DNA of 63,704 nucleotides, counting the filler. It is 5 parts of 5 records of this genome, joined end to end, with 100 filler letters (N's around TTAATTAATTAA, not from the genome) between each part and the next. Parts side by side here need not be neighbours in the genome. Positions count along the whole stretch, not along the records: positions 1 to 17,868 come from SRR22947725_3628; 4 more parts are not named here. The stretch is one strand, 5' to 3'. The notes beneath the pieces were generated by a model that saw only the letters and a program-made list of their open reading frames with translations, searched no databases and had not been told where the DNA came from. The translations under genes and the position numbers were made by a program. This document shows positions 1 through 63,704 of the stretch, piece after piece (the stretch's first letter is position 1; every line of letters begins with the position of its first letter).

Positions 1-1
1 T

Positions 2-1429
2 AATTGTAATCCTGAAACTGTTTCTACTGATTATGACACTTCTGACCGTTTGTATTTCGAACCTCTAACTATGGAAAGTGTAATGGAAATTCTACGGGTT
101 GAGCAAGATAATGGAACTCTGCATGGAGTTATTGTTCAGTTTGGTGGTCAAACTCCATTAAAATTAGCAAACGATTTAGAAGCAGAAGGCATTCCAATAT
201 TAGGTACCTCACCGGATGCAATAGACTTAGCAGAAGATCGTGAAAGATTTCAAGAATTGCTTCAAAAACTTAATCTAAAACAACCCTATAATGGCATAGC
301 CCATAATGATGAGGAAGCGTTTATTATCGCTTCCGATGTGGGCTATCCACTCGTTATTCGCCCATCTTATGTTTTAGGTGGCAGAGCAATGGAAATCATC
401 CGCTCAGATGAGCAATTGGAACGCTACATAAAAGAAGCTGTAGTTGTATCAGGAGATAGCCCTGTATTATTAGATAGTTATCTCGTTGGTGCAATTGAAG
501 TAGATGTTGATGCACTTTCAGATGGAAAAAACGTTCATGTTGCTGGCATTATGCAACACATTGAAGAAGCTGGAGTTCATTCAGGAGATAGCGCATGTTC
601 GTTGCCACCCTTCTCACTTCCTCAGCATCAAATTGACGATATGATAGTACAAACAAAAGCATTGGCTTTGGGGCTTAATGTAATTGGATTAATGAATATT
701 CAATTTGCAATTCAAGGCGAAGATATATTCATATTAGAGGTAAACCCCCGTGCATCCAGAACTGTTCCATTTGTTGCAAAAGCTATAAACTCTCCGATTG
801 CTGCAATTGCTGCTAGAGTCATGGCAGGTGAGCCTTTAACTAATTTTGATTTAAAGTCTCCAACACCAAATCACTTTGCGGTAAAAGAAGCAGTCATGCC
901 ATTTAATCGCTTTCCAGGAGTAGACGCACTTCTCGGACCAGAAATGCGTTCAACAGGCGAAGTAATGGGTTTAGACAAAACTTTTGAAAGAGCCTTTTGG
1001 AAATCACAATTAGGAGCATCAACACCCCTACCTACTTCTGGCACTGTATTTATATCGGTTAAAGAAGATGACAAAGGCAAAGCAATGCTTGAGGCAGCAC
1101 AGATTCTATCAAAACAGGGCTTTGAAATTTTGGCTACAGGTGGAACATCAATCTGGCTAAGTGACAACAATGTAAAAAACACCCGTGTAAAGAAAGTATA
1201 TGAGGGCCAACCAAATATTGTAGATGCATTAAAAAATAATGAAATTAATTTAATTTTTAATACAACTCAAGGAAGCCAAAGCTTAAAAGATAGCCGTGCC
1301 ATACGAGCTGCAGCTTTATCAAACAAAATATGTTATTATACAACAGCTGCGGCTTCTAATGCGGCTGCAAAAGCAATTAAAGATGTTGAAAATAGCGAAC
1401 TTGAAGTAAACGCTCTCCAAAATTATTAA
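2..1429 (+). CDS. carB: Carbamoyl-phosphate synthase large subunit, 5'-truncated by the window edge
   Basis: Frame is open from nt 2 ([21 protein letters not shown]). ATP-grasp motifs [34 protein letters not shown] and a C-terminal MGS domain. Confidence 0.98.
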
Positions 1430-1680
1430 TATCAATATTCGAAATCAAATTACAAATTAGGAAATTCATAAAAACCATATATTTTCAATAACTGTTCAAT
1501 TATTGTCCATTTTTTTTTATAACAGATAGTTTATTAAATAAGTACTTTGGATATTTAATAGTAAAAAAATTTAATATTAAAAATATTCAAGATATAATGG
1601 AAAATTTTATAATAATGATATAAATTAATTACAATCAGAAAATATTATCCTCCTCAAAACATAAGATAAATGGATACCAA

Positions 1681-4600
1681 ATGAAAAGCTTCAAAAAAAT
1701 TCTAATTGCTAACCGAGGTGAAATTGCAATTCGCATAATGCGAGCAGCAAATGAAATGGGTAAACGAACTGTTGCGATCTATGCCGAAGAAGACAAACTG
1801 GGGTTACATAGGTTCAAAGCAGACGAGGCATACCGAATTGGTAAAGGTATGGGACCAGTAGCAGCTTATCTATCGATTTCTGAGATTATTCGAGTTGCCA
1901 AAATGTGTGGTGCAGATGCAATACATCCAGGGTATGGACTTTTATCTGAAAATCCAGATTTTGTTGATGCTTGTGAAGAAGCTGGTATTAAATTTATTGG
2001 CCCAAAAGCTGAAACAATGCGGAAGTTAGGTGATAAGGCTTCAGCTAGGCGTGTTGCAATGGAGGCTGGAGTTCCTGTTGTACCTGCAACCGATGTTTTA
2101 CCTGATGACATGAATGAAGTACGGCGCATGGCAGAAGAAGTTGGTTATCCATTTATGCTTAAGGCATCATGGGGTGGCGGTGGACGTGGAATGCGTCCAA
2201 TTATGGATGCTAGCGAATTAGAAGAAAAAGTTCTTGAAGGTAGAAGAGAAGCTGAAGCTGCATTTGGAAATGGTGAAGGATATCTGGAAAGACTTGTTCA
2301 GAAAGCTCGTCATGTTGAAGTGCAAATCTTAGGTGATAGCTTTGGTGAGATTTATCATTTATATGAGCGTGATTGTTCTGTTCAAAGACGCAATCAAAAA
2401 GTTGTAGAACGTGCTCCTGCACCATATCTAACAGAAGAACAACGATTAGAAATTTGCAGTTTGGGGCGTAAAATTTGCGCTCATGTTGGCTATGAATGTG
2501 CCGGGACTGTTGAGTTTTTGATGGATATGGACACAGAAGAATTTTTCTTTATTGAGGTTAACCCTCGCGTCCAAGTAGAACACACAGTTACAGAAGAAGT
2601 AACTGGAATAGATATTGTTCGAGCACAAATAAAAATTGCAGAAGGTAAAACTTTAGCCCGCTCTACGGGTGCAAATTCTCAAGCAGACATAAAATTAAAT
2701 GGGCATGCTTTACAAACTCGCATCACAACTGAAGATCCACAAAATAATTTCATACCAGATTATGGGCGAATTTCTGCATATAGATCTGCTACCGGCCTTG
2801 GCATACGATTAGACGGTGGAACTGCTTATTCAGGGGCAGTAATTACCCGTTATTATGACAGCTTACTGGTGAAAATTACTGCTAAAGCATCAAGTCCAGA
2901 AAATGCTATAGCAAGAATGGATAGGGCATTACGTGAGTTTAGGATTCGCGGTGTTTCTACTAATATCGCATTTGTAATTAATTTACTAAAACACCCTACA
3001 TTTCTGGATAATTCTTATACAACTAAATTTATCGATAACACAGAAGAACTTTTTGATTTCAAACCTCGCCGAGATCGTGCAACAAAAATCTTAAATTATA
3101 TTGCAGATATAACGGTTAATGGTCACCCTGATGTTCAAGGCAGAGCAATACCACATGCAAAAGCAAGAGTGCCAAAAATACCACCTAACTTAGAAAATAA
3201 ACCATCGTATGGAACACGTAACCTGTTAGAGGAAAAAGGCCCTCAAGCCGTTGCTAATTGGATGGCTGAGCAGAAAAAGTTACTCATAACTGACACGACT
3301 ATGCGAGATGGACATCAGTCTTTACTTGCTACTCGCATGCGAAGTTATGACATGATTAAGATTGCAGATACGTATGCTCAAAATATTCCTCAATTATTTT
3401 CGATGGAATGTTGGGGCGGAGCAACTTTTGATGTTTCATATCGTTTTTTACAAGAATGCCCCTGGCAACGTCTAAGAGATCTTCGTAAAAAAATGCCAAA
3501 TCTTATGACGCAAATGTTGCTTAGAGCCAGTAATGGTGTTGGTTACACAAATTATCCAGATAACGTAGTGCAAGAATTTGTTAGGCAAGCCGCAGAAACA
3601 GGTGTTGATTTGTTTAGGGTTTTTGACAGCTTAAATTGGGTCGAAAATATGCGTGTGGCTATGGATGCCGTTATTGAAAATGGTAAAATATGTGAAGGTA
3701 CTATTTGTTATACTGGCGATATACTAAATCCAGATCGTGCAAAATACGATTTGAATTACTACGTGAAAATGGGGAAAGAACTTAAATCTTCTGGTGCGCA
3801 CATACTTGGATTAAAAGATATGGCGGGATTATTGAAACCAGCCGCTGCAAAAATATTGATTAAAGCGTTAAAAGAAGAAGTTGGCATGCCAATACACTTC
3901 CATACACATGATACATCAGGAATATCTGGAGCTACAATTTTAGCTGCTGCTGAAGCTGGCGTGGATGCAGTAGATGTAGCTATGGACGCATTCTCTGGCG
4001 GCACATCGCAACCGTGCCTCGGATCAGTTATTGAAAGTTTACGCCATACTGATCGTGATACTGGCATTGATATGGAGGCTGTTCGAGGAATTAACGAATA
4101 CTGGGAAGGTGTTCGCGAACAATATGTTGCTTTTGAAAGTGGTATATCAGCTCCAGCATCTGAAGTATATTTACATGAAATGCCAGGTGGCCAATTTACA
4201 AATTTGAAGGCACAAGCAAGATCACTTGGCATTGAAGACAGATGGCCAGAAGTTGCTCATACTTACGCTGATGTGAATCAAATGTTTGGAGATATTGTAA
4301 AAGTTACGCCTTCTTCAAAGGTTGTAGGCGATATGGCTCTGATGATGGTTACTCAAGATTTATCAAGGGAAGATGTCGAAAATCCAAAAACTGAAGTTGC
4401 GTTCCCAGAAAGTGTAGTGGATATGATGCGTGGCAATTTAGGTCAACCTGAAGGAGGCTTTCCAGATGCTATTTTATCAAAAGTTCTTAAAGGTGAAGCG
4501 CCTATTACTACAAGACCTGGGGAACATTTAAAGCCTTTAGATTTATCTTTAGAAAAAACAAAATTGGTAGACCTACTAGATGGTGATCGTGTAGATAATG

Positions 4601-5127
4601 AAGATCTAAATGGCTACTTAATGTATCCTAAAGTATTTTTAGACTATAGAGGTCGCCATAAAGAATATGGCCCAGTCAGAACTTTGCCTACGAATACTTT
4701 TTTCTATGGAATGAAATCTCGCGACGAAATTAGTGTGGAAATTGATCCAGGAAAAACATTAGAAATTCACCTAATTGCGGTTGGAGACGCTGATGAAGAA
4801 GGCGTAGTTCGAGTATTTTTTGAATTAAATGGCCAGCCTCGCACGGCAAGGGTCATTGACAGATCAAAAGCTGCAACAAGTATAAAGCGTCCAGTCGCAG
4901 AACTTGGAAATACTGCACATATTGGTGCACCAATGCCTGGTGTGATAAGCTCTGTAGTTGCTACTGTTGGACAGAAAGTAAATGCTGGAGATTTATTATG
5001 TACTATAGAAGCCATGAAGATGGAGACGGGAATAAGTGCCGAAATTGATGGCATTATTAAAACCATACATTCTCCAGCAGGAACTCAAGTTGATGCAAAG
5101 GATTTGCTAATAGAATTTGAAAGTTAA
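1681..5127 (+). CDS. pyc: Pyruvate carboxylase
   Basis: 1148 aa with biotin carboxylase (ANRGEIAIR, QRRNQKVVE), carboxyltransferase (RDGHQSL, HFHTHDT) and biotin carrier (EAMKME) domains. Confidence 0.98.
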   Translation: MKSFKKILIANRGEIAIRIMRAANEMGKRTVAIYAEEDKLGLHRFKADEAYRIGKGMGPVAAYLSISEIIRVAKMCGADAIHPGYGLLSENPDFVDACEEAGIKFIGPKAETMRKLGDKASARRVAMEAGVPVVPATDVLPDDMNEVRRMAEEVGYPFMLKASWGGGGRGMRPIMDASELEEKVLEGRREAEAAFGNGEGYLERLVQKARHVEVQILGDSFGEIYHLYERDCSVQRRNQKVVERAPAPYLTEEQRLEICSLGRKICAHVGYECAGTVEFLMDMDTEEFFFIEVNPRVQVEHTVTEEVTGIDIVRAQIKIAEGKTLARSTGANSQADIKLNGHALQTRITTEDPQNNFIPDYGRISAYRSATGLGIRLDGGTAYSGAVITRYYDSLLVKITAKASSPENAIARMDRALREFRIRGVSTNIAFVINLLKHPTFLDNSYTTKFIDNTEELFDFKPRRDRATKILNYIADITVNGHPDVQGRAIPHAKARVPKIPPNLENKPSYGTRNLLEEKGPQAVANWMAEQKKLLITDTTMRDGHQSLLATRMRSYDMIKIADTYAQNIPQLFSMECWGGATFDVSYRFLQECPWQRLRDLRKKMPNLMTQMLLRASNGVGYTNYPDNVVQEFVRQAAETGVDLFRVFDSLNWVENMRVAMDAVIENGKICEGTICYTGDILNPDRAKYDLNYYVKMGKELKSSGAHILGLKDMAGLLKPAAAKILIKALKEEVGMPIHFHTHDTSGISGATILAAAEAGVDAVDVAMDAFSGGTSQPCLGSVIESLRHTDRDTGIDMEAVRGINEYWEGVREQYVAFESGISAPASEVYLHEMPGGQFTNLKAQARSLGIEDRWPEVAHTYADVNQMFGDIVKVTPSSKVVGDMALMMVTQDLSREDVENPKTEVAFPESVVDMMRGNLGQPEGGFPDAILSKVLKGEAPITTRPGEHLKPLDLSLEKTKLVDLLDGDRVDNEDLNGYLMYPKVFLDYRGRHKEYGPVRTLPTNTFFYGMKSRDEISVEIDPGKTLEIHLIAVGDADEEGVVRVFFELNGQPRTARVIDRSKAATSIKRPVAELGNTAHIGAPMPGVISSVVATVGQKVNAGDLLCTIEAMKMETGISAEIDGIIKTIHSPAGTQVDAKDLLIEFES

Positions 5128-5161
5128 TAAATTTAAGTCTGGGGAAAATCTCCGCACTTAT

Positions 5162-5788
5162 TTACTTTTGAGCCAAGACTAATTTAGTGGCTAATAGAAT
5201 AAAAATAATGCCCGCAAACTTATTCATCCAAAGCATTGCGCCATTAGAATTACGTAGCCATTTTCCTAAAAAACTTGCCAAAAGTGCGAATGAAGAAAAT
5301 ATAAAAATAGTAGTCATAATCATCAGTCCACCAAGCTGATAAAACTGTGAAACTATTTGACCTAATTTTGGGTCCACAAACTGAGGTAATAAAGCCAAAA
5401 AAAATATGGTTACTTTAGGGTTGGTAATATTCATTATTAACCCCCGCCTATATAATGCTAGCCAAGTCTCCCTTGGAGCTTTTTCATTGCCCAATTTTGT
5501 TTTGCCTGCGTAGAATGCTTTATATGCAAGATAAGTTAAATAAGCTGCACCAATATATTTTATTGTATTAAAGGCAAATTGGGAACTTTCAAAAACTGCA
5601 GCAACACCAAAAGCAACTGCAGATGTATGAAATATTAATCCAGTGGCCAATCCTAAAGTAACAAATATTCCAGACAAACGGCCATATAACGCAGATTGCG
5701 TTAATACAAATATATTATCTGGCCCAGGTACCAGTGCTAATGCAAAAGTAAATCCACAAAATGTAATCGCAGTATCAATAGGTATCAT
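5162..5788 (-). CDS. LysE/RhtB family amino acid efflux protein
   Basis: PGPDN and NITNPK motifs, multiple TM helices. ATGA overlap with the upstream permease. Confidence 0.93.
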   Translation of the reverse strand: MIPIDTAITFCGFTFALALVPGPDNIFVLTQSALYGRLSGIFVTLGLATGLIFHTSAVAFGVAAVFESSQFAFNTIKYIGAAYLTYLAYKAFYAGKTKLGNEKAPRETWLALYRRGLIMNITNPKVTIFFLALLPQFVDPKLGQIVSQFYQLGGLMIMTTIFIFSSFALLASFLGKWLRNSNGAMLWMNKFAGIIFILLATKLVLAQK

Positions 5789-7479
5789 CTTGAGGCCCTA
5801 GCAATAATTGCAACTGCTATCATACCAACCAAAATAACTATGATCGATGCGCCTGATGCACCCTCTATATCTTCTAATGAGGCCGCATTATAAATTTGAG
5901 TAGATAAAGTTTCAAAACCAAAAGGCCGTAACAACAGTGTAGCAGGAAGCTCTTTGATACTATCTACAAATACAAGTAACAATGCAATTAACATAGATGA
6001 CCAAATCATTGGAACATGTACTCTTGATAATGTTTGAGAAGGATTTAATCCTAAGGACCTTGCGGCATGTCCTATATTAGGTGAGAAGCGACCCATTGCA
6101 CTATCTATTGAACCAAATGCTAAAGCAAAAAATCTTACGCTATATGCAAATATTACAGCAGTAGCAGATCCTGTTAGAAGTAATCCAATATTAATTCCAG
6201 AAAAATTTTCAATAAAATCTGCTAAAGATCTATCAAAATATGCCATTGGTAATAATATTCCTAACGCTAGAACTGCACCAGGTGCTGCATATCCAATTGT
6301 TGCTATGGGAGCTATAATTCTTGGCAAAGTTGATTGAGAAGATCTTATGCCAAAAATTAAAATTAAGGCTGCGCCAACAGTAAAGATTGCAGCTAAAAAT
6401 CCAACCCAAATAGATGTCCAAGTGGCTCGTAGGAATGTTGGACTTGTCCATAAATTATCAACATTAAAAGCATGATCTAACATAATTAAAAATGGCATGA
6501 TAAAGCCAAATAAAACTGGCAAGGAACAAAGTATAGCTATCAGAATACCTTTCCAAAATGGAAGAACATCCCTTATGGGTAACATAGATTGATTATCCCT
6601 TTGATGTACTCGCATCTTACGACGGCTAAAGCGTTCAAATACTACGAGAGAAATCACTATAATGAAAATGACCATTGCAATTTGTGCTGCTCCTCCAACA
6701 TTTGAAGCTTCCAACCAAACTGTAAATATTCCCGTAGTAAGTGTTTGAACTGCAAAAAATTCAACTGCACCAAAATCATTTAATGCTTCCATCATAACTA
6801 GTGCAATTCCAATTGCTATTGCAGGGCGCGCAAGAGGTAATGAAACTAACCAAAAAGCTCTCCATGGACCTGCACCTAATGCTCTTGATACCTCAAAAGT
6901 TCTACTTGATTGATCGCGAAAGGCTGCTCGAGCTAATAAATAAACATATGGATATAGAGACATGGAAATAACAAAGATTGCGGCTCCAATTGAACGCACT
7001 TGTGGAAAGTAATAATCTTTGGAGCTTTGCCAATCAAAAAAATCTCTTAAAAACGTTTGAACTGGACCAGCATATTCCCAAAAATCAACAAAACTGTAAG
7101 CTCCAATATAAGCTGGGATAGCAAGTGGGAATAAAAGGACCCATTCCAAAATTCGGCGCAACGGAAAGTCTTTAGTTACAACCATCCAAGCACAACCAGT
7201 ACCTACAATACTTGAAATAAATGCAACTGAGATCATTATTATTAAAGAATTTGATAAATACCGAGATAAACTAGTAGCAATTAAGTGCGGCCATATATTT
7301 TCTGCAGGAAAGAATGCCATCCAGATTATTGCTGCAATAGGCAATAGCACAAGTGCAGCAATAATAATTGAAAATATTACCCATCGATCACAATTGAGCC
7401 TGTACCTAAAATTTATTTTTTTACTCAAATTTGCTTCCATATTTATCGAATAGCTTATGGACAATTGCATGTCTAGCAA
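5785..7479 (-). CDS. Fe(III) ABC transporter permease (FbpB/FutB family); true start may be downstream, e.g. ATG at 7440
   Basis: Two ABC permease repeats, motifs YPYVYLLARAAF, EALNDFG, KELPATLLLRPF. Confidence 0.92.
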   Translation of the reverse strand: MLDMQLSISYSINMEANLSKKINFRYRLNCDRWVIFSIIIAALVLLPIAAIIWMAFFPAENIWPHLIATSLSRYLSNSLIIMISVAFISSIVGTGCAWMVVTKDFPLRRILEWVLLFPLAIPAYIGAYSFVDFWEYAGPVQTFLRDFFDWQSSKDYYFPQVRSIGAAIFVISMSLYPYVYLLARAAFRDQSSRTFEVSRALGAGPWRAFWLVSLPLARPAIAIGIALVMMEALNDFGAVEFFAVQTLTTGIFTVWLEASNVGGAAQIAMVIFIIVISLVVFERFSRRKMRVHQRDNQSMLPIRDVLPFWKGILIAILCSLPVLFGFIMPFLIMLDHAFNVDNLWTSPTFLRATWTSIWVGFLAAIFTVGAALILIFGIRSSQSTLPRIIAPIATIGYAAPGAVLALGILLPMAYFDRSLADFIENFSGINIGLLLTGSATAVIFAYSVRFFALAFGSIDSAMGRFSPNIGHAARSLGLNPSQTLSRVHVPMIWSSMLIALLLVFVDSIKELPATLLLRPFGFETLSTQIYNAASLEDIEGASGASIIVILVGMIAVAIIARASR

Positions 7480-7546
7480 ATGGCAAAGATTAAAATAGAA
7501 ACTGCATATTAATAATACAAAATTAATTGCAATTAATTAATTTTAA

Positions 7547-7804
7547 TTACATGCCAAGTGCTTCTTTATACAATTCAAGAACTGCCTCTTCTTCTGAAAT
7601 TTCATGTGGTTCACGTTTTCGGAGTCCTACAATCTTCCTAAGAACTTTAGTGTCATATCCACGGCCCTTGGCTTCTGCCATTACTTCTTTTTGTTGGTCA
7701 GCTATATCTTTTTTTTCTGCATCTAAACGCTCAAAACGTTCAATAAAAGCTCGCAATTCATCAGATGCTACTCGATAGGATGATTGGCTTGTTTCTTCAT
7801 TCAT
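7547..7804 (-). CDS. gapR: DUF2312 / GapR-family nucleoid-associated protein
   Basis: ELRAFIERFERLDAEKKDI and EAKGRGYDTKVLRKIV are the DUF2312 signature; typical of Alphaproteobacteria. Confidence 0.93.
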   Translation of the reverse strand: MNEETSQSSYRVASDELRAFIERFERLDAEKKDIADQQKEVMAEAKGRGYDTKVLRKIVGLRKREPHEISEEEAVLELYKEALGM

Positions 7805-7842
7805 TGGTAAACCTTATTTTTTATTAGTTGCCTGACTACTTT

Positions 7843-7865
7843 GCCCTTGCCGCGTCTGCAAGGGC
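7843..7865. repeat. GC-rich inverted repeat GCCCTTGC-N7-GCAAGGGC in the divergent gapR promoter region
   Basis: Perfect 8-bp arms in an otherwise AT-rich intergenic region. Confidence 0.6.
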
Positions 7866-7922
7866 TAGGGTATCAAAAGTTATACTTTTTGTGTTTTAAA
7901 TAATGTTTAGAAAGATAGATTA

Positions 7923-8126
7923 ATGATAATCACAGGCGCAATTATTACAATATTAGGATTATTAGGTTTGTTCTATTGCATCCTGAAAGCATTCAAAGCA
8001 AGGCGTACAGGATTAAAAGGTCAAGAATTGGCTAACCAACTTAAGGAGTTGGTATTAGTAAACTTAGTGTCATTATTTTTATCTGCTATAGGGCTTGGAT
8101 TAGTTATTTTTGGCATACTAATTTAA
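7923..8126 (+). CDS. Small two-TM membrane protein of unknown function
   Basis: 67 aa, two hydrophobic helices separated by a basic loop; fills the gap between neighbouring genes. Confidence 0.75.
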   Translation: MIITGAIITILGLLGLFYCILKAFKARRTGLKGQELANQLKELVLVNLVSLFLSAIGLGLVIFGILI

Positions 8127-8140
8127 AATAATTTTATTAA

Positions 8141-8917
8141 CTAAATAAGCCTATCAGTTATTAAATTTATAGAGGAACATATCAGTTCCATACATTTATC
8201 AGTAGAAAAGCGATGATCTGCATCTTTAACAATTGTTAATTCTACGTCATTCCCAGTAATATGATCTATAAGTTGTAATGGAATACCCAGCTTAACATCA
8301 TTATCTGCGGTTCCATGAAAAAGATGTATTGGAAATGGTATATTTAGTGGATCACGCATTACTAAATTATTGCGTCCATCATCGATCAATTTTTTTGTTA
8401 TAGGATATGGTTGACCATAATCATTTTGAATATAAACAACACCAGATCTTGTCAATGTAGCACGCATCATATCATCCATTTTATTCCAAATGATATCTTC
8501 TGTAAAATCGGGTGCAGCAGCAATACCAATGATACCTAAAATTTGATTAGGTATACGTTTAGCCATTAACAATGATATCCATCCACCCATTGAAGAGCCA
8601 ACTAATATTTGTGGGCCACTAGTTAAATGTGATATTATTTCAAAAGCATCTTCTGCCCAATCTCCTATGGATCCTTTAATAAAATCTTCAGAGCTTTGTC
8701 CATGGCCCGAATAGTCAAATCTAATAAAAGGCTGGCCTCTTTCCTTTGCCCAATTTTCTAAATGAATAGCTTTACTACCATCCATATCTGATGAGAACCC
8801 ACCTAAAAAAACAATTCCAGCTCCTTCACCTTGCGTCTGGTGATATGCAATTTTACGCCCCTGTCCAGTTATAAGAATATTAGGTTTTATCATTTCTGCC
8901 TCGTTAATATTATTCAT
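8141..8917 (-). CDS. Alpha/beta hydrolase (ABHD10-like)
   Basis: RFDYSGHG, nucleophile elbow GSSMGG, HGTAD and DHRFS catalytic motifs. Confidence 0.92.
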   Translation of the reverse strand: MNNINEAEMIKPNILITGQGRKIAYHQTQGEGAGIVFLGGFSSDMDGSKAIHLENWAKERGQPFIRFDYSGHGQSSEDFIKGSIGDWAEDAFEIISHLTSGPQILVGSSMGGWISLLMAKRIPNQILGIIGIAAAPDFTEDIIWNKMDDMMRATLTRSGVVYIQNDYGQPYPITKKLIDDGRNNLVMRDPLNIPFPIHLFHGTADNDVKLGIPLQLIDHITGNDVELTIVKDADHRFSTDKCMELICSSINLITDRLI

Positions 8918-9040
8918 ATCTTTATCTCAAATAATTTAACTAGTCATTACCCAGAAAAAAGAAAAATAGTTTTTTCAAAGTAGCCCATTACTTGACAATA
9001 TAATCAATTCTGGCAAAAGCATATCACATAACTTCAACCG

Positions 9041-9057
9041 AGCGTTCAGTAGGCGCT
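9041..9057 (+). promoter_or_regulatory. Putative thrS leader hairpin resembling a tRNA-Thr anticodon arm
   Basis: AGCGT-[TCAGTAG]-GCGCT forms a 5-bp stem (one G-U) with a 7-nt loop whose central triplet is AGT (NGU). It lies 21-37 nt upstream of the ATG; TTGACA occurs at 8992-8997. Confidence 0.5.
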
Positions 9058-9077
9058 AAAACGAAAGAATTGCTCCA

Positions 9078-11027
9078 ATGTCACAAATTTCAATAACACT
9101 TCCCGATGGTAACGTTCGAAAATATGCTGCCGGTATAACTGGAATGGACATTGCTAAAGACATTTCTACTTCACTTGGAAAAAAAGCAATTAGTTGTTCG
9201 ATAAATGGAAAACATTGTGACCTATCGCAAGTTATTCAAAGTGATGTTGATTTCGCAATTTTTACTATGCAAGATGATGTACAAGCCTTAGAACTCATAC
9301 GTCATGATTGCGCCCATATCATGGCACGAGCAGTTCAAGAAATTTGGCCAGACGTTCAAGTCACAATTGGACCAGTAATTGATAATGGCTGGTATTATGA
9401 TTTTGATCGCAAAGATCCGTTTAATCCGGAAGATTTATCTACAATTGAAAAAAAGATGCGTGAAATAATTAATTTAAAGGATTCAGTTCGAAGAGAAATC
9501 TGGGATCGTGAGCGCGCAATAAAATATTATAAAGACAATAATGAACCATATAAAGTTGAATTAATTAATAGTATTCCAGGCAATGAGGACCTATCTATGT
9601 ATTGGCATGGATACTGGCAAGATTTATGCCGCGGTCCACATTTAGTTCATACAGCCCAGATACCAAGCGATAGCTTTAAATTAATGTCAGTTGCAGGCGC
9701 TTACTGGCGAGGTGATAGTAACAACACAATGTTACAAAGAATCTATGGCGTTGCCTTCCAAAATAAAAATGACTTGAAAGCACATTTAACAATGCTCGAA
9801 GAAGCGGCATTGCGTGATCATAGAAAATTAGGTCGTGAAATGGATTTGTTTCACATGCAAGAAGAAGCACCAGGACAAATATTTTGGCATCCAAATGGAT
9901 GGCGTATTTATACAACCTTACAAGATTATATGCGACGTATGCAGGACAAAAATGGATATGTAGAAGTCAACACCCCTCAAGTTGTTGACCGTAAACTTTG
10001 GGAAGCGTCAGGCCACTGGGAAAAATATCAAGAAAACATGTTCATAGTCGAAGTCGATGAAGATCATGCCCGTGAAAAAGCAATAAATGCATTAAAGCCA
10101 ATGAACTGCCCATGCCATGTTCAGATATTTAACCAAGGCTTAAAATCATATAGAGATTTACCATTAAGAATGGCAGAATTTGGATCATGTAACCGCTATG
10201 AACCATCAGGTGCTCTACATGGTATCATGCGAGTTCGCGGCTTTACTCAGGATGATGGGCATATTTTTTGTAGTGAAGAGCAAATTGAGTCTGAAACAAA
10301 AATTTATATAGATTTTCTTTCAAATGTTTATAAAGATTTAGGCTTTGATGATTTTAAAGTAAAATTCTCAGATCGCCCTGATAAGCGCTCTGGTTCAGAC
10401 GAAGTATGGGATAAGGCTGAAAAAGCACTACTTTCTGCAACTCGAGCAGCTGGAATTGAACCAGAACTAAATATTGGTGAAGGTGCTTTTTATGGTCCAA
10501 AATTAGAGTTTGTTCTAACAGATGCAATTGGTAGAGATTGGCAATGTGGGACACATCAAGTAGATTTTGTTTTACCAGATCGCTTAGATGCATCTTATAT
10601 AGGTAAAGATGGAGATAAGCATCGTCCAGTAATGTTACATCGCGCCACATTAGGTTCCTTTGAGCGTTTTATTGGAATATTAATTGAAAGCCATGCTGGT
10701 AAATTACCATTTTGGTTAGCACCTAGACAAGTTGTTGTTGCTTCAATTGTAAGTGACGCAAATGACTATGTGATAAAAAAAGTCTCAGAACTAAATAATT
10801 TAGGAATTCGGGCTGAAGCCGATATTCGTAATGAAAAAATTAATTATAAAGTACGTGAGCATTCTCTTGGGAAGGTTCCAGTAATTTTAGCTGTTGGGGC
10901 AAGAGAAGTACAAGACAATACGGTAACTCTTCGACGACTAGGTCAAAAGCAGACAGAAGTTAAACAATTTGAAGAAATTCTTTCAAAACTAAGCTTAGAG
11001 TCTACTCCTCCAGATCTGAGAAATTAA
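9078..11027 (+). CDS. thrS: Threonine--tRNA ligase
   Basis: TGS domain, editing motifs RHDCAH and DLCRGPH, catalytic RDHRKLG, KPMNCP and GAFYGPK. Confidence 0.99.
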
Positions 11028-11068
11028 AAACCTACATTTGATATGATTAAGATAAAAAGTTAAATTTA

Positions 11069-11833
11069 TTATTTAAGAGGTAGCTTGAGACGCTCTCTAA
11101 GGTTATCTAAACCAATGATCAAATCGTTGGATAATCCAGATTTTTCCATATGCTTTCTGAGAGTTTGATTTAATCCACCTGAAGTATTTAAAGCATCTAA
11201 AGCATCATGTAAGTCTATTTTATTATTTTCTGAAACACTAATAAGGTATTCACCTAACATTTTTAAAACATAAGTTTCTGAGTTATTTTTATCATTAGTA
11301 AAATGTGATAACCATTTACTTGAAATTTGAGCTTGGTGCAAAATAACAGAAGCCATTGCACTCACAGCAAAATGTGCATTTAATCCTGTTTCTGAATTAA
11401 CAATAAATACGTTATTTTTTTTACCAAATAAATCAGAAACTATTGAACTTGTCGGAAAACATGGTAGCGGGCAATTTCCCGTATCAATGAAGGGCAATGG
11501 TATAGTTATTTCTATTTTATTGAGTGGGTTGCACAAAATATTTAATTCTGAAAAAGAAACATCCACCATTACAGATATAATTTTTTTATCATCTGGAAAA
11601 TATAATTTTGATAACACTACTGATGCAATATCTTTAAGAAGACATAAAATAATGATATCAGATTTATTAATGATATCCTGATTATTGGAAATTTGAACGT
11701 CATTTAATAATGATAATTTATTCGAAAATTTTACTCCACGTTTTGACACATAAATTTTATGTCCCATGTCAGTAAGGCCATTTACCATAGCTGATGCTAT
11801 TTCTCCAGTACCAATAAAGCCAACTGAAGCCAT
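11069..11833 (-). CDS. Pyrroline-5-carboxylate reductase-like NAD(P)-dependent oxidoreductase (divergent ProC paralog)
   Basis: Rossmann motif GFIGTGEIA and ProC-like length. C-terminal TSGGLN replaces the canonical SPGGTT. TAATG overlap with the upstream gene. Confidence 0.8.
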   Translation of the reverse strand: MASVGFIGTGEIASAMVNGLTDMGHKIYVSKRGVKFSNKLSLLNDVQISNNQDIINKSDIIILCLLKDIASVVLSKLYFPDDKKIISVMVDVSFSELNILCNPLNKIEITIPLPFIDTGNCPLPCFPTSSIVSDLFGKKNNVFIVNSETGLNAHFAVSAMASVILHQAQISSKWLSHFTNDKNNSETYVLKMLGEYLISVSENNKIDLHDALDALNTSGGLNQTLRKHMEKSGLSNDLIIGLDNLRERLKLPLK

Positions 11834-14253
11834 TAAGTTCGCAACCTCCGTCCTTGTGGGTCAAATGGTGCTTCAGCTAGCTGGATCGCCAGATGAGGAA
11901 TGCCAAGGATAGCAATATTAAATTGATTTCCTGCACCAACATATTCAGTTTTCACAAAACATAATGCTAATGATTTATTAACCGTATAGCCATAAGCTCC
12001 AGAGCTAACTCTACCAACTGGAGTCCCATCATTAAGGAAGATCGGTTCACCGCCACTTGCATCTGCGTTTTTTGCTTTAACTTCAAGTATAACCAGTTGC
12101 TCTCGAGACTTTTTATATTGCAATTTTTTATAAGCTTTTTTCCCTAAAAAATCTGGTTTATCCATTTTTATTAAACTTTCTAAACCCACTTCTTGAGGCC
12201 AGTATTCTGGACTATATTCACGACCCCATGAACCATATCCTTTTTCTATCCGCAAACTAGTTAATGCGCGACTTCCAACAGGTTTTACTTTGAGATCTGA
12301 ACCCATCTCAAATAGTGCTTCATATAATTTAATCTGGTTTTTTTCTTTAACATAGACTTCCCATCCAAGATCCCCAGTAAATGAAATGCGAATTGCTATG
12401 GCCTCTTCACCAACTATTGAAATTTTTTTTGATTGCATGAACTTCCAATTATCTGTGCGGAAATCAGTTTGGCTTAATCTAGCTAAAAGTTCACGAGATT
12501 TGGGTCCAGCGATGTTAAAGCCACAGTATTCAGATGTTTTACTGATAAATGAAACTTCTCTAGGCAATGTAATAGAATTAAAATATCTTTGATGATATCT
12601 TTCAGCCATACCTGATCCAACCATCCAATAATGATCATCAGCTAATTGAGTTATAGTAAAGTCTCCGGCTATTCCTCCTCTTGTTCCTAACAATGGCGTT
12701 AAACAAGAAAAGCCAATTTTATTTGGCACTTTATTTGCAACAATTTTGTCAAGCCAATCGCGAGAGCCAGGACCTTTTATTTCATATTTTGCAAAATTTG
12801 ATATATCAATTATTCCAACACCAGATCGTAAAGCACGACATTCATTACCAACATATTCAAACCAATTTTGGCGATCAAAACCATAAGTATCTTTGCCTTT
12901 TTGTCCCTCGCCGGCAAACCACAAAGGATGTTCCCATCCAAAATTTAAACCAAATACAGCCCCTAAAGATTTTTGTTTTTGGTAAATAGGCCGCATTTTT
13001 ACTGGGCGGCCTGCCTCTCGTTCTTCATTAGGAAAATGGATTTTAAATCGATTAGAATATTGATCCTGAACTCTGGCTTTAGTAAATTTTTTGTTAGCCC
13101 ACGAACCAAATCTAGCAACATCCCATGGAAACATGTCAAACTCTGGCTCTCCATCTATTATCCATTGAGCAGTCATTAATCCCAAACCACCTGACTGGCT
13201 AAAGCCAGGAATTATCCCATTACAACAGAAATATCCTGTTAACTCTGGAACTGGCCCATAGAGTGCAGAACTATCTGGTGACCATATCATAGGGCCATTT
13301 ATTATACGTTTTATACCAACGCCTGCAGCGGCAGGTACTCTATCCATTGCACGCATAATATTTTCCATAATTCGGTCTAAATCATCTGCAAATAACTCAT
13401 GCCCAAATCCACTGGGTGTTTCGTCTTCAGCCCAGAACTTCACATCTTTTTCATAAGCTCCTATGAGCAATCCATTACCTTCTTGCCGCATATAATACTC
13501 TCCATCACGGTCAGCTACAGAAGATAATCTAAATTTTAACTTTTCAATTTCAGGGATTGTATCTGTAACAAGATATTGATGTTCAGTCGGTTGTAGAGGT
13601 AATTTAACACCAGCCATTGCAGCCACTTCCCTACCCCATAAACCAGCAACGTTCACAACCCATTGTGTATTTATAGTTCCATTTGGTGTTATCACATCCC
13701 AAGTTTTATTTTCATTTTGATTTGTGGCTATAACTGGAGTAAATCTATGTATATCAGCTCCCATTTTTCGTGCGCCTGAAGCATAAGCTTGAGTAACACC
13801 AGATGGGTCAACATTGCCACCATCAGGTTCAAACATTACACATCTTACACCTTCATAATTAACCAATGGATTTTTTAGTTTTGCTTCTTCAATAGACAAT
13901 TCATAAAAATCTGTTTTAAAATATTTAGCTTTGGCTGCTTGGATGCGCAGTTGATGTTCTCTTTGTTCAGTTTGCGCCAAATATAGAGATCCTGGTTGAA
14001 AGACACCACAACCTTGGCCTGTTTCTATTTCTAAATCCTTATATAATTGCATAGTATAGTACTGCAATTTTGATATGTTATTATTATCATGAAGACCATG
14101 TAGATTAGCTGCAGCATGCCATGTTGACCCTGAAGTTAATTCATCGCGCTCTAATAAAACAACGTCTTTCCAACCTAATTTTGCTAAATGATAGAGTATT
14201 GAACACCCAATCAAACCGCCACCAATTACAACTGCTTGAGCATGGGTTTTCAT
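11833..14253 (-). CDS. FAD-dependent dimethylglycine/sarcosine dehydrogenase-like protein with GcvT (THF-binding) domains
   Basis: 806 aa, GGGLIG FAD motif, GSTWHAA flavinylation His, EHQY, RISFTGDLGWE, SLRIEKGY. Confidence 0.93.
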   Translation of the reverse strand: MKTHAQAVVIGGGLIGCSILYHLAKLGWKDVVLLERDELTSGSTWHAAANLHGLHDNNNISKLQYYTMQLYKDLEIETGQGCGVFQPGSLYLAQTEQREHQLRIQAAKAKYFKTDFYELSIEEAKLKNPLVNYEGVRCVMFEPDGGNVDPSGVTQAYASGARKMGADIHRFTPVIATNQNENKTWDVITPNGTINTQWVVNVAGLWGREVAAMAGVKLPLQPTEHQYLVTDTIPEIEKLKFRLSSVADRDGEYYMRQEGNGLLIGAYEKDVKFWAEDETPSGFGHELFADDLDRIMENIMRAMDRVPAAAGVGIKRIINGPMIWSPDSSALYGPVPELTGYFCCNGIIPGFSQSGGLGLMTAQWIIDGEPEFDMFPWDVARFGSWANKKFTKARVQDQYSNRFKIHFPNEEREAGRPVKMRPIYQKQKSLGAVFGLNFGWEHPLWFAGEGQKGKDTYGFDRQNWFEYVGNECRALRSGVGIIDISNFAKYEIKGPGSRDWLDKIVANKVPNKIGFSCLTPLLGTRGGIAGDFTITQLADDHYWMVGSGMAERYHQRYFNSITLPREVSFISKTSEYCGFNIAGPKSRELLARLSQTDFRTDNWKFMQSKKISIVGEEAIAIRISFTGDLGWEVYVKEKNQIKLYEALFEMGSDLKVKPVGSRALTSLRIEKGYGSWGREYSPEYWPQEVGLESLIKMDKPDFLGKKAYKKLQYKKSREQLVILEVKAKNADASGGEPIFLNDGTPVGRVSSGAYGYTVNKSLALCFVKTEYVGAGNQFNIAILGIPHLAIQLAEAPFDPQGRRLRT

Positions 14254-14483
14254 TATTCTTCTCTTCCATAGGATATAAGTATTTCACGTATTTTTTGCGA
14301 ACGATGATCCCCATCTTCAAGTGCATAAACATATGCTTGAGTAATTAAAAAGCATCCTGATTTAATTTTTGATTTATTCAATTCTTCAATGCCTAGCATT
14401 AAATATATATCTACTAAAATATTTAATGTTTTATTTTTATGAGCATCTAAAACTTTAGAATTTAAACGATCAATTCTACTCAC
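14253..14483 (-). CDS. Small helical hypothetical protein; probable GTG start at 14483 (ORF track starts at 14507)
   Basis: Coupled on both sides (GTGAGTAG with the Rieske stop, TAATG with the flavoprotein start). Contains CFLITQAYVYALE...GRE. Confidence 0.75.
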   Translation of the reverse strand: MSRIDRLNSKVLDAHKNKTLNILVDIYLMLGIEELNKSKIKSGCFLITQAYVYALEDGDHRSQKIREILISYGREE

Positions 14484-15633
14484 GGTTTGCTTGCCCTTTT
14501 CGACCAATATTAATCTGAGTTGCTATCCATTCATGGAACAAATGTGTGGGGCCATCCATTATTGGAGAAAATTTGCCACCATCAAAAAATTTACCATTTC
14601 TACCTGTCTGCATACCTTCAACAACAAATATATCTTCTTTAAAAACATCTTTCCAAAAATTTTTGTTCTTTATACGTAAGTCCTTAAATTCAGAATTGCT
14701 TGCCTCAGAAGCAGCGTAATAAATTGCAACATGCTCTCGAGTTTTATTGATACTTTCAGGTTCTAAAATTATTGCATATGTATGATCTCGATGAACGCCT
14801 AATAATACATTAGGGTAAAGTGAAATATATTCTGATGCAGTATCCCATTTTTTATCCAGCCCGCTAAAATCCGGAAAAACCTCATCATTTTCTCCTTTTA
14901 ATTGAGAATATACATAAGAACCCTGACCTGAATATTTTAATGGTTTTTCTAAATGATAATGATCCTCAAGCCTTGAAACTAAATTCAACCCAGGGTGAAC
15001 CCAAGGCAGATGATAACTCTCACAATAGTTTTCCACTGCTAGTTTCCAGTTACTATTTACAGATAACTCAAACGAACTATCAATATTATGGTAAAGTGGT
15101 TTATCAAATTCTTGCCATCGATTTATTATATCTGTGTGCACTTCCTCAAATGGAGCTGCTTCATTCGAAATGTTAACAAAAATTACATCCATAAAAACAT
15201 AACTTCTTATCTCAATGAGGCCCAATTCATTTCTTTTTATATCTGGATGTGTATTTAGCCCTGGCCCTCCCACATGAGGTGTTGAGCGTAATTGACCATC
15301 CAATCCATAACACCAAGAATGATATGGGCACCGAATTGTCCCTCGTATGTTCTTTTTTTCTGAAATTAAAATCATACCACGATGACGGCATGTATTTTGA
15401 TATACTCGAACCGTTTGATCATTATCACGAGCAACTAATAATGGCATGCCGAGGAAATTAATGGGATTTACATCCCCTATATTCATAACATCTTTCGCAA
15501 AGCCTATTGCTGACCAGTTTGCAAATAAAACACTTTCTTTTTCTTCTTGATGAACCATGTCATCAATGTAATGTTCATTAGGCAAGCCTTTAGCAATATT
15601 TATTGGTTTTATTACAAGTGATAAATCTGACAT
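14476..15633 (-). CDS. Rieske non-heme iron oxygenase alpha subunit (choline/betaine monooxygenase-like)
   Basis: Rieske motif CRHRG...CPYH and mononuclear Fe motif NYCESYHLPWVH...ED. Start placed at ATG 15633 because AGGAG lies at 15641-15645. Confidence 0.93.
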   Translation of the reverse strand: MSDLSLVIKPINIAKGLPNEHYIDDMVHQEEKESVLFANWSAIGFAKDVMNIGDVNPINFLGMPLLVARDNDQTVRVYQNTCRHRGMILISEKKNIRGTIRCPYHSWCYGLDGQLRSTPHVGGPGLNTHPDIKRNELGLIEIRSYVFMDVIFVNISNEAAPFEEVHTDIINRWQEFDKPLYHNIDSSFELSVNSNWKLAVENYCESYHLPWVHPGLNLVSRLEDHYHLEKPLKYSGQGSYVYSQLKGENDEVFPDFSGLDKKWDTASEYISLYPNVLLGVHRDHTYAIILEPESINKTREHVAIYYAASEASNSEFKDLRIKNKNFWKDVFKEDIFVVEGMQTGRNGKFFDGGKFSPIMDGPTHLFHEWIATQINIGRKGQANRE

Positions 15634-15702
15634 TTTAAAACTCCTAACTTTATAAATTATTTCCATAATTTATAAAACTAAACAACCGAGTTTTATTTAC
15701 AC

Positions 15703-15725
15703 ATAGATGAAATAATTTCATCTAT
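15703..15725. promoter_or_regulatory. Putative LysR operator: perfect palindrome ATAGATGAAAT-A-ATTTCATCTAT
   Basis: 11-bp perfect inverted repeat containing T-N11-A (TGAAATAATTTCA), about 80 nt upstream of the Rieske ATG and overlapping the LysR stop codon. Confidence 0.7.
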
Positions 15726-16603
15726 TTCTGCAATACCAGCCAGTCACTAAAAATCTTTGAATATTTTTTTGGATTACCATTTGAACGTATTAAATAAAAT
15801 TTTCCAGGTGCTTTTATTTCATAGTTTGTTAATGGTACTAAACTCCCATTTTCAATCAATGGAGCAACTAATTTTTTCCACCCTAAGACAACACCCATAC
15901 CATCTTGTGCTAACTGTAAGGCTATAGAATAATTATTTACACGATGACGGACGGATACCTCACCTACAAACCCTAATGTAACAAACCAGTTTGTCCAACT
16001 TGTCCAATTAGTTTCTTTAGCATCGAGATGTATCAAATGAGATTTAGAAAGCTTCTGAAGACTTGTTATATTTTTTTCTTCAAATTTTGGACTACATAAA
16101 GGTAATAATGTGTCTTCAAATAAAACATCATGAGGCTCTTTCGGAGCGAATGATGAATATTCAATAATCATATCCAAACTTAATGGCCTTTTAAATGGAC
16201 GATCTCTAACTTCTTGGTTTATTTGAACATGGCCATATTCACGCCAAAATTGTGCTATTTTTTGTGATAACCACATAGATAATACAGCAGTAGTTGAACC
16301 TATTGATATTTGTTGCGTTTCGCTTAGGTCACGTATCTTTTTTATGATTTGGCTCAATTCATTTAAAGAATTTGATACAACTTTATATAATTCTATACCA
16401 TCTGGGGTTAATTGAACTGTTCTAGACTGCCGGTAAAATAATTGTATACCCAATTCATTTTCTAAACTACGTATTTGGTGGCTTATTGCTCCAGGAGTAA
16501 CACATAATTCATCTGCAGCGTCTTTAAAAGATCTATGCCTTGCAGCAACCTCAAATGTACCAAACATTTTTAAAGACGGTAATCCATAATTTTGTTTTAC
16601 CAT
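15722..16603 (-). CDS. LysR family regulator, GcvA-like subgroup
   Basis: N-terminal HTH LPSLKMFGTFEVAARHRSFKDAADELCVTPGAISHQIRSLE and a LysR substrate-binding domain. Confidence 0.96.
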   Translation of the reverse strand: MVKQNYGLPSLKMFGTFEVAARHRSFKDAADELCVTPGAISHQIRSLENELGIQLFYRQSRTVQLTPDGIELYKVVSNSLNELSQIIKKIRDLSETQQISIGSTTAVLSMWLSQKIAQFWREYGHVQINQEVRDRPFKRPLSLDMIIEYSSFAPKEPHDVLFEDTLLPLCSPKFEEKNITSLQKLSKSHLIHLDAKETNWTSWTNWFVTLGFVGEVSVRHRVNNYSIALQLAQDGMGVVLGWKKLVAPLIENGSLVPLTNYEIKAPGKFYLIRSNGNPKKYSKIFSDWLVLQK

Positions 16604-16614
16604 TATTATTTCCT

Positions 16615-16635
16615 GAAGTGAGTTAATCTCGTCTA
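16615..16635. promoter_or_regulatory. Second, degenerate copy of the putative LysR operator upstream of the LysR gene
   Basis: GAAGTGAGTTAATCTCGTCTA matches TAGATGAAATAATTTCATCTA (15704-15724) at 14 of 21 positions. Confidence 0.5.
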
Positions 16636-16773
16636 AATATGCTTAAAAAAATTACTTTAGGCAAACTATTCTTTCTAATAAAATTATAAGAACATTTAAT
16701 TAAATGATTATTTAAATTATAATTTATGCAAAACATGCTTGGGGCAAATCAATTGCCATGATAAAGAAATCTA

Positions 16774-17187
16774 ATGAAATCATTATTCCATATTGCATAC
16801 CATGTCACCAATCTGAACAAAGCACGCGAATTTTATGGTGATTTATTGGGATGTATTGAAGGTCGTTCAACAGACACTTGGGTGGACTTTGATTTCTTTG
16901 GCCATCAAATTTCATTGCATATCGGAAAACCCTTTGAAACGTCTAACACTGGTAAAGTTGGTGATCACATGGTTCCAATGCCACACATCGGTATTATTCT
17001 TTCATTGGAGAACTGGCTTGTTATTGCTCAGCGTTTAGGAGATGCGAACATAAAATTTGAAATTCCACCAGTTATACGCTTCAAAGACGAGCCTGGGGAA
17101 CAACGCACAATGTTCTTTCGTGACCCATCCGGAAACCCTATTGAAATTAAAGGCTTTAAAAATTTCAAAACAATCTTTGAGGTATAA
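16774..17187 (+). CDS. VOC/glyoxalase family protein (COG3565-like)
   Basis: FHIAYHV, WVDFDFFGHQ, PHIG and FFRDPSGNPIE metal-ligand motifs. Confidence 0.9.
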   Translation: MKSLFHIAYHVTNLNKAREFYGDLLGCIEGRSTDTWVDFDFFGHQISLHIGKPFETSNTGKVGDHMVPMPHIGIILSLENWLVIAQRLGDANIKFEIPPVIRFKDEPGEQRTMFFRDPSGNPIEIKGFKNFKTIFEV

Positions 17188-17188
17188 A

Positions 17189-17527
17189 TTGATTATTTAC
17201 AAAATTTTACGAGCTGAAGAATGGGCCGTCTTGAGAGATAATGGCAAATCACAAGGTGCACCAATTGATATAAAAGATGGATACATTCACTTTTCAACTG
17301 CTAATACAGTTTCAGAAACTGCAAATAAGTACTTTAAAAATGAAGATGACCTCATTTTATTGGCATTTAACGATACAGATTTAGGAAAAAATCTTAAATA
17401 TGAAAAATCTCGTGGAGGTTTATTATTCCCTCATTTGTATGATGAATTGAACTTGGAAGATGCGTTATGGATAAAACCTTTAATAAAAGAAGGTAAATCA
17501 CACGTATTTCCGGAAGATCTTAAATGA
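17189..17527 (+). CDS. DUF952 family protein; probable TTG start at 17189
   Basis: IYKI, DGYIHFST and LFPHLY motifs. GAGGT SD at 17179-17183. Directly upstream of pyrD as usual in Alphaproteobacteria. Confidence 0.9.
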   Translation: MIIYKILRAEEWAVLRDNGKSQGAPIDIKDGYIHFSTANTVSETANKYFKNEDDLILLAFNDTDLGKNLKYEKSRGGLLFPHLYDELNLEDALWIKPLIKEGKSHVFPEDLK

Positions 17528-17868
17528 AAATTATAGAAAAAATTGGTCTAAAAGTATTATATAAAACGGATCCTGAACGTGCACATCATCTAGCAATTAA
17601 GGCATTAAAATTTGGTTTAACCCCAAAACCTGGTCTCTATACAAGTGAACGATTAAAGCAAAATATAGCTGGGCTTAATCTGCTTAATCCAATTGGATTA
17701 GCTGCAGGATTCGATAAGAATGCAGAAGCCATTGAACCTTTGTTAAAATCTGGTTTTGGATTTATTGAAGTTGGTGCTGCCACCCCATATCCACAAAAAG
17801 GAAACAAAAAACCACGTTTATTTCGCCTAAATGAAGATCAAGGGTCAATTAATAGATTTGGATTTAAT
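17524..17868 (+). CDS. pyrD: Quinone-dependent dihydroorotate dehydrogenase (class 2), 3'-truncated
   Basis: DPERAH, NPIGLAAGFDKN, GNKKPRLFRL, INRFGFN. Confidence 0.96.
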
Positions 17869-17968
17869 NNNNNNNNNNNNNNNNNNNNNNNNNNNNNNNN
17901 NNNNNNNNNNNNTTAATTAATTAANNNNNNNNNNNNNNNNNNNNNNNNNNNNNNNNNNNNNNNNNNNN
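17869..17968. other. Artificial contig spacer (44 N + TTAATTAATTAA + 44 N)
   Basis: Six-frame stop linker, identical at four positions; genes are truncated on both sides. Confidence 0.99.
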
Positions 17969-18130
17969 AAATACTATATTTTCTTTAATTTCAGGATAGT
18001 CTTCCCTAGGCATATTTAAATAAGAACTAATTCCTAAGAATAATATTAATGCCATTAAGACATAAATAGTTACACTATTGTTAATAGCCCACGATGAAGG
18101 TTTAAACTCTTTTTCCAGATTGCTTTTCAA
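17969..18130 (-). CDS. RND efflux permease (AcrB family), N-terminal fragment
   Basis: FKPSSWAINN, a TM helix and MPREDYPEI; follows the MFP gene; cut by the contig end. Confidence 0.88.
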
Positions 18131-18140
18131 TTTATATTAT

Positions 18141-19295
18141 TTAGTTATTAATGATTTTAACTTCGCTGTTATTGGTTATTTTCCTAGCTCCCTCACTTAC
18201 TATTTCATCATTTTCAGTTAGACCTTTAAGCACTTCAATAAAATTTCCATTATTTTTTCCAGTTTCAATTATGGTTTTTAAGGCATAATATTTACCATCT
18301 TTATTTATTATTTTATAGACATATTCATCATTGTTACTATCAATATTAATATGATTTAACATGATTAAAATAGCATCTTTGCTTGTGTAGTCGTTAACCT
18401 TTAATTTAACATTAAGATTTGGTTTAATTTTATAATTATTAATCGGGATTTCAGCTTCAATTCTATATGTTCTGTTCAATGGGTTTATATAGTTAGCGAC
18501 TAATCTAATTTTAGATTTTAGAGCTATATTTAACATTGGAGCTTCAATTACAACATCTTTTCCTTTAGTAATTGAATTAATATAATTTTCGGGGACTTTT
18601 GATTCAACATACATTTCCTGCATATTTACCAATAGCATTAAGTTTGAGCGTCCAGGATAAACAACCTCACCCTTTTTAACTATTACATTATCAATAATTC
18701 CGGCAAAAGGAGCCTTAATTATTGTTTTGTTTAATTGTTTAGTAAGTTGTTCAATTGCCTTACTTTGAGCCTCAAACATTGATTTGGATTCTAAATATTG
18801 AATCTCACTTCCAATTTTTTGACCCCACAACCTTTCTTGTCTTTCATAAGTTGTTTTTGCTAGATTATATGTGATTTGAAGTTGAGAAAGCTGCTGTTTT
18901 AAACCTCCATCATCAATTGTAGCTAAAATTTGCCCCTTGCCAACACTTTCTCCACTTTCCACAAATAGTTCATTAATAATCCCCGAAAACTCAGGATATA
19001 TCGATATAATTTTTTCTGATTTCACATCTCCTTGAAGTTCTACGTAGTGATTAAAGTCTTGTTTTATTATTCTAAATGTAGACACAATAGGGTTTTTCGA
19101 ATTGTTTTCTAATTCATTTAACTTTAAATCAATTAAATTTAATTTTTTATAAATTTCTTGCTGCTTATTATTGATTTCTTCTCGCTTCAATTTGATCAAC
19201 TCAATATTATTAGACGCAATTACTTCACTCACAGATTTGTTTTCACTTTGACAAGAAAAGATTAAAGAACTGACGATTATAAATATTTTTTTCAT
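18141..19295 (-). CDS. RND efflux periplasmic adaptor (MFP) lipoprotein
   Basis: Lipobox IFSC, lipoyl-like halves (VESGESVGKGQIL, IKAPFAGII) and a coiled coil. Confidence 0.94.
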   Translation of the reverse strand: MKKIFIIVSSLIFSCQSENKSVSEVIASNNIELIKLKREEINNKQQEIYKKLNLIDLKLNELENNSKNPIVSTFRIIKQDFNHYVELQGDVKSEKIISIYPEFSGIINELFVESGESVGKGQILATIDDGGLKQQLSQLQITYNLAKTTYERQERLWGQKIGSEIQYLESKSMFEAQSKAIEQLTKQLNKTIIKAPFAGIIDNVIVKKGEVVYPGRSNLMLLVNMQEMYVESKVPENYINSITKGKDVVIEAPMLNIALKSKIRLVANYINPLNRTYRIEAEIPINNYKIKPNLNVKLKVNDYTSKDAILIMLNHINIDSNNDEYVYKIINKDGKYYALKTIIETGKNNGNFIEVLKGLTENDEIVSEGARKITNNSEVKIINN

Positions 19296-19297
19296 AA

Positions 19298-20704
19298 TTA
19301 ATTTTGATTGTTTTCAGATGTTAATGATTGTAATTTCGCTTTTGAGTTTATTATACTAAGCATGGAAATCAAATAGCTTTGTTGGGATTTGTATAATTGT
19401 GTTTGAGCTTCCCTCAAATCAAAACTAGATGCTATTCCCTCAGAAAATTTAACTTGATTTTTTCTTTCTATTCTTTCTGCTAATTCAAGATTTCTTTTTT
19501 TATTTAAATAATCTTCAATTGCAAATTGGTAATTTCCTTTAGCAAGATTTATTTCGATACTTAATTTCTTTTCAAGTTCACTTAGTTGTAAAGTAGATTT
19601 TTCAAGTTCTATCTTAGCCCTAGTAATTTTTGATAATTGCTCGCCTGAACTTAAAATGGGAATATCCATTTTTAAACCAAAAATTGTTGAACCATACCAT
19701 TTTTGATTTTTATCTGTAAAATTAAAATTATCTGAATATCCAGAATACCCTGCATTTATGAATGCATTTATGGTTGGTAATAGCTTTGTTTTTTCATAAA
19801 AAATCAATAATTCTTTAGAAGTTTTTTCATTGTTTTTGATTACGTAATCTGCAGATTTTTTAATGTTACTATTTTCTGAAATTAAAGATAAGTTGATGTT
19901 CTTATCTATAAGACTTTCAAAATTATCGGTTAAGTTAATTTCTTGATTAATCTCTAACCCTAGAATAAGGTTTAAAAGCTGTGAGGCTAATTTTTCTTGT
20001 AATAAACTATTTTTCAAATTACTTTGTAACCCCGACAAAGTAATTTGTAATTGCTCTACATTTTCTTCTTCAGTAAGACCATTTTCATATATTTTTATTA
20101 CTTCATTTAATGTGTTTTCAACAATTTTAATGTTCTTATTAATAATGTTAACACTTTCCTTAGCTAATAATACATTTCCATAGGATTCAATGGTGCTTTT
20201 TTTAAGCTCCACAGATGTTTTATTTCTAATCCCCTCTTCAATGTCTACATAAATCTGGACCGACTTTAATCCTACAAAATAAGTTCCATCAAAAACTAAT
20301 TGTTTTAAACTTATATTTCCATCAAGCGATTGCTTTGTTCCAAACCTTAGAGGAATTAAACCTTCTGCTTGATTAATATTGTTGTTAGTTTGGTCTACAT
20401 CAAAATAATTATTTACCACATCTATTATACTTTGAGTATTATCAAACGCAGCAGCAGGGATTAATGATACTTGTTGTTTTATCCAGTTACTATAGTTTAT
20501 GCTTGCATTAATTTTTGGTAAGCCAGTCGATATAGTTTCCCATTTTATTGCTTCAGCTGCATTAATTTGTAAATCTGCAGATTTTAAGGATGCATTATTT
20601 AGTTGTGCATAATTTATGGCATCTTCTAAACTAAAATCTAACTTTTCAACTTGTGAATAAACTAAATTATATGAAATCATAAAGATGAAATAGATTTTTT
20701 TCAT
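19298..20704 (-). CDS. TolC family outer membrane efflux protein
   Basis: Signal peptide, SLEDAINYA and duplicated OEP helical repeats; operon context. Confidence 0.93.
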   Translation of the reverse strand: MKKIYFIFMISYNLVYSQVEKLDFSLEDAINYAQLNNASLKSADLQINAAEAIKWETISTGLPKINASINYSNWIKQQVSLIPAAAFDNTQSIIDVVNNYFDVDQTNNNINQAEGLIPLRFGTKQSLDGNISLKQLVFDGTYFVGLKSVQIYVDIEEGIRNKTSVELKKSTIESYGNVLLAKESVNIINKNIKIVENTLNEVIKIYENGLTEEENVEQLQITLSGLQSNLKNSLLQEKLASQLLNLILGLEINQEINLTDNFESLIDKNINLSLISENSNIKKSADYVIKNNEKTSKELLIFYEKTKLLPTINAFINAGYSGYSDNFNFTDKNQKWYGSTIFGLKMDIPILSSGEQLSKITRAKIELEKSTLQLSELEKKLSIEINLAKGNYQFAIEDYLNKKRNLELAERIERKNQVKFSEGIASSFDLREAQTQLYKSQQSYLISMLSIINSKAKLQSLTSENNQN

Positions 20705-20713
20705 ATTATATTT

Positions 20714-21313
20714 TTAATTATTTAGATAAAAATTTTCTAATTTTTCTAATCCTTTTTTAGTTACAATTGCTCTTAAATGATATTCAGAATAGCTTTCCAT
20801 TAACACACCTGGATTAAACAATTCTGTAGGAAATATCTCAGGGTTTCTTATTCCCATAATCCCATTAAAATATAATCTAGAAATAAGCTCTAAATTTATT
20901 TTTTTTCTAAATAAACCCTGAGTAATGCCTTTTTGTAAACTTTTTTTTGTTGACTCTAATACAAAATCAAATTTTTTGATCTTCAATTCTTTATGAATTG
21001 ATGGGTAGTATTTTTGTAGTTGATAATATGGTGATGTTTTTTCACCCTTCAATGAATTCATTAAAAATATTTTAATGTCATGCAATTCAGTTATCGGGTC
21101 TAAGGATTTGGTCTTGATATCATTAATTCCATCAGTGATTTTTTTAAATAAATGAGTAGTTCCAGCTTCAACCAGACTTGTCTTATTATCAAAATAAGTA
21201 TAGATGGTTTTTTTGGACATCCCTAGTTCATTTGCAATGTCGTCCATTGTTACACTTTTAAAACCAAGCGTCAAAAAAAGGCTTGTTGCTCTATTTATAA
21301 TAGTCTCTTTCAT
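20714..21313 (-). CDS. TetR/AcrR family regulator
   Basis: GFKSVTMDDIANELGMSKKTIYTYFDNK HTH. Confidence 0.96.
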   Translation of the reverse strand: MKETIINRATSLFLTLGFKSVTMDDIANELGMSKKTIYTYFDNKTSLVEAGTTHLFKKITDGINDIKTKSLDPITELHDIKIFLMNSLKGEKTSPYYQLQKYYPSIHKELKIKKFDFVLESTKKSLQKGITQGLFRKKINLELISRLYFNGIMGIRNPEIFPTELFNPGVLMESYSEYHLRAIVTKKGLEKLENFYLNN

Positions 21314-21750
21314 TTTAGTGAAATTTTAATATTCAAGTCATCAACCAAATTAAAAGAAGCATCTTTATAAGAAGGACTTCCTAAGAAACCAGTTGCATTA
21401 TTTGAAAAACCGTACTGTTCAGATGGGATACCAAGAAAATTTTTATCAATTATTTTATTATCATTTGAATCTACAAATAAACTAATTGCATAAACCCCCT
21501 TTTTTAGTTCAATACTTTTTGTAAAACCATCAATAGTAACTGCTTCAACAATTGATTTGACCCATCTTTTTTTATCAATATTTTTATTTTTATTATCCTG
21601 ATTAAAACTTGTCGAGTTATCATATATTGCTAAATATACAGTACCTTTATATTCTATATTATCAATTTCGATATTTAGTTTAAATGTCTGACTATTTATA
21701 TCAATAACTGCTAATAAAACAATACAAATAAATAGAACTCTAATTTTCAT
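21310..21750 (-). CDS. DUF2141 family secreted protein
   Basis: Signal peptide and GVYAISLFVDSNDN...GIPSEQYGFSNN signature. ATGA overlap with tetR. Confidence 0.9.
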   Translation of the reverse strand: MKIRVLFICIVLLAVIDINSQTFKLNIEIDNIEYKGTVYLAIYDNSTSFNQDNKNKNIDKKRWVKSIVEAVTIDGFTKSIELKKGVYAISLFVDSNDNKIIDKNFLGIPSEQYGFSNNATGFLGSPSYKDASFNLVDDLNIKISLK

Positions 21751-21769
21751 AAAACTTCAAAATGGAGTG

Positions 21770-21777
21770 CAAATATA
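21770..21777 (-). promoter_or_regulatory. Bacteroidota -7 promoter element (TATATTTG) for the DUF2141-tetR-tolC-RND operon
   Basis: Matches the TAnnTTTG consensus about 20 nt upstream of the ATG. Confidence 0.65.
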
Positions 21778-21781
21778 GCGG

Positions 21782-21815
21782 GAAACTATAAATACCACAA
21801 AAGTTTCTATAGTTT
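21782..21815. promoter_or_regulatory. Putative TetR operator (overlapping inverted repeats GAAACT/AGTTTC and AAACTATA/TATAGTTT)
   Basis: Inverted repeats immediately upstream of the -7 element of the tetR operon. Confidence 0.5.
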
Positions 21816-21863
21816 TTTTGCTATTTAATTTAGTCATCTAATTAATTAGATTATTTTTGCGCT

Positions 21864-22835
21864 ATGTTAACTGTGAATCAATATCGAGAAGTTTTTGTTG
21901 ATTATCTTAAAAAGTTTCCTATGAATAGGGAACCGACAAATTTATATGATCCTGTTTCATATATTTTAACACTAAAGGGCAAGAGACTTCGTCCAATTTT
22001 AACCCTAATGGCAACAGATATTTTTTCTAATTCTTACAAATCTGGCCTTGATGCTGCTTTAGCTGTTGAGGTATTTCATAATTTTTCGCTAGTTCATGAC
22101 GATATAATGGACTCCGCTGAGCTTAGAAGAGGTCATAAAACTGTACATAAAAAATGGAATGTAAGCACTGGAATATTATCTGGTGATGTAATGTTAATAC
22201 AAGCATATCAGCTTTTTGAAAATTATGAAGGTGAAGTTTTTGTAGACTTAGCTAAATTATTTAGCAAAACCGCTATTGAAGTTTGTGAAGGTCAACAATA
22301 CGATGTTGATTTCGAAACAAGAGATAATGTTAAGATATCAGATTATTTGAAAATGATTACTTACAAAACAGCCGTGCTGTTAGGTGCATCTATGAAAATG
22401 GGAGCTATAATAGCTCGTGCCAGTAAGCAAGATCAAGATAAAATATACGATTTTGGTAAATACCTAGGAATTGCTTTTCAACTACAAGATGATTATTTGG
22501 ATGCCTTTGGTGATGAAACTAAGTTTGGAAAAAAAATTGGTGGAGATATCTTAGAAAACAAAAAAACTTATCTTTATTTAAAAGCTATTGAGTTTTTAAG
22601 TGAAGACAAGAAAAATCAATTACTTGAATTGTATGCCAATAACAATATTTCTGAGGCTAAAATTAAAAAAACTAAAGCTTTATTTAAAGAAAGTGGATCA
22701 GTTGATCATACTGTAAAAGAAATTAAAAAGTATACAAATTCTGCTTTTGAAATTTTAGAATCTTTAAATATTTCAAAAGAAAAAAAGAAATTATTGTATG
22801 AATTTGGCAATTCATTAATGGATAGAAAAATATAA
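21864..22835 (+). CDS. Polyprenyl diphosphate synthase (GGPP synthase-like)
   Basis: GKRLRP, first Asp-rich motif HDDIMD...RRG and second motif QDDYLD. Confidence 0.95.
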   Translation: MLTVNQYREVFVDYLKKFPMNREPTNLYDPVSYILTLKGKRLRPILTLMATDIFSNSYKSGLDAALAVEVFHNFSLVHDDIMDSAELRRGHKTVHKKWNVSTGILSGDVMLIQAYQLFENYEGEVFVDLAKLFSKTAIEVCEGQQYDVDFETRDNVKISDYLKMITYKTAVLLGASMKMGAIIARASKQDQDKIYDFGKYLGIAFQLQDDYLDAFGDETKFGKKIGGDILENKKTYLYLKAIEFLSEDKKNQLLELYANNNISEAKIKKTKALFKESGSVDHTVKEIKKYTNSAFEILESLNISKEKKKLLYEFGNSLMDRKI

Positions 22836-22922
22836 ATTCTATTTCTTTATTTTGAGCTACTTATTTAGCTAATAATTATATTTTTGATTAAATTTGCTAT
22901 TAGAAATCCTTCGAAAAAAAAA

Positions 22923-25697
22923 ATGGATAATTTCTCTTTTTTAAATGCTGCTCATTCTGCATATTTTGCTGATTTATATGATCAGTATCTTAAAAATCCT
23001 GATTCTTTAGAGCCTAGTTGGAGAGCCTTTTTTCAAGGTTATGACTTTGGAACTAATAATAATTTTATTGAAGAAATTGTTGAAGGTGTAACACACCAAA
23101 TTCCAGACAGTGTTAAAAAAGAGTTTAATGTTATCAATTTAATTGATGCATACAGATCCAGAGGTCATTTATTTACAAAAACTAATCCAGTTCGAGATAG
23201 ACGAACTTACAACCCAAATCTTAGAATTAATAATTTTGATTTAGATGAAAGTGATTTAGATAAAATTTTCAATGCAGGTGATATTTTAGGTATTGGCCCA
23301 CAACCATTAAAGGTAATTGTTCAACACCTAGAGGCAATTTATTGTGATGCTATAGGTGTCGAATATATGTATATTAGAAATCCTGAAAAAAGAAAATGGA
23401 TACAAAACTGGATCAATAAAAATGATAATCATCCAACTTTTAGTCCAAATCAAAAAAAGCATATTCTAAAGAAATTAGTTCAGGCAGTTTCCTTCGAAAA
23501 TTTTTTACATACTAAATATGTTGGACAAAAAAGATTTTCTTTGGAAGGGGGAGAGTCTTTAATTCCAGCGCTAGATTCATTGATAGAAAGTGCTGCAAAT
23601 CTTGGTGTTGAAGAATTTGTTATGGGTATGGCCCATAGAGGAAGACTTAATACATTAACAAATATATTTGGTAAATCACCCAAAGCAATCTTTAGTGAAT
23701 TTGAGGGTAAAGATTATGAGGAGGAGGTATTTGACGGAGATGTCAAGTATCATTTAGGCTGGACTAGTAATAGAGAAACAGATACGGGTAAAAAAGTAAA
23801 TATTAGTATTGCACCTAATCCGTCTCACTTGGAAACTGTTGGTTCAGTAGTTGAAGGTATTGTTCGAGCTAAACAAGATAATTTTCATAAAGATAATTTT
23901 GAAAAAGTACTCCCAATTATTGTTCATGGAGATGCTGCCATTTCTGGTCAAGGGGTTGCCTATGAATTGATTCAAATGGCAAATTTAGATGGCTATAAAA
24001 CCGACGGTACAATTCATATAGTTGTAAATAATCAAGTTGGGTTTACCACAAATTATTTAGATGGTAGATCAAGCACATATTGTACTGATGTCGGTAAAGT
24101 TACTTTATCTCCAGTAATGCATGTTAATGCTGATGATGTTGAAGCAGTTGTTCATGCCGTTTTATTTGCTTTAGATTTTAGAATGGAATTCAAAAAAGAT
24201 GTATTTATTGATTTACTTGGCTATAGAAAGTATGGACACAACGAAGGAGATGAACCAAGATTTACTCAACCAAAACTTTATAAAGCTATTTCAAAACATT
24301 TAAACCCAAAAGAAATTTACACCAACAGACTTATAAATGAAGGTGTAATTGATTTAAATTATTCTAATAAGTTAGAAAATGACTACAAATTAAGTTTGAA
24401 TGAATTTTTAGAAGATTCTAAAAATGATGATAAAACTGTCATAACAGAGTTCATGAGTACTGATTGGAAAGATTATCAAAAAGCTAATCAGAACAAGATG
24501 CTCGAAGTAATTGATACAACTTATTCAAGGTTGAAATTGGAGAAAATTGTTCAAGTAATTTCAAGTCTTCCAAATGATAAAAAATTTATAAATAAGATTA
24601 AAAAAATAGTTAACAACAGATTAACCATGTTCGAACAAGACAAACTCGATTGGTCAATGGCTGAACATTTAGCCTATGGCTCTCTACTTGAAGAAGGGTT
24701 TAGTGTTAGAATATCGGGCCAAGACGTTGAAAGAGGAACATTTTCACACAGACATGGTGTTGTTAAAGTAGAAGATAGTGAGGAGGAAATTATTCTTCAC
24801 AATAATATTGGTGATAATCAAGGTCTTTTTAGTATATATAATTCCTTATTATCTGAATATGCTGTCTTAGGATTCGACTATGGATATGCAATGGCTAGCC
24901 CCAAGACATTAACAATCTGGGAAGCTCAATTTGGAGACTTTAGTAATGGCGCTCAAATAATAATTGATCAGTACTTATTTTCTGGTGAAGATAAATGGAA
25001 AAGCCAAAATGGATTAGTTATGCTATTGCCTCATGGTTATGAAGGGCAAGGCGCAGAACACTCATCAGCTAGAATGGAAAGGTATTTACAACTATGCGCA
25101 AATGATAATGTTTATGTTGCGAATTGTTCTACACCTGCAAATATGTTTCATATTCTAAGAAGACAAATGAAAGCAGATTTTAGAAAACCATTAGTAGTTT
25201 TTACACCTAAAAGTTTGCTAAGACATCCCAAAGTTTTATCAACTGTTGATGAATTTACAAAGGGATCATTTAAGCCCCTAATTGATGACGGCAACGTATT
25301 AGATTTAAAAAAAGTTACCACTCTTGTATTTGTAACAGGTAAGTTTTATTATGACTTATTAGATCAAAAAGAAAGGTTAGGTAGAGATGATGTTGCACTT
25401 GTTAGAATAGAGCAGCTTTTCCCTTTACCAATTAATTTAATTAAATCAATTATTTCAAAATATTCTCAAGCTGACGATTTAGTTTGGGCTCAAGAGGAGC
25501 CCAGAAATATGGGTGCTTATACCCATATTTTATTAAACTTAAATGAAGCAAAAGATTTTAGAGTTGCATCTAGAAGAACATATGGAACTACTGCCGCAGG
25601 TAGTACTGTTAGATTTAAAAGAAGACATCAAGAAGTAATAGACTATGTTTTTGACCCAGAAAAAAATAATCAGAGACAAAAAAATAATGCTATATAA
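22923..25697 (+). CDS. sucA: 2-oxoglutarate dehydrogenase E1; probable start ATG 22923 (MDNFSFLN)
   Basis: GMAHRGRLN, GDVKYHLG, HGDAA, WEAQFGDF. TAAATTTG promoter element at 22889-22896 argues against the TTG start at 22884. Confidence 0.98.
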   Translation: MDNFSFLNAAHSAYFADLYDQYLKNPDSLEPSWRAFFQGYDFGTNNNFIEEIVEGVTHQIPDSVKKEFNVINLIDAYRSRGHLFTKTNPVRDRRTYNPNLRINNFDLDESDLDKIFNAGDILGIGPQPLKVIVQHLEAIYCDAIGVEYMYIRNPEKRKWIQNWINKNDNHPTFSPNQKKHILKKLVQAVSFENFLHTKYVGQKRFSLEGGESLIPALDSLIESAANLGVEEFVMGMAHRGRLNTLTNIFGKSPKAIFSEFEGKDYEEEVFDGDVKYHLGWTSNRETDTGKKVNISIAPNPSHLETVGSVVEGIVRAKQDNFHKDNFEKVLPIIVHGDAAISGQGVAYELIQMANLDGYKTDGTIHIVVNNQVGFTTNYLDGRSSTYCTDVGKVTLSPVMHVNADDVEAVVHAVLFALDFRMEFKKDVFIDLLGYRKYGHNEGDEPRFTQPKLYKAISKHLNPKEIYTNRLINEGVIDLNYSNKLENDYKLSLNEFLEDSKNDDKTVITEFMSTDWKDYQKANQNKMLEVIDTTYSRLKLEKIVQVISSLPNDKKFINKIKKIVNNRLTMFEQDKLDWSMAEHLAYGSLLEEGFSVRISGQDVERGTFSHRHGVVKVEDSEEEIILHNNIGDNQGLFSIYNSLLSEYAVLGFDYGYAMASPKTLTIWEAQFGDFSNGAQIIIDQYLFSGEDKWKSQNGLVMLLPHGYEGQGAEHSSARMERYLQLCANDNVYVANCSTPANMFHILRRQMKADFRKPLVVFTPKSLLRHPKVLSTVDEFTKGSFKPLIDDGNVLDLKKVTTLVFVTGKFYYDLLDQKERLGRDDVALVRIEQLFPLPINLIKSIISKYSQADDLVWAQEEPRNMGAYTHILLNLNEAKDFRVASRRTYGTTAAGSTVRFKRRHQEVIDYVFDPEKNNQRQKNNAI

Positions 25698-25709
25698 AAA
25701 CAAGATATT

Positions 25710-26921
25710 ATGATTTTAGAAATGAAAGTTCCATCACCAGGAGAATCTATTACGGAAGTTGAGATTGCAACATGGCTAGTTTCAGATGGAGATTATGTGG
25801 AAAAAGACCAAGTTATAGCTGAGGTTGATAGCGACAAGGCAACTCTAGAGTTACCTGCTGAGGAAAGTGGAATAATTACTTTAAAAGCCGAAGAAGGTGA
25901 TGCTGTTGATGTTGGACAGGTAGTTTGTTTGATTGATACAAGTGCAGAAAATCAATCAAAGTCCGAAGAAACGATTCATACAAATGTAAAGAATGAACTA
26001 CAGGTATCTTCAATAGAAATATCTAAACCTGAATCAAATAGTAAGTCACATATACCAAGTCCCTCAGCAAGAAAAATTATTGCTGAAAATAATTTAGAAA
26101 TATCTAACATTATTGGATCAGGTAAAGATGGTAGAGTAACAAAAGATGATGCACTTAACTCTAAACCATCAATGGGCTCCACATCAACAAATAATGACAG
26201 AAAAGAAACTAGAACTAAACTTTCTATGCTTAGAAGAAAAGTTGCTGAAAGACTAGTTACAGTTAAAAATGAAACTGCAATGTTGACTACTTTCAATGAA
26301 GTTGATATGTCTTCAATATTTGATTTAAGGTCAAAATATAAAGAAGATTTTAAAACTAAACATGACGTTAGTTTAGGTTTCATGTCATTTTTTACGTTAG
26401 CTGTAGTTAGAGCATTGAAATTATTTCCTGCAGTAAATTCAATGATTGATGGTAAAGAGATGATAACCTATGAATATTGTGATATTAGCATCGCTGTTTC
26501 TGGACCAAAAGGATTAATGGTTCCCGTGATAAGACATGCAGAAAAAATGTCTTTCAAAGAAGTTGAGACTGAAGTCAAGAGATTGGCTATTAGAGCTAGA
26601 GATTCAAAAATTACAGTTGACGAAATGACAGGAGGAACTTTTACCATATCTAATGGTGGAGTGTTTGGAAGTATGTTGTCAACACCAATTCTTAATCCGC
26701 CACAAAGTGGAATATTAGGAATGCATAATATAGTTGAACGACCTGTTGCAATAGAAGGAAAAGTTGAAATTAGACCTATAATGTACTTAGCACTTTCTTA
26801 TGATCATAGAATTATTGATGGAAAAGAAAGCGTAGGATTCCTAGTAGCTATCAAGGAAGCATTAGAAAATCCAGTTGAGCTATTAATGAATGACAACATA
26901 AAATATTCTTTGGATCTGTAA
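25710..26921 (+). CDS. sucB: Dihydrolipoyllysine succinyltransferase (E2)
   Basis: Lipoyl domain (DSDKAT), E3-binding domain and catalytic SYDHRIIDG. Confidence 0.98.
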
Positions 26922-26966
26922 AAAACTTATTTATTATTTATTAAGTATTTATACCTTTACTAAATA

Positions 26967-27737
26967 ATGGTTATTGATACTCACACTCATTTATATTTAA
27001 AAGAATTTGCAGCCGATATTGATGATGTAATTAATCGCGCTAAAAATTTAAAAATAAATAATTTTTTTCTCCCAGCTATAGATTCTTCTCATACTGAGTC
27101 TATGATCTCTTTGAAAAATGCATATCCAGAAATAATGCACATGATGGCAGGCTTACATCCATGTAGTGTAAAAGATAACTATTTAGATGAATTAAGTCAC
27201 GTCGAAAATGTGTTAAAAAACCATCCTGTAGTTGCTATTGGAGAAATTGGTATTGATTTATATTGGGATAAATCAACACTAAATATTCAAAAAAAAGCAT
27301 TCGCATCTCAAATTAGATTAGCTAAAGATTTAAATCTTCCAATTGTAATTCATTGTAGAAATGCATTTGATGAAATTTTTGAAGTATTAGAAAAGGAAAA
27401 ATCAGAAAAACTCAGAGGTATATTTCATTGCTTTAGTGGTAATTACGAGCAAGCATTGAAAGCTATATCTTTTAATATGAAATTAGGAATTGGAGGAGTT
27501 GTTACCTTTAAAAATGGAAAAATTGATAAATTTTTAAAGAAAATTCCATTAGATAATTTAGTTCTTGAAACAGATTCACCTTATTTAGCACCGCCCCCCT
27601 TTAGAGGCAAAAGAAATGAGAGTTCTTATTTGTCAATAATTATTGATAAATTGACTGAAGTTTATGAAATACCGGCTGAAAAAATAATAGAAATTACTTC
27701 AAGTAATGCAATTGAATTATTTAAAATTAAAGTATGA
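26967..27737 (+). CDS. tatD: TatD family hydrolase/DNase
   Basis: DTHTHL, GEIGID, HCR, HCFSG, ETDSPYL. Confidence 0.95.
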   Translation: MVIDTHTHLYLKEFAADIDDVINRAKNLKINNFFLPAIDSSHTESMISLKNAYPEIMHMMAGLHPCSVKDNYLDELSHVENVLKNHPVVAIGEIGIDLYWDKSTLNIQKKAFASQIRLAKDLNLPIVIHCRNAFDEIFEVLEKEKSEKLRGIFHCFSGNYEQALKAISFNMKLGIGGVVTFKNGKIDKFLKKIPLDNLVLETDSPYLAPPPFRGKRNESSYLSIIIDKLTEVYEIPAEKIIEITSSNAIELFKIKV

Positions 27738-28783
27738 ATAAATCAAAAATATTGTTAATATACACTGGTGGAACTATTGGAATGGTCAAGGAGGCTAACC
27801 AACCTTATTTAAGGCCTTTTAATTTTGAAAATATTTTAGAAAGGGTTAAAGAAATTAAACTACTTAATTGTCAATTAGAAACCGTTTCTATTAACAATCC
27901 AATTGATTCTTCAAATATTCAAATTGAAAATTGGATTGAATTAGTTGAAATAATAAAAACCAATTATAATTCTTTCGATGGGTTTGTCATTCTTCATGGC
28001 ACAGATACCATGAGCTATACAGCATCAGCTTTAAGTTTTTTAATTCAAAATTTAACTAAACCAATTATTTTAACTGGTTCCCAATTGCCCCTTGGGGATT
28101 TAAGGACAGATGCAAAAGAGCATTTAATCACATCAATTCAATTAGCTAGACCTATTCACCATTTTGAGAAACATCATTCTTCAACCCAAAGCACTAATTC
28201 AATTAAAGAAGTTTGTCTATATTTTGATAATAAACTTTTTAGGGGGAATAGAACTACTAAGGTTAACTCTGACCAATTTAAAGCATACGCGAGTTTTAAT
28301 TATCCTGAACTCGCAAAATCAGGTGTAGATTTAAAAATTAACTTTGAAGATTTATACAAACCTCAAAACCCTAGTCCAATTTTTTATGACAAACTTGATG
28401 ATAGAGTTTCTGTAATGAGATTATATCCTGGTATTTCTAAGCAAAATGTTAAGCATATGTTTTCAGACAATTACTCTAAAGTAGTAATTATCGAGTCTTA
28501 TGGATCTGGTAATATATTCAATTACAAATGGTTCATAGATGAGTTAAAATCGTCTATAGAAAAAGGAAAATATATTATAAATGTTTCTCAATGCCCAAAA
28601 GGAAGTGTAAAAATGGGTAAATATGAGTCTTCCTTTAAGTTAGTAGAGTTAGATATTATCTCTGGAAAAGACATCACCTTAGAGTCTGCAATAATTAAAT
28701 CAATGTTTTTATTATCAATGAAAATTGATTTTAAAAACTTTAAAAAGATGTTTGAACTCAGTATTAGTGGAGAAATCTCTTAA
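27734..28783 (+). CDS. ansA: Type I L-asparaginase
   Basis: TGGTIGM, DSS, HGTDTM and TGSQ motifs. Confidence 0.93.
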   Translation: MNKSKILLIYTGGTIGMVKEANQPYLRPFNFENILERVKEIKLLNCQLETVSINNPIDSSNIQIENWIELVEIIKTNYNSFDGFVILHGTDTMSYTASALSFLIQNLTKPIILTGSQLPLGDLRTDAKEHLITSIQLARPIHHFEKHHSSTQSTNSIKEVCLYFDNKLFRGNRTTKVNSDQFKAYASFNYPELAKSGVDLKINFEDLYKPQNPSPIFYDKLDDRVSVMRLYPGISKQNVKHMFSDNYSKVVIIESYGSGNIFNYKWFIDELKSSIEKGKYIINVSQCPKGSVKMGKYESSFKLVELDIISGKDITLESAIIKSMFLLSMKIDFKNFKKMFELSISGEIS

Positions 28784-28850
28784 AATAACCCAGTATTTAT
28801 TTTAAGATTAGTTTTTTTTTCAGTTTATTTGCTAGAATGTAATTTGATTT

Positions 28851-28878
28851 AGAGAGGTGGCCGAGTGGTCGAAGGCGC
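28851..28878 (+). tRNA. 5' part of a tRNA, probably tRNA-Ser, cut before the anticodon by the contig end
   Basis: AGAGAGGTGGCCGAGTGGTCGAAGGCGC = acceptor 5' strand plus a class II tRNA-type D arm; anticodon not visible. Confidence 0.8.
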
Positions 28879-28978
28879 NNNNNNNNNNNNNNNNNNNNNN
28901 NNNNNNNNNNNNNNNNNNNNNNTTAATTAATTAANNNNNNNNNNNNNNNNNNNNNNNNNNNNNNNNNNNNNNNNNNNN
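28879..28978. other. Artificial contig spacer
   Basis: 44 N + TTAATTAATTAA + 44 N. Confidence 0.99.
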
Positions 28979-29393
28979 ATCCTAGGTAGAATAATGTATC
29001 GCCTGAAAAAAGAATATTTTCATGGGGTATATAAAAACAAACATGACCTAGTGTATGTCCTGGAGTATGAATTACCTTAGTTTCTAACCCAGCAATGGAA
29101 ATTACATCATTATCCGAAACAAAAACATCTATGTTAGAAATTTTTTCTTTTTCATAGATAGGAGCAATTAATTTAGATCCATAAATTTCTTTAAGTTGTC
29201 TATTTCCACCAGTATGATCATGATGGTGATGGGTATTGACTATTTCGTCTAAATGCCATCCCTTATCATTTAAAAATTTTTCTACGGGTTTTGATTCTCC
29301 AGGGTCAACTACAGCTGTTATATTTTTTTCTATATTACGTAATAAATAAATATAGTTATCTGATAGGGCACTTATAATATTTATTTCGATCAT
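28979..29393 (-). CDS. gloB: Hydroxyacylglutathione hydrolase (glyoxalase II), 3'-truncated
   Basis: DNYIYL, THHHHDHTGG, TPGHTLGH, FSGDTLF. Confidence 0.95.
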
Positions 29394-29522
29394 GTATATC
29401 TCTTTAAAAAGTAAAAAATTGCTTTAACTAATATTAAATTAAAACATTTGTTAAAAAAAATTAATCAAAAAGTTTATTTTATTTAATATAAGTATATATA
29501 TGTTAGATCATAAGGGTTTAAA

Positions 29523-30056
29523 ATGGATAATTTAGAATTAGAAAGTCTTCGAAATAAAATTGATGAAATTGATACTAGTTTGTGTCAAATGATTAAAGAA
29601 AGACAATCTTTAGCGTCAAAAATTATGAATGCCAAAAAAGGTGATTTCCCTTTTGATCCTGATAGAGAAGAAAAATTAATCAAAAAATTAGTAACTTTAG
29701 GATTAGATAAATTTTTAGTTGAAAAAGTTTGGCGTCAAATAATTTCAGCAAATTTATCTATACAAAAAGTATTGAAAATAGGTGTTGCGGGTAATGATGA
29801 TGAGATTAAGTCAGCTTATTCAGCACATTTTGGAAATTATTTTGATACCACACACTTTTTAAGTGTAGTAAGTTTATTAGCATCTTTAGATAACAAGGAT
29901 ATAGAGATAGGTTTTATAGACAGCAAAAGCTTGAGTAAACTTAAAAAACATACCGATATCAAAGTTAATTTTGAGATTATAGCTAATGTCCCACTTTATA
30001 AAAGCACAAATCAAAAGAGCTATAATATAATTAAACTCAAAGATGATAAATCGTAG
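29523..30056 (+). CDS. Chorismate mutase (AroQ domain plus short C-terminal domain)
   Basis: LESLRNKIDEID...ER...DPDRE...WRQII; precedes hisC-tyrC as in Alphaproteobacteria. Confidence 0.85.
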   Translation: MDNLELESLRNKIDEIDTSLCQMIKERQSLASKIMNAKKGDFPFDPDREEKLIKKLVTLGLDKFLVEKVWRQIISANLSIQKVLKIGVAGNDDEIKSAYSAHFGNYFDTTHFLSVVSLLASLDNKDIEIGFIDSKSLSKLKKHTDIKVNFEIIANVPLYKSTNQKSYNIIKLKDDKS

Positions 30057-30064
30057 GATATTTT

Positions 30065-31171
30065 ATGATGAGTATTTCTGCTAAAAGTAGTATTGAAAAA
30101 TTAAAAACTTATAAACCAAATTTTGGTAAGAGTAAGCTTGACAACTTAATAAGACTCTCAGCCAATGAAGGGGCCCTAGGAACATCTTTGAAAGCTATTA
30201 AAGCTGTAAAATCTTTTTCTACAAATTTACATAGATATCCACCACAAGTAAGTGAAGATTTAATTAGAGCTATTGGAAAAAGGTATTCGCTTAACAAGGA
30301 TAGAATTATATTAGGTAACGGTTCTGACGAATTAATATCTATTATTGCACAAGCTTTTTTAGATACTAAAGATGAAGCCATATATACGGAATATGGTTTT
30401 TTACAATTTCCTCAAGCTATAGCAGTAGCAGGAGCAAAAGGGGTTATAGCAAAAGATAATGGTTTAACCGCGAGCGTAGATAATATTTTATCAAAAATTA
30501 ATAAAAAAACTAAAGTTATATTTTTGGCTAATGCAAACAACCCTACAGGTACATTTATACCCAAAGATGAAGTTATAAGATTACATAGCTCTATCCCACC
30601 AAATGTATTATTAGTTTATGATGCAGCGTATTCCGAGTTTATTAATCATCATGATTACATTGATGGTAGTAGTTTAGTTGAAAAAAATGAGAATGTAATT
30701 ATGTTGAGAACATTTTCTAAATTGCATGGATTAGCGTCCCTACGTTTAGGTTGGGGCTATTGTTCTCAATATATAATCGATAATCTGATGAAAGTAAGAG
30801 GCCCCTTTAGTGTCAATACTCCAGCAATAATTGCGGGCATAGCTGCGGTTGAAGATATTGATTTTCAAAAAATGTCTGTTGCACACAACTTTGAATGGAT
30901 GGCATGGTTTGAAAAACAATTAAAAATATTAAACTTAACTTTTGAAAAATCTTTAACAAATTTTCTATTAATAAAGTTTCCAAATGATATTAAATATAGC
31001 GCTCAAAGCGCTGAAGACTTTCTTGCAAAAAAAGGGATATTAGTAAGAGGCATGGCTGTTTATAATTTACCTAATTATTTACGAGTATCAATTGGAACTG
31101 AGAAAGAAAATATTACATTAATAAACGAATTGAAAAAATTTTTAGAAAAAGATAATGACAATAATATTTAA
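30065..31171 (+). CDS. hisC: Histidinol-phosphate aminotransferase
   Basis: LSANE, GNGSDE, NNPTG, DAAY, RTFSKLHGLASLRLG. Confidence 0.96.
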   Translation: MMSISAKSSIEKLKTYKPNFGKSKLDNLIRLSANEGALGTSLKAIKAVKSFSTNLHRYPPQVSEDLIRAIGKRYSLNKDRIILGNGSDELISIIAQAFLDTKDEAIYTEYGFLQFPQAIAVAGAKGVIAKDNGLTASVDNILSKINKKTKVIFLANANNPTGTFIPKDEVIRLHSSIPPNVLLVYDAAYSEFINHHDYIDGSSLVEKNENVIMLRTFSKLHGLASLRLGWGYCSQYIIDNLMKVRGPFSVNTPAIIAGIAAVEDIDFQKMSVAHNFEWMAWFEKQLKILNLTFEKSLTNFLLIKFPNDIKYSAQSAEDFLAKKGILVRGMAVYNLPNYLRVSIGTEKENITLINELKKFLEKDNDNNI

Positions 31172-32033
31172 CAAGGTTTCTATAATTGGTTTAGGTCTAA
31201 TTGGCACCTCAATTTTACATGCTATAAAGGTTAAAGAAGATCAAAAGGTATTAACTTTTGCATATGATATTAATCCTGAACATAGATCAATAGTTTCTGA
31301 AATGAAAATAGCTACCTATGTTTGTGATGATATTAAAGAAACAGTTCAAGAGGCTGATTTAATAATCCTTGCTATCCCTGTTGGTTCTATGAAATCTGTT
31401 GCTAATTTAATTGCGCCACACTTAAAACCAGAAGCTTTAGTTACAGATACTGGATCAACCAAGCTTTCAGTTATTAAAGATGTTATGTCTTTTATTCCGA
31501 CAAATAATTACTTTATTCCTTCACATCCTTTAGCGGGCACAGAATATTCTGGACCAAGGTCAGGCTTTAGTGCCTTGTTTGAAAATCGTTATTGGTTAAT
31601 TGTTTGTGATAAAGAAACTAAACAAACTAAAGAATTAGCTCTTTTTTTTAAAAAACTAGGATCAATCGTTGAAACAGTAAATGTTGATTATCACGATAGA
31701 ATCCTTGCTATTACATCGCATTTACCACACTTGATTGCATATACAATAGTTGGCACAGCTTCAGATTTAGAGTCTGACCTAAAGAATGATGTAATAAAAT
31801 ATTCTGCCTCAGGCTTTAGAGACTTCACTCGTATTGCTTCTTCAGACCCAATAATGTGGAGAGATATTTTTGTTAACAATTCAGAAGCTGTTCTTGAAAT
31901 GCTCCAAAGATTTAATGAAGATCTTTCAGATTTACAAAAAGCTATAAGAAAAAAGGATGGAGAAAAATTACATTCTTTTTTTTCAAGAACAAAGTCTATT
32001 AGAGAAAGAATAATAGATGCTGGACAAAGTTAA
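31155..32033 (+). CDS. tyrC: Prephenate/arogenate (cyclohexadienyl) dehydrogenase
   Basis: GLGLIG, DTGSTK, HPLAGTE, HD...TSHLPH, GFRDFTRIA. Confidence 0.95.
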   Translation: MTIIFNKVSIIGLGLIGTSILHAIKVKEDQKVLTFAYDINPEHRSIVSEMKIATYVCDDIKETVQEADLIILAIPVGSMKSVANLIAPHLKPEALVTDTGSTKLSVIKDVMSFIPTNNYFIPSHPLAGTEYSGPRSGFSALFENRYWLIVCDKETKQTKELALFFKKLGSIVETVNVDYHDRILAITSHLPHLIAYTIVGTASDLESDLKNDVIKYSASGFRDFTRIASSDPIMWRDIFVNNSEAVLEMLQRFNEDLSDLQKAIRKKDGEKLHSFFSRTKSIRERIIDAGQS

Positions 32034-32040
32034 TAAAATA

Positions 32041-32694
32041 TCAAATATTCATAACTTTTATTCTTAAGCTAGCGATAAGTAATTTTGAATACTCAAAAAA
32101 TATTAAAGAAAACGTGTCTGAAGAATATAACCAGTTTTTAATATCATGATTTTTAGGAGTGATAGGATAAGTAAAAATTTTTTGATTTGGCATCCTGTTT
32201 TTAAATTCTAAAATAGCCCTTGGCATATGATAATTACTGGTAATTAGAATAATATTATCTATATCATTTTTTTTAGTCCATTTATAAGTTTCAGAAGCGT
32301 TTGAATAGGTATCTTTAGATATACTTTCAAGTTCTATGCAGCATTCAACCAATTTTAAATTAAAGTCTGAAGTAAGTATTTTTTTTAAAGTTGCTTTTGT
32401 GAATCCCTTGCCCGTTCCGCTGATAAGTATTTTGAAGTCAGTTTTAGTAAGCTTGTTAATATTATTTACAATTTTAAGGCCCTCTTTAATTCTATTTGAA
32501 CCGCCTGTTAAAATTACTATATTTGAGTTAACAATATTTCTACTCTTTTCTAAGGATAAAATTTTTTCTTGAAAATTAAATAAACCAACAAAAAAATAAC
32601 TTATAAATAGAATAAGAATTATAAAAAAAGAAGATTTATTTATAAATTTTACCATATTAACGTTCATAATTCTTTTACGTAAACATGTTGGCAA
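32041..32694 (-). CDS. YdcF / DUF218 (ElyC/SanA-like) protein; true start probably slightly downstream
   Basis: N-terminal TM helix, IVILTGG, ISGTG, TYSNA, ITSNYHMPRA, EYSK. Confidence 0.9.
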   Translation of the reverse strand: MPTCLRKRIMNVNMVKFINKSSFFIILILFISYFFVGLFNFQEKILSLEKSRNIVNSNIVILTGGSNRIKEGLKIVNNINKLTKTDFKILISGTGKGFTKATLKKILTSDFNLKLVECCIELESISKDTYSNASETYKWTKKNDIDNIILITSNYHMPRAILEFKNRMPNQKIFTYPITPKNHDIKNWLYSSDTFSLIFFEYSKLLIASLRIKVMNI

Positions 32695-32755
32695 AAAAAT
32701 GTATGTTAGTATACAATAATTATTAATTTATATTAACGTTTAGGAATTTTATATA

Positions 32756-33628
32756 ATGTTTAAAACATGTAAATCATGTGGAACAACATTTGATTTGGAT
32801 GAAAATATTCTTTCAAAAAATGTGCTTTGGTTAAAATGTAGCGTTTGTAATGAAAAATGGAGCTTGTCTGATAAACCGAGTGAAGATACAAAGAAAAAAA
32901 ATGTTGATATAGACAACAAACTTAAGGCTGAGAAAAATAATTCTATTAATCAAACTGAAAAAGTAACAAGTGAATTAGCTTCAATAAAATCTGTTGTTGA
33001 AGATCAAACTAAAAAAATGTCTAAAAAAAATAATCCAATTTTAGACATAAAAAATAAATCCGTTGCAGAAATTTCTTCAGAATTGTCTGCGTCTAAGTTG
33101 AAATCGGAAGATGTAAAACAAGAAAAAAATGTCGATACAATAAAGAATAAAATTAAAAAGGATAAGAAAAAATTTAATTTCTTTCCTTTTGTTTTTGTTT
33201 TTCTAATTTTGTTTTTTTCTTCATTATTATTTTTTCGTTCTGCTTTATTTAGTTATAGTTATTTTTATTTTCCTAAAAACACCGAAAAATATATAGTAAA
33301 AATTAACGACGTTTTGAGTAGTGTTCAATTACCTATTTTGGTAGAATTAGGACATATCAAAATGGTTGATTTTGTAGCTACTATTCAGCAAGAGACTGTT
33401 AAGTTTTCTGGAGTCATTAAAAATAATTCTTTAAGACCAATATTAACTCCAAGAATAAGAATTTTAGCTATAAGAGAAGATAGAAAAATCTTAATGGAAA
33501 AAATTATAGTTATAAACGAGAAGATAATAATGCCTTCTTCAACTATTGATTTCAACGATTTTTCTAGAATTAATTCTAAAGAAGAAAATATAAGTGTGAA
33601 AGCAGTAATCTTAAAAAAGTTATTTTGA
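32756..33628 (+). CDS. MJ0042-type zinc-ribbon membrane protein (DUF3426-like C-terminus)
   Basis: CKSC...CSVC zinc ribbon, low-complexity linker, TM helix and beta-rich C-terminal domain. Confidence 0.8.
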   Translation: MFKTCKSCGTTFDLDENILSKNVLWLKCSVCNEKWSLSDKPSEDTKKKNVDIDNKLKAEKNNSINQTEKVTSELASIKSVVEDQTKKMSKKNNPILDIKNKSVAEISSELSASKLKSEDVKQEKNVDTIKNKIKKDKKKFNFFPFVFVFLILFFSSLLFFRSALFSYSYFYFPKNTEKYIVKINDVLSSVQLPILVELGHIKMVDFVATIQQETVKFSGVIKNNSLRPILTPRIRILAIREDRKILMEKIIVINEKIIMPSSTIDFNDFSRINSKEENISVKAVILKKLF

Positions 33629-33630
33629 AA

Positions 33631-34893
33631 TTAATTGTAATTTACTACTTTTTCTTTTGAAATTAATTCTTTTACGGTTTCTGGCTCTCTAATTAAGTAA
33701 TCTCTTTTGTCATATATAATTATTTCTTTTGCGTCAGCTCTTGTATTGTAATTAGATCTCATTACTGACGAATATGCTCCTGTGGTTCTTATAGCTAACA
33801 GTTCACTACTTTCGACTTTTTCAATTTCTCTATCTAGGGCAATATAATCACCGGTTTCGCAAATTGGTCCTACAATATCAGTAACAATGACAGAACTATT
33901 TTTTTTCAAAACAGGTTCAACTTTGTGGTATGCCTCATATAAGGTAGGCCTTATTAAGTTATTCATGGCCGCATCAACAATTATAAAGTTTTTGTCTTGT
34001 GTCTTCTTATTTCTAATTACTTTTGTGACTAGTATGCCTGCTTCAGCTATCAGGCTTCTTCCTGGTTCAAAATTAAGCTTATAGTTGGTGTCAGCAAAAA
34101 CATCTAACAAAATCTTTTTATAAGAAGAAAAATCGGGGGGTTGATTATTCTCATAATTTATTCCAATTCCTCCACCTAGGTCTAGAGTTGGAATCTTATA
34201 ACCTTTGCTAACCAAATCATCCGCCAAATTTTTAAGACTTAGATATGCTTGATAAAAAAAGTTAAAATCAAAAATTTGTGAACCAATATGAACTGCTAAA
34301 CCTACGGGGGTTATATAATTAAGTTCATGTAATTTTTTATATATAGAATTTACACTTTTAAAATCAATTCCAAATTTTGTCTCTTTATCTCCTGTAGATA
34401 TTTTTTTATGTGTGTTTGGAGCAATATTGGGATTAACTCGTAAACATATGTTTGCATTTAATTTTAACTTAGATGCAACCTTAAATATGTCGTCTAGTTC
34501 TTCTTCTGACTCAATATTAAATTGTAGAATATTATTTTTAAGTGCTATTTCAATTTCAGAGTTTTCTTTACCAACCCCAGAAAAAATAATTTTTTGAGGA
34601 GACATACCAGCCGCAACACATTTTTCAAATTCGCCTATAGAAACTATATCTGCACCGCTCCCTAATTTAGAAAAATAACTTATTATTGCAAGGGCATCAT
34701 TTGCTTTCACAGCATAATGAATATTTCCTTTAACAACAGAAACAGTTTCTACAAAAGTATTATATCGTTCTTCCATTAATTTACTGTCATAAATAAATAA
34801 AGGTGTACCGTATTTCTGAACTAAATCACTAATTGGTATACCTTGAACACAGAGCTCTTTTTTATTATTCCTATGAAAACCTAATGAATACAT
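33631..34893 (-). CDS. lysA: Diaminopimelate decarboxylase
   Basis: YAVKAN, HIGSQ, DLGGG, EPGR, GPICETGD, GAY. Confidence 0.97.
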   Translation of the reverse strand: MYSLGFHRNNKKELCVQGIPISDLVQKYGTPLFIYDSKLMEERYNTFVETVSVVKGNIHYAVKANDALAIISYFSKLGSGADIVSIGEFEKCVAAGMSPQKIIFSGVGKENSEIEIALKNNILQFNIESEEELDDIFKVASKLKLNANICLRVNPNIAPNTHKKISTGDKETKFGIDFKSVNSIYKKLHELNYITPVGLAVHIGSQIFDFNFFYQAYLSLKNLADDLVSKGYKIPTLDLGGGIGINYENNQPPDFSSYKKILLDVFADTNYKLNFEPGRSLIAEAGILVTKVIRNKKTQDKNFIIVDAAMNNLIRPTLYEAYHKVEPVLKKNSSVIVTDIVGPICETGDYIALDREIEKVESSELLAIRTTGAYSSVMRSNYNTRADAKEIIIYDKRDYLIREPETVKELISKEKVVNYN

Positions 34894-34901
34894 AACAATA
34901 T

Positions 34902-35015
34902 TTAATTCTTAAGTATGATTTCAGATGGTTTAATTGGTTCGTCTTTTCTTCCACAAGCATATAAAAACATTGAAGAAAATAAGAAGGTAATCAAAATTAA
35001 TATTTTATAGTTCAT
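34902..35015 (-). CDS. Small lipoprotein (LppL/LptM-like), 37 aa, absent from the ORF track
   Basis: MNYKILILITFLFSSMFLYACGRKDEPIKPSEIILKN; lipobox LYAC followed by GRK; sits between argH and lysA. Confidence 0.8.
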   Translation of the reverse strand: MNYKILILITFLFSSMFLYACGRKDEPIKPSEIILKN

Positions 35016-35020
35016 ATGAT

Positions 35021-36433
35021 TTAATCCTTTAAAAATCTTTTTTTAGCTTCTCTTGCAGCTTTTAGAACATTTTTTGGAGCAGTACCGCCGTATGAGTTTC
35101 TACTAGAAACAGATTTTTGTATCTTTAAAACGTCTAGAATTTTATTATCTGCCTTAGGAATAATTTTTTGTATATCTTTTAACGATAAACTTTCTAAAGT
35201 ACAATCTTTCTCCTCTGCTAATAACACTATTCGCCCAGTGAGATGATGAGCGTCTCTAAAAGGTATATCTAAATTTATAACTAAATAGTCAGCTAAATCA
35301 GTTGCAGTTGGAAAGCCCTTTTGAAGAGCTTCAATCATATTATTAGGAATAGGTTGCAAGCCTTTAATCATTCCATCCATATTTACGATACACATTTGTA
35401 TAGTCCTAGCTGTATCGAAAATTGGTTCTTTGTCTTCTTGCATATCTTTTCCATATGTCATTGGCAGCCCTTTTAGTACTGTCATTAGGCTTAGCATATT
35501 CCCAAATATTCTTCCTGGCTTAGCTCTAATCAACTCAGCAGCATCAGGATTTCTTTTTTGAGGCATAATACTTGAACCTGTTGTAAAACTCTCAGGTAAT
35601 TTAATAAAATTAAATCTGTCAGAAGACCAAATAACTAACTCTTCGGCCAATCTAGATAAATGAATTGCAATCAAAGAGGCTGCTGACATAAATTCAACAG
35701 CAAAATCTCTATCTGAAACCCCATCCATAGAATTTTTGGTGGGTTTATCAAATCCTAATTTTTTTGAAACAAAATCACGATCAATTGGATAACTCGTTCC
35801 AGCCAAAGCTGCTGAACCTAAGGGTAATTCATTCAATCTTTTTCTACAATCAGTTAATCTACCTCTATCCCTACCAAGCATTTCAACGTAAGCGAGTAAG
35901 TGGTGTCCAAAGGTAACTGGTTGTGCAACCTGAAGATGTGTATAACCAGGCATTAACATGTCATAATACAGTTCTGATTTATCGATTAATGTTTTTTGAA
36001 GTAACTTCAGGTTTATTTCGATTTGGTCAATACTATCCCTAAGCCATAACTTTATATCTGTAGCTACTTGGTCGTTTCTAGATCTTCCAGTATGTAATTT
36101 TTTACCAGCATCGCCAATTAAATCAACTAATCTGTTTTCTATATTCATATGGATATCTTCTAACTTGATAGAAAAAGTAAAGTTATTATTAGATATTTCT
36201 GTCTTAATTTTGTTTAAACCTGTCTTTATTAATTTAAAATCTTTTTCAGATATAATTTTTTGTTTACACAGCATTTCTGCATGGACGATTGAAGCTTCAA
36301 TATCTTGTTTGTATAGTTTTTTGTCAAACTGAATAGATGAGTTAAACTCTTCCATTAATTTGTTAGAAGATGATGAAAATCTACCACCCCATATTTTGCT
36401 ATTATTTTGTTCTTCAGAACTGTCTTTTTTCAT
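35021..36433 (-). CDS. argH: Argininosuccinate lyase
   Basis: WGGRF, RSRNDQ, GYTHLQ, GSSIMPQKRNPD. Confidence 0.98.
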   Translation of the reverse strand: MKKDSSEEQNNSKIWGGRFSSSSNKLMEEFNSSIQFDKKLYKQDIEASIVHAEMLCKQKIISEKDFKLIKTGLNKIKTEISNNNFTFSIKLEDIHMNIENRLVDLIGDAGKKLHTGRSRNDQVATDIKLWLRDSIDQIEINLKLLQKTLIDKSELYYDMLMPGYTHLQVAQPVTFGHHLLAYVEMLGRDRGRLTDCRKRLNELPLGSAALAGTSYPIDRDFVSKKLGFDKPTKNSMDGVSDRDFAVEFMSAASLIAIHLSRLAEELVIWSSDRFNFIKLPESFTTGSSIMPQKRNPDAAELIRAKPGRIFGNMLSLMTVLKGLPMTYGKDMQEDKEPIFDTARTIQMCIVNMDGMIKGLQPIPNNMIEALQKGFPTATDLADYLVINLDIPFRDAHHLTGRIVLLAEEKDCTLESLSLKDIQKIIPKADNKILDVLKIQKSVSSRNSYGGTAPKNVLKAAREAKKRFLKD

Positions 36434-36488
36434 TTTTTAATCTATATTGAGTAATTAACAATTATTGATACTTATATTAGTTTAGACC

Positions 36489-37022
36489 ATGAATACATCA
36501 AAAATTAATAAAAAAATATTATTATTCCTTCTCTTAATACTTTTTAGTAATAATGCTGTAGCCTCTGAGAGCTTAAAAAAGCTGAGTGTCAGCATAGCAT
36601 TTCCAAATCTAGCAATTTTAAATAGTAAAGAAAAACCTTTTATTTTTGATTTTGAAAAAAATTCAACAAGTGAAGGTTATGTAATCAACTTTTGGGCTAC
36701 CTGGTGCGTTCCATGTAAAAAAGAACTACCCGACTTAAGTTTGCTTAATTTAAAGCTTAAAAAGCACAATATAGAAGTATTAACTATTTCTATAGATAAG
36801 AAAAATATTAAAGAACAGTTAAGTTTTTTATTTAATAACGGCGCATCCGATTTAAACCATTTTTTTGATAAAGACATGAAAATTTATAAAGCATTAAAAT
36901 TAAAGGGCATTCCTACAACTATTATAATCAATAAAAAAGGATCAGTAGTGTCAAAACACGAGGGTATCTTGAAATGGGGTGAAGCTAGGGTTGTTAAAAA
37001 TATTATAAATTTACTTAATTAA
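36489..37022 (+). CDS. TlpA-family disulfide reductase
   Basis: Signal/TM segment, NFWATWCVPC, GIPTT. Confidence 0.92.
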   Translation: MNTSKINKKILLFLLLILFSNNAVASESLKKLSVSIAFPNLAILNSKEKPFIFDFEKNSTSEGYVINFWATWCVPCKKELPDLSLLNLKLKKHNIEVLTISIDKKNIKEQLSFLFNNGASDLNHFFDKDMKIYKALKLKGIPTTIIINKKGSVVSKHEGILKWGEARVVKNIINLLN

Positions 37023-37940
37023 CTTTTCCATCTCAGGGACTGCTTTAAATAAATCTTCAGAAAGCCCATAGTCAGATACTGTAAAGATGGGTGCTTCTTC
37101 ATCTTTATTGATAGCAACTATAACCTTGCTATCTTTCATACCAGCTAAGTGCTGTATTGCTCCAGAAATTCCTGCTGCAATATATAAGTTTGGTGCTACT
37201 ACTTTTCCAGTTTGCCCAACTTGCCAGTCATTAGGAACGTATCCTGCATCAACTGCAGCTCTGCTGGCTCCCATTGCAGCTCCAAGTTTGTCTGCAAGTT
37301 TTTCAAGAACTTGGAAGTTTTCACTAGAACCTAGCCCTCTGCCACCTGATACCACTATTTCAGCTGCAGTTAATTCAGGTCTTTCATTTTTAGAAAGTTC
37401 AGAATTTATGTACTTTGACAAAGCTGTCTTTTCACCAGATTTAATGGAGGTGGTTTTCGTCTCTTTATCACTGATAATAGCTTTTTCAAAAGCAGTAGTT
37501 CTTATTGTTAATATTTTTAAGTTATCGTTACTTTTGCAAGTTGCAATTGCATTACCTGCATATATTGGTCTCTTAAAAGTATCAATGTCAATTATTTCAA
37601 TAACATCTGGAATGATCATTACATCTAACAATGCTGCTAAACGTGGAGCAGTATTTTTACCATTTGCTGTATTAGAAAATAATACATGTGTATATTTTTC
37701 AGCAATAGAATGAATTAAAATGGAAGTATCTTCAGCTAATGGGTTTTCATAAATTTTTTCATCACAAAATAGAACCTCATTAATACCTTCAATTTTACTA
37801 GTTGATTTGATCACTGTCTGACAATTATTTCCAATAACTAATGCATCTGTATTTCCAATTTGTTTAGCAGCATTTACGGTATGTAAAGTTGCTGGTAAAA
37901 GTTCATTATTGTTATGCTCAACTATTACTAATATACTCAT
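37011..37940 (-). CDS. etfA: Electron transfer flavoprotein alpha subunit
   Basis: RPIYAGN, SGGRG, QVGQTGK, GISGAIQHLAG. Confidence 0.98.
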   Translation of the reverse strand: MSILVIVEHNNNELLPATLHTVNAAKQIGNTDALVIGNNCQTVIKSTSKIEGINEVLFCDEKIYENPLAEDTSILIHSIAEKYTHVLFSNTANGKNTAPRLAALLDVMIIPDVIEIIDIDTFKRPIYAGNAIATCKSNDNLKILTIRTTAFEKAIISDKETKTTSIKSGEKTALSKYINSELSKNERPELTAAEIVVSGGRGLGSSENFQVLEKLADKLGAAMGASRAAVDAGYVPNDWQVGQTGKVVAPNLYIAAGISGAIQHLAGMKDSKVIVAINKDEEAPIFTVSDYGLSEDLFKAVPEMEKLIK

Positions 37941-37958
37941 TTTATATCCTTATTGAAT

Positions 37959-38708
37959 TTATATTACTTTTGCTTCATTCTTTAATTTATCAACTAATTC
38001 TTCAATAGTTTTTAACATTATACCTGATTGGCGCTTAGATGGCTCCTCAACTTTTAATATGTCCAAACGCTGCTTAATATCTATTTTAAGTTCTTCAACT
38101 TTTATCTGATTGATAGGTTTCTTTTTTGCTTTCATAATGTTAGGTAAGCTAGCATATCTAGGCTCATTTAGTCTTAAGTCTGTACTAATTACTGCTGGTA
38201 AAGTAACTTGTATGTTCTCAATGCCACCATCAACTTCCCTACTTACCTTTGCTATTTTATCATCAATTTCTATTTTACTTGCAAAAGTAGCTTGTGGCCA
38301 ATTTAATAAAGCCGCAACCATTTGGCTAGTAGCATTCATATCATCGTCAATGGCTTGTTTTCCCAAAATCATTAAATCAATATTTTCTTTTGTGGCTATA
38401 GATGAAATGATTTTTGCAATATTTAGTGGTTCTAAAGTTTCATTAACTTCAACAAAAATGCCTGAATCTGCGCCCATAGCAAGTGCATTTCTAATTGTTT
38501 CTTGTACCTGAGATACACCTATAGAAATAGCTATTACTTCTGTTGCAACTCCTTTTTCTTTAAGTCTTAATGCTTCTTCAACAGCTATTTCATCAAATGG
38601 GTTCATGGACATTTTAACATTATCTAACTCAACTCCTGAATTATCGCTTTTAACTCGTACTTTTACGTTATAATCCACAACTCTTTTAACGGGTACTAAG
38701 ATTTTCAA
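37959..38708 (-). CDS. etfB: Electron transfer flavoprotein beta subunit; probable TTG start at 38708
   Basis: [40 protein letters not shown] at 38715-38720. Confidence 0.97.
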
Positions 38709-38736
38709 ATTTTTCTCCTTTAACATATATTATCAA

Positions 38737-39330
38737 TTAATCTTGATTTAAACCTGGAATCCACAAAATATCCTTTAATCCATTTTCATTCAAGACCCTA
38801 CATAAAACAAATAACAAGTCAGACAATCTATTTAGATAAATCAGAGATTGCGCATTTATAGGTTCTTCGCTACCTAAAAGTGAGGTGTCTCTTTCTGCTC
38901 TTCTGGCAATTGTTCTAGACATATGAAGCAAAGAAGATTCCTCTGTTCCTCCTGGAAGGATAAAAGAATTCAATGGTTTTAAATTACTGTTAAACTTGTC
39001 AATTTGTTGTTCAATTTTTTCAACTTGACTCTTTTTAATTCTAAGTGGAGGATATTTTTCTTTAGTTTCAGAAATAGGTGTAGACAAGTCTGCACCTAGA
39101 TCAAATAAGTCATTTTGAATTTCTTTAACTAAATTTTTGATCTCTATGCGTTTGTTGTCAGTATTATTATTGTTTAAGCACAAGTAAACTAAACCTAATG
39201 ATGAATTTAATTCATCAACAGACCCATAAGCCTGTGGCCTTGGTGAATGTTTTGCTACTCTACTTCCATCAGTAAGACCTGTTGATCCGTTATCCCCTGT
39301 ACGAGTATAAATTTTATTTAATTTAACCAT
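38737..39330 (-). CDS. PduO-type ATP:cob(I)alamin adenosyltransferase
   Basis: IYTRTGDNG, GSVDELNS, FILPGG, RRAER, LNRLSDLLF. Confidence 0.95.
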   Translation of the reverse strand: MVKLNKIYTRTGDNGSTGLTDGSRVAKHSPRPQAYGSVDELNSSLGLVYLCLNNNNTDNKRIEIKNLVKEIQNDLFDLGADLSTPISETKEKYPPLRIKKSQVEKIEQQIDKFNSNLKPLNSFILPGGTEESSLLHMSRTIARRAERDTSLLGSEEPINAQSLIYLNRLSDLLFVLCRVLNENGLKDILWIPGLNQD

Positions 39331-39526
39331 TAATAGACCTCTTATATATTAATAGGCAAACAAAAATTAAAATGGCTAATGCCTGAAATACTATTCTATA
39401 TCTCATTATAAGGTTGCTCTTTGATTTGTTGTACTCGCCACCTCTAGCCATAGTTATTAGACCCCAAGCAAGGATCAAAACTACTAAAGACATGCATATA
39501 AACAATATTATATTATACCAATCCAT
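39323..39526 (-). CDS. Twin-transmembrane-helix small protein (HIG1 family)
   Basis: Two TM helices with SNLIMRYRIVFQ. Confidence 0.88.
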   Translation of the reverse strand: MDWYNIILFICMSLVVLILAWGLITMARGGEYNKSKSNLIMRYRIVFQALAILIFVCLLIYKRSING

Positions 39527-39537
39527 TATAAAGATCC

Positions 39538-40446
39538 TTAAATAATATTAACAAATTTTTCATTTTTATTTAAAAAGGCTGCTTTGACCGTATTATGCAT
39601 TAAGCATGCAATTGTCATTGGACCAACACCACCAGGAACAGGTGTAATTTTTTGAGAAACATTAATGACACTTTCAAAATTTATATCTCCTACAAGTTTA
39701 TATTTTTTTTCATTAGTTTTTGCATTCTCTAATTTTAATCTATTAATACCAACGTCTATTATGATTGCATTGGGTTTTATATAGGTGTCATCAATCATTT
39801 CAGGTTGTCCAATTGCTGATATCAAAATATCAGCATCACTACAATGTTCTTTGAGATTTTTTGTTTTGGAGTGAGTTATAGTAACAGTACAGTTGGATGA
39901 TAGTAACAATGAGGCCATAGGTTTGCCAACAATATTAGATCGACCAATAATCACAACATTTTTCCCATCCAACTCATTCAATTCTTTTTTTAGCATATAG
40001 AAACACCCCAGCGGTGTACAAGGAACAAAGTCAGGGTCACCCATTAATAACTTTCCAAAGTTAGTTGGATGAAAGCCATCAACATCTTTAGAAGGATTAA
40101 TTGATTGAATTATAAGTTTTTCAGAAATATGAGGTGGAAGTGGAAGTTGAACAAGAATTCCATCTACATTTGTATCTTTATTTAATTTATATATTTCGTT
40201 TAATAAATGCTCTTCAGAAGTATCAATAGGAAGCTTAATTTCGACAGATGTAATATTATTTTTTTCAGCTGTAAGTATCTTATTTTTAACATATATTTTA
40301 CTTGCAGGATCTTCACCAACTAATAAGACGGCTAAACATGGGTTGCGAAGAAATTTTTTTGAATAGTGATAACTTAATGGAAAAATTTCTTTAAGAAGAT
40401 TTTCAGCATACTGCTTACCGTTAATAATTTTACTAATATTTTGCAT
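39538..40446 (-). CDS. folD: Methylenetetrahydrofolate dehydrogenase/cyclohydrolase
   Basis: YVKNK, LVQLPLP, KDVDGFH, PCTP, GRSNIVGKP, PGGVGPMT. Confidence 0.98.
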   Translation of the reverse strand: MQNISKIINGKQYAENLLKEIFPLSYHYSKKFLRNPCLAVLLVGEDPASKIYVKNKILTAEKNNITSVEIKLPIDTSEEHLLNEIYKLNKDTNVDGILVQLPLPPHISEKLIIQSINPSKDVDGFHPTNFGKLLMGDPDFVPCTPLGCFYMLKKELNELDGKNVVIIGRSNIVGKPMASLLLSSNCTVTITHSKTKNLKEHCSDADILISAIGQPEMIDDTYIKPNAIIIDVGINRLKLENAKTNEKKYKLVGDINFESVINVSQKITPVPGGVGPMTIACLMHNTVKAAFLNKNEKFVNII

Positions 40447-40455
40447 AAAAATATT

Positions 40456-40715
40456 TTATAATCCTAGTCTATAATCTGTAATTAAGTTTTTTAAAAAACT
40501 CAGCAACAGTATTACTATAACTGGAGACAAGTCTATACCAGATAATAATGGAATATATTTTCTAATTTTACCCAATAATGGTTCATGAATTGAAATAAGT
40601 GCTCTAAAAATAGTATTTATAATTTTATTATAGTTATTAATCATTTGAAATTGAATTAGCAGGCCCATGATTACATAGACGAACAAAGTATATAAGTAGA
40701 GAGTAATTATTTCAT
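40456..40715 (-). CDS. YggT family membrane protein, 5'-truncated
   Basis: EPLLGKIRKYIP..GIDLSP; frame is open to the contig edge. Confidence 0.9.
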
Positions 40716-40815
40716 NNNNNNNNNNNNNNNNNNNNNNNNNNNNNNNNNNNNNNNNNNNNTTAATTAATTAANNNNNNNNNNNNNNNNNNNNNNNNNNNNN
40801 NNNNNNNNNNNNNNN
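40716..40815. other. Artificial contig spacer
   Basis: 44 N + TTAATTAATTAA + 44 N. Confidence 0.99.
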
Positions 40816-41204
40816 CGGAGGGAATCGAACCCTCGTCCAAACAAGCGATAAAAAAGCTTTCTACAGATTTAGTTTTCACTTGATTTTCGATAATATTCTG
40901 ACTGAAAACTGCCCAAATAAAACTTATCTTCTTTAATTTTAAAATTCTATCGAAGTTCTAGAATTTCTATGTTGACTTTGATGGTGTCTCAACATGAATC
41001 GCCGTCAACAAGGGCTATTCTGAGACATCTCACTTTCCCGCCTGGCGGGACAAGGCTTTAACTTACTATAATTCAGTTATTAAGCTGCAAGAGCGTAATT
41101 ATTTTCGCCATTTAAGGTTTGGTATTATTTTATTAACGAGCGATAATCCAGCGCTCGATCTGCTTACAATTCAACCGGACCTGCTGTCAAAACCAGTCGA
41201 CCCC
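40816..41204 (-). ncRNA. ssrA: tmRNA with the last few 3' nucleotides missing; tag peptide (A)GENNYALAA encoded at 41109-41080
   Basis: 5' GGGGTCGACTGGTTTTGACAG, 3' T-arm GACGAGGGTTCGATTCCCTCCG, tag GGC GAA AAT AAT TAC GCT CTT GCA GCT TAA TAA. TATATTTG promoter element at 41242-41235. Confidence 0.97.
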
Positions 41205-41254
41205 ATTATTTTCAAAGAACTAATTTTTGAAGGACAAATATATGTTAATTTGAT

Positions 41255-42073
41255 TTACTTGAAGGAGTTAATAGCTTTTCTGATGATCACTAATTTTTCT
41301 AGTAAACCCTCAAGCTTATTAATATTTAGCATATTAGCTCCGTCACTTTTTGCATTATGAGGATCAAAATGAGTTTCAATAAAGATTCCATCTGCACCTG
41401 TTGCTATACCAGCTTTAGCAATTGTTTCAATCATATCAGGTCTCCCTCCTGTAACTCCAGAAGATTGATTAGGTTGTTGAAGAGAATGAGTAACATCAAG
41501 TATAACCGGAGCGAATTCTTTCATTGTGCGAATTCCTCTAAAATCAACAATTAAATCCTGATACCCAAACATGTTTCCTCTTTCGGTAATTAAGGTATTA
41601 TTATTTCCAGAATCTTTTATTTTTTTTACTGCATGAGACATGCTTTCAGGACTCATAAATTGCCCTTTTTTTAAACTTATATGCTTTCCTGTTTTAGCTG
41701 CAGCTACTAATAAGTCTGTTTGTCTTACTAAAAATGCAGGTATTTGAAGAATGTCTACGTATTTTGCAGCAAATTCTGCATCTTTAATTTCGTGAATATC
41801 TGTTATTGTTGGCACATTAAATTTTTCACCAACTTTTTTTAAAATTCCCAATGCTTTTTCATCTCCAATCCCTGTAAAACTATCAATTCTACTTCTGTTA
41901 GCTTTTTTAAAACTACCTTTAAAAATAAAAGGAATTTCCAATCTGTTAGTAATTTTAAATATTCTCTCAGCAATTTCTAAAGCCATTTCTTCTCCTTCAA
42001 TTGCACAAGGTCCTGCAATTAGAAAAAAATTATTAGAACCAGTATTCTTAATGTTTGGAATATTATCTATCAT
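41255..42073 (-). CDS. kdsA: KDO-8-phosphate synthase
   Basis: AGPCAIE, KANRS, QIPAFLVRQT, KKGQF, DVTHSLQ, ETH...SDG. Confidence 0.97.
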   Translation of the reverse strand: MIDNIPNIKNTGSNNFFLIAGPCAIEGEEMALEIAERIFKITNRLEIPFIFKGSFKKANRSRIDSFTGIGDEKALGILKKVGEKFNVPTITDIHEIKDAEFAAKYVDILQIPAFLVRQTDLLVAAAKTGKHISLKKGQFMSPESMSHAVKKIKDSGNNNTLITERGNMFGYQDLIVDFRGIRTMKEFAPVILDVTHSLQQPNQSSGVTGGRPDMIETIAKAGIATGADGIFIETHFDPHNAKSDGANMLNINKLEGLLEKLVIIRKAINSFK

Positions 42074-42183
42074 TTTAGAAATTAAATTTATGCTAAATTA
42101 AATAATATTCTGTAGTTCTATGGTTTTGATGCAATTAGTATGTAAAAAGACATTACATTTGCGCGAAATTATAGAATGTACAG

Positions 42184-43956
42184 ATGCAATCAATAAGAAA
42201 CATCGCAATTATAGCGCACGTTGACCACGGAAAAACAACTTTAGTTGATAAAATTATAGATCAAGCGAAAATTTTAGACGATCGAAAAGAACGTAAAGAA
42301 TTGTTGTTAGATAATAATGACTTGGAACGTGAAAGAGGAATTACTATTCTTTCAAAGAATGTTTCTGTAAATTATAAAGATGTAAAAATTAATGTAATTG
42401 ATACACCTGGTCACGCTGATTTTGGTGGTGAAGTAGAGCGAGTTTTAAAAATGGCTGATGGTGTTTTATTGTTGGTTGATGCTTTTGAAGGGCCGATGCC
42501 GCAAACTCGTTTTGTGCTTGGAAAAGCTTTAGAATTAGGATTAACTCCAATTGTAGTAGTAAATAAAGTGGATAAAGAAAACTGTACACCAGATCTAGTA
42601 CATGAAAAAGTATTTGATTTGATGTTTGCGTTAGACGCAACAGAAGATCAGTTGAATTTTGCAACTATTTATGGTTCTGCTAAAAACGGATGGATGTCAA
42701 CTGATTGGCAAGATCCAAAAGAAAATATTATTGATTTATTAGATGCTGTAATTGAGTCTATCCCAGAAGCTCCTTACAGAGAAGGTTCGCCTCAAATGCA
42801 AATCACATCTTTAGATTTTTCTTCATTTACTGGAAGACTTGCTATTGGACGTGTTTTTAGAGGTGACTTAGAAGAGAATAAAGATTACATGTTGTGTAAA
42901 GCTGATGGTTCTACTAAAAAAGTAAGAATTAAAGAACTGCATGTTTTTGAGGGAATGGGAAAGGCTAAAGTCTCTAAAGTAAGAAGTGGAGATATTTGCT
43001 CTATAACAGGACTAGAAGGATTTGAAATTGGCGATACTATTGCAGATATTGAAAATCCTGAAGCGTTACCTAGAATTGAAGTAGATCAACCCACAATGAG
43101 TATGTTGTTTACAATCAATAATTCTCCGTTTTTTGGCAAAGAAGGTAAGTATGTGACTTCTCGTCATTTACGTGATAGATTGTTTAAGGAAATGGAAAAA
43201 AACTTAGCTCTTCGTGTTGATACAACTGATAGTGAAGATAAGTTTAATGTTTTTGGTCGTGGAGTTTTACACTTGTCTGTACTTATTGAGACAATGCGAA
43301 GAGAGGGTTATGAATTACAAGTTGGGAGGCCTCAGGTAATCATAAAAGAAATTAATGGAGTTAAATCTGAGCCATATGAAACTCTATCTATTGATGTTCC
43401 TGAAGAAAGTGCTTCTAAAGCAATTAATTTAGTTTCTTTACGTAAAGGAGATTTATTGGTAATGGAACCTAAAGGAGATTTACAACATTTAGAGTTTACA
43501 ATTCCGTCAAGAGGATTAATAGGATTACGTAACAGAATTTTAACTGCAACAGCAGGTACAGCAATTATTAATCATAGGTTTAGTGAATATGGTCCTTTTA
43601 AGGGTGAATTTTCAGAGGATATTAAAGGTGCTATTGTTTCTTCTGCAGCTGGAAAAGCGACAGCTTATGCCATAGATAGACTTCAAGACAGAGGACGTTT
43701 TTTTATAGATATTAATGAAGAAATTTATATTGGTCAAGTTGTTGGAGAAAACAGTAATGATACAGATATGGGTGTCAATTTAATTAAAGGAAAACAATTG
43801 ACTAATATGCGTAAATCTGGAACTGATGATGCCATGAAAATTGCTCCTAAAGTCGATTTTTCTTTAGAGGAATGTATGGAGTATATTAAAGTAGATGAAT
43901 ATTTAGAAGTTACTCCAGCTAGTTTGCGTATGAGAAAAATCACTTTTAGACCATAA
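42184..43956 (+). CDS. typA: Translational GTPase TypA/BipA
   Basis: AHVDHGKTT, RGITI, DTPGHADF, NKVD, GRGVLHL; TACATTTG promoter element at 42154-42161. Confidence 0.98.
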   Translation: MQSIRNIAIIAHVDHGKTTLVDKIIDQAKILDDRKERKELLLDNNDLERERGITILSKNVSVNYKDVKINVIDTPGHADFGGEVERVLKMADGVLLLVDAFEGPMPQTRFVLGKALELGLTPIVVVNKVDKENCTPDLVHEKVFDLMFALDATEDQLNFATIYGSAKNGWMSTDWQDPKENIIDLLDAVIESIPEAPYREGSPQMQITSLDFSSFTGRLAIGRVFRGDLEENKDYMLCKADGSTKKVRIKELHVFEGMGKAKVSKVRSGDICSITGLEGFEIGDTIADIENPEALPRIEVDQPTMSMLFTINNSPFFGKEGKYVTSRHLRDRLFKEMEKNLALRVDTTDSEDKFNVFGRGVLHLSVLIETMRREGYELQVGRPQVIIKEINGVKSEPYETLSIDVPEESASKAINLVSLRKGDLLVMEPKGDLQHLEFTIPSRGLIGLRNRILTATAGTAIINHRFSEYGPFKGEFSEDIKGAIVSSAAGKATAYAIDRLQDRGRFFIDINEEIYIGQVVGENSNDTDMGVNLIKGKQLTNMRKSGTDDAMKIAPKVDFSLEECMEYIKVDEYLEVTPASLRMRKITFRP

Positions 43957-43964
43957 AATTATTT

Positions 43965-44642
43965 TTATGATTTTTTAGAAAGCTCAAAAAACCTTTCTTT
44001 TTCAATTCTTATTGTTTTTTCTGGAAATTTTGATATTATATCATAATCGTGTGTTGCGATTAAAATAGTTGTTCCACTATTATTAATTTCTTTAATTAAA
44101 TTCATTATTTCTGAACTTGTAGCAGGATCAAGATTTCCTGTCGGTTCATCCGCTAAAATTATCTCAGGATTATTTAATAGTGCTCTTGAAATTGCAACTC
44201 TTTGTTGTTCTCCGCCTGAAAGTTCAAATGGATATTTTTCAATTACATGATCAAGCTTAACTTTATCAAGAACTTCAATTATTCTAGAATTTATTTTTTT
44301 TGAATCTTTCCATTCTGTTGCTCTTAGAACAAATTCAAGATTTTTTTTTATTGTTATGTTAGGAAGCAGTTTGAAATCTTGAAAAACAATACCAAGTTTT
44401 CTTCTCAATAAAGGAATTTCCTTGTCTTTTATTTTAATTAAATTTGTGTCTAAAATTTTAGCCTCTCCTTCCTTAATTATAATATCCCCGTAAAGAATTC
44501 TTAACAAGCTGCTTTTACCTACTCCAGTTTTACCTATAAAATATATAAACTCTCCTTTTTCAACACTTAAATTAATATTTGTTAGAATTGGAGTATTGTT
44601 TTGTTTAATACTAACATTTTTCAAAAATATGATTGGATTCAT
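43965..44642 (-). CDS. FtsE-like ABC ATPase
   Basis: Walker A GKTGVGKS, VFQDFKLL, LSGGEQQR, ADEPTGNLD. Confidence 0.9.
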   Translation of the reverse strand: MNPIIFLKNVSIKQNNTPILTNINLSVEKGEFIYFIGKTGVGKSSLLRILYGDIIIKEGEAKILDTNLIKIKDKEIPLLRRKLGIVFQDFKLLPNITIKKNLEFVLRATEWKDSKKINSRIIEVLDKVKLDHVIEKYPFELSGGEQQRVAISRALLNNPEIILADEPTGNLDPATSSEIMNLIKEINNSGTTILIATHDYDIISKFPEKTIRIEKERFFELSKKS

Positions 44643-44824
44643 CTAAAATTTTTAACAAAACCAAATTAGTAAAAGTTTCACTTTTAAATATGATTTTTAT
44701 TTTTATTAATATTTAATTACATATTTATACTGTTTTATAATTTTATTCATAAATATGTAGTTAATATCGTTAAATTTGATAATAAATTAAACTATTTATA
44801 TCATATTTGCTTAAAATTTTTATT

Positions 44825-46489
44825 ATGTGTGGAATTGTATGTGCTTTGGATTTAAAACAATCTTCCGATTTGTTAAGATCTCAAGTTTTGGAAATGTCAA
44901 AAAAAGTTAGACATAGAGGTCCTGACTGGAACGGAATTCATTGTGGAAAAAATGTTTTATTAGCTCATGAAAGATTAGCTATTGTTGATCCTGCTTCTGG
45001 AAATCAACCAATTTATAGTGATGATAAAAATTTAATTTTAGCTGCTAACGGTGAAATTTATAATCATCAGCAATTAAGAGCTCAACTTAGTTCTGATTAT
45101 GCTTTTCAAACTAATTCGGATTGTGAAATAATCCTAGCTCTTTACAAGGAAAAAGGAGTGAATTTTATTGATGATTTGAACGGTATTTTTGGTTTTGTTC
45201 TGTACGATGAACAGAATGATGAATATTTAATTGCTCGTGATCATATGGGGATTATTCCTTTATACATGGGTTGGGACAAACATGGGACTTTTTATATTTC
45301 TTCTGAGCTTAAAGCTTTGGAGGGGATTTGTAATAAAATTGAGATTTTTCCCCCTGGACATTTTATGTCTAGCACGGATAATCAGCTAGTAAAATGGTAC
45401 GATAGAGATTGGATGAATTTTGATTCTGTAAAAGACAATAAAACAAACCTAGAGGATTTACAAACTGCTTTAGAAAATGCTGTTCACAGGCAACTTATGA
45501 GTGATGTTCCCTACGGTGTATTATTGTCAGGTGGTTTAGATTCCTCAATTACCTCTGCACTTGCTAAAAAATATTCAAAAAATAGAGTTGAGTCAAACGA
45601 TGTTAAATCTGCTTGGTACCCTCAACTTCATTCGTTTGCTGTAGGTTTGAAAGGTTCTCCCGATTTAATAGCTGCTCAAAAGGTAGCTGACCATATTGAT
45701 TCTATTCACCATGAAATAACTTTTACTGTACAAGAAGGTTTAGATGCTATTAAAGACGTTATTTATCATCTGGAAACCTATGATGTAACTACAATTAGAG
45801 CTTCTACGCCAATGTACTTGATGGCTAGAGTTATTAAATCTATGGGTATTAAAATGGTTTTATCTGGAGAGGGGGCTGATGAAATTTTTGGTGGTTATTT
45901 GTATTTTCATAAAGCACCTGATTCTAAAGAATTTCACGAGGAAACTGTAAGAAAATTAGATAAATTATATCAATACGATTGCTTAAGAGCTAATAAGTCT
46001 TTGGCAGCTTGGGGAATTGAAGGTAGAGTTCCGTTTTTAGATAAAGAATTTATTGATGTTGCAATGAGAATTAATCCAAAAGACAAGATGATTAACTCTG
46101 AAAAAATGGAAAAATGGGTTTTAAGAAAAAGTTTTGAACAGTACCTTCCTGAATCAGTAGCTTGGAGGCAAAAGGAGCAATTTAGTGATGGAGTAGGATA
46201 CGATTGGATAGATAGTTTGAAAGATTTAGTGAATGAAAAGGTAACTGATGACATGTTTAAAAATGCAAAATTCACTTTTCCTTTCCAAACTCCAATGTCA
46301 AAAGAAGAGTATTACTACAGATCGATTTTTGAGGAACATTACCCATCAGAAACTTCTGCTACCACAGTTCCTTCAGTTCCCTCAGTTGCATGTAGTACAC
46401 CAATTGCATTAGAATGGGATAAGACATTTAAAAATCTAAATGATCCGTCTGGCAGATCAGTTTCTAACGTCCATAATGACTCTTATTAA
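44825..46489 (+). CDS. asnB: Asparagine synthase B (glutamine-hydrolysing); start MCGI at 44825
   Basis: Ntn Cys2, HRGPD, NGEIYN, SGGLDSS, SGEGADE. Confidence 0.97.
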   Translation: MCGIVCALDLKQSSDLLRSQVLEMSKKVRHRGPDWNGIHCGKNVLLAHERLAIVDPASGNQPIYSDDKNLILAANGEIYNHQQLRAQLSSDYAFQTNSDCEIILALYKEKGVNFIDDLNGIFGFVLYDEQNDEYLIARDHMGIIPLYMGWDKHGTFYISSELKALEGICNKIEIFPPGHFMSSTDNQLVKWYDRDWMNFDSVKDNKTNLEDLQTALENAVHRQLMSDVPYGVLLSGGLDSSITSALAKKYSKNRVESNDVKSAWYPQLHSFAVGLKGSPDLIAAQKVADHIDSIHHEITFTVQEGLDAIKDVIYHLETYDVTTIRASTPMYLMARVIKSMGIKMVLSGEGADEIFGGYLYFHKAPDSKEFHEETVRKLDKLYQYDCLRANKSLAAWGIEGRVPFLDKEFIDVAMRINPKDKMINSEKMEKWVLRKSFEQYLPESVAWRQKEQFSDGVGYDWIDSLKDLVNEKVTDDMFKNAKFTFPFQTPMSKEEYYYRSIFEEHYPSETSATTVPSVPSVACSTPIALEWDKTFKNLNDPSGRSVSNVHNDSY

Positions 46490-46601
46490 TTGATAATAAT
46501 TTTAAGTTAAAATTGTTGATAACTTACCCCTATTCAACTCTGATAATTAACTAATTTATTTTGTTAATTAGTTATATTTGTTTTAACCGAAAATTTATTA
46601 A

Positions 46602-48551
<1,950 letters not shown>

Positions 48552-48569
48552 TAAAAAATTATTAAATAA

Positions 48570-49490
48570 ATGAAAGTAACTATTGTAGGTGCAGGAAATG
48601 TTGGATCAACTTGTGCAGAAGTAATTGCAACTCAATCTATTGCAAGTGAAGTTGTTCTTTTAGATATCAAAGAAGGTTTTGCTGAGGGTAAAGCATTAGA
48701 TATGATGCAAACTCAAACAACTATAGGTTTTGGAACAAAAATAATTGGAACCACTGGTGATTATTCAAAAACATCTGATAGTGATGTTGTAGTTATTACA
48801 TCTGGTATTCCTAGAAAACCTGGAATGACAAGAGAGGAGTTAATTGGAATTAACGCAGGAATAGTAAAAACAGTTTCTGAAAATATTTTAAAACATTCTC
48901 CGAATACAATTATCGTTGTTGTTTCTAATCCTATGGACACTATGACTTATCTAGCACTAAAATCAACTGGATTACCTAAAAATAGAGTAATAGGTATGGG
49001 AGGTGCTTTAGACAGTTCTAGATTTAAAACATATCTTTCGCAGGCACTCGATAGACCTGCAAATGATATTCATGGAATGGTAATAGGTGGTCATGGAGAT
49101 ACTACAATGATTCCATTAACAAGATTAGCTACTTATAATGGCTTACCAATTTCTGACTTAATTTCTGAAGAAGAATTAGAAAAGGTTTCAGCCAGTACGA
49201 TGGTTGGAGGAGCAACACTTACTAAACTCTTAGGTACATCAGCTTGGTACGCACCTGGTGCTTCAGTTGCTTTTTTAGTAAAATCAATTTTAAATGATGA
49301 AAAGAGAATTATTCCATGTTCAGTATTTTTGGATGGAGAGTATAACCAAGATGACATTTGTATTGGTGTTCCATGTATTATTGGAAAAAATGGATGTGAA
49401 AAAATTATAAATTTAAAATTAAACGATCAGGAAATGGTAAAATTTGCTGACAGTGCATCAGCTGTTAGAAAAATGAATTTAGCTCTGTAG
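48570..49490 (+). CDS. mdh: Malate dehydrogenase (LDH-like)
   Basis: GAGNVG, PRKPGMTR, SNPMD, LDSSR, GGHGD. Confidence 0.96.
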   Translation: MKVTIVGAGNVGSTCAEVIATQSIASEVVLLDIKEGFAEGKALDMMQTQTTIGFGTKIIGTTGDYSKTSDSDVVVITSGIPRKPGMTREELIGINAGIVKTVSENILKHSPNTIIVVVSNPMDTMTYLALKSTGLPKNRVIGMGGALDSSRFKTYLSQALDRPANDIHGMVIGGHGDTTMIPLTRLATYNGLPISDLISEEELEKVSASTMVGGATLTKLLGTSAWYAPGASVAFLVKSILNDEKRIIPCSVFLDGEYNQDDICIGVPCIIGKNGCEKIINLKLNDQEMVKFADSASAVRKMNLAL

Positions 49491-49599
49491 GTACAATCAA
49501 TCTAATAAATTACTTTGATGTTTATTTTTAGAATTGCTTTATCATCAAGTAAATCATATATTTGCTCGTTTTAAAAAAAGAACTCATAAATAAAATATT

Positions 49600-51003
49600 A
49601 TGCATAATAATGGTCTAATAAAGTTTTTTGCTTTTTGTTTCACTCTTGTAAGTGTTTATCAGATTTCATTCACTTTTATAACATCAGGCATTGAGGATAG
49701 TGCTTCTGAATATTCTATAAAATCTATTTCAAATCAACAAGAAAATTTTGTTGATTTAAGAGAAGAAAAATATAATAATTATTTAGATTCAATTTCTGAT
49801 GAGTCTGTTCTTGGCTTCACAACATATAAAAGTGCAAAAAATAAAGAATTAAATAAAGGTTTAGATTTAAAAGGAGGTATAGATGTTACTCTCCAAGTAT
49901 CAGTTAAGGATATATTAAAAGGTCTCTCAGAAAACTCTAAAGATCCTGTATTTAACAAAGCATTGAACGATGCTGATATTTTGCAAAAAGAATCTGATGA
50001 TACTTATGTGGAATCATTTTTTAATGCTTTTGAAGAAATTAGTAGTGATACGCCTTTGGCATCTCCAGATATTTTTGCAAATAGATCATTAAGTGACGAA
50101 ATTAATTTCGAAATGTCTGACGCTGAGGTTAAACCAATAATTAGAAGAAAAATTGATGAATCTATCGTTTCAGCTTTTGAAGTTTTAAGAAAAAGAATAG
50201 ACAAATTTGGAGTAACTCAGCCCAATATTCAACGTTTAGGTAACTCTGGAAGAATTAGAGTTGAGTTGCCTGGTGCTAAAGATGTAGCTAGAGTTAAAAA
50301 CCTTCTTCAAAGCACTGCTCAGTTAGAATTTTGGTACACTGAAAAAAACGATGATTTTTTACCTTTTTTATCAAAAGCTAATGAAGCTTTGAAAACTATT
50401 TTAGTAGAGGATGATGATAAGTTAGAAATTACGGAAACATCAGAAATTGATGATTTATTAGCTGATGTTGAAGCTAATGATTCAATTAATTCTAGTATTA
50501 AAAATCCTCTTTTTGATTATTTAGTTGGAACTGGTTTTCAAGGAGGTCCTGTAATCGCTCAATTTTTAGCAAAAGATCAAAAGAAAATTGAGGAGTATTT
50601 GTCAATGCCAGAAATTAGACAGCTACTTCCCTCAGAAAAAAGATTTACTCGTTTCCTTTTTGGAAAGGCCGATCTATCTAATAGTGTTGTTGATCTTTAT
50701 GCAATAAAATCTAATAGAGATAATAAGCCTCCACTTAGTGGTAGTGTAGTTGTTGATGCGAGTCAATCCTATGACCAGGTTGGTGCAGCAGCTGTTTCAA
50801 TGCAAATGAATGGAAAGGGTGCTAGAAAATGGGAAGAAATGACAGGTAACGCTTATAAAGATAAAAGCAATATTGCTATTGTTTTAGATGATATAGTTTA
50901 CTCTGCACCTGGAGTTTCAAGAGGTGCAATTTCTGGAGGTAGATCTGAAATATCTGGTCAATTCACATTAAATGAAGCAATTGATTTAGCTAATGTTTTA
51001 AGA
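49600..51003 (+). CDS. secD: Protein translocase SecDF, 3'-truncated
   Basis: GLDLKGG, RIDKFGVTQP, IRVELPG, AIVLD, ANVLR; TATATTTG promoter element at 49557-49564. Confidence 0.95.
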
Positions 51004-51103
51004 NNNNNNNNNNNNNNNNNNNNNNNNNNNNNNNNNNNNNNNNNNNNTTAATTAATTAANNNNNNNNNNNNNNNNNNNNNNNNNNNNNNNNNNNNNNNNN
51101 NNN
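51004..51103. other. Artificial contig spacer
   Basis: 44 N + TTAATTAATTAA + 44 N. Confidence 0.99.
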
Positions 51104-51132
51104 TATCGAGGGTTCGAATCCCTCTCTCTCCG
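51104..51132 (+). tRNA. 3' part of a tRNA, probably tRNA-Ser; CCA not encoded
   Basis: T arm GAGGG-TTCGAAT-CCCTC, acceptor 3' strand TCTCTCC and discriminator G. Confidence 0.8.
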
Positions 51133-51157
51133 CAGATATCTAGTTTTTATTATTTTC

Positions 51158-51283
51158 TTATTGAAATAATTTTTTAATTTTTTGAATGAAGGCTTTTCCC
51201 AAATCTCTCAAAACAATAAACATTAATCCAATAATCATAAAACTGATTATACCAATAAGTATATTTTCTATAATAATATTCAT
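51158..51283 (-). CDS. 41-aa single-TM small protein, absent from the ORF track
   Basis: MNIIIENILIGIISFMIIGLMFIVLRDLGKAFIQKIKKLFQ; ATG lies 1 nt after the amidase stop; hydrophobic helix then basic amphipathic tail. Confidence 0.6.
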   Translation of the reverse strand: MNIIIENILIGIISFMIIGLMFIVLRDLGKAFIQKIKKLFQ

Positions 51284-51284
51284 A

Positions 51285-52685
51285 TTAAAGTTTTGGTTTT
51301 GGATTAAAATTATTTAACTCTTCAAAAGAGTGTGCATACTCAATTAATTGTTTATCGGACCATGCCGTTCCAATAAATGACATTCCAATAGGAAGTCCAT
51401 CAATATAGTCTAATGGAACAGTAATATGAGGATATCCCGCCATAGCAGCATAACTACCATTTACCCAAAATCTATATGCTGCGATTGCTTCATCATCGCC
51501 ACCGTCGTGGTTGATTGCCCAAGCAGGACTCCATGATAGGCCAACAATTGCATCAATATTATTATTTTCAAGCAATTGATCAATGCCATTTCTAGTATCT
51601 ATTATTTGTTCTAGAGCAAGAAGATATTCTTCTTTTAGAGAACTGGTTTTATCGCTATCTACAAAAATACTTTGATCAAAGTGTTTTAAAACTTCTTCTT
51701 TGTTAGTATCATTAAATTTGATGAGCTCTGAAAGAGTTTTATACGGTGAATTCGAGGTGGATAGGTACTTTTCAAGGTTTTCTTTAAACTCATACATTAA
51801 AACTAGTAATTCTGCTTCTCCTGGATACTCTCTTTTATCTTCAACATCCATAACAATCGCACCGGCATTTTCAAGCAATTCTCTTATTTTTTGTAGTGCT
51901 TTTTCACCATCTTTATCATTTGATCCTGTCGGAAGAAGTCCAAATCTTTTTCCTTTTAATGATTCTTTATTTAAGTCAGACGTAAAATCAAAATTAAAAT
52001 CTTCAGGAATATTTAGTGTGGCAGGATCATGTATATCTTTTCCTGCAATAATCTCTAATATTTCAGCAGCCTTTTCAACAGAGCTTGCCATTGGTCCTGC
52101 AGTATCTTGTGTATGTGAAATGGGAATAATACCAGATCGACTAACAAGGCCAACAGTAGGTTTAATTCCTACAATACCATTAACGGAAGAAGGACAGCTG
52201 ACAGATCCATTTGTTTCTGTTCCAATAGCTACATCAATTAATCCGGTTGCAACTACCACTCCAGATCCGGAGCTTGAGCCACAGGGCGTGCGCATTGATC
52301 CATAAGGATTTATCGTTTGACCGCCCATGCTTGACCAACCACTTGTTGAGGATGAAGAGCGGAAGTTTGCCCATTCAGATAAGTTAGTTTTCCCAATAAC
52401 AAAATATCCATTATCAATAAGCTGTTGAATAAGAAAAGCATTATTTGAAGGAAAATTATCTTTAAGAGCTAACGAACCAGCAGTATTTGCAAATCCTTTT
52501 ACGTCAATGTTATCTTTGATAGCAATCGGTTTTAAACCTTTAGATAAATTTTCTTCAATCTGTTTGTACGAAAGTTTGCTAATATAAATATTATATTTCT
52601 CTTCGATATTTAGCGATGAGCCTTCATTTGACTGATTGCAACTATATAGAATTAATAAAATAAAAATAATAAAAGTTTTTTTCAT
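51285..52685 (-). CDS. Amidase-signature family lipoprotein (peptide amidase-like)
   Basis: Lipobox LYSC, IKDNI, GKTNLSEWANFRS, GSSSGSG, GTETNGSVSCPSS. Confidence 0.92.
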   Translation of the reverse strand: MKKTFIIFILLILYSCNQSNEGSSLNIEEKYNIYISKLSYKQIEENLSKGLKPIAIKDNIDVKGFANTAGSLALKDNFPSNNAFLIQQLIDNGYFVIGKTNLSEWANFRSSSSTSGWSSMGGQTINPYGSMRTPCGSSSGSGVVVATGLIDVAIGTETNGSVSCPSSVNGIVGIKPTVGLVSRSGIIPISHTQDTAGPMASSVEKAAEILEIIAGKDIHDPATLNIPEDFNFDFTSDLNKESLKGKRFGLLPTGSNDKDGEKALQKIRELLENAGAIVMDVEDKREYPGEAELLVLMYEFKENLEKYLSTSNSPYKTLSELIKFNDTNKEEVLKHFDQSIFVDSDKTSSLKEEYLLALEQIIDTRNGIDQLLENNNIDAIVGLSWSPAWAINHDGGDDEAIAAYRFWVNGSYAAMAGYPHITVPLDYIDGLPIGMSFIGTAWSDKQLIEYAHSFEELNNFNPKPKL

Positions 52686-52710
52686 TTTTTACCTCATAAG
52701 TTAAGCTAGC

Positions 52711-52743
52711 TTGACATTTTCATATGTAAAGCTTACTTTACAT
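52711..52743 (+). promoter_or_regulatory. Sigma70 promoter TTGACA-N17-TACTTT overlapped by the palindrome ATGTAAAG-N4-CTTTACAT (putative XRE operator)
   Basis: -35 at 52711-52716, -10 at 52734-52739, perfect 8-bp inverted repeat at 52724-52743. Confidence 0.75.
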
Positions 52744-52777
52744 TAAATAAAGAGCTAAACTAAATTAAGGACAAATA

Positions 52778-53221
52778 ATGACTAAAATAACACATAAAGG
52801 ATTATGGTTTAAATATTCTTCATTAAGCAAAAAAGATAAAAATATTTCAAAAAAAGTTTTTTTATCAGCCATCCTTTGTGGTTTTTTTATAGGGCTTTCT
52901 ATGGATAAACAATCCCTTTTAATGTGGTCGGAAATATTTCATCCTTATCTCTTCTATATTTTACCAGCTCTTGCATTGATTACTGGCATATTTACAATAA
53001 AATACTCTTTTGAATTGTATGAAAATCAAGATGAGTTATATAAAAGATTTCATGATTTTTCATTAATGTCAGGTTTTATGGGTTTTGTTATTTTTGGTCT
53101 ATTTTTAAGTTATTTATCTATTTTCGTTGATTACCAACCACATTTTATGGATTATCTTTTATGCTCAGTTATTGGAACGGCAATTGGTCAAATGTATTTT
53201 TATAAAAAATTCTATGAATAA
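52778..53221 (+). CDS. Four-TM membrane protein of unknown function
   Basis: Four hydrophobic segments with a DELYK loop; TAATG overlap with the HTH gene. Confidence 0.8.
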   Translation: MTKITHKGLWFKYSSLSKKDKNISKKVFLSAILCGFFIGLSMDKQSLLMWSEIFHPYLFYILPALALITGIFTIKYSFELYENQDELYKRFHDFSLMSGFMGFVIFGLFLSYLSIFVDYQPHFMDYLLCSVIGTAIGQMYFYKKFYE

Positions 53222-53412
53222 TGAAAAATAATATTAAAAAGCTAAGAATTGAAAAAAGAATTAGTCAGCAAAAACTTGCTGAAAACTTAGGTGTTAGTCG
53301 ACAAACTATAAATTCTATTGAAAAGGGTAGATTTGACCCTTCACTGAAGCTAACAATCAAAATAGTTCGTTTCTTTGACAAAGACTTAGAGTCAATTTTT
53401 AAAATCGATTAA
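53221..53412 (+). CDS. XRE/Cro-family HTH regulator (COG1476-like)
   Basis: MKNNIKKLR...SQQKLAENLGVSRQTINSIEKGRFDPSL. Confidence 0.96.
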   Translation: MKNNIKKLRIEKRISQQKLAENLGVSRQTINSIEKGRFDPSLKLTIKIVRFFDKDLESIFKID

Positions 53413-53444
53413 GTAATTTTTATTAATTAACAAAAAAGGAGTTA

Positions 53445-54347
53445 ATGATGGAACCAAGAATTAAAAACGGATGGCTTAGAGCAATTTTATTTATGCCAAT
53501 ATGGTTTTTTGCTCAAGCAATCGTACAGGGTTTTGGAGTTGTAGCAATAATGATTTCTAGCGGAGTTAATATGGAAGATCCTGCTGCTGTGGAAGCGTTT
53601 GCAGAAGGTCTAGGGGGAATGAGCTTTGGATCACCGATGATGCTAGTGATGTCAGTCCTTGGAATTATATCAAGTTTTGGTGCAATTTGGTTTATGATGG
53701 CAGTTATAAACAGAGAGCCATTGATGAATATTGGATTATCCACTGAAAATCGCGGTAAAGAGATGTTAGCTGGACTAGGAGGTGCTTTACTATTTATTGG
53801 AGGAATATTCCTTATTTTATGGGTTTTAGGCGCTATTACGTTAACAGGATCAGTTGGATTTAAAGCTGAAGTGTTTATGGTAAGCATGATGCTATTTGTA
53901 GCTGCATTTAATGAAGAGATTGTTTTTAGAGGATATCTTTTAAAAAACATGATGGATGAAACAGATAATAGATGGATTGCATTAGCTGGTTCTTCGGTCT
54001 TCTTTGCATTAGTGCATTCTTCAAACCCAAGCGTTTGGAGTACATGGGTTCCAATGACTGAGCTATTTGCTGCAGGGTTTATTCTCGGAATTAGCTATAC
54101 ATTTACTAAGAACTTATGGCTACCAACATTTTTCCATTTTGGATGGAATTTTTTCCAAGGATTATTTGGCTTTGAAATCAGTGGAATGGGTGTTGACACA
54201 TGGAAAATGATTTCTCATGAAAATACGGGAAATGTACCAGATATTATTTCTGGAGGAGCTTTCGGTATTGAGGGTTCTGTAATTTCTTTATGTTGCACTA
54301 TACTAGGTACTTATCTAATATTTAAGTACTACAATGACAAAGAATAA
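53445..54347 (+). CDS. CPBP (CAAX/Abi) intramembrane glutamic metalloprotease
   Basis: EEIVFRG, FALVH and HFGWN motifs; AAGGGAG SD. Confidence 0.95.
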   Translation: MMEPRIKNGWLRAILFMPIWFFAQAIVQGFGVVAIMISSGVNMEDPAAVEAFAEGLGGMSFGSPMMLVMSVLGIISSFGAIWFMMAVINREPLMNIGLSTENRGKEMLAGLGGALLFIGGIFLILWVLGAITLTGSVGFKAEVFMVSMMLFVAAFNEEIVFRGYLLKNMMDETDNRWIALAGSSVFFALVHSSNPSVWSTWVPMTELFAAGFILGISYTFTKNLWLPTFFHFGWNFFQGLFGFEISGMGVDTWKMISHENTGNVPDIISGGAFGIEGSVISLCCTILGTYLIFKYYNDKE

Positions 54348-54939
54348 ATCCTTTATTGAAATTGAGCCTCGGTGGTCTAAAAGAATAAATATTATCATAC
54401 TTATTCTTATAGCGATATCTTTTGGCTTATTTAATCTTACTTCTTCAGACATCCCGGAAGGGATGTTTGAAGATCCTAAAACAGGAAAACCTATGCTCTT
54501 AGGTACAATCGGAATAGAAGAACTGCAACAAGATCCTTTTGGTGGGTGGTTCCAAGTAGAATCGGATGCTTATCAAGTCGATACCGAATTAACTAATGCT
54601 ATAAGCAATCCAGGGCAATACACTTATGAAATTTTCCTTGGTACTTGGTGTGGAGATAGTAGAAGAGAAGTGCCTAGAATGGAGAAAATATTTAGTGAAA
54701 TGGGTATCGATATGGCTAATGTTTTAATTGTTACATTGGATCGTGATAAAGTCAGCCCTAGCGGTGAGCAAGAAGGTAGAGATATTCGATATGTCCCGAC
54801 TCTGATTGTTAGTAAGGATAATCAGGAAATAGGACGTATTGTTGAATCACCATCGTCTGAAACAGCAACTCTTGAAAGTGATTTATTTGAGATTTCTTTA
54901 GGTATTCCACCAGTACCAAACTACAGCGACATTGAGTGA
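54334..54939 (+). CDS. Membrane-anchored thioredoxin-like protein with a CxxS active site
   Basis: N-terminal TM helix, GTWCGDS, YVPT cis-Pro loop, EIGRIVESP. Confidence 0.85.
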   Translation: MTKNKSFIEIEPRWSKRINIIILILIAISFGLFNLTSSDIPEGMFEDPKTGKPMLLGTIGIEELQQDPFGGWFQVESDAYQVDTELTNAISNPGQYTYEIFLGTWCGDSRREVPRMEKIFSEMGIDMANVLIVTLDRDKVSPSGEQEGRDIRYVPTLIVSKDNQEIGRIVESPSSETATLESDLFEISLGIPPVPNYSDIE

Positions 54940-55145
54940 TGTTTGAAAATATTGAATTAGTTGGTTGGGTAGGCTCCACTCTTGTTATTCTTTCTTTTTT
55001 CTGGGATGGTTGGAAGATGAGAGTTATAAATACGTTCGGCTGTTTATCATGGATGTTTTATGCAATTGTGCAAGAAAGCATGAGTTTGCTCTTTGTAAAT
55101 GCAGCTATCATTTTTGTCCATATTTACAAAACACTTTCAAAATAA
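54939..55145 (+). CDS. Small three-TM protein (YgjV-like)
   Basis: VGWVGSTLVILSF...MRVINTFGC...VN; TGATG coupling with the upstream gene. Confidence 0.75.
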   Translation: MFENIELVGWVGSTLVILSFFWDGWKMRVINTFGCLSWMFYAIVQESMSLLFVNAAIIFVHIYKTLSK

Positions 55146-55161
55146 GTATATTTATTTCAGT

Positions 55162-56643
55162 CTAATTTGTTTTTTCTTCAATAAATCTATCTGCAGCACT
55201 AAAAATAAGTTGAGTTCTCTCCGGTTTTAACCTCTCAAGCGCTCTAGGCATGACAGCTAATCTTGGATTAGTTTTAAAGTAGTCTAAATTATTTTTAATA
55301 AATGACCAGTATAGTCCATCAACAATATCGCACCATGGACCTTTTTTAAAATTACTCATGCGCATGATATAGCTTGAGCCGCAGATATATGGTTTTGTGG
55401 AGAAAACACCTCCATCTGCAAATGTACCCATGCCATAAACATTTGGAACCATTACCCATTCTGATGCATCAATATACATTTCAAGGAACCATCTATAAAT
55501 CTCATCCGGATGAATACCTGAAAGATTCATAATATTTGAAATTACCATTAACCTGTTTATATGATGTGTATACCCATATTCTGTAGTGAGTTTAATAGCG
55601 TCGTCAAGTGGATCTATGCCTGTGGTGCCTTTATACCAATCATCAGTTAATTTTTTCTGATTATCAAAAAAATTATGACCCAGCTGTTTATGACTCCTTG
55701 TTTGATAAACACCTCTAATAAATTCTCTCCAACCCATAATTTGACGTACAAAACCTTCAACAGAATTGATGGAGGTATTATTTTTTTTGCTAAAATTAAT
55801 AGCTTCATTAATCACATCATTTGGTGTTAATAATCCTACATTAAGTAGTGGGCTAATTGCTGAATGAAATAAAAAATTATGATCTTGATAAATTGCATCT
55901 TCATATGGCCCAAATAACTCAAATTTTATGGTTAAAAAATCATGAAAAAATTTGATTGAATCTTTACGAGTAAGTGGAATCCAAGAATCATCAGAAGTTT
56001 CCCCGGGGTGATCTGAAAACGATTTAGTAACAAATTTATTAACTGCTTTTAAATGATCGCTTTTAAAGGTTTTTTTTGAAGGAATTTCTAAACCTTTTGG
56101 TATCTTTTTCCTGTTAAGTTCATCGAAATTCCATTGGCCGCCAACGGGTTTATTATCTTCCATTAAAATATTAAATTCTTTTCGAGATTTTCTATAGAAA
56201 TTTTCTAATAATAGTGTTCGTTTTCCTTGTTGATAATTTTCAAAATATGATCTACTATGCATAAACATCGGTGAATCAAGAATTTCATAGTCGATAGATT
56301 GACTGTCAAGAAAGTCTAAAATTACAGATTCAACATCCTTGTCTTCAATCTCATAAAGATAAATTTTTTCAGGTCTAATACTTTTAATGCATTCTGAGAG
56401 TTTAAATGAAATAGATTTTTCAAAAAGGTTATTGAAATCATAGTAGGATACATTATAGCCAGATTTAGTCATTTCATCTTTATACTCTCTCATTGTAGAT
56501 AAAAAGAAGGCTAGTTTCTTTTTGTGGTGTTTAACATTTGTACAAAGCGTTAAATCTTCACACATAAAAATATTAGTTACATCGTCTGGATGATTTTTTT
56601 TATCAAATAGTTGATTACCTAAAACAATTAATAAAGAATTCAT
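55162..56643 (-). CDS. Prokaryotic (6-4) photolyase/cryptochrome (PhrB/CryB, COG3046 family), apparently lacking Fe-S cysteines
   Basis: LGNQLF, HHKKKL, GGQWNFD, FGPYEDA, GFVRQIMGWREF, HHINRLM, PNVYGM. Confidence 0.93.
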   Translation of the reverse strand: MNSLLIVLGNQLFDKKNHPDDVTNIFMCEDLTLCTNVKHHKKKLAFFLSTMREYKDEMTKSGYNVSYYDFNNLFEKSISFKLSECIKSIRPEKIYLYEIEDKDVESVILDFLDSQSIDYEILDSPMFMHSRSYFENYQQGKRTLLLENFYRKSRKEFNILMEDNKPVGGQWNFDELNRKKIPKGLEIPSKKTFKSDHLKAVNKFVTKSFSDHPGETSDDSWIPLTRKDSIKFFHDFLTIKFELFGPYEDAIYQDHNFLFHSAISPLLNVGLLTPNDVINEAINFSKKNNTSINSVEGFVRQIMGWREFIRGVYQTRSHKQLGHNFFDNQKKLTDDWYKGTTGIDPLDDAIKLTTEYGYTHHINRLMVISNIMNLSGIHPDEIYRWFLEMYIDASEWVMVPNVYGMGTFADGGVFSTKPYICGSSYIMRMSNFKKGPWCDIVDGLYWSFIKNNLDYFKTNPRLAVMPRALERLKPERTQLIFSAADRFIEEKTN

Positions 56644-56931
56644 TTATTGTTGAGTATTTTTATACTCTTGAGGTGTCAAGGTTTTCATGGTTAAGGCATG
56701 AATCTCAACATGCATATACTCATCAACTGCTTTATATACTAATTGATGTCTTTCAATTAAGCTCATCCCTTCAAAATCTGGACTAACCAAAGTCATACTC
56801 AGATGAAAATTGCCATCAAATGTTGCATGATTCTCGTGCTGAGCAGTATAGTCATAGACATTGATTGACTCAACCGTAATCGCGTCAGATATTTTTTTAG
56901 AAATTATGTTCTGTAATTCTTCAAGCTTCAT
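56644..56931 (-). CDS. BolA family protein
   Basis: H..H, VSPDFEGMSLIERHQLVY, IHAL. Confidence 0.93.
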   Translation of the reverse strand: MKLEELQNIISKKISDAITVESINVYDYTAQHENHATFDGNFHLSMTLVSPDFEGMSLIERHQLVYKAVDEYMHVEIHALTMKTLTPQEYKNTQQ

Positions 56932-56945
56932 TGTAAATTTGCATT

Positions 56946-58571
56946 ATGATATCTGAATTTAATTCAAAATTCATAAAATACTTATGTCTTTTAGTATTTT
57001 TACAAGCATGCGCTTATTTTAACACTTTTTATAACGCAGAAGAACATTATAGCAATGCTGAAAAATTAAGAATTCAAAGTCTTGGAAGCTCATTACCGGC
57101 AAAAGCAATTCAAGAATATGGCAAAGCCATTGACAAATCTGATAAAGTTTTAAATGAGTATAGTGATAGCGATTATGTGAAAGATGCAATGCTTATAAAA
57201 GGAAAATCTCATTTCTTTCGAAGAGAATATGATAGTGCCAAGGAAGTATTTTTTCAATTACAAGAATCAAAAGAAGAATTTTTTATTGATGAGACAAAAT
57301 ACTGGCTGGCATTATGTAAATGGAAAGATTTTAAGCCTCAGCCAGCAATTAACGACCTCAAAGACCTGCTTTCTAGTACAGATTCAATTGAATTACAGTC
57401 ACGTATATATTTAGTTCTGGGTGAGATATATCTTGAAAATGAAGATTCTGATAATGCATTTTACTTTCTTAACTTAGGAGCTGAGACGAGCAAAGATCGT
57501 CTTACTAGAGAGCAAATTTATTTTCAGATTGCGGAGTTATCATATGAAAAGAAAATTTATGAACAAGCTTTAGATGGCTATAAAAAAGTTCTTAATAATA
57601 GTATATCGATAAATAGAATTCGTGAATCAAACTTAAAAATTATTCAAACATATCGCTTGTTGGGTCAAATTGAACAATCTAAGAGTAGAATCGAGAAACT
57701 TTTATTAAACGATGATTTTTCATCAATAAAGTCTGATCTTCGATTAGAATTGATCAAGATAGAATTAGATCAGAGTAACACACAATTTGCTATCGAAAGC
57801 TTAGACATTATTGCTCAAGATTATCCGAATACAAAAATTGCGATTGAGGCATACTATATTTTATCTACATTGTACTTAGAAAGTCCAAATTTGGATTTTG
57901 AAAAGTCTAGCTTTTTTATGAATGAAGCAATGAAGCAAAATGCAAATTCTATCCATAAAGTATTAATTTCAAATAAGCGCGATGCAGTTGCCAGTTTGAT
58001 TAAGTTAGATCAATCATTGAAAAAAGAGGATAATACAGATAAGTCTATAACACTTTATAGGCTAGGTGAGATATTAGCCTTTGATTTAGGCAATTTGAAT
58101 GACTCAATTAGTTATTTTGAAAATATTGTAAATAATTTTGAACAATCGAAAGTTTTTCTGTCGGCAACATTTGCACTCTACTCAATATATAACAAACAGA
58201 ATGATGATCGTAAAAATATGTATAAAGAAAGAATTTTGAATGTATATCCTGATTCAGATTTTGCAAAGTTTATTATTGATGATTTAAGCTTAGATGCAAC
58301 TCACAAGCCATCAGAAATGCTATTAAAGGCAGAAAGTTTATGGTCTATAAACTCAGATGAGTCTCTAAAGATATATAGAAGTATTCTGAATATAGATTCA
58401 TCTACAGAATCTTCAAATATTGCGGCATATTTTTTAGGCTATCATTATGACTATGAACTATCTAATGCAGATAGTGCTATCGCTTATTATAAATGGCTAG
58501 TTAGAAAGCATCCCAATTCTCAGCAAGGTGAGTTGGCACAAAAAAGATTAGAGAGTTTAGATGTTGAATAA
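56946..58571 (+). CDS. TPR-repeat lipoprotein
   Basis: Lipobox LQAC, YFNTFYNA and many TPR-like helix pairs. Confidence 0.85.
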   Translation: MISEFNSKFIKYLCLLVFLQACAYFNTFYNAEEHYSNAEKLRIQSLGSSLPAKAIQEYGKAIDKSDKVLNEYSDSDYVKDAMLIKGKSHFFRREYDSAKEVFFQLQESKEEFFIDETKYWLALCKWKDFKPQPAINDLKDLLSSTDSIELQSRIYLVLGEIYLENEDSDNAFYFLNLGAETSKDRLTREQIYFQIAELSYEKKIYEQALDGYKKVLNNSISINRIRESNLKIIQTYRLLGQIEQSKSRIEKLLLNDDFSSIKSDLRLELIKIELDQSNTQFAIESLDIIAQDYPNTKIAIEAYYILSTLYLESPNLDFEKSSFFMNEAMKQNANSIHKVLISNKRDAVASLIKLDQSLKKEDNTDKSITLYRLGEILAFDLGNLNDSISYFENIVNNFEQSKVFLSATFALYSIYNKQNDDRKNMYKERILNVYPDSDFAKFIIDDLSLDATHKPSEMLLKAESLWSINSDESLKIYRSILNIDSSTESSNIAAYFLGYHYDYELSNADSAIAYYKWLVRKHPNSQQGELAQKRLESLDVE

Positions 58572-59625
58572 GATTAGAGCACAAATTCTCTCGTTAAATT
58601 TTAAAATCATTCGCAGATCTGTGATAAGCATTTTTGCAAGTTGGCCAAAAGATTTAGAAAGGGCAATCATTCTAGGAGACTCCTTAAATCACATTCTAAT
58701 GAGTACTCCACTTAGATATTTTTTCAAATTTAAAATTCCAAAAAATATAGGTACAAAATTATATGATTTATCTTTTCCTTCTCCACTAATAGCGGCATCC
58801 TTTAAAGATGACGTAAGTTCACTTGTTCAGTGGCAATTAGTTGGTTTAGGCGGTATGACGTATAAAACAGTGCTGAAAACACCGTCAGATGGCAATAATA
58901 GGCCAAGAATACAAGAAATTAAGTATGATGGTGGGTATGGTTTAATCAATTCGCTTGGTCTTCCCACAAAAGGAGTTCAATATTTTGTTGATAGCTTTCA
59001 AAATCCAAAGCTTTTATCATTTAATAGGCCTATTGGGATAAGTGTGGGAGGAAATAGTATTGATGAATATTTGGACGTGTTCAATCAGGTTAACTCTAAA
59101 GTATCCCAATCAATATTTGATCGGTTCTTTTATGAGTTAAATATAAGTTGTCCTAATACTGATGACGGAAAGTGTCTCAGCGATGATAAGGAGGGATTAA
59201 AAGCCTTGTTAATAGAAATGAGAAATTCTTGTTCTAATGTTATTGTTGTGAAAGTGTCTCCCGATAGTAGCAAGCAGAATATGTTCGAAATTTGTGAGAC
59301 ATTAGCTAGTGTTGATAAATGTGCTATTAATTTAGGTAATACAAAATATATAACAGCAACATCAGTAGGATTAAATAAGAGTACTTTTTCAAAAGATGGA
59401 GGAGGTTTGAGTGGGATTGGCCTACTTAATACTACATTAAAAAATGTTGAATTGATATCATCTAATTTTGATTTACCTATTATCGCTACTGGAGGTATTT
59501 CTTGTTACAACGATGTAAGTCTAGCTTTGAAGAAAGGCGCTACCTTAGTAGGTATGGCAAGTCAGTTAGTAATAGATCCATTTCAGATTCCTCTAATTAA
59601 TAGTAAATTATCAGATGAAAACTAA
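58561..59625 (+). CDS. pyrD: Dihydroorotate dehydrogenase-like FMN enzyme
   Basis: GNNRPRI, INSLGL, ELNISCPNT, VKVSPD, GGLSG, ATGGI. Confidence 0.85.
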   Translation: MLNKIRAQILSLNFKIIRRSVISIFASWPKDLERAIILGDSLNHILMSTPLRYFFKFKIPKNIGTKLYDLSFPSPLIAASFKDDVSSLVQWQLVGLGGMTYKTVLKTPSDGNNRPRIQEIKYDGGYGLINSLGLPTKGVQYFVDSFQNPKLLSFNRPIGISVGGNSIDEYLDVFNQVNSKVSQSIFDRFFYELNISCPNTDDGKCLSDDKEGLKALLIEMRNSCSNVIVVKVSPDSSKQNMFEICETLASVDKCAINLGNTKYITATSVGLNKSTFSKDGGGLSGIGLLNTTLKNVELISSNFDLPIIATGGISCYNDVSLALKKGATLVGMASQLVIDPFQIPLINSKLSDEN

Positions 59626-60061
59626 TATTATATTCACTTTTATTCTTTGTTTTGTTGTTGGTTGCGGCCCTAATATTGCTTACGGCGACTATGTGAATTC
59701 TAAGGGGATGAGTCGCAAGCAAATTGAAGCTATAAAAAATCATCCGAGAGTGCAGGTAGGTATTGCATCATATTATGGAAAAAAATTTCACAAGAAGCTT
59801 ACAGCAAATGGAGAAACTTTTAATATGTACAAGGTTAGTGCAGCTCATAAGACGTATCCATTAGGCACAAAAGTCAAGGTAACCAATCTAGAAAATGGAA
59901 AGTCGATAAAGCTCTTTATTAATGATCGCGGTCCTTTTGCGAAAGGTCGTATTCTCGACCTGTCTTACAAAGCAGCTAGAAAATTAGACTTTGTAAATCA
60001 AGGGACAACTAAAGTTCGAATTGATGTGATAAGACTTGGTGATAATAAATATCATAAATGA
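59615..60061 (+). CDS. rlpA: RlpA-family lytic transglycosylase lipoprotein (DPBB only, no SPOR domain)
   Basis: Lipobox VVGC, GIASYYG, TANGE, AAHKT, INDRGPF, DLS. Confidence 0.93.
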   Translation: MKTNIIFTFILCFVVGCGPNIAYGDYVNSKGMSRKQIEAIKNHPRVQVGIASYYGKKFHKKLTANGETFNMYKVSAAHKTYPLGTKVKVTNLENGKSIKLFINDRGPFAKGRILDLSYKAARKLDFVNQGTTKVRIDVIRLGDNKYHK

Positions 60062-60948
60062 AAAATATTCTCTGCATCGTTAATCCTGTTAGCGGGTTAA
60101 AGAAATCACTTAAAGTATATTATGAACTTGAAAATACTATCAAAGAGCATAGTTTTAATCCTGAATTATTAATAACTAAATACGCAGGTCATGCACGAAA
60201 AGTTGTATCAGAATTACAATCAGATCAGTTTGATCGCATCTTAATATTTGGTGGAGATGGAACAGTTAATGAAGTAGTTAATGGATTGTACCAATCAGAT
60301 TTATGTTCATTTTTTCCTATTGGAATTATACCTACTGGTTCGGGAAATTCTGTTGTTCATGATATCAACTATCTAGACTATAATATTGCAATAAAAAAAG
60401 CTTTATCCGACGATATTCGATTAATGGATGTAAATAAAGCCATCTTTGATAATGAAGTAAGATTGAGTATTAGTGTAATAGGGTGGGGTATGTTTTCTTT
60501 TGGTAATGTATTAGCAGAAAAGTTAAGATTTTTAGGTACCATTAGATATGATGTAGCCTCTGTTATAAAATTGCTAGAAAAAACTCTATATAAGGCATTA
60601 ATTTCTATCGATGGAGAGATGTCTAATATTTCTTGCGCTTTTATGGTTGGATGTAATAGTGTTCATACGGGCAAAGGCATGAAAATAGCTCCATCGGGAG
60701 GTTTTTATGACGAAATGATTGATATGGTAATCGTAAAAGACGATGTTAGTAGATTGCAGCTAGTTAAGGTTTTTAAAGAGGTTTATACAGGAAAACATAC
60801 TAATTTACCATATGTTCATATGAGTAAGGTAAAATCATTCTCTATTGATGCATTAAAGGATTCATATTTTAATGTCGACGGAGAGATAATAAAAAGTAAG
60901 AAAGTTTCCGTACAAATACTCCCAAAGACAATTAAGCTTTTGGTATAA
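60058..60948 (+). CDS. Diacylglycerol/lipid kinase (YegS/DgkB family)
   Basis: NPVSG, GGDGTVNEV, PTGSGN, VDGE. Confidence 0.93.
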   Translation: MKNILCIVNPVSGLKKSLKVYYELENTIKEHSFNPELLITKYAGHARKVVSELQSDQFDRILIFGGDGTVNEVVNGLYQSDLCSFFPIGIIPTGSGNSVVHDINYLDYNIAIKKALSDDIRLMDVNKAIFDNEVRLSISVIGWGMFSFGNVLAEKLRFLGTIRYDVASVIKLLEKTLYKALISIDGEMSNISCAFMVGCNSVHTGKGMKIAPSGGFYDEMIDMVIVKDDVSRLQLVKVFKEVYTGKHTNLPYVHMSKVKSFSIDALKDSYFNVDGEIIKSKKVSVQILPKTIKLLV

Positions 60949-60974
60949 TTCTAAACTTTGATTAGTTTGGCCTA

Positions 60975-61622
60975 ATGAGCGCTTTAAAGTCTAGATTAGC
61001 AATAGGAATAACAGGATTTCCACTCGTTGTATTAGCTGTATTGAACGGAGGATGGATCTTCAATTTTATCATAGTATTAGCTGCAGCAATTGCATTTAAA
61101 GAATTTCTATCTCTAAAGTCACAAAGCGATAATACAGTTTTATGGATACTATTTGGCTTTGTATATGTACTAGGAAGTCTTTTTTGTTTATTAGTACTTC
61201 GAGATATTGATGGATTGCTAGGTTCTTATTTTACGCTAATATTATTTGCAGGTGTTTCTGTAAATGATTCTTTTTCATACATATTTGGTAAGTGGATTGG
61301 TGGTAAAAAAATCGCACCATCAATTAGTCCTAACAAAACATATGCTGGCTTAATTGGGGGGCTTGTCGGTACAGTTTTTTTCGTATTATTGTTCAGTAAA
61401 TTTATATTTCCCTTAACAGTTATAGATCAGTGTGTATTTATTATTATATTAAATATTGTTGGATTTTTTGGTGATATATTTGAATCATCTTTAAAGCGAA
61501 GAGTAAATATAAAGGATTCTTCTCGTCTATTAATGGGTCATGGAGGCATGTTAGATAGATTAGACTCTTTAATATTGACAACTCCAGTCACATTGTTTTA
61601 TGTTATTGCGTATTATTTATGA
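60975..61622 (+). CDS. cdsA: Phosphatidate cytidylyltransferase
   Basis: SPNKT, GDIFESSLKR...KDS...GHGGMLDRLDS. Confidence 0.95.
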   Translation: MSALKSRLAIGITGFPLVVLAVLNGGWIFNFIIVLAAAIAFKEFLSLKSQSDNTVLWILFGFVYVLGSLFCLLVLRDIDGLLGSYFTLILFAGVSVNDSFSYIFGKWIGGKKIAPSISPNKTYAGLIGGLVGTVFFVLLFSKFIFPLTVIDQCVFIIILNIVGFFGDIFESSLKRRVNIKDSSRLLMGHGGMLDRLDSLILTTPVTLFYVIAYYL

Positions 61623-63445
61623 GTAAAAAAATTAAATCTATATTAGCAACAGATTGTGGTAGTACAACCACAAAAGCTATTCTAATTGAATGGAAAGATG
61701 ATCGTTATAGACTCACTTTTAGAGGGGAAGCTCCTACAACAGTTGAAGCTCCTTTTGAAGATGTAACTAAGGGTGTATTAAATGCTGTAATGGAAGTTGA
61801 AGAGCTATCCGGAAGAACTATTTTAAATGGAGATCAAATTATCACGCCAGATAACGGAGAAAAGGGTGTAGATATTTATGTTTCTACAAGCTCTGCTGGT
61901 GGAGGCTTGCAAATGATGGTAGCTGGTGTAGTAAAGTCTATGTCCGGTGAGAGTGCGGAGAGAGCTGCATTGGGCGCAGGATCAATCGTAATGGATGTTC
62001 TAGCGTCAAATGATGGTAGGTTGCCACATGAAAAGATTACACGCATAAGACAGCTAAGGCCAGATATGATACTATTATCCGGAGGAACGGACGGCGGAAC
62101 AACGACTCATGTAATGGAGTTAGCTGAAATTTTAGCAGCAGCCAATCCTCGACCCCGTTTAGGACAAAATTATAAGTTGCCTGTTATATATGCTGGAAAC
62201 AATAAAGCACAGGACTCTATCCAGTCAACTCTCGGTGAGATTTCAGATTTAGATATTGTTGACAATATTAGACCAGTACTTGAGAGAGAGAATCTTGAGC
62301 CTTCTCGTGATAAAATTCATGATCTTTTCATGGAGCATGTTATGGCGCAAGCACCTGGATATAAGAAATTAATGTCTTGGACAGACGCTCCTATTATGCC
62401 AACACCTGGAGCAGTAGGATCGTTAATTGAGATGATTGCAAAAAAAGAAGGTATTTCTGTAGTAGGAGTTGATATTGGTGGAGCAACAACAGATATATTT
62501 TCCGTTTTCGAAGAAAAATTTAATCGTACAGTAAGTGCTAATCTTGGGATGAGCTATTCAATTTGTAATGTATTAGCTGAATCAGGATTAGATAATGTCC
62601 TAAGATGGGTACCTTTTGATATTGATCGTAGTGAGTTAACAAATCGTATTGGTAACAAAATGATTCGTCCAACTACAGTGCCACAATCACTAGAAGAATT
62701 AGTAATCGAACAAGCAATTGCCAGAGAAGCATTGAGATTATCTTTTATCCAACATAAAGCTTTTGCTACTAGTCTTAAAGGGGTGCAATCAGAGCGAACT
62801 ATATCTGATGCTTTTGAACAGTCTTCTAGTGGACAATCTTTAGTTAATATGATGGATTTAGATTTATTAGTTGGATCAGGTGGTGTATTGTCACATGCTC
62901 CTCGTCGTCAACAATCTGCTAGAATGCTTATTGATGCTTTCATGCCTGAAGGTATTACTCAGCTAGCAGTTGATTCAATATTTATGATGCCTCAATTAGG
63001 AGTGTTAGCAAATATTGATAAAAAAGAATTAAAAGATGATGCTAGTCAGGCTGCTTTAGAAGTGTTTGATAATGATTGCTTGATCAGACTTGGAACATGT
63101 GTTACTCCAGTAGGAAAAGTTAAGCCAAAATCTAAAATGGCACAGGTTTCACTAACATTTAAAGATGGATCAACCAAAGAAATAGAAGTTTTAGAAGGTT
63201 CATTGGAAATGCTTGAAGTTCCTTACGAAGAGGTAAAGGTTAATATTGTACCGTCAAGAGGAGTAGATGTTGGCGCCGGAAAAGGCGAGCCGTTAGACTC
63301 TGTGATTTTTGGGGGAGTGGTTGGTTTAATTTTTGATGGACGTAATAGACCAATTACCTTATCCACTGATCCATCTCAAAGAATTGAAAGTTTATTAAAC
63401 TGGTCAAATGCAGTAGATGAATATCCTAAAGGAGATCTTTTTTAA
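61619..63445 (+). CDS. GlmL/MutL (glutamate mutase L)-like ASKHA ATPase
   Basis: ASKHA motifs DCGSTTTK, DIGGATTD and GSGGVL; TSSAGGGLQM, AERAALGAG and LSGGTDGG typical of the GlmL family. Confidence 0.88.
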   Translation: MSKKIKSILATDCGSTTTKAILIEWKDDRYRLTFRGEAPTTVEAPFEDVTKGVLNAVMEVEELSGRTILNGDQIITPDNGEKGVDIYVSTSSAGGGLQMMVAGVVKSMSGESAERAALGAGSIVMDVLASNDGRLPHEKITRIRQLRPDMILLSGGTDGGTTTHVMELAEILAAANPRPRLGQNYKLPVIYAGNNKAQDSIQSTLGEISDLDIVDNIRPVLERENLEPSRDKIHDLFMEHVMAQAPGYKKLMSWTDAPIMPTPGAVGSLIEMIAKKEGISVVGVDIGGATTDIFSVFEEKFNRTVSANLGMSYSICNVLAESGLDNVLRWVPFDIDRSELTNRIGNKMIRPTTVPQSLEELVIEQAIAREALRLSFIQHKAFATSLKGVQSERTISDAFEQSSSGQSLVNMMDLDLLVGSGGVLSHAPRRQQSARMLIDAFMPEGITQLAVDSIFMMPQLGVLANIDKKELKDDASQAALEVFDNDCLIRLGTCVTPVGKVKPKSKMAQVSLTFKDGSTKEIEVLEGSLEMLEVPYEEVKVNIVPSRGVDVGAGKGEPLDSVIFGGVVGLIFDGRNRPITLSTDPSQRIESLLNWSNAVDEYPKGDLF

Positions 63446-63704
63446 TGGCACATTCCTATACACCCGGATTGAAAGTTTTACAAAAAACACTCTTCAGAAA
63501 AGAACGTATTTTGCCTCTTAAAGGGAAAGTTCTAGTAAAGAAAGGCGATAATTTAAGTCCAGATACTGTTGTTGCTTCAACAAATCTTCCTGGTAATGTT
63601 CAAATGTTGAAAGTAAATAATATTTTGAATATTGAACCTAGAGATGTAGTCGATTGCTTAATAATTAAAGAAGGAGACAGTGTTAAAAAAGGTGATATGA
63701 TTGC
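63445..63704 (+). CDS. Uncharacterised protein with lipoyl/sandwich-barrel-hybrid-like motifs, 3'-truncated by the window edge; absent from the ORF track
   Basis: TAATG overlap and AAAGGAGA SD. MAHSYTPGLKVLQKTLFRKERILPLKGKVLVKKGDNLSPDTVVASTNLPGNVQMLKVNNILNIEPRDVVDCLIIKEGDSVKKGDMI is open to the end. Confidence 0.85.
   Translation, partial: MAHSYTPGLKVLQKTLFRKERILPLKGKVLVKKGDNLSPDTVVASTNLPGNVQMLKVNNILNIEPRDVVDCLIIKEGDSVKKGDMI

Follow-up and report, generated by a model that had tools for sequence, protein, structure and literature searches.

A candidate betaine-type osmolyte operon with a group Va-like Rieske oxygenase in an Amylibacter/HTCC2255-like Roseobacter

Background

Rieske oxygenases of group Va, among them CntA, choline monooxygenase (CMO) and OxyBAC, hydroxylate carbon and release an aldehyde, whereas the demethylases GbcA and Stc2 fall in group Vb and have Asn at position 203, a division described in PMC7948474. 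In the stachydrine (proline-betaine) pathway, represented by Stc2 of S. meliloti and by HpbB1C1, HpbB2C2, HpbA, HpbD and HpbR of P. denitrificans, a LysR regulator (HpbR) and a Rieske demethylase are paired with the flavin demethylase HpbA (PMC3950512). Glycine betaine is catabolised through GbcAB/BmoAB or BHMT, followed by dimethylglycine dehydrogenase (DMGDH) and sarcosine oxidase or dehydrogenase. A precedent for ring opening before demethylation is homarine, which is converted to N-methylglutamate (PMC13236597). Here, a five-gene operon was analysed within a window of 63,704 nucleotides (the whole stretch of DNA studied), the host of which is supported as an Amylibacter/HTCC2255-like Roseobacter; a literature search found no published characterisation of the operon.

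Operon structure and regulation

ORF calls on the sequence yielded five co-oriented genes on the minus strand at positions 11069-16603, with a palindrome beside the regulator gene:

15722..16603, minus strand: LysR-family regulator, 293 aa, GcvA/DsdC/choline-sulfate-regulator-like (Pfam HTH_1 and LysR_substrate)
15703..15725, unstranded: 11+11 palindrome with T-N11-A core, candidate LysR binding site (repeat and conservation in relatives)
14476..15633, minus strand: Rieske non-heme-iron oxygenase alpha subunit of a group Va-like (CntA/CMO-like) orphan family (Pfam Rieske and Ring_hydroxyl_A)
14253..14483, minus strand: 76-aa protein of no known family, predicted four-helix (TPR-like), GTG start (AlphaFold)
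11833..14253, minus strand: DMGDH-family flavoprotein, 806 aa, accessory paralog (Pfam DAO, FAO_M, GCV_T and GCV_T_C)
11069..11833, minus strand: divergent NAD(P)H oxidoreductase of predicted P5C-reductase fold (ProC-like), 254 aa (F420_oxidored, Foldseek)

This layout and the overlaps at the junctions (GTGAGTAG, TAATG and TAATG) were both found as the initial annotation had described them, with the small-protein gene start-stop coupled to the Rieske gene, and all of its domain calls were matched by Pfam and NCBIfam. The Rieske ORF in full extends over 14476-15666, with a probable true start at the ATG at 15633, after AGGAG, giving 385 aa. RNA-library contigs bridged the gene junctions (11416-16615, 12817-15651 and 11696-14275), and 14 metatranscriptome runs contained 43-84% of the sampled words. 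There was no electron-donor reductase gene within the operon, which counts against the ring-opening reading proposed below, and the nearest complete genome (G001) offered one weak candidate only, within a 1070-aa fusion protein.

The best NCBIfam match of the regulator was GcvA (186.8 bits, under the cut-off of 288), with 171.8 bits against the chol_sulf_TF model, and 35 of the 80 Rieske-anchored loci sampled had a co-oriented homolog upstream. The palindrome, which overlaps the LysR stop codon, has arms ATAGATGAAAT/ATTTCATCTAT that are complementary at 11/11 positions around a 1-nt spacer. Its core, TGAA-N5-TTCA, was conserved in 7/7 aligned relatives with symmetric base changes, and an invariant CTCGGTTG box comes after it. 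The palindrome claimed earlier as a strong operator is borne out, both as a perfect repeat and as a LysR-type box kept by relatives.

Properties of the encoded proteins

Of 201 family genomes sampled, 90 carried one ortholog of the Rieske oxygenase, for which a role in sequential demethylation had been suggested earlier. It scored 94 bits against the NCBIfam GbcA model (cut-off 670), with the match confined to the N-terminal half, and its best solved relative was CntA (88 bits over residues 13-352). Residues C82, H84, C102, H105, Y203, E205, H208, H213 and D334 were invariant across 35 sequences, in which the metal ligands and bridging Glu did not vary, and Tyr rather than Asn occupied the CntA-Y203 position in all 80 relatives. 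By the Tyr/Asn rule, itself based on a handful of characterised enzymes, and by the GbcA score, the sequence places the enzyme with group Va and not with the GbcA/Stc2-type N-demethylases, although hydroxylation at an N-methyl group would still be conceivable in a Va-type pocket. Sequential demethylation is accordingly not the preferred reading of the first step. The GbcA-like (HpbB-like) Rieske enzyme adjoining HpbD in Paracoccus onubensis, encoded in the same gene island as an ortholog, has the Vb-type Asn at position 203, so neither enzyme is a redundant copy of the other.

The 76-aa protein had no Pfam or NCBIfam match, and its AlphaFold model (pLDDT 88.9, four helices) matched no PDB fold at E <= 0.001; its gene followed that of the Rieske enzyme in 58 of 80 loci, and a tblastn match was found in 60 of 80.

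The operon DMGDH-like protein was nearer to human DMGDH (5l46) than the next G001 paralog tested (613 versus 587 bits), and dimethylglycine therefore remains a plausible substrate. It is an accessory paralog, distinct from the BHMT-linked paralogs of G001; that genome carries elsewhere a cluster of a DMGDH paralog, a GbdR-like regulator, a homocysteine S-methyltransferase/BHMT-like gene and a second DMGDH paralog, in addition to betA (865 bits, cut-off 732) and five MttB matches. Orthologs of the operon-type DMGDH were found in 73 of the 201 genomes, and of the BHMT-linked paralog in 124.

The last gene had been called ProC-like, and the fold of its predicted model (pLDDT 89.2) agrees, in that the best 50 Foldseek PDB matches were all P5C reductases (TM 0.79-0.87). 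It scored 140 bits against PRK06476 (cut-off 254) and 25.5 bits against TIGR00112 (cut-off 196.75), and canonical proC occurs elsewhere in G001; the gene is an extra copy and not the housekeeping ProC. There was no Pro_dh match in G001, so proline formed as the final product would not enter catabolism in that organism.

Conservation across the family

The order LysR-Rieske-small protein-DMGDH recurred in many genomes, an arrangement that is not due to chance. Across the 201 genomes, the Rieske and operon-type DMGDH genes occurred together in 60, the Rieske gene alone in 30, DMGDH alone in 13 and neither in 98, giving an odds ratio, with kinship of the genomes ignored, of 15; the BHMT-linked paralog, taken as a control, gave 5.6. 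The genes were adjacent in only seven of the 60 genomes holding both. Of the 80 Rieske loci, 20 had a co-oriented DMGDH gene downstream, and the Rieske gene lay upstream in 29 of 48 DMGDH-anchored loci, with at least 12 DMGDH orthologs having at least 5 kb of upstream sequence and no Rieske gene nearby. The conserved core is thus the Rieske and small-protein genes, often with LysR, and between about a quarter and half of the loci have DMGDH as well. In many loci of Sulfitobacter or Litoreibacter type, the Rieske and small-protein genes had only housekeeping genes around them.

Co-occurrence of the four genes as a set, checked across relatives, did not hold: the full set including the ProC-like gene was found in 1/80 Rieske-anchored and 9/48 DMGDH-anchored loci, and the ProC-like gene, downstream of DMGDH in those nine, occurs mainly in the HTCC2255/Amylibacter clade, across which gene order is kept at ProC-like identities down to 39-57%. 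A Roseovarius homolog lies between an aldehyde dehydrogenase (ALDH) gene and MttB, near HpbD.

In many relatives an ALDH gene directly follows the Rieske oxygenase. The gap between the Rieske and small-protein genes fits one extra gene in 9 of 80 loci, and encodes a 483-aa ALDH in L009 and L143, the two loci checked with Pfam. Identity of this ALDH with BetB was rejected (398 bits against the BADH model, cut-off 668). At the same position, one Rhizobiaceae locus encodes an L-piperidine-6-carboxylate (P6C) dehydrogenase (817 bits, cut-off 730).

Evidence for a cyclic betaine, the substrate suggested initially, came from neighbouring genes. In Ruegeria the module adjoins MttB, a BCCT transporter gene and an ortholog of HpbD (601 bits to 4e8g), some loci of Ruegeria, Leisingera, Shimia and Paracoccus have HpbD as a neighbour, the Leisingera operon runs on into Zn-ADH and HpbD-related MR_MLE genes, and the module lay within 10 kb in about 18 of 80 HpbD loci. 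However, HpbD was found in only 10 of the 201 genomes, seven of them with the Rieske gene, was missing from 83 of the 90 Rieske genomes, and was absent from G001 and HTCC2255. The suggestion is therefore retained as a contextual and lineage-limited link to proline betaine.

The control odds ratio of 5.6 indicates that betaine genes cluster generally, which counts against the reading proposed below.

Proposed pathway and alternatives

The evidence supports the view that the genes form a translationally coupled operon, controlled by LysR and acting on an N-methylated solute or a quaternary amine; most likely, the operon serves to degrade a methylated nitrogen osmolyte through a pathway as yet uncharacterised. 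The reading preferred here, held tentatively, is that a betaine is attacked oxidatively at a C-N bond, possibly so as to open the ring of a proline-betaine-like compound, and that folate-linked demethylation and imine reduction follow; as part of it, the operon may be separate from the canonical glycine-betaine route of the cell. The regulator would activate genes for aerobic breakdown of a quaternary-ammonium osmolyte, beginning with hydroxylation of a carbon adjoining the charged nitrogen by the Rieske monooxygenase, with electrons supplied by an unlinked reductase and the conserved 76-aa helical protein probably working alongside. The unstable hydroxylated product would collapse to an aldehyde and a tertiary amine, or, if the betaine is cyclic, as proline betaine is, the ring would open to an N,N-dimethyl amino-aldehyde. 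Judging from its family, the DMGDH-type flavoprotein would then move the remaining N-methyl groups to tetrahydrofolate, and the demethylated amino-aldehyde could cyclise to a P5C-like imine for reduction by the P5C-reductase-fold enzyme; relatives with an ALDH instead would oxidise the aldehyde to an acid. To our knowledge, Rieske-catalysed ring opening of proline betaine has never been reported, and the literature search returned no report of it.

It is unlikely, though worth weighing, that the operon encodes a second, O2-dependent glycine-betaine route, in which the Rieske enzyme would be a non-orthologous monooxygenase releasing dimethylglycine and formaldehyde, the 806-aa protein a true DMGDH and the ProC-like protein a passenger. 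These two steps would be consecutive and their genes are translationally coupled, among the G001 paralogs the DMGDH-like protein is the closest to the human enzyme, BCCT transporters lie close by, the regulator is akin to GcvA and the choline-sulfate regulator, the Phaeobacter italicus cluster also has a PDR-type reductase, an ALDH (best model BADH) and choline sulfatase, and P. denitrificans reportedly uses redundant betaine Rieske enzymes (bioRxiv 10.1101/2023.12.12.567942). However, such a route fits poorly with the partial, low-scoring GbcA match and with Tyr203, given that the known betaine demethylases are placed in group Vb (PMC7948474), G001 already has its BHMT-linked cluster, two DMGDH paralogs, GbdR-like regulator and MttB genes, and the ALDH, P6C dehydrogenase, HpbD-like and P5CR-like neighbours would be left unexplained. 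The mechanism of the initial annotation appears rather improbable: there, the Rieske enzyme would N-demethylate proline, hydroxyproline or pipecolate betaine like Stc2/HpbBC, the DMGDH-like protein would take the second methyl and the ProC-like protein would mop up a ring imine. Although the Ruegeria neighbourhood, the Paracoccus pairing of HpbR and a Rieske demethylase with HpbA, and the P5CR fold of the last gene speak for it, the Va signature in all relatives, the Vb Asn of the P. onubensis HpbB-like enzyme and the scarcity of HpbD among Rieske genomes do not, and plain demethylation would give neither an aldehyde for the adjacent ALDH nor a ring imine for the reductase.

Conversion of choline to betaine aldehyde by a bacterial counterpart of plant CMO, with the neighbours serving later choline/betaine steps, is very unlikely. 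Several orthologs are named choline monooxygenase by JGI, but by automatic annotation; CMO lies within group Va (PMC7948474), 'bacterial CMO-like' proteins of unknown function have been described (PMC6157903), and in L009 the Rieske gene is followed by an ALDH (best model BADH), with choline sulfatase downstream. Yet the operon at 11069-16603 has no ALDH, that of relatives falls well under the BetB cut-off, the conversion of choline to betaine aldehyde does not lead directly into that of dimethylglycine to sarcosine, and the choline step would be redundant because G001 has a bona fide betA. Equally hard to credit is the absence of any single pathway, with lineage-specific packing of separable modules (Rieske and small protein, a general DMGDH paralog and a stray P5CR paralog) differing in their substrates. 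The rarity of Rieske/DMGDH adjacency, the solitary Rieske-small protein pairs and DMGDH orthologs, and the few loci with a ProC-like gene are consistent with such packing, but the start/stop overlaps, the single conserved candidate operator upstream, the gene order kept within the HTCC2255/Amylibacter clade, the odds ratio above background and the RNA-library contigs across junctions speak against it.

Comparison with known systems

As first proposed, the operon corresponds to the characterised genes of neither glycine-betaine catabolism nor the stachydrine (Hpb/Stc) pathway. It shares a four-domain DMGDH-family enzyme and a GcvA-like regulator with glycine-betaine catabolism, whose canonical BHMT-linked cluster lies elsewhere in G001, but its Rieske enzyme is not GbcA. 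With the stachydrine pathway it shares LysR-Rieske adjacency, a flavin N-demethylase and an osmolyte-catabolic logic (PMC3950512), but the Hpb/Stc Rieske enzymes are of the GbcAB family and group Vb with Asn203, neither of which applies here, and the HpbD of that pathway is lacking in G001 and HTCC2255. The homarine pathway (homABCDER and mgdABCD) likewise has an N-methylated ring opened before demethylation, through a methylated glutamate intermediate (PMC13236597), but by the FAD-type HomAB and not a Rieske enzyme, the word 'Rieske' having zero occurrences in that paper. Carnitine monooxygenase CntA/CntB of Acinetobacter baumannii (group Va) differs in its low similarity to the operon enzyme, which no NCBIfam equivalog matches, in its Cys206/Cys209 pair (S206 and L209 in the operon enzyme) and in its CntB-type reductase, none of which adjoins the operon enzyme; the partners of the latter are instead a DMGDH paralog and a small helical protein, which would be superfluous for trimethylamine release. 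CntA is, however, likewise an alpha-only Rieske oxygenase with identical Y203, E205, H208, H213 and ED iron-ligand motif, and the same chemistry would be expected of the operon enzyme, with a carbon next to N+ hydroxylated to give an aldehyde and an amine. Plant CMO and the 'bacterial CMO-like' proteins share with it the probable group Va membership and an aromatic residue at position 203.

Genomic context and control region of the operon

The nearest proteins and loci to those of the operon were found in Amylibacter and HTCC2255-type Roseobacters, and three genomes were used to stand in for the host: G001 (2.7 Mb, the source of locus L004, carrying the same five genes), G002 (the source of L002) and G003 (HTCC2255, the source of L179). 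A sibling contig (L164/L174) was 99.7% identical to positions 3072-17868 of the window and then diverged inside pyrD, which is full length in the sibling contig (352 aa) and a 130-aa stump in the window (17524-17916). Beyond this break the GC content is lower, at 27-31%, and positions 58561-59625 hold a second, full pyrD. Given the stump, the divergence of the sibling contig, the drop in GC and the second pyrD, the region from 17.9 to 63.7 kb was left out as context; a rearrangement or, in the assembly, a chimeric join probably accounts for it.

Table. Features of the operon (window positions)
15722-16603, minus strand: LysR; HTH_1 and LysR_substrate (Pfam)
15703-15725: perfect palindrome, 11+11, overlapping the LysR stop codon (repeat scan)
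14476-15666, minus strand: Rieske oxygenase alpha subunit; Rieske and Ring_hydroxyl_A (Pfam)
14483 (GTG) to 14253, minus strand: small ORF, 76 aa, without Pfam or NCBIfam domain
11833-14253, minus strand: flavoprotein, 806 aa; DAO, FAO_M, GCV_T and GCV_T_C
11069-11833, minus strand: ProC-like protein, 254 aa; F420_oxidored, with PRK06476 sub-threshold

The five co-oriented genes, their start/stop overlaps and the palindrome described in the initial annotation were all confirmed from the ORFs, the junction sequences (GTGAGTAG, TAATG and TAATG) and a repeat scan. The start of the Rieske gene is likely the ATG at 15633, preceded by AGGAG, giving a product of 385 aa. Judged by its domains and by its best NCBIfam model, GcvA (186.8 bits, cut-off 288), the regulator is of the LysR type and not GcvA itself.

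The core of the palindrome, TGAA-N5-TTCA, is a T-N11-A box that was kept with symmetric substitutions in seven aligned relatives. On the 3' side of this LysR box, in the stretch separating the palindrome from the ribosome-binding site (15660-15700), a block AATAAAACTCGGTTGTTTG containing an invariant CTCGGTTG was kept in 7/7 relatives and may be an element of the promoter or a site of activation. Sigma-70 and terminator scans gave 23 promoter-like sites where 27 were expected, which is no enrichment. A second perfect palindrome (12+12, AT-only, TTTATAAATTAT/ATAATTTATAAA) is present at 15649-15676, just 5' of the Rieske ribosome-binding site.

In each of 14 metatranscriptome runs, 43-84% of the operon's sampled words were present, and RNA-library contigs from three studies, at 99% identity, span 11416-16615, 12817-15651 and 11696-14275. 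These contigs bridge gene junctions, which does not imply a single transcript, as DNA carry-over is possible. The contigs of two RNA runs end at 15632/15651 and resume at 15706/15726, so that they do not cover the spacer between LysR and Rieske genes, and a third run bridges the spacer; the contig ends were not taken to mark a transcript start.

The oxygenase and its putative small partner protein

Across 35 family members there was no variation in residues C82, H84, C102 and H105 of the Rieske cluster, in E205 (the bridging carboxylate), in H208, H213 and D334, which bind the iron, or in Y203, and with the cluster motif, iron site and bridging carboxylate all present the protein is, by sequence, the alpha subunit of a Rieske oxygenase with non-heme iron. 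It is the only Rieske oxygenase of G001, and orthologs, always in single copy, were found in 90 of 201 genomes (~45%) evenly sampled from the Rhodobacteraceae. Its best solved relative was the carnitine monooxygenase CntA (88 bits, nearly full length).

The initial annotation had proposed sequential demethylation, and a demethylase of the GbcA/Stc2 type was not borne out: the GbcA model NF058607 (cut-off 670 bits) matched the N-terminal half alone, with 94 bits, and the position corresponding to CntA residue 203 was Tyr in 80/80 family members collected, with Asn found in the GbcA-like Rieske protein that adjoins HpbD, the racemase/epimerase of the Paracoccus proline/hydroxyproline-betaine pathway, in Paracoccus onubensis (L143), the stand-in for P. 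denitrificans. According to the available portion of PMC7948474, group Va enzymes (CntA, choline monooxygenase and OxyBAC) have Tyr or Phe at 203 and place the substrate by a pi-cation contact, and group Vb enzymes (GbcA/BmoA and Stc2) have Asn, hold the substrate at the iron through its carboxylate and remove N-methyl groups. In the accessible part of a preprint (bioRxiv 10.1101/2023.12.12.567942), HpbB1C1 and HpbB2C2, which demethylate proline betaine in Paracoccus, are assigned to the GbcAB family. Given Tyr203, the failed GbcA cut-off and the placement of HpbBC in the GbcAB family, the operon enzyme is, on sequence criteria, outside the known kind of betaine and stachydrine demethylase (GbcA/BmoA/Stc2/HpbB, group Vb), and it looks like a carbon-hydroxylating, aldehyde-forming enzyme. 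Nor is it, by the same kind of comparison, a CntA ortholog, since similarity is low, the Cys206/Cys209 pair given for CntA in the available text of PMC10952381 is replaced (motif ESYHL instead of ECYHC), and the operon is without any reductase gene, whereas CntA orthologs have an adjacent CntB reductase.

The 76-aa protein has a conserved core, CFYLTHAYVFALE, and its structural model is a four-helix bundle (pLDDT 88.9). A Pfam search assigned no family, the Atlas contained unnamed clusters only, and comparison with PDB folds gave no match at E <= 0.001, with generic TPR/MIT-like matches only (E >= 0.5). The protein tracks the Rieske gene and not the gene for the flavoprotein, and for this reason we take it to be an accessory of the oxygenase and, from gene order, a putative binding partner. 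The small protein contains one Cys and no Fe-S motif, and was rejected on that ground as the electron donor of the Rieske enzyme, as was the ProC-like protein on account of its P5CR fold.

The flavoprotein and the reductase-like protein

By its DAO, FAO_M, GCV_T and GCV_T_C architecture the 806-aa flavoprotein belongs to the dimethylglycine dehydrogenase (DMGDH) family, and it matched human DMGDH (5l46) over residues 2-794 at 613 bits. There are six full-length DMGDH paralogs in G001, of which the operon paralog was closest to mammalian DMGDH, the next one tested scoring 587 bits; these scores are so close that resemblance by itself does not single out the paralog acting on dimethylglycine. 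One region of G001 (L253, C1:1306000-1318000) contains a DMGDH paralog of 847 aa, a GbdR-like AraC regulator, a homocysteine S-methyltransferase/BHMT-like protein (300 aa) and a second paralog of 817 aa, and is presumably the canonical glycine-betaine cluster. G001 also holds betA (865 bits, cut-off 732) and five MttB-family matches. An argument from a hole in the glycine-betaine pathway was discarded, because BHMT-like, MttB and betA genes are all in this genome.

Across the 201 genomes, orthologs of the operon's DMGDH were found in 73 and those of the BHMT-linked 817-aa paralog in 124. The Rieske gene and the operon-type DMGDH occurred together in 60 genomes, with the Rieske gene only in 30, the DMGDH only in 13 and neither in 98, an odds ratio of 15 compared with 5.6 for the BHMT-linked control paralog, both uncorrected for phylogeny. 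By coordinates, the two genes were adjacent in just 7 of the 60 genomes holding both. Among 48 DMGDH-anchored orthologous loci, the Rieske gene was upstream in 29 and absent in 12 whose upstream sequence extends for 5 kb or more, and 7 loci were too short; the genes neighbouring the stand-alone DMGDH loci were uninformative. The low adjacency and the stand-alone loci weigh against a tight link between the Rieske and DMGDH genes.

The ProC-like protein scored below the cut-offs of both curated models (TIGR00112, 25.5 against 196.75; PRK06476, 140.4 against 254). Its predicted structure (pLDDT 89.2) has the two-domain P5CR fold, the top 50 Foldseek matches in the PDB all being P5C reductases (TM 0.79-0.87, 14-21% identity), in agreement with the original ProC-like assignment. 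A housekeeping proC was rejected, given the canonical proC elsewhere in G001 and the failed curated models. The family motif is T-[SP]-G-G-L-N, the counterpart in canonical P5C reductases being S-P-G-G-T-T. The gene follows the DMGDH in 9/48 loci at 39-100% identity, including HTCC2255 and the sibling contig of the window. In one of these nine, an Amylibacter MAG (L199, 12435-13190), the homolog has an in-frame stop in the matched range, which may reflect a pseudogene or a sequencing error. Roseovarius has a 33% homolog between ALDH and MttB genes, near HpbD. SAR11 relatives (L165-L173) share 28-33% identity, and a tblastn search of those loci with the remaining four operon proteins gave no match.

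Genomic neighbourhood of the Rieske gene

Neighbours were counted in the best 80 Rieske loci, 67 of which had at least 4.5 kb of downstream sequence. A LysR homolog lay upstream on the same strand in 35/80, the 76-aa protein downstream in 58/80 (tblastn match in 60/80), a DMGDH ortholog (identity of 60% or more) in 21/80 (downstream and on the same strand in 20), and a ProC-like gene in 1/80. Of the gene set whose co-occurrence across Roseobacters the initial annotation had named as a check, the Rieske and small-protein genes form the conserved core, often with LysR; the four genes do not occur together as a set.

The gap between the Rieske and small-protein genes exceeded 1 kb in nine of the 80 loci (Leisingera, Phaeobacter, Shimia and Cribrihabitans). 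In L009 it is occupied by a 483-aa aldehyde dehydrogenase (ALDH), with the same ALDH in the same position in Paracoccus onubensis (L143); its identification as BetB was rejected (BADH model, 398 against a cut-off of 668). In one Rhizobiaceae locus the small protein is followed by an L-piperidine-6-carboxylate (P6C) dehydrogenase (817 bits, cut-off 730). In Ruegeria, HpbD (601 bits to 4e8g), MttB and BCCT genes lie immediately upstream of the module, and in Leisingera the operon is continued by a Zn-ADH gene and by an MR_MLE gene related to HpbD, with upstream DAO, ALDH and DHDPS genes similar to the hydroxyproline-betaine set. The module was within 10 kb of HpbD in ~18/80 HpbD-anchored loci, and in many Sulfitobacter-/Litoreibacter-type loci the Rieske and small-protein genes stand alone amid housekeeping genes.

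Several other neighbours were observed. Genes for pxpABC (5-oxoprolinase) lie divergently and directly upstream of the LysR-Rieske module at two loci (L005, 6257-8835; L064, 73-2713), possibly indicative of a 5-oxoproline-like intermediate, or a coincidence. In four Ruegeria loci (L061, L060, L067 and L079) the genes after the module encode a flavin monooxygenase of ~490 aa (BVMO/ArsO-like) together with an alpha/beta hydrolase, which in L061 occupy the place of the DMGDH gene. The Phaeobacter italicus cluster further includes a choline sulfatase and, in divergent orientation, a PDR-type reductase. The sole G001 match to this reductase is a 1070-aa fusion of Fer4, DmmA-like_N and Fer2 (L162, 11029-14241), adjoining Ldh_2, M19 dipeptidase and MR_MLE genes; it is a possible electron donor.

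Proposed pathway and alternatives

The reading that we tentatively favour, at somewhat less than an even chance, is that the operon encodes, under the control of its LysR, an oxidative pathway for a quaternary amine, combining ring opening with folate-linked demethylation and lying apart from the canonical glycine-betaine route. A Va-type Rieske enzyme would attack the carbon beside the charged nitrogen, producing an aldehyde and a tertiary amine; an aldehyde product is in keeping with the ALDH and P6C dehydrogenase encoded nearby in relatives. With a cyclic betaine of proline, hydroxyproline or pipecolate, the ring would be opened and the aldehyde and dimethylamino acid would stay in one molecule; a DMGDH paralog is useful only with an N-methyl amino acid product, which would arise naturally if the betaine were cyclic. 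The DMGDH paralog would then demethylate the ring-opened amine, and ring closure of the resulting amino-aldehyde would yield an imine of the P5C or P6C type, on which the P5CR-fold enzyme could act. Counting against ring opening are the distribution of HpbD, found in 10/201 genomes with the Rieske gene in 7 of those 10, the absence of an HpbD ortholog from G001 and HTCC2255, the lack of a proline dehydrogenase match in G001, and the lack of a reductase gene near the operon. The more specific proposal, that the Rieske family opens cyclic betaines oxidatively (proline betaine to N,N-dimethylglutamate semialdehyde) with a dedicated 76-aa TPR-like partner, followed by a folate-linked route through N-methylated glutamate derivatives and a dedicated DMGDH paralog, is doubtful.

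A second route for glycine betaine would suit the closeness of the operon's flavoprotein to mammalian DMGDH, and the genes for handling this substrate are already present elsewhere in G001; we consider it unlikely. The double demethylation of a cyclic betaine put forward originally, for which the P5CR fold speaks and against which the Tyr203 signature stands, has a slim chance. A bacterial choline monooxygenase would also be of group Va, and 'bacterial CMO-like' proteins of unknown function are listed in the available portion of PMC6157903; the choline sulfatase of Phaeobacter italicus may be set beside this reading, and the rejected BetB identity of the gap ALDH against it. This reading appears improbable, as does a mosaic of genes without one pathway, for which the scattered DMGDH and ProC-like genes speak and against which stand the overlapping genes behind a single conserved operator and the co-distribution of Rieske and DMGDH.

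Relation to known osmolyte pathways

Much of the exchange between phytoplankton and bacteria is in methylated nitrogen osmolytes, and several of their breakdown routes were reportedly found only in 2025-2026, namely those of glycine betaine via MtgBCD and of homarine. No paper on either the Rieske family or the gene combination turned up in the literature search, and published fitness and proteome tables may bear on it. These results define an orphan group-V Rieske family, represented in marine RNA libraries, that is accompanied by a dedicated small partner (from gene order) and by a DMGDH paralog of similar distribution. Assignment of its substrate would close a gap in models of marine carbon and nitrogen flux, correct the automatic labels 'choline monooxygenase' and 'aromatic ring-hydroxylating dioxygenase', and widen the known chemistry of quaternary-amine Rieske enzymes; if the cyclic-betaine proposal were true, the reaction would be new and would constitute a second, widespread stachydrine-type osmolyte route in marine Rhodobacteraceae, the gene being in 90/201 sampled genomes. 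As cultured carriers include HTCC2255, Phaeobacter italicus, Ruegeria, Leisingera and Sulfitobacter, the question is directly testable.

The Hpb gene set, HpbD with GbcAB-type HpbBC, was not found in G001, and HpbD adjoins the module only in some other genera. In homarine catabolism, as described in the accessible part of PMC13236597, the ring is opened before demethylation, via N-methylglutamate, which is a precedent for the order of steps favoured here, and the hom operon is presented there without a Rieske enzyme. Homarine and trigonelline are both conceivable substrates of the present operon. The operon described here would combine two known elements, a quaternary-amine Rieske enzyme and folate-linked demethylation.
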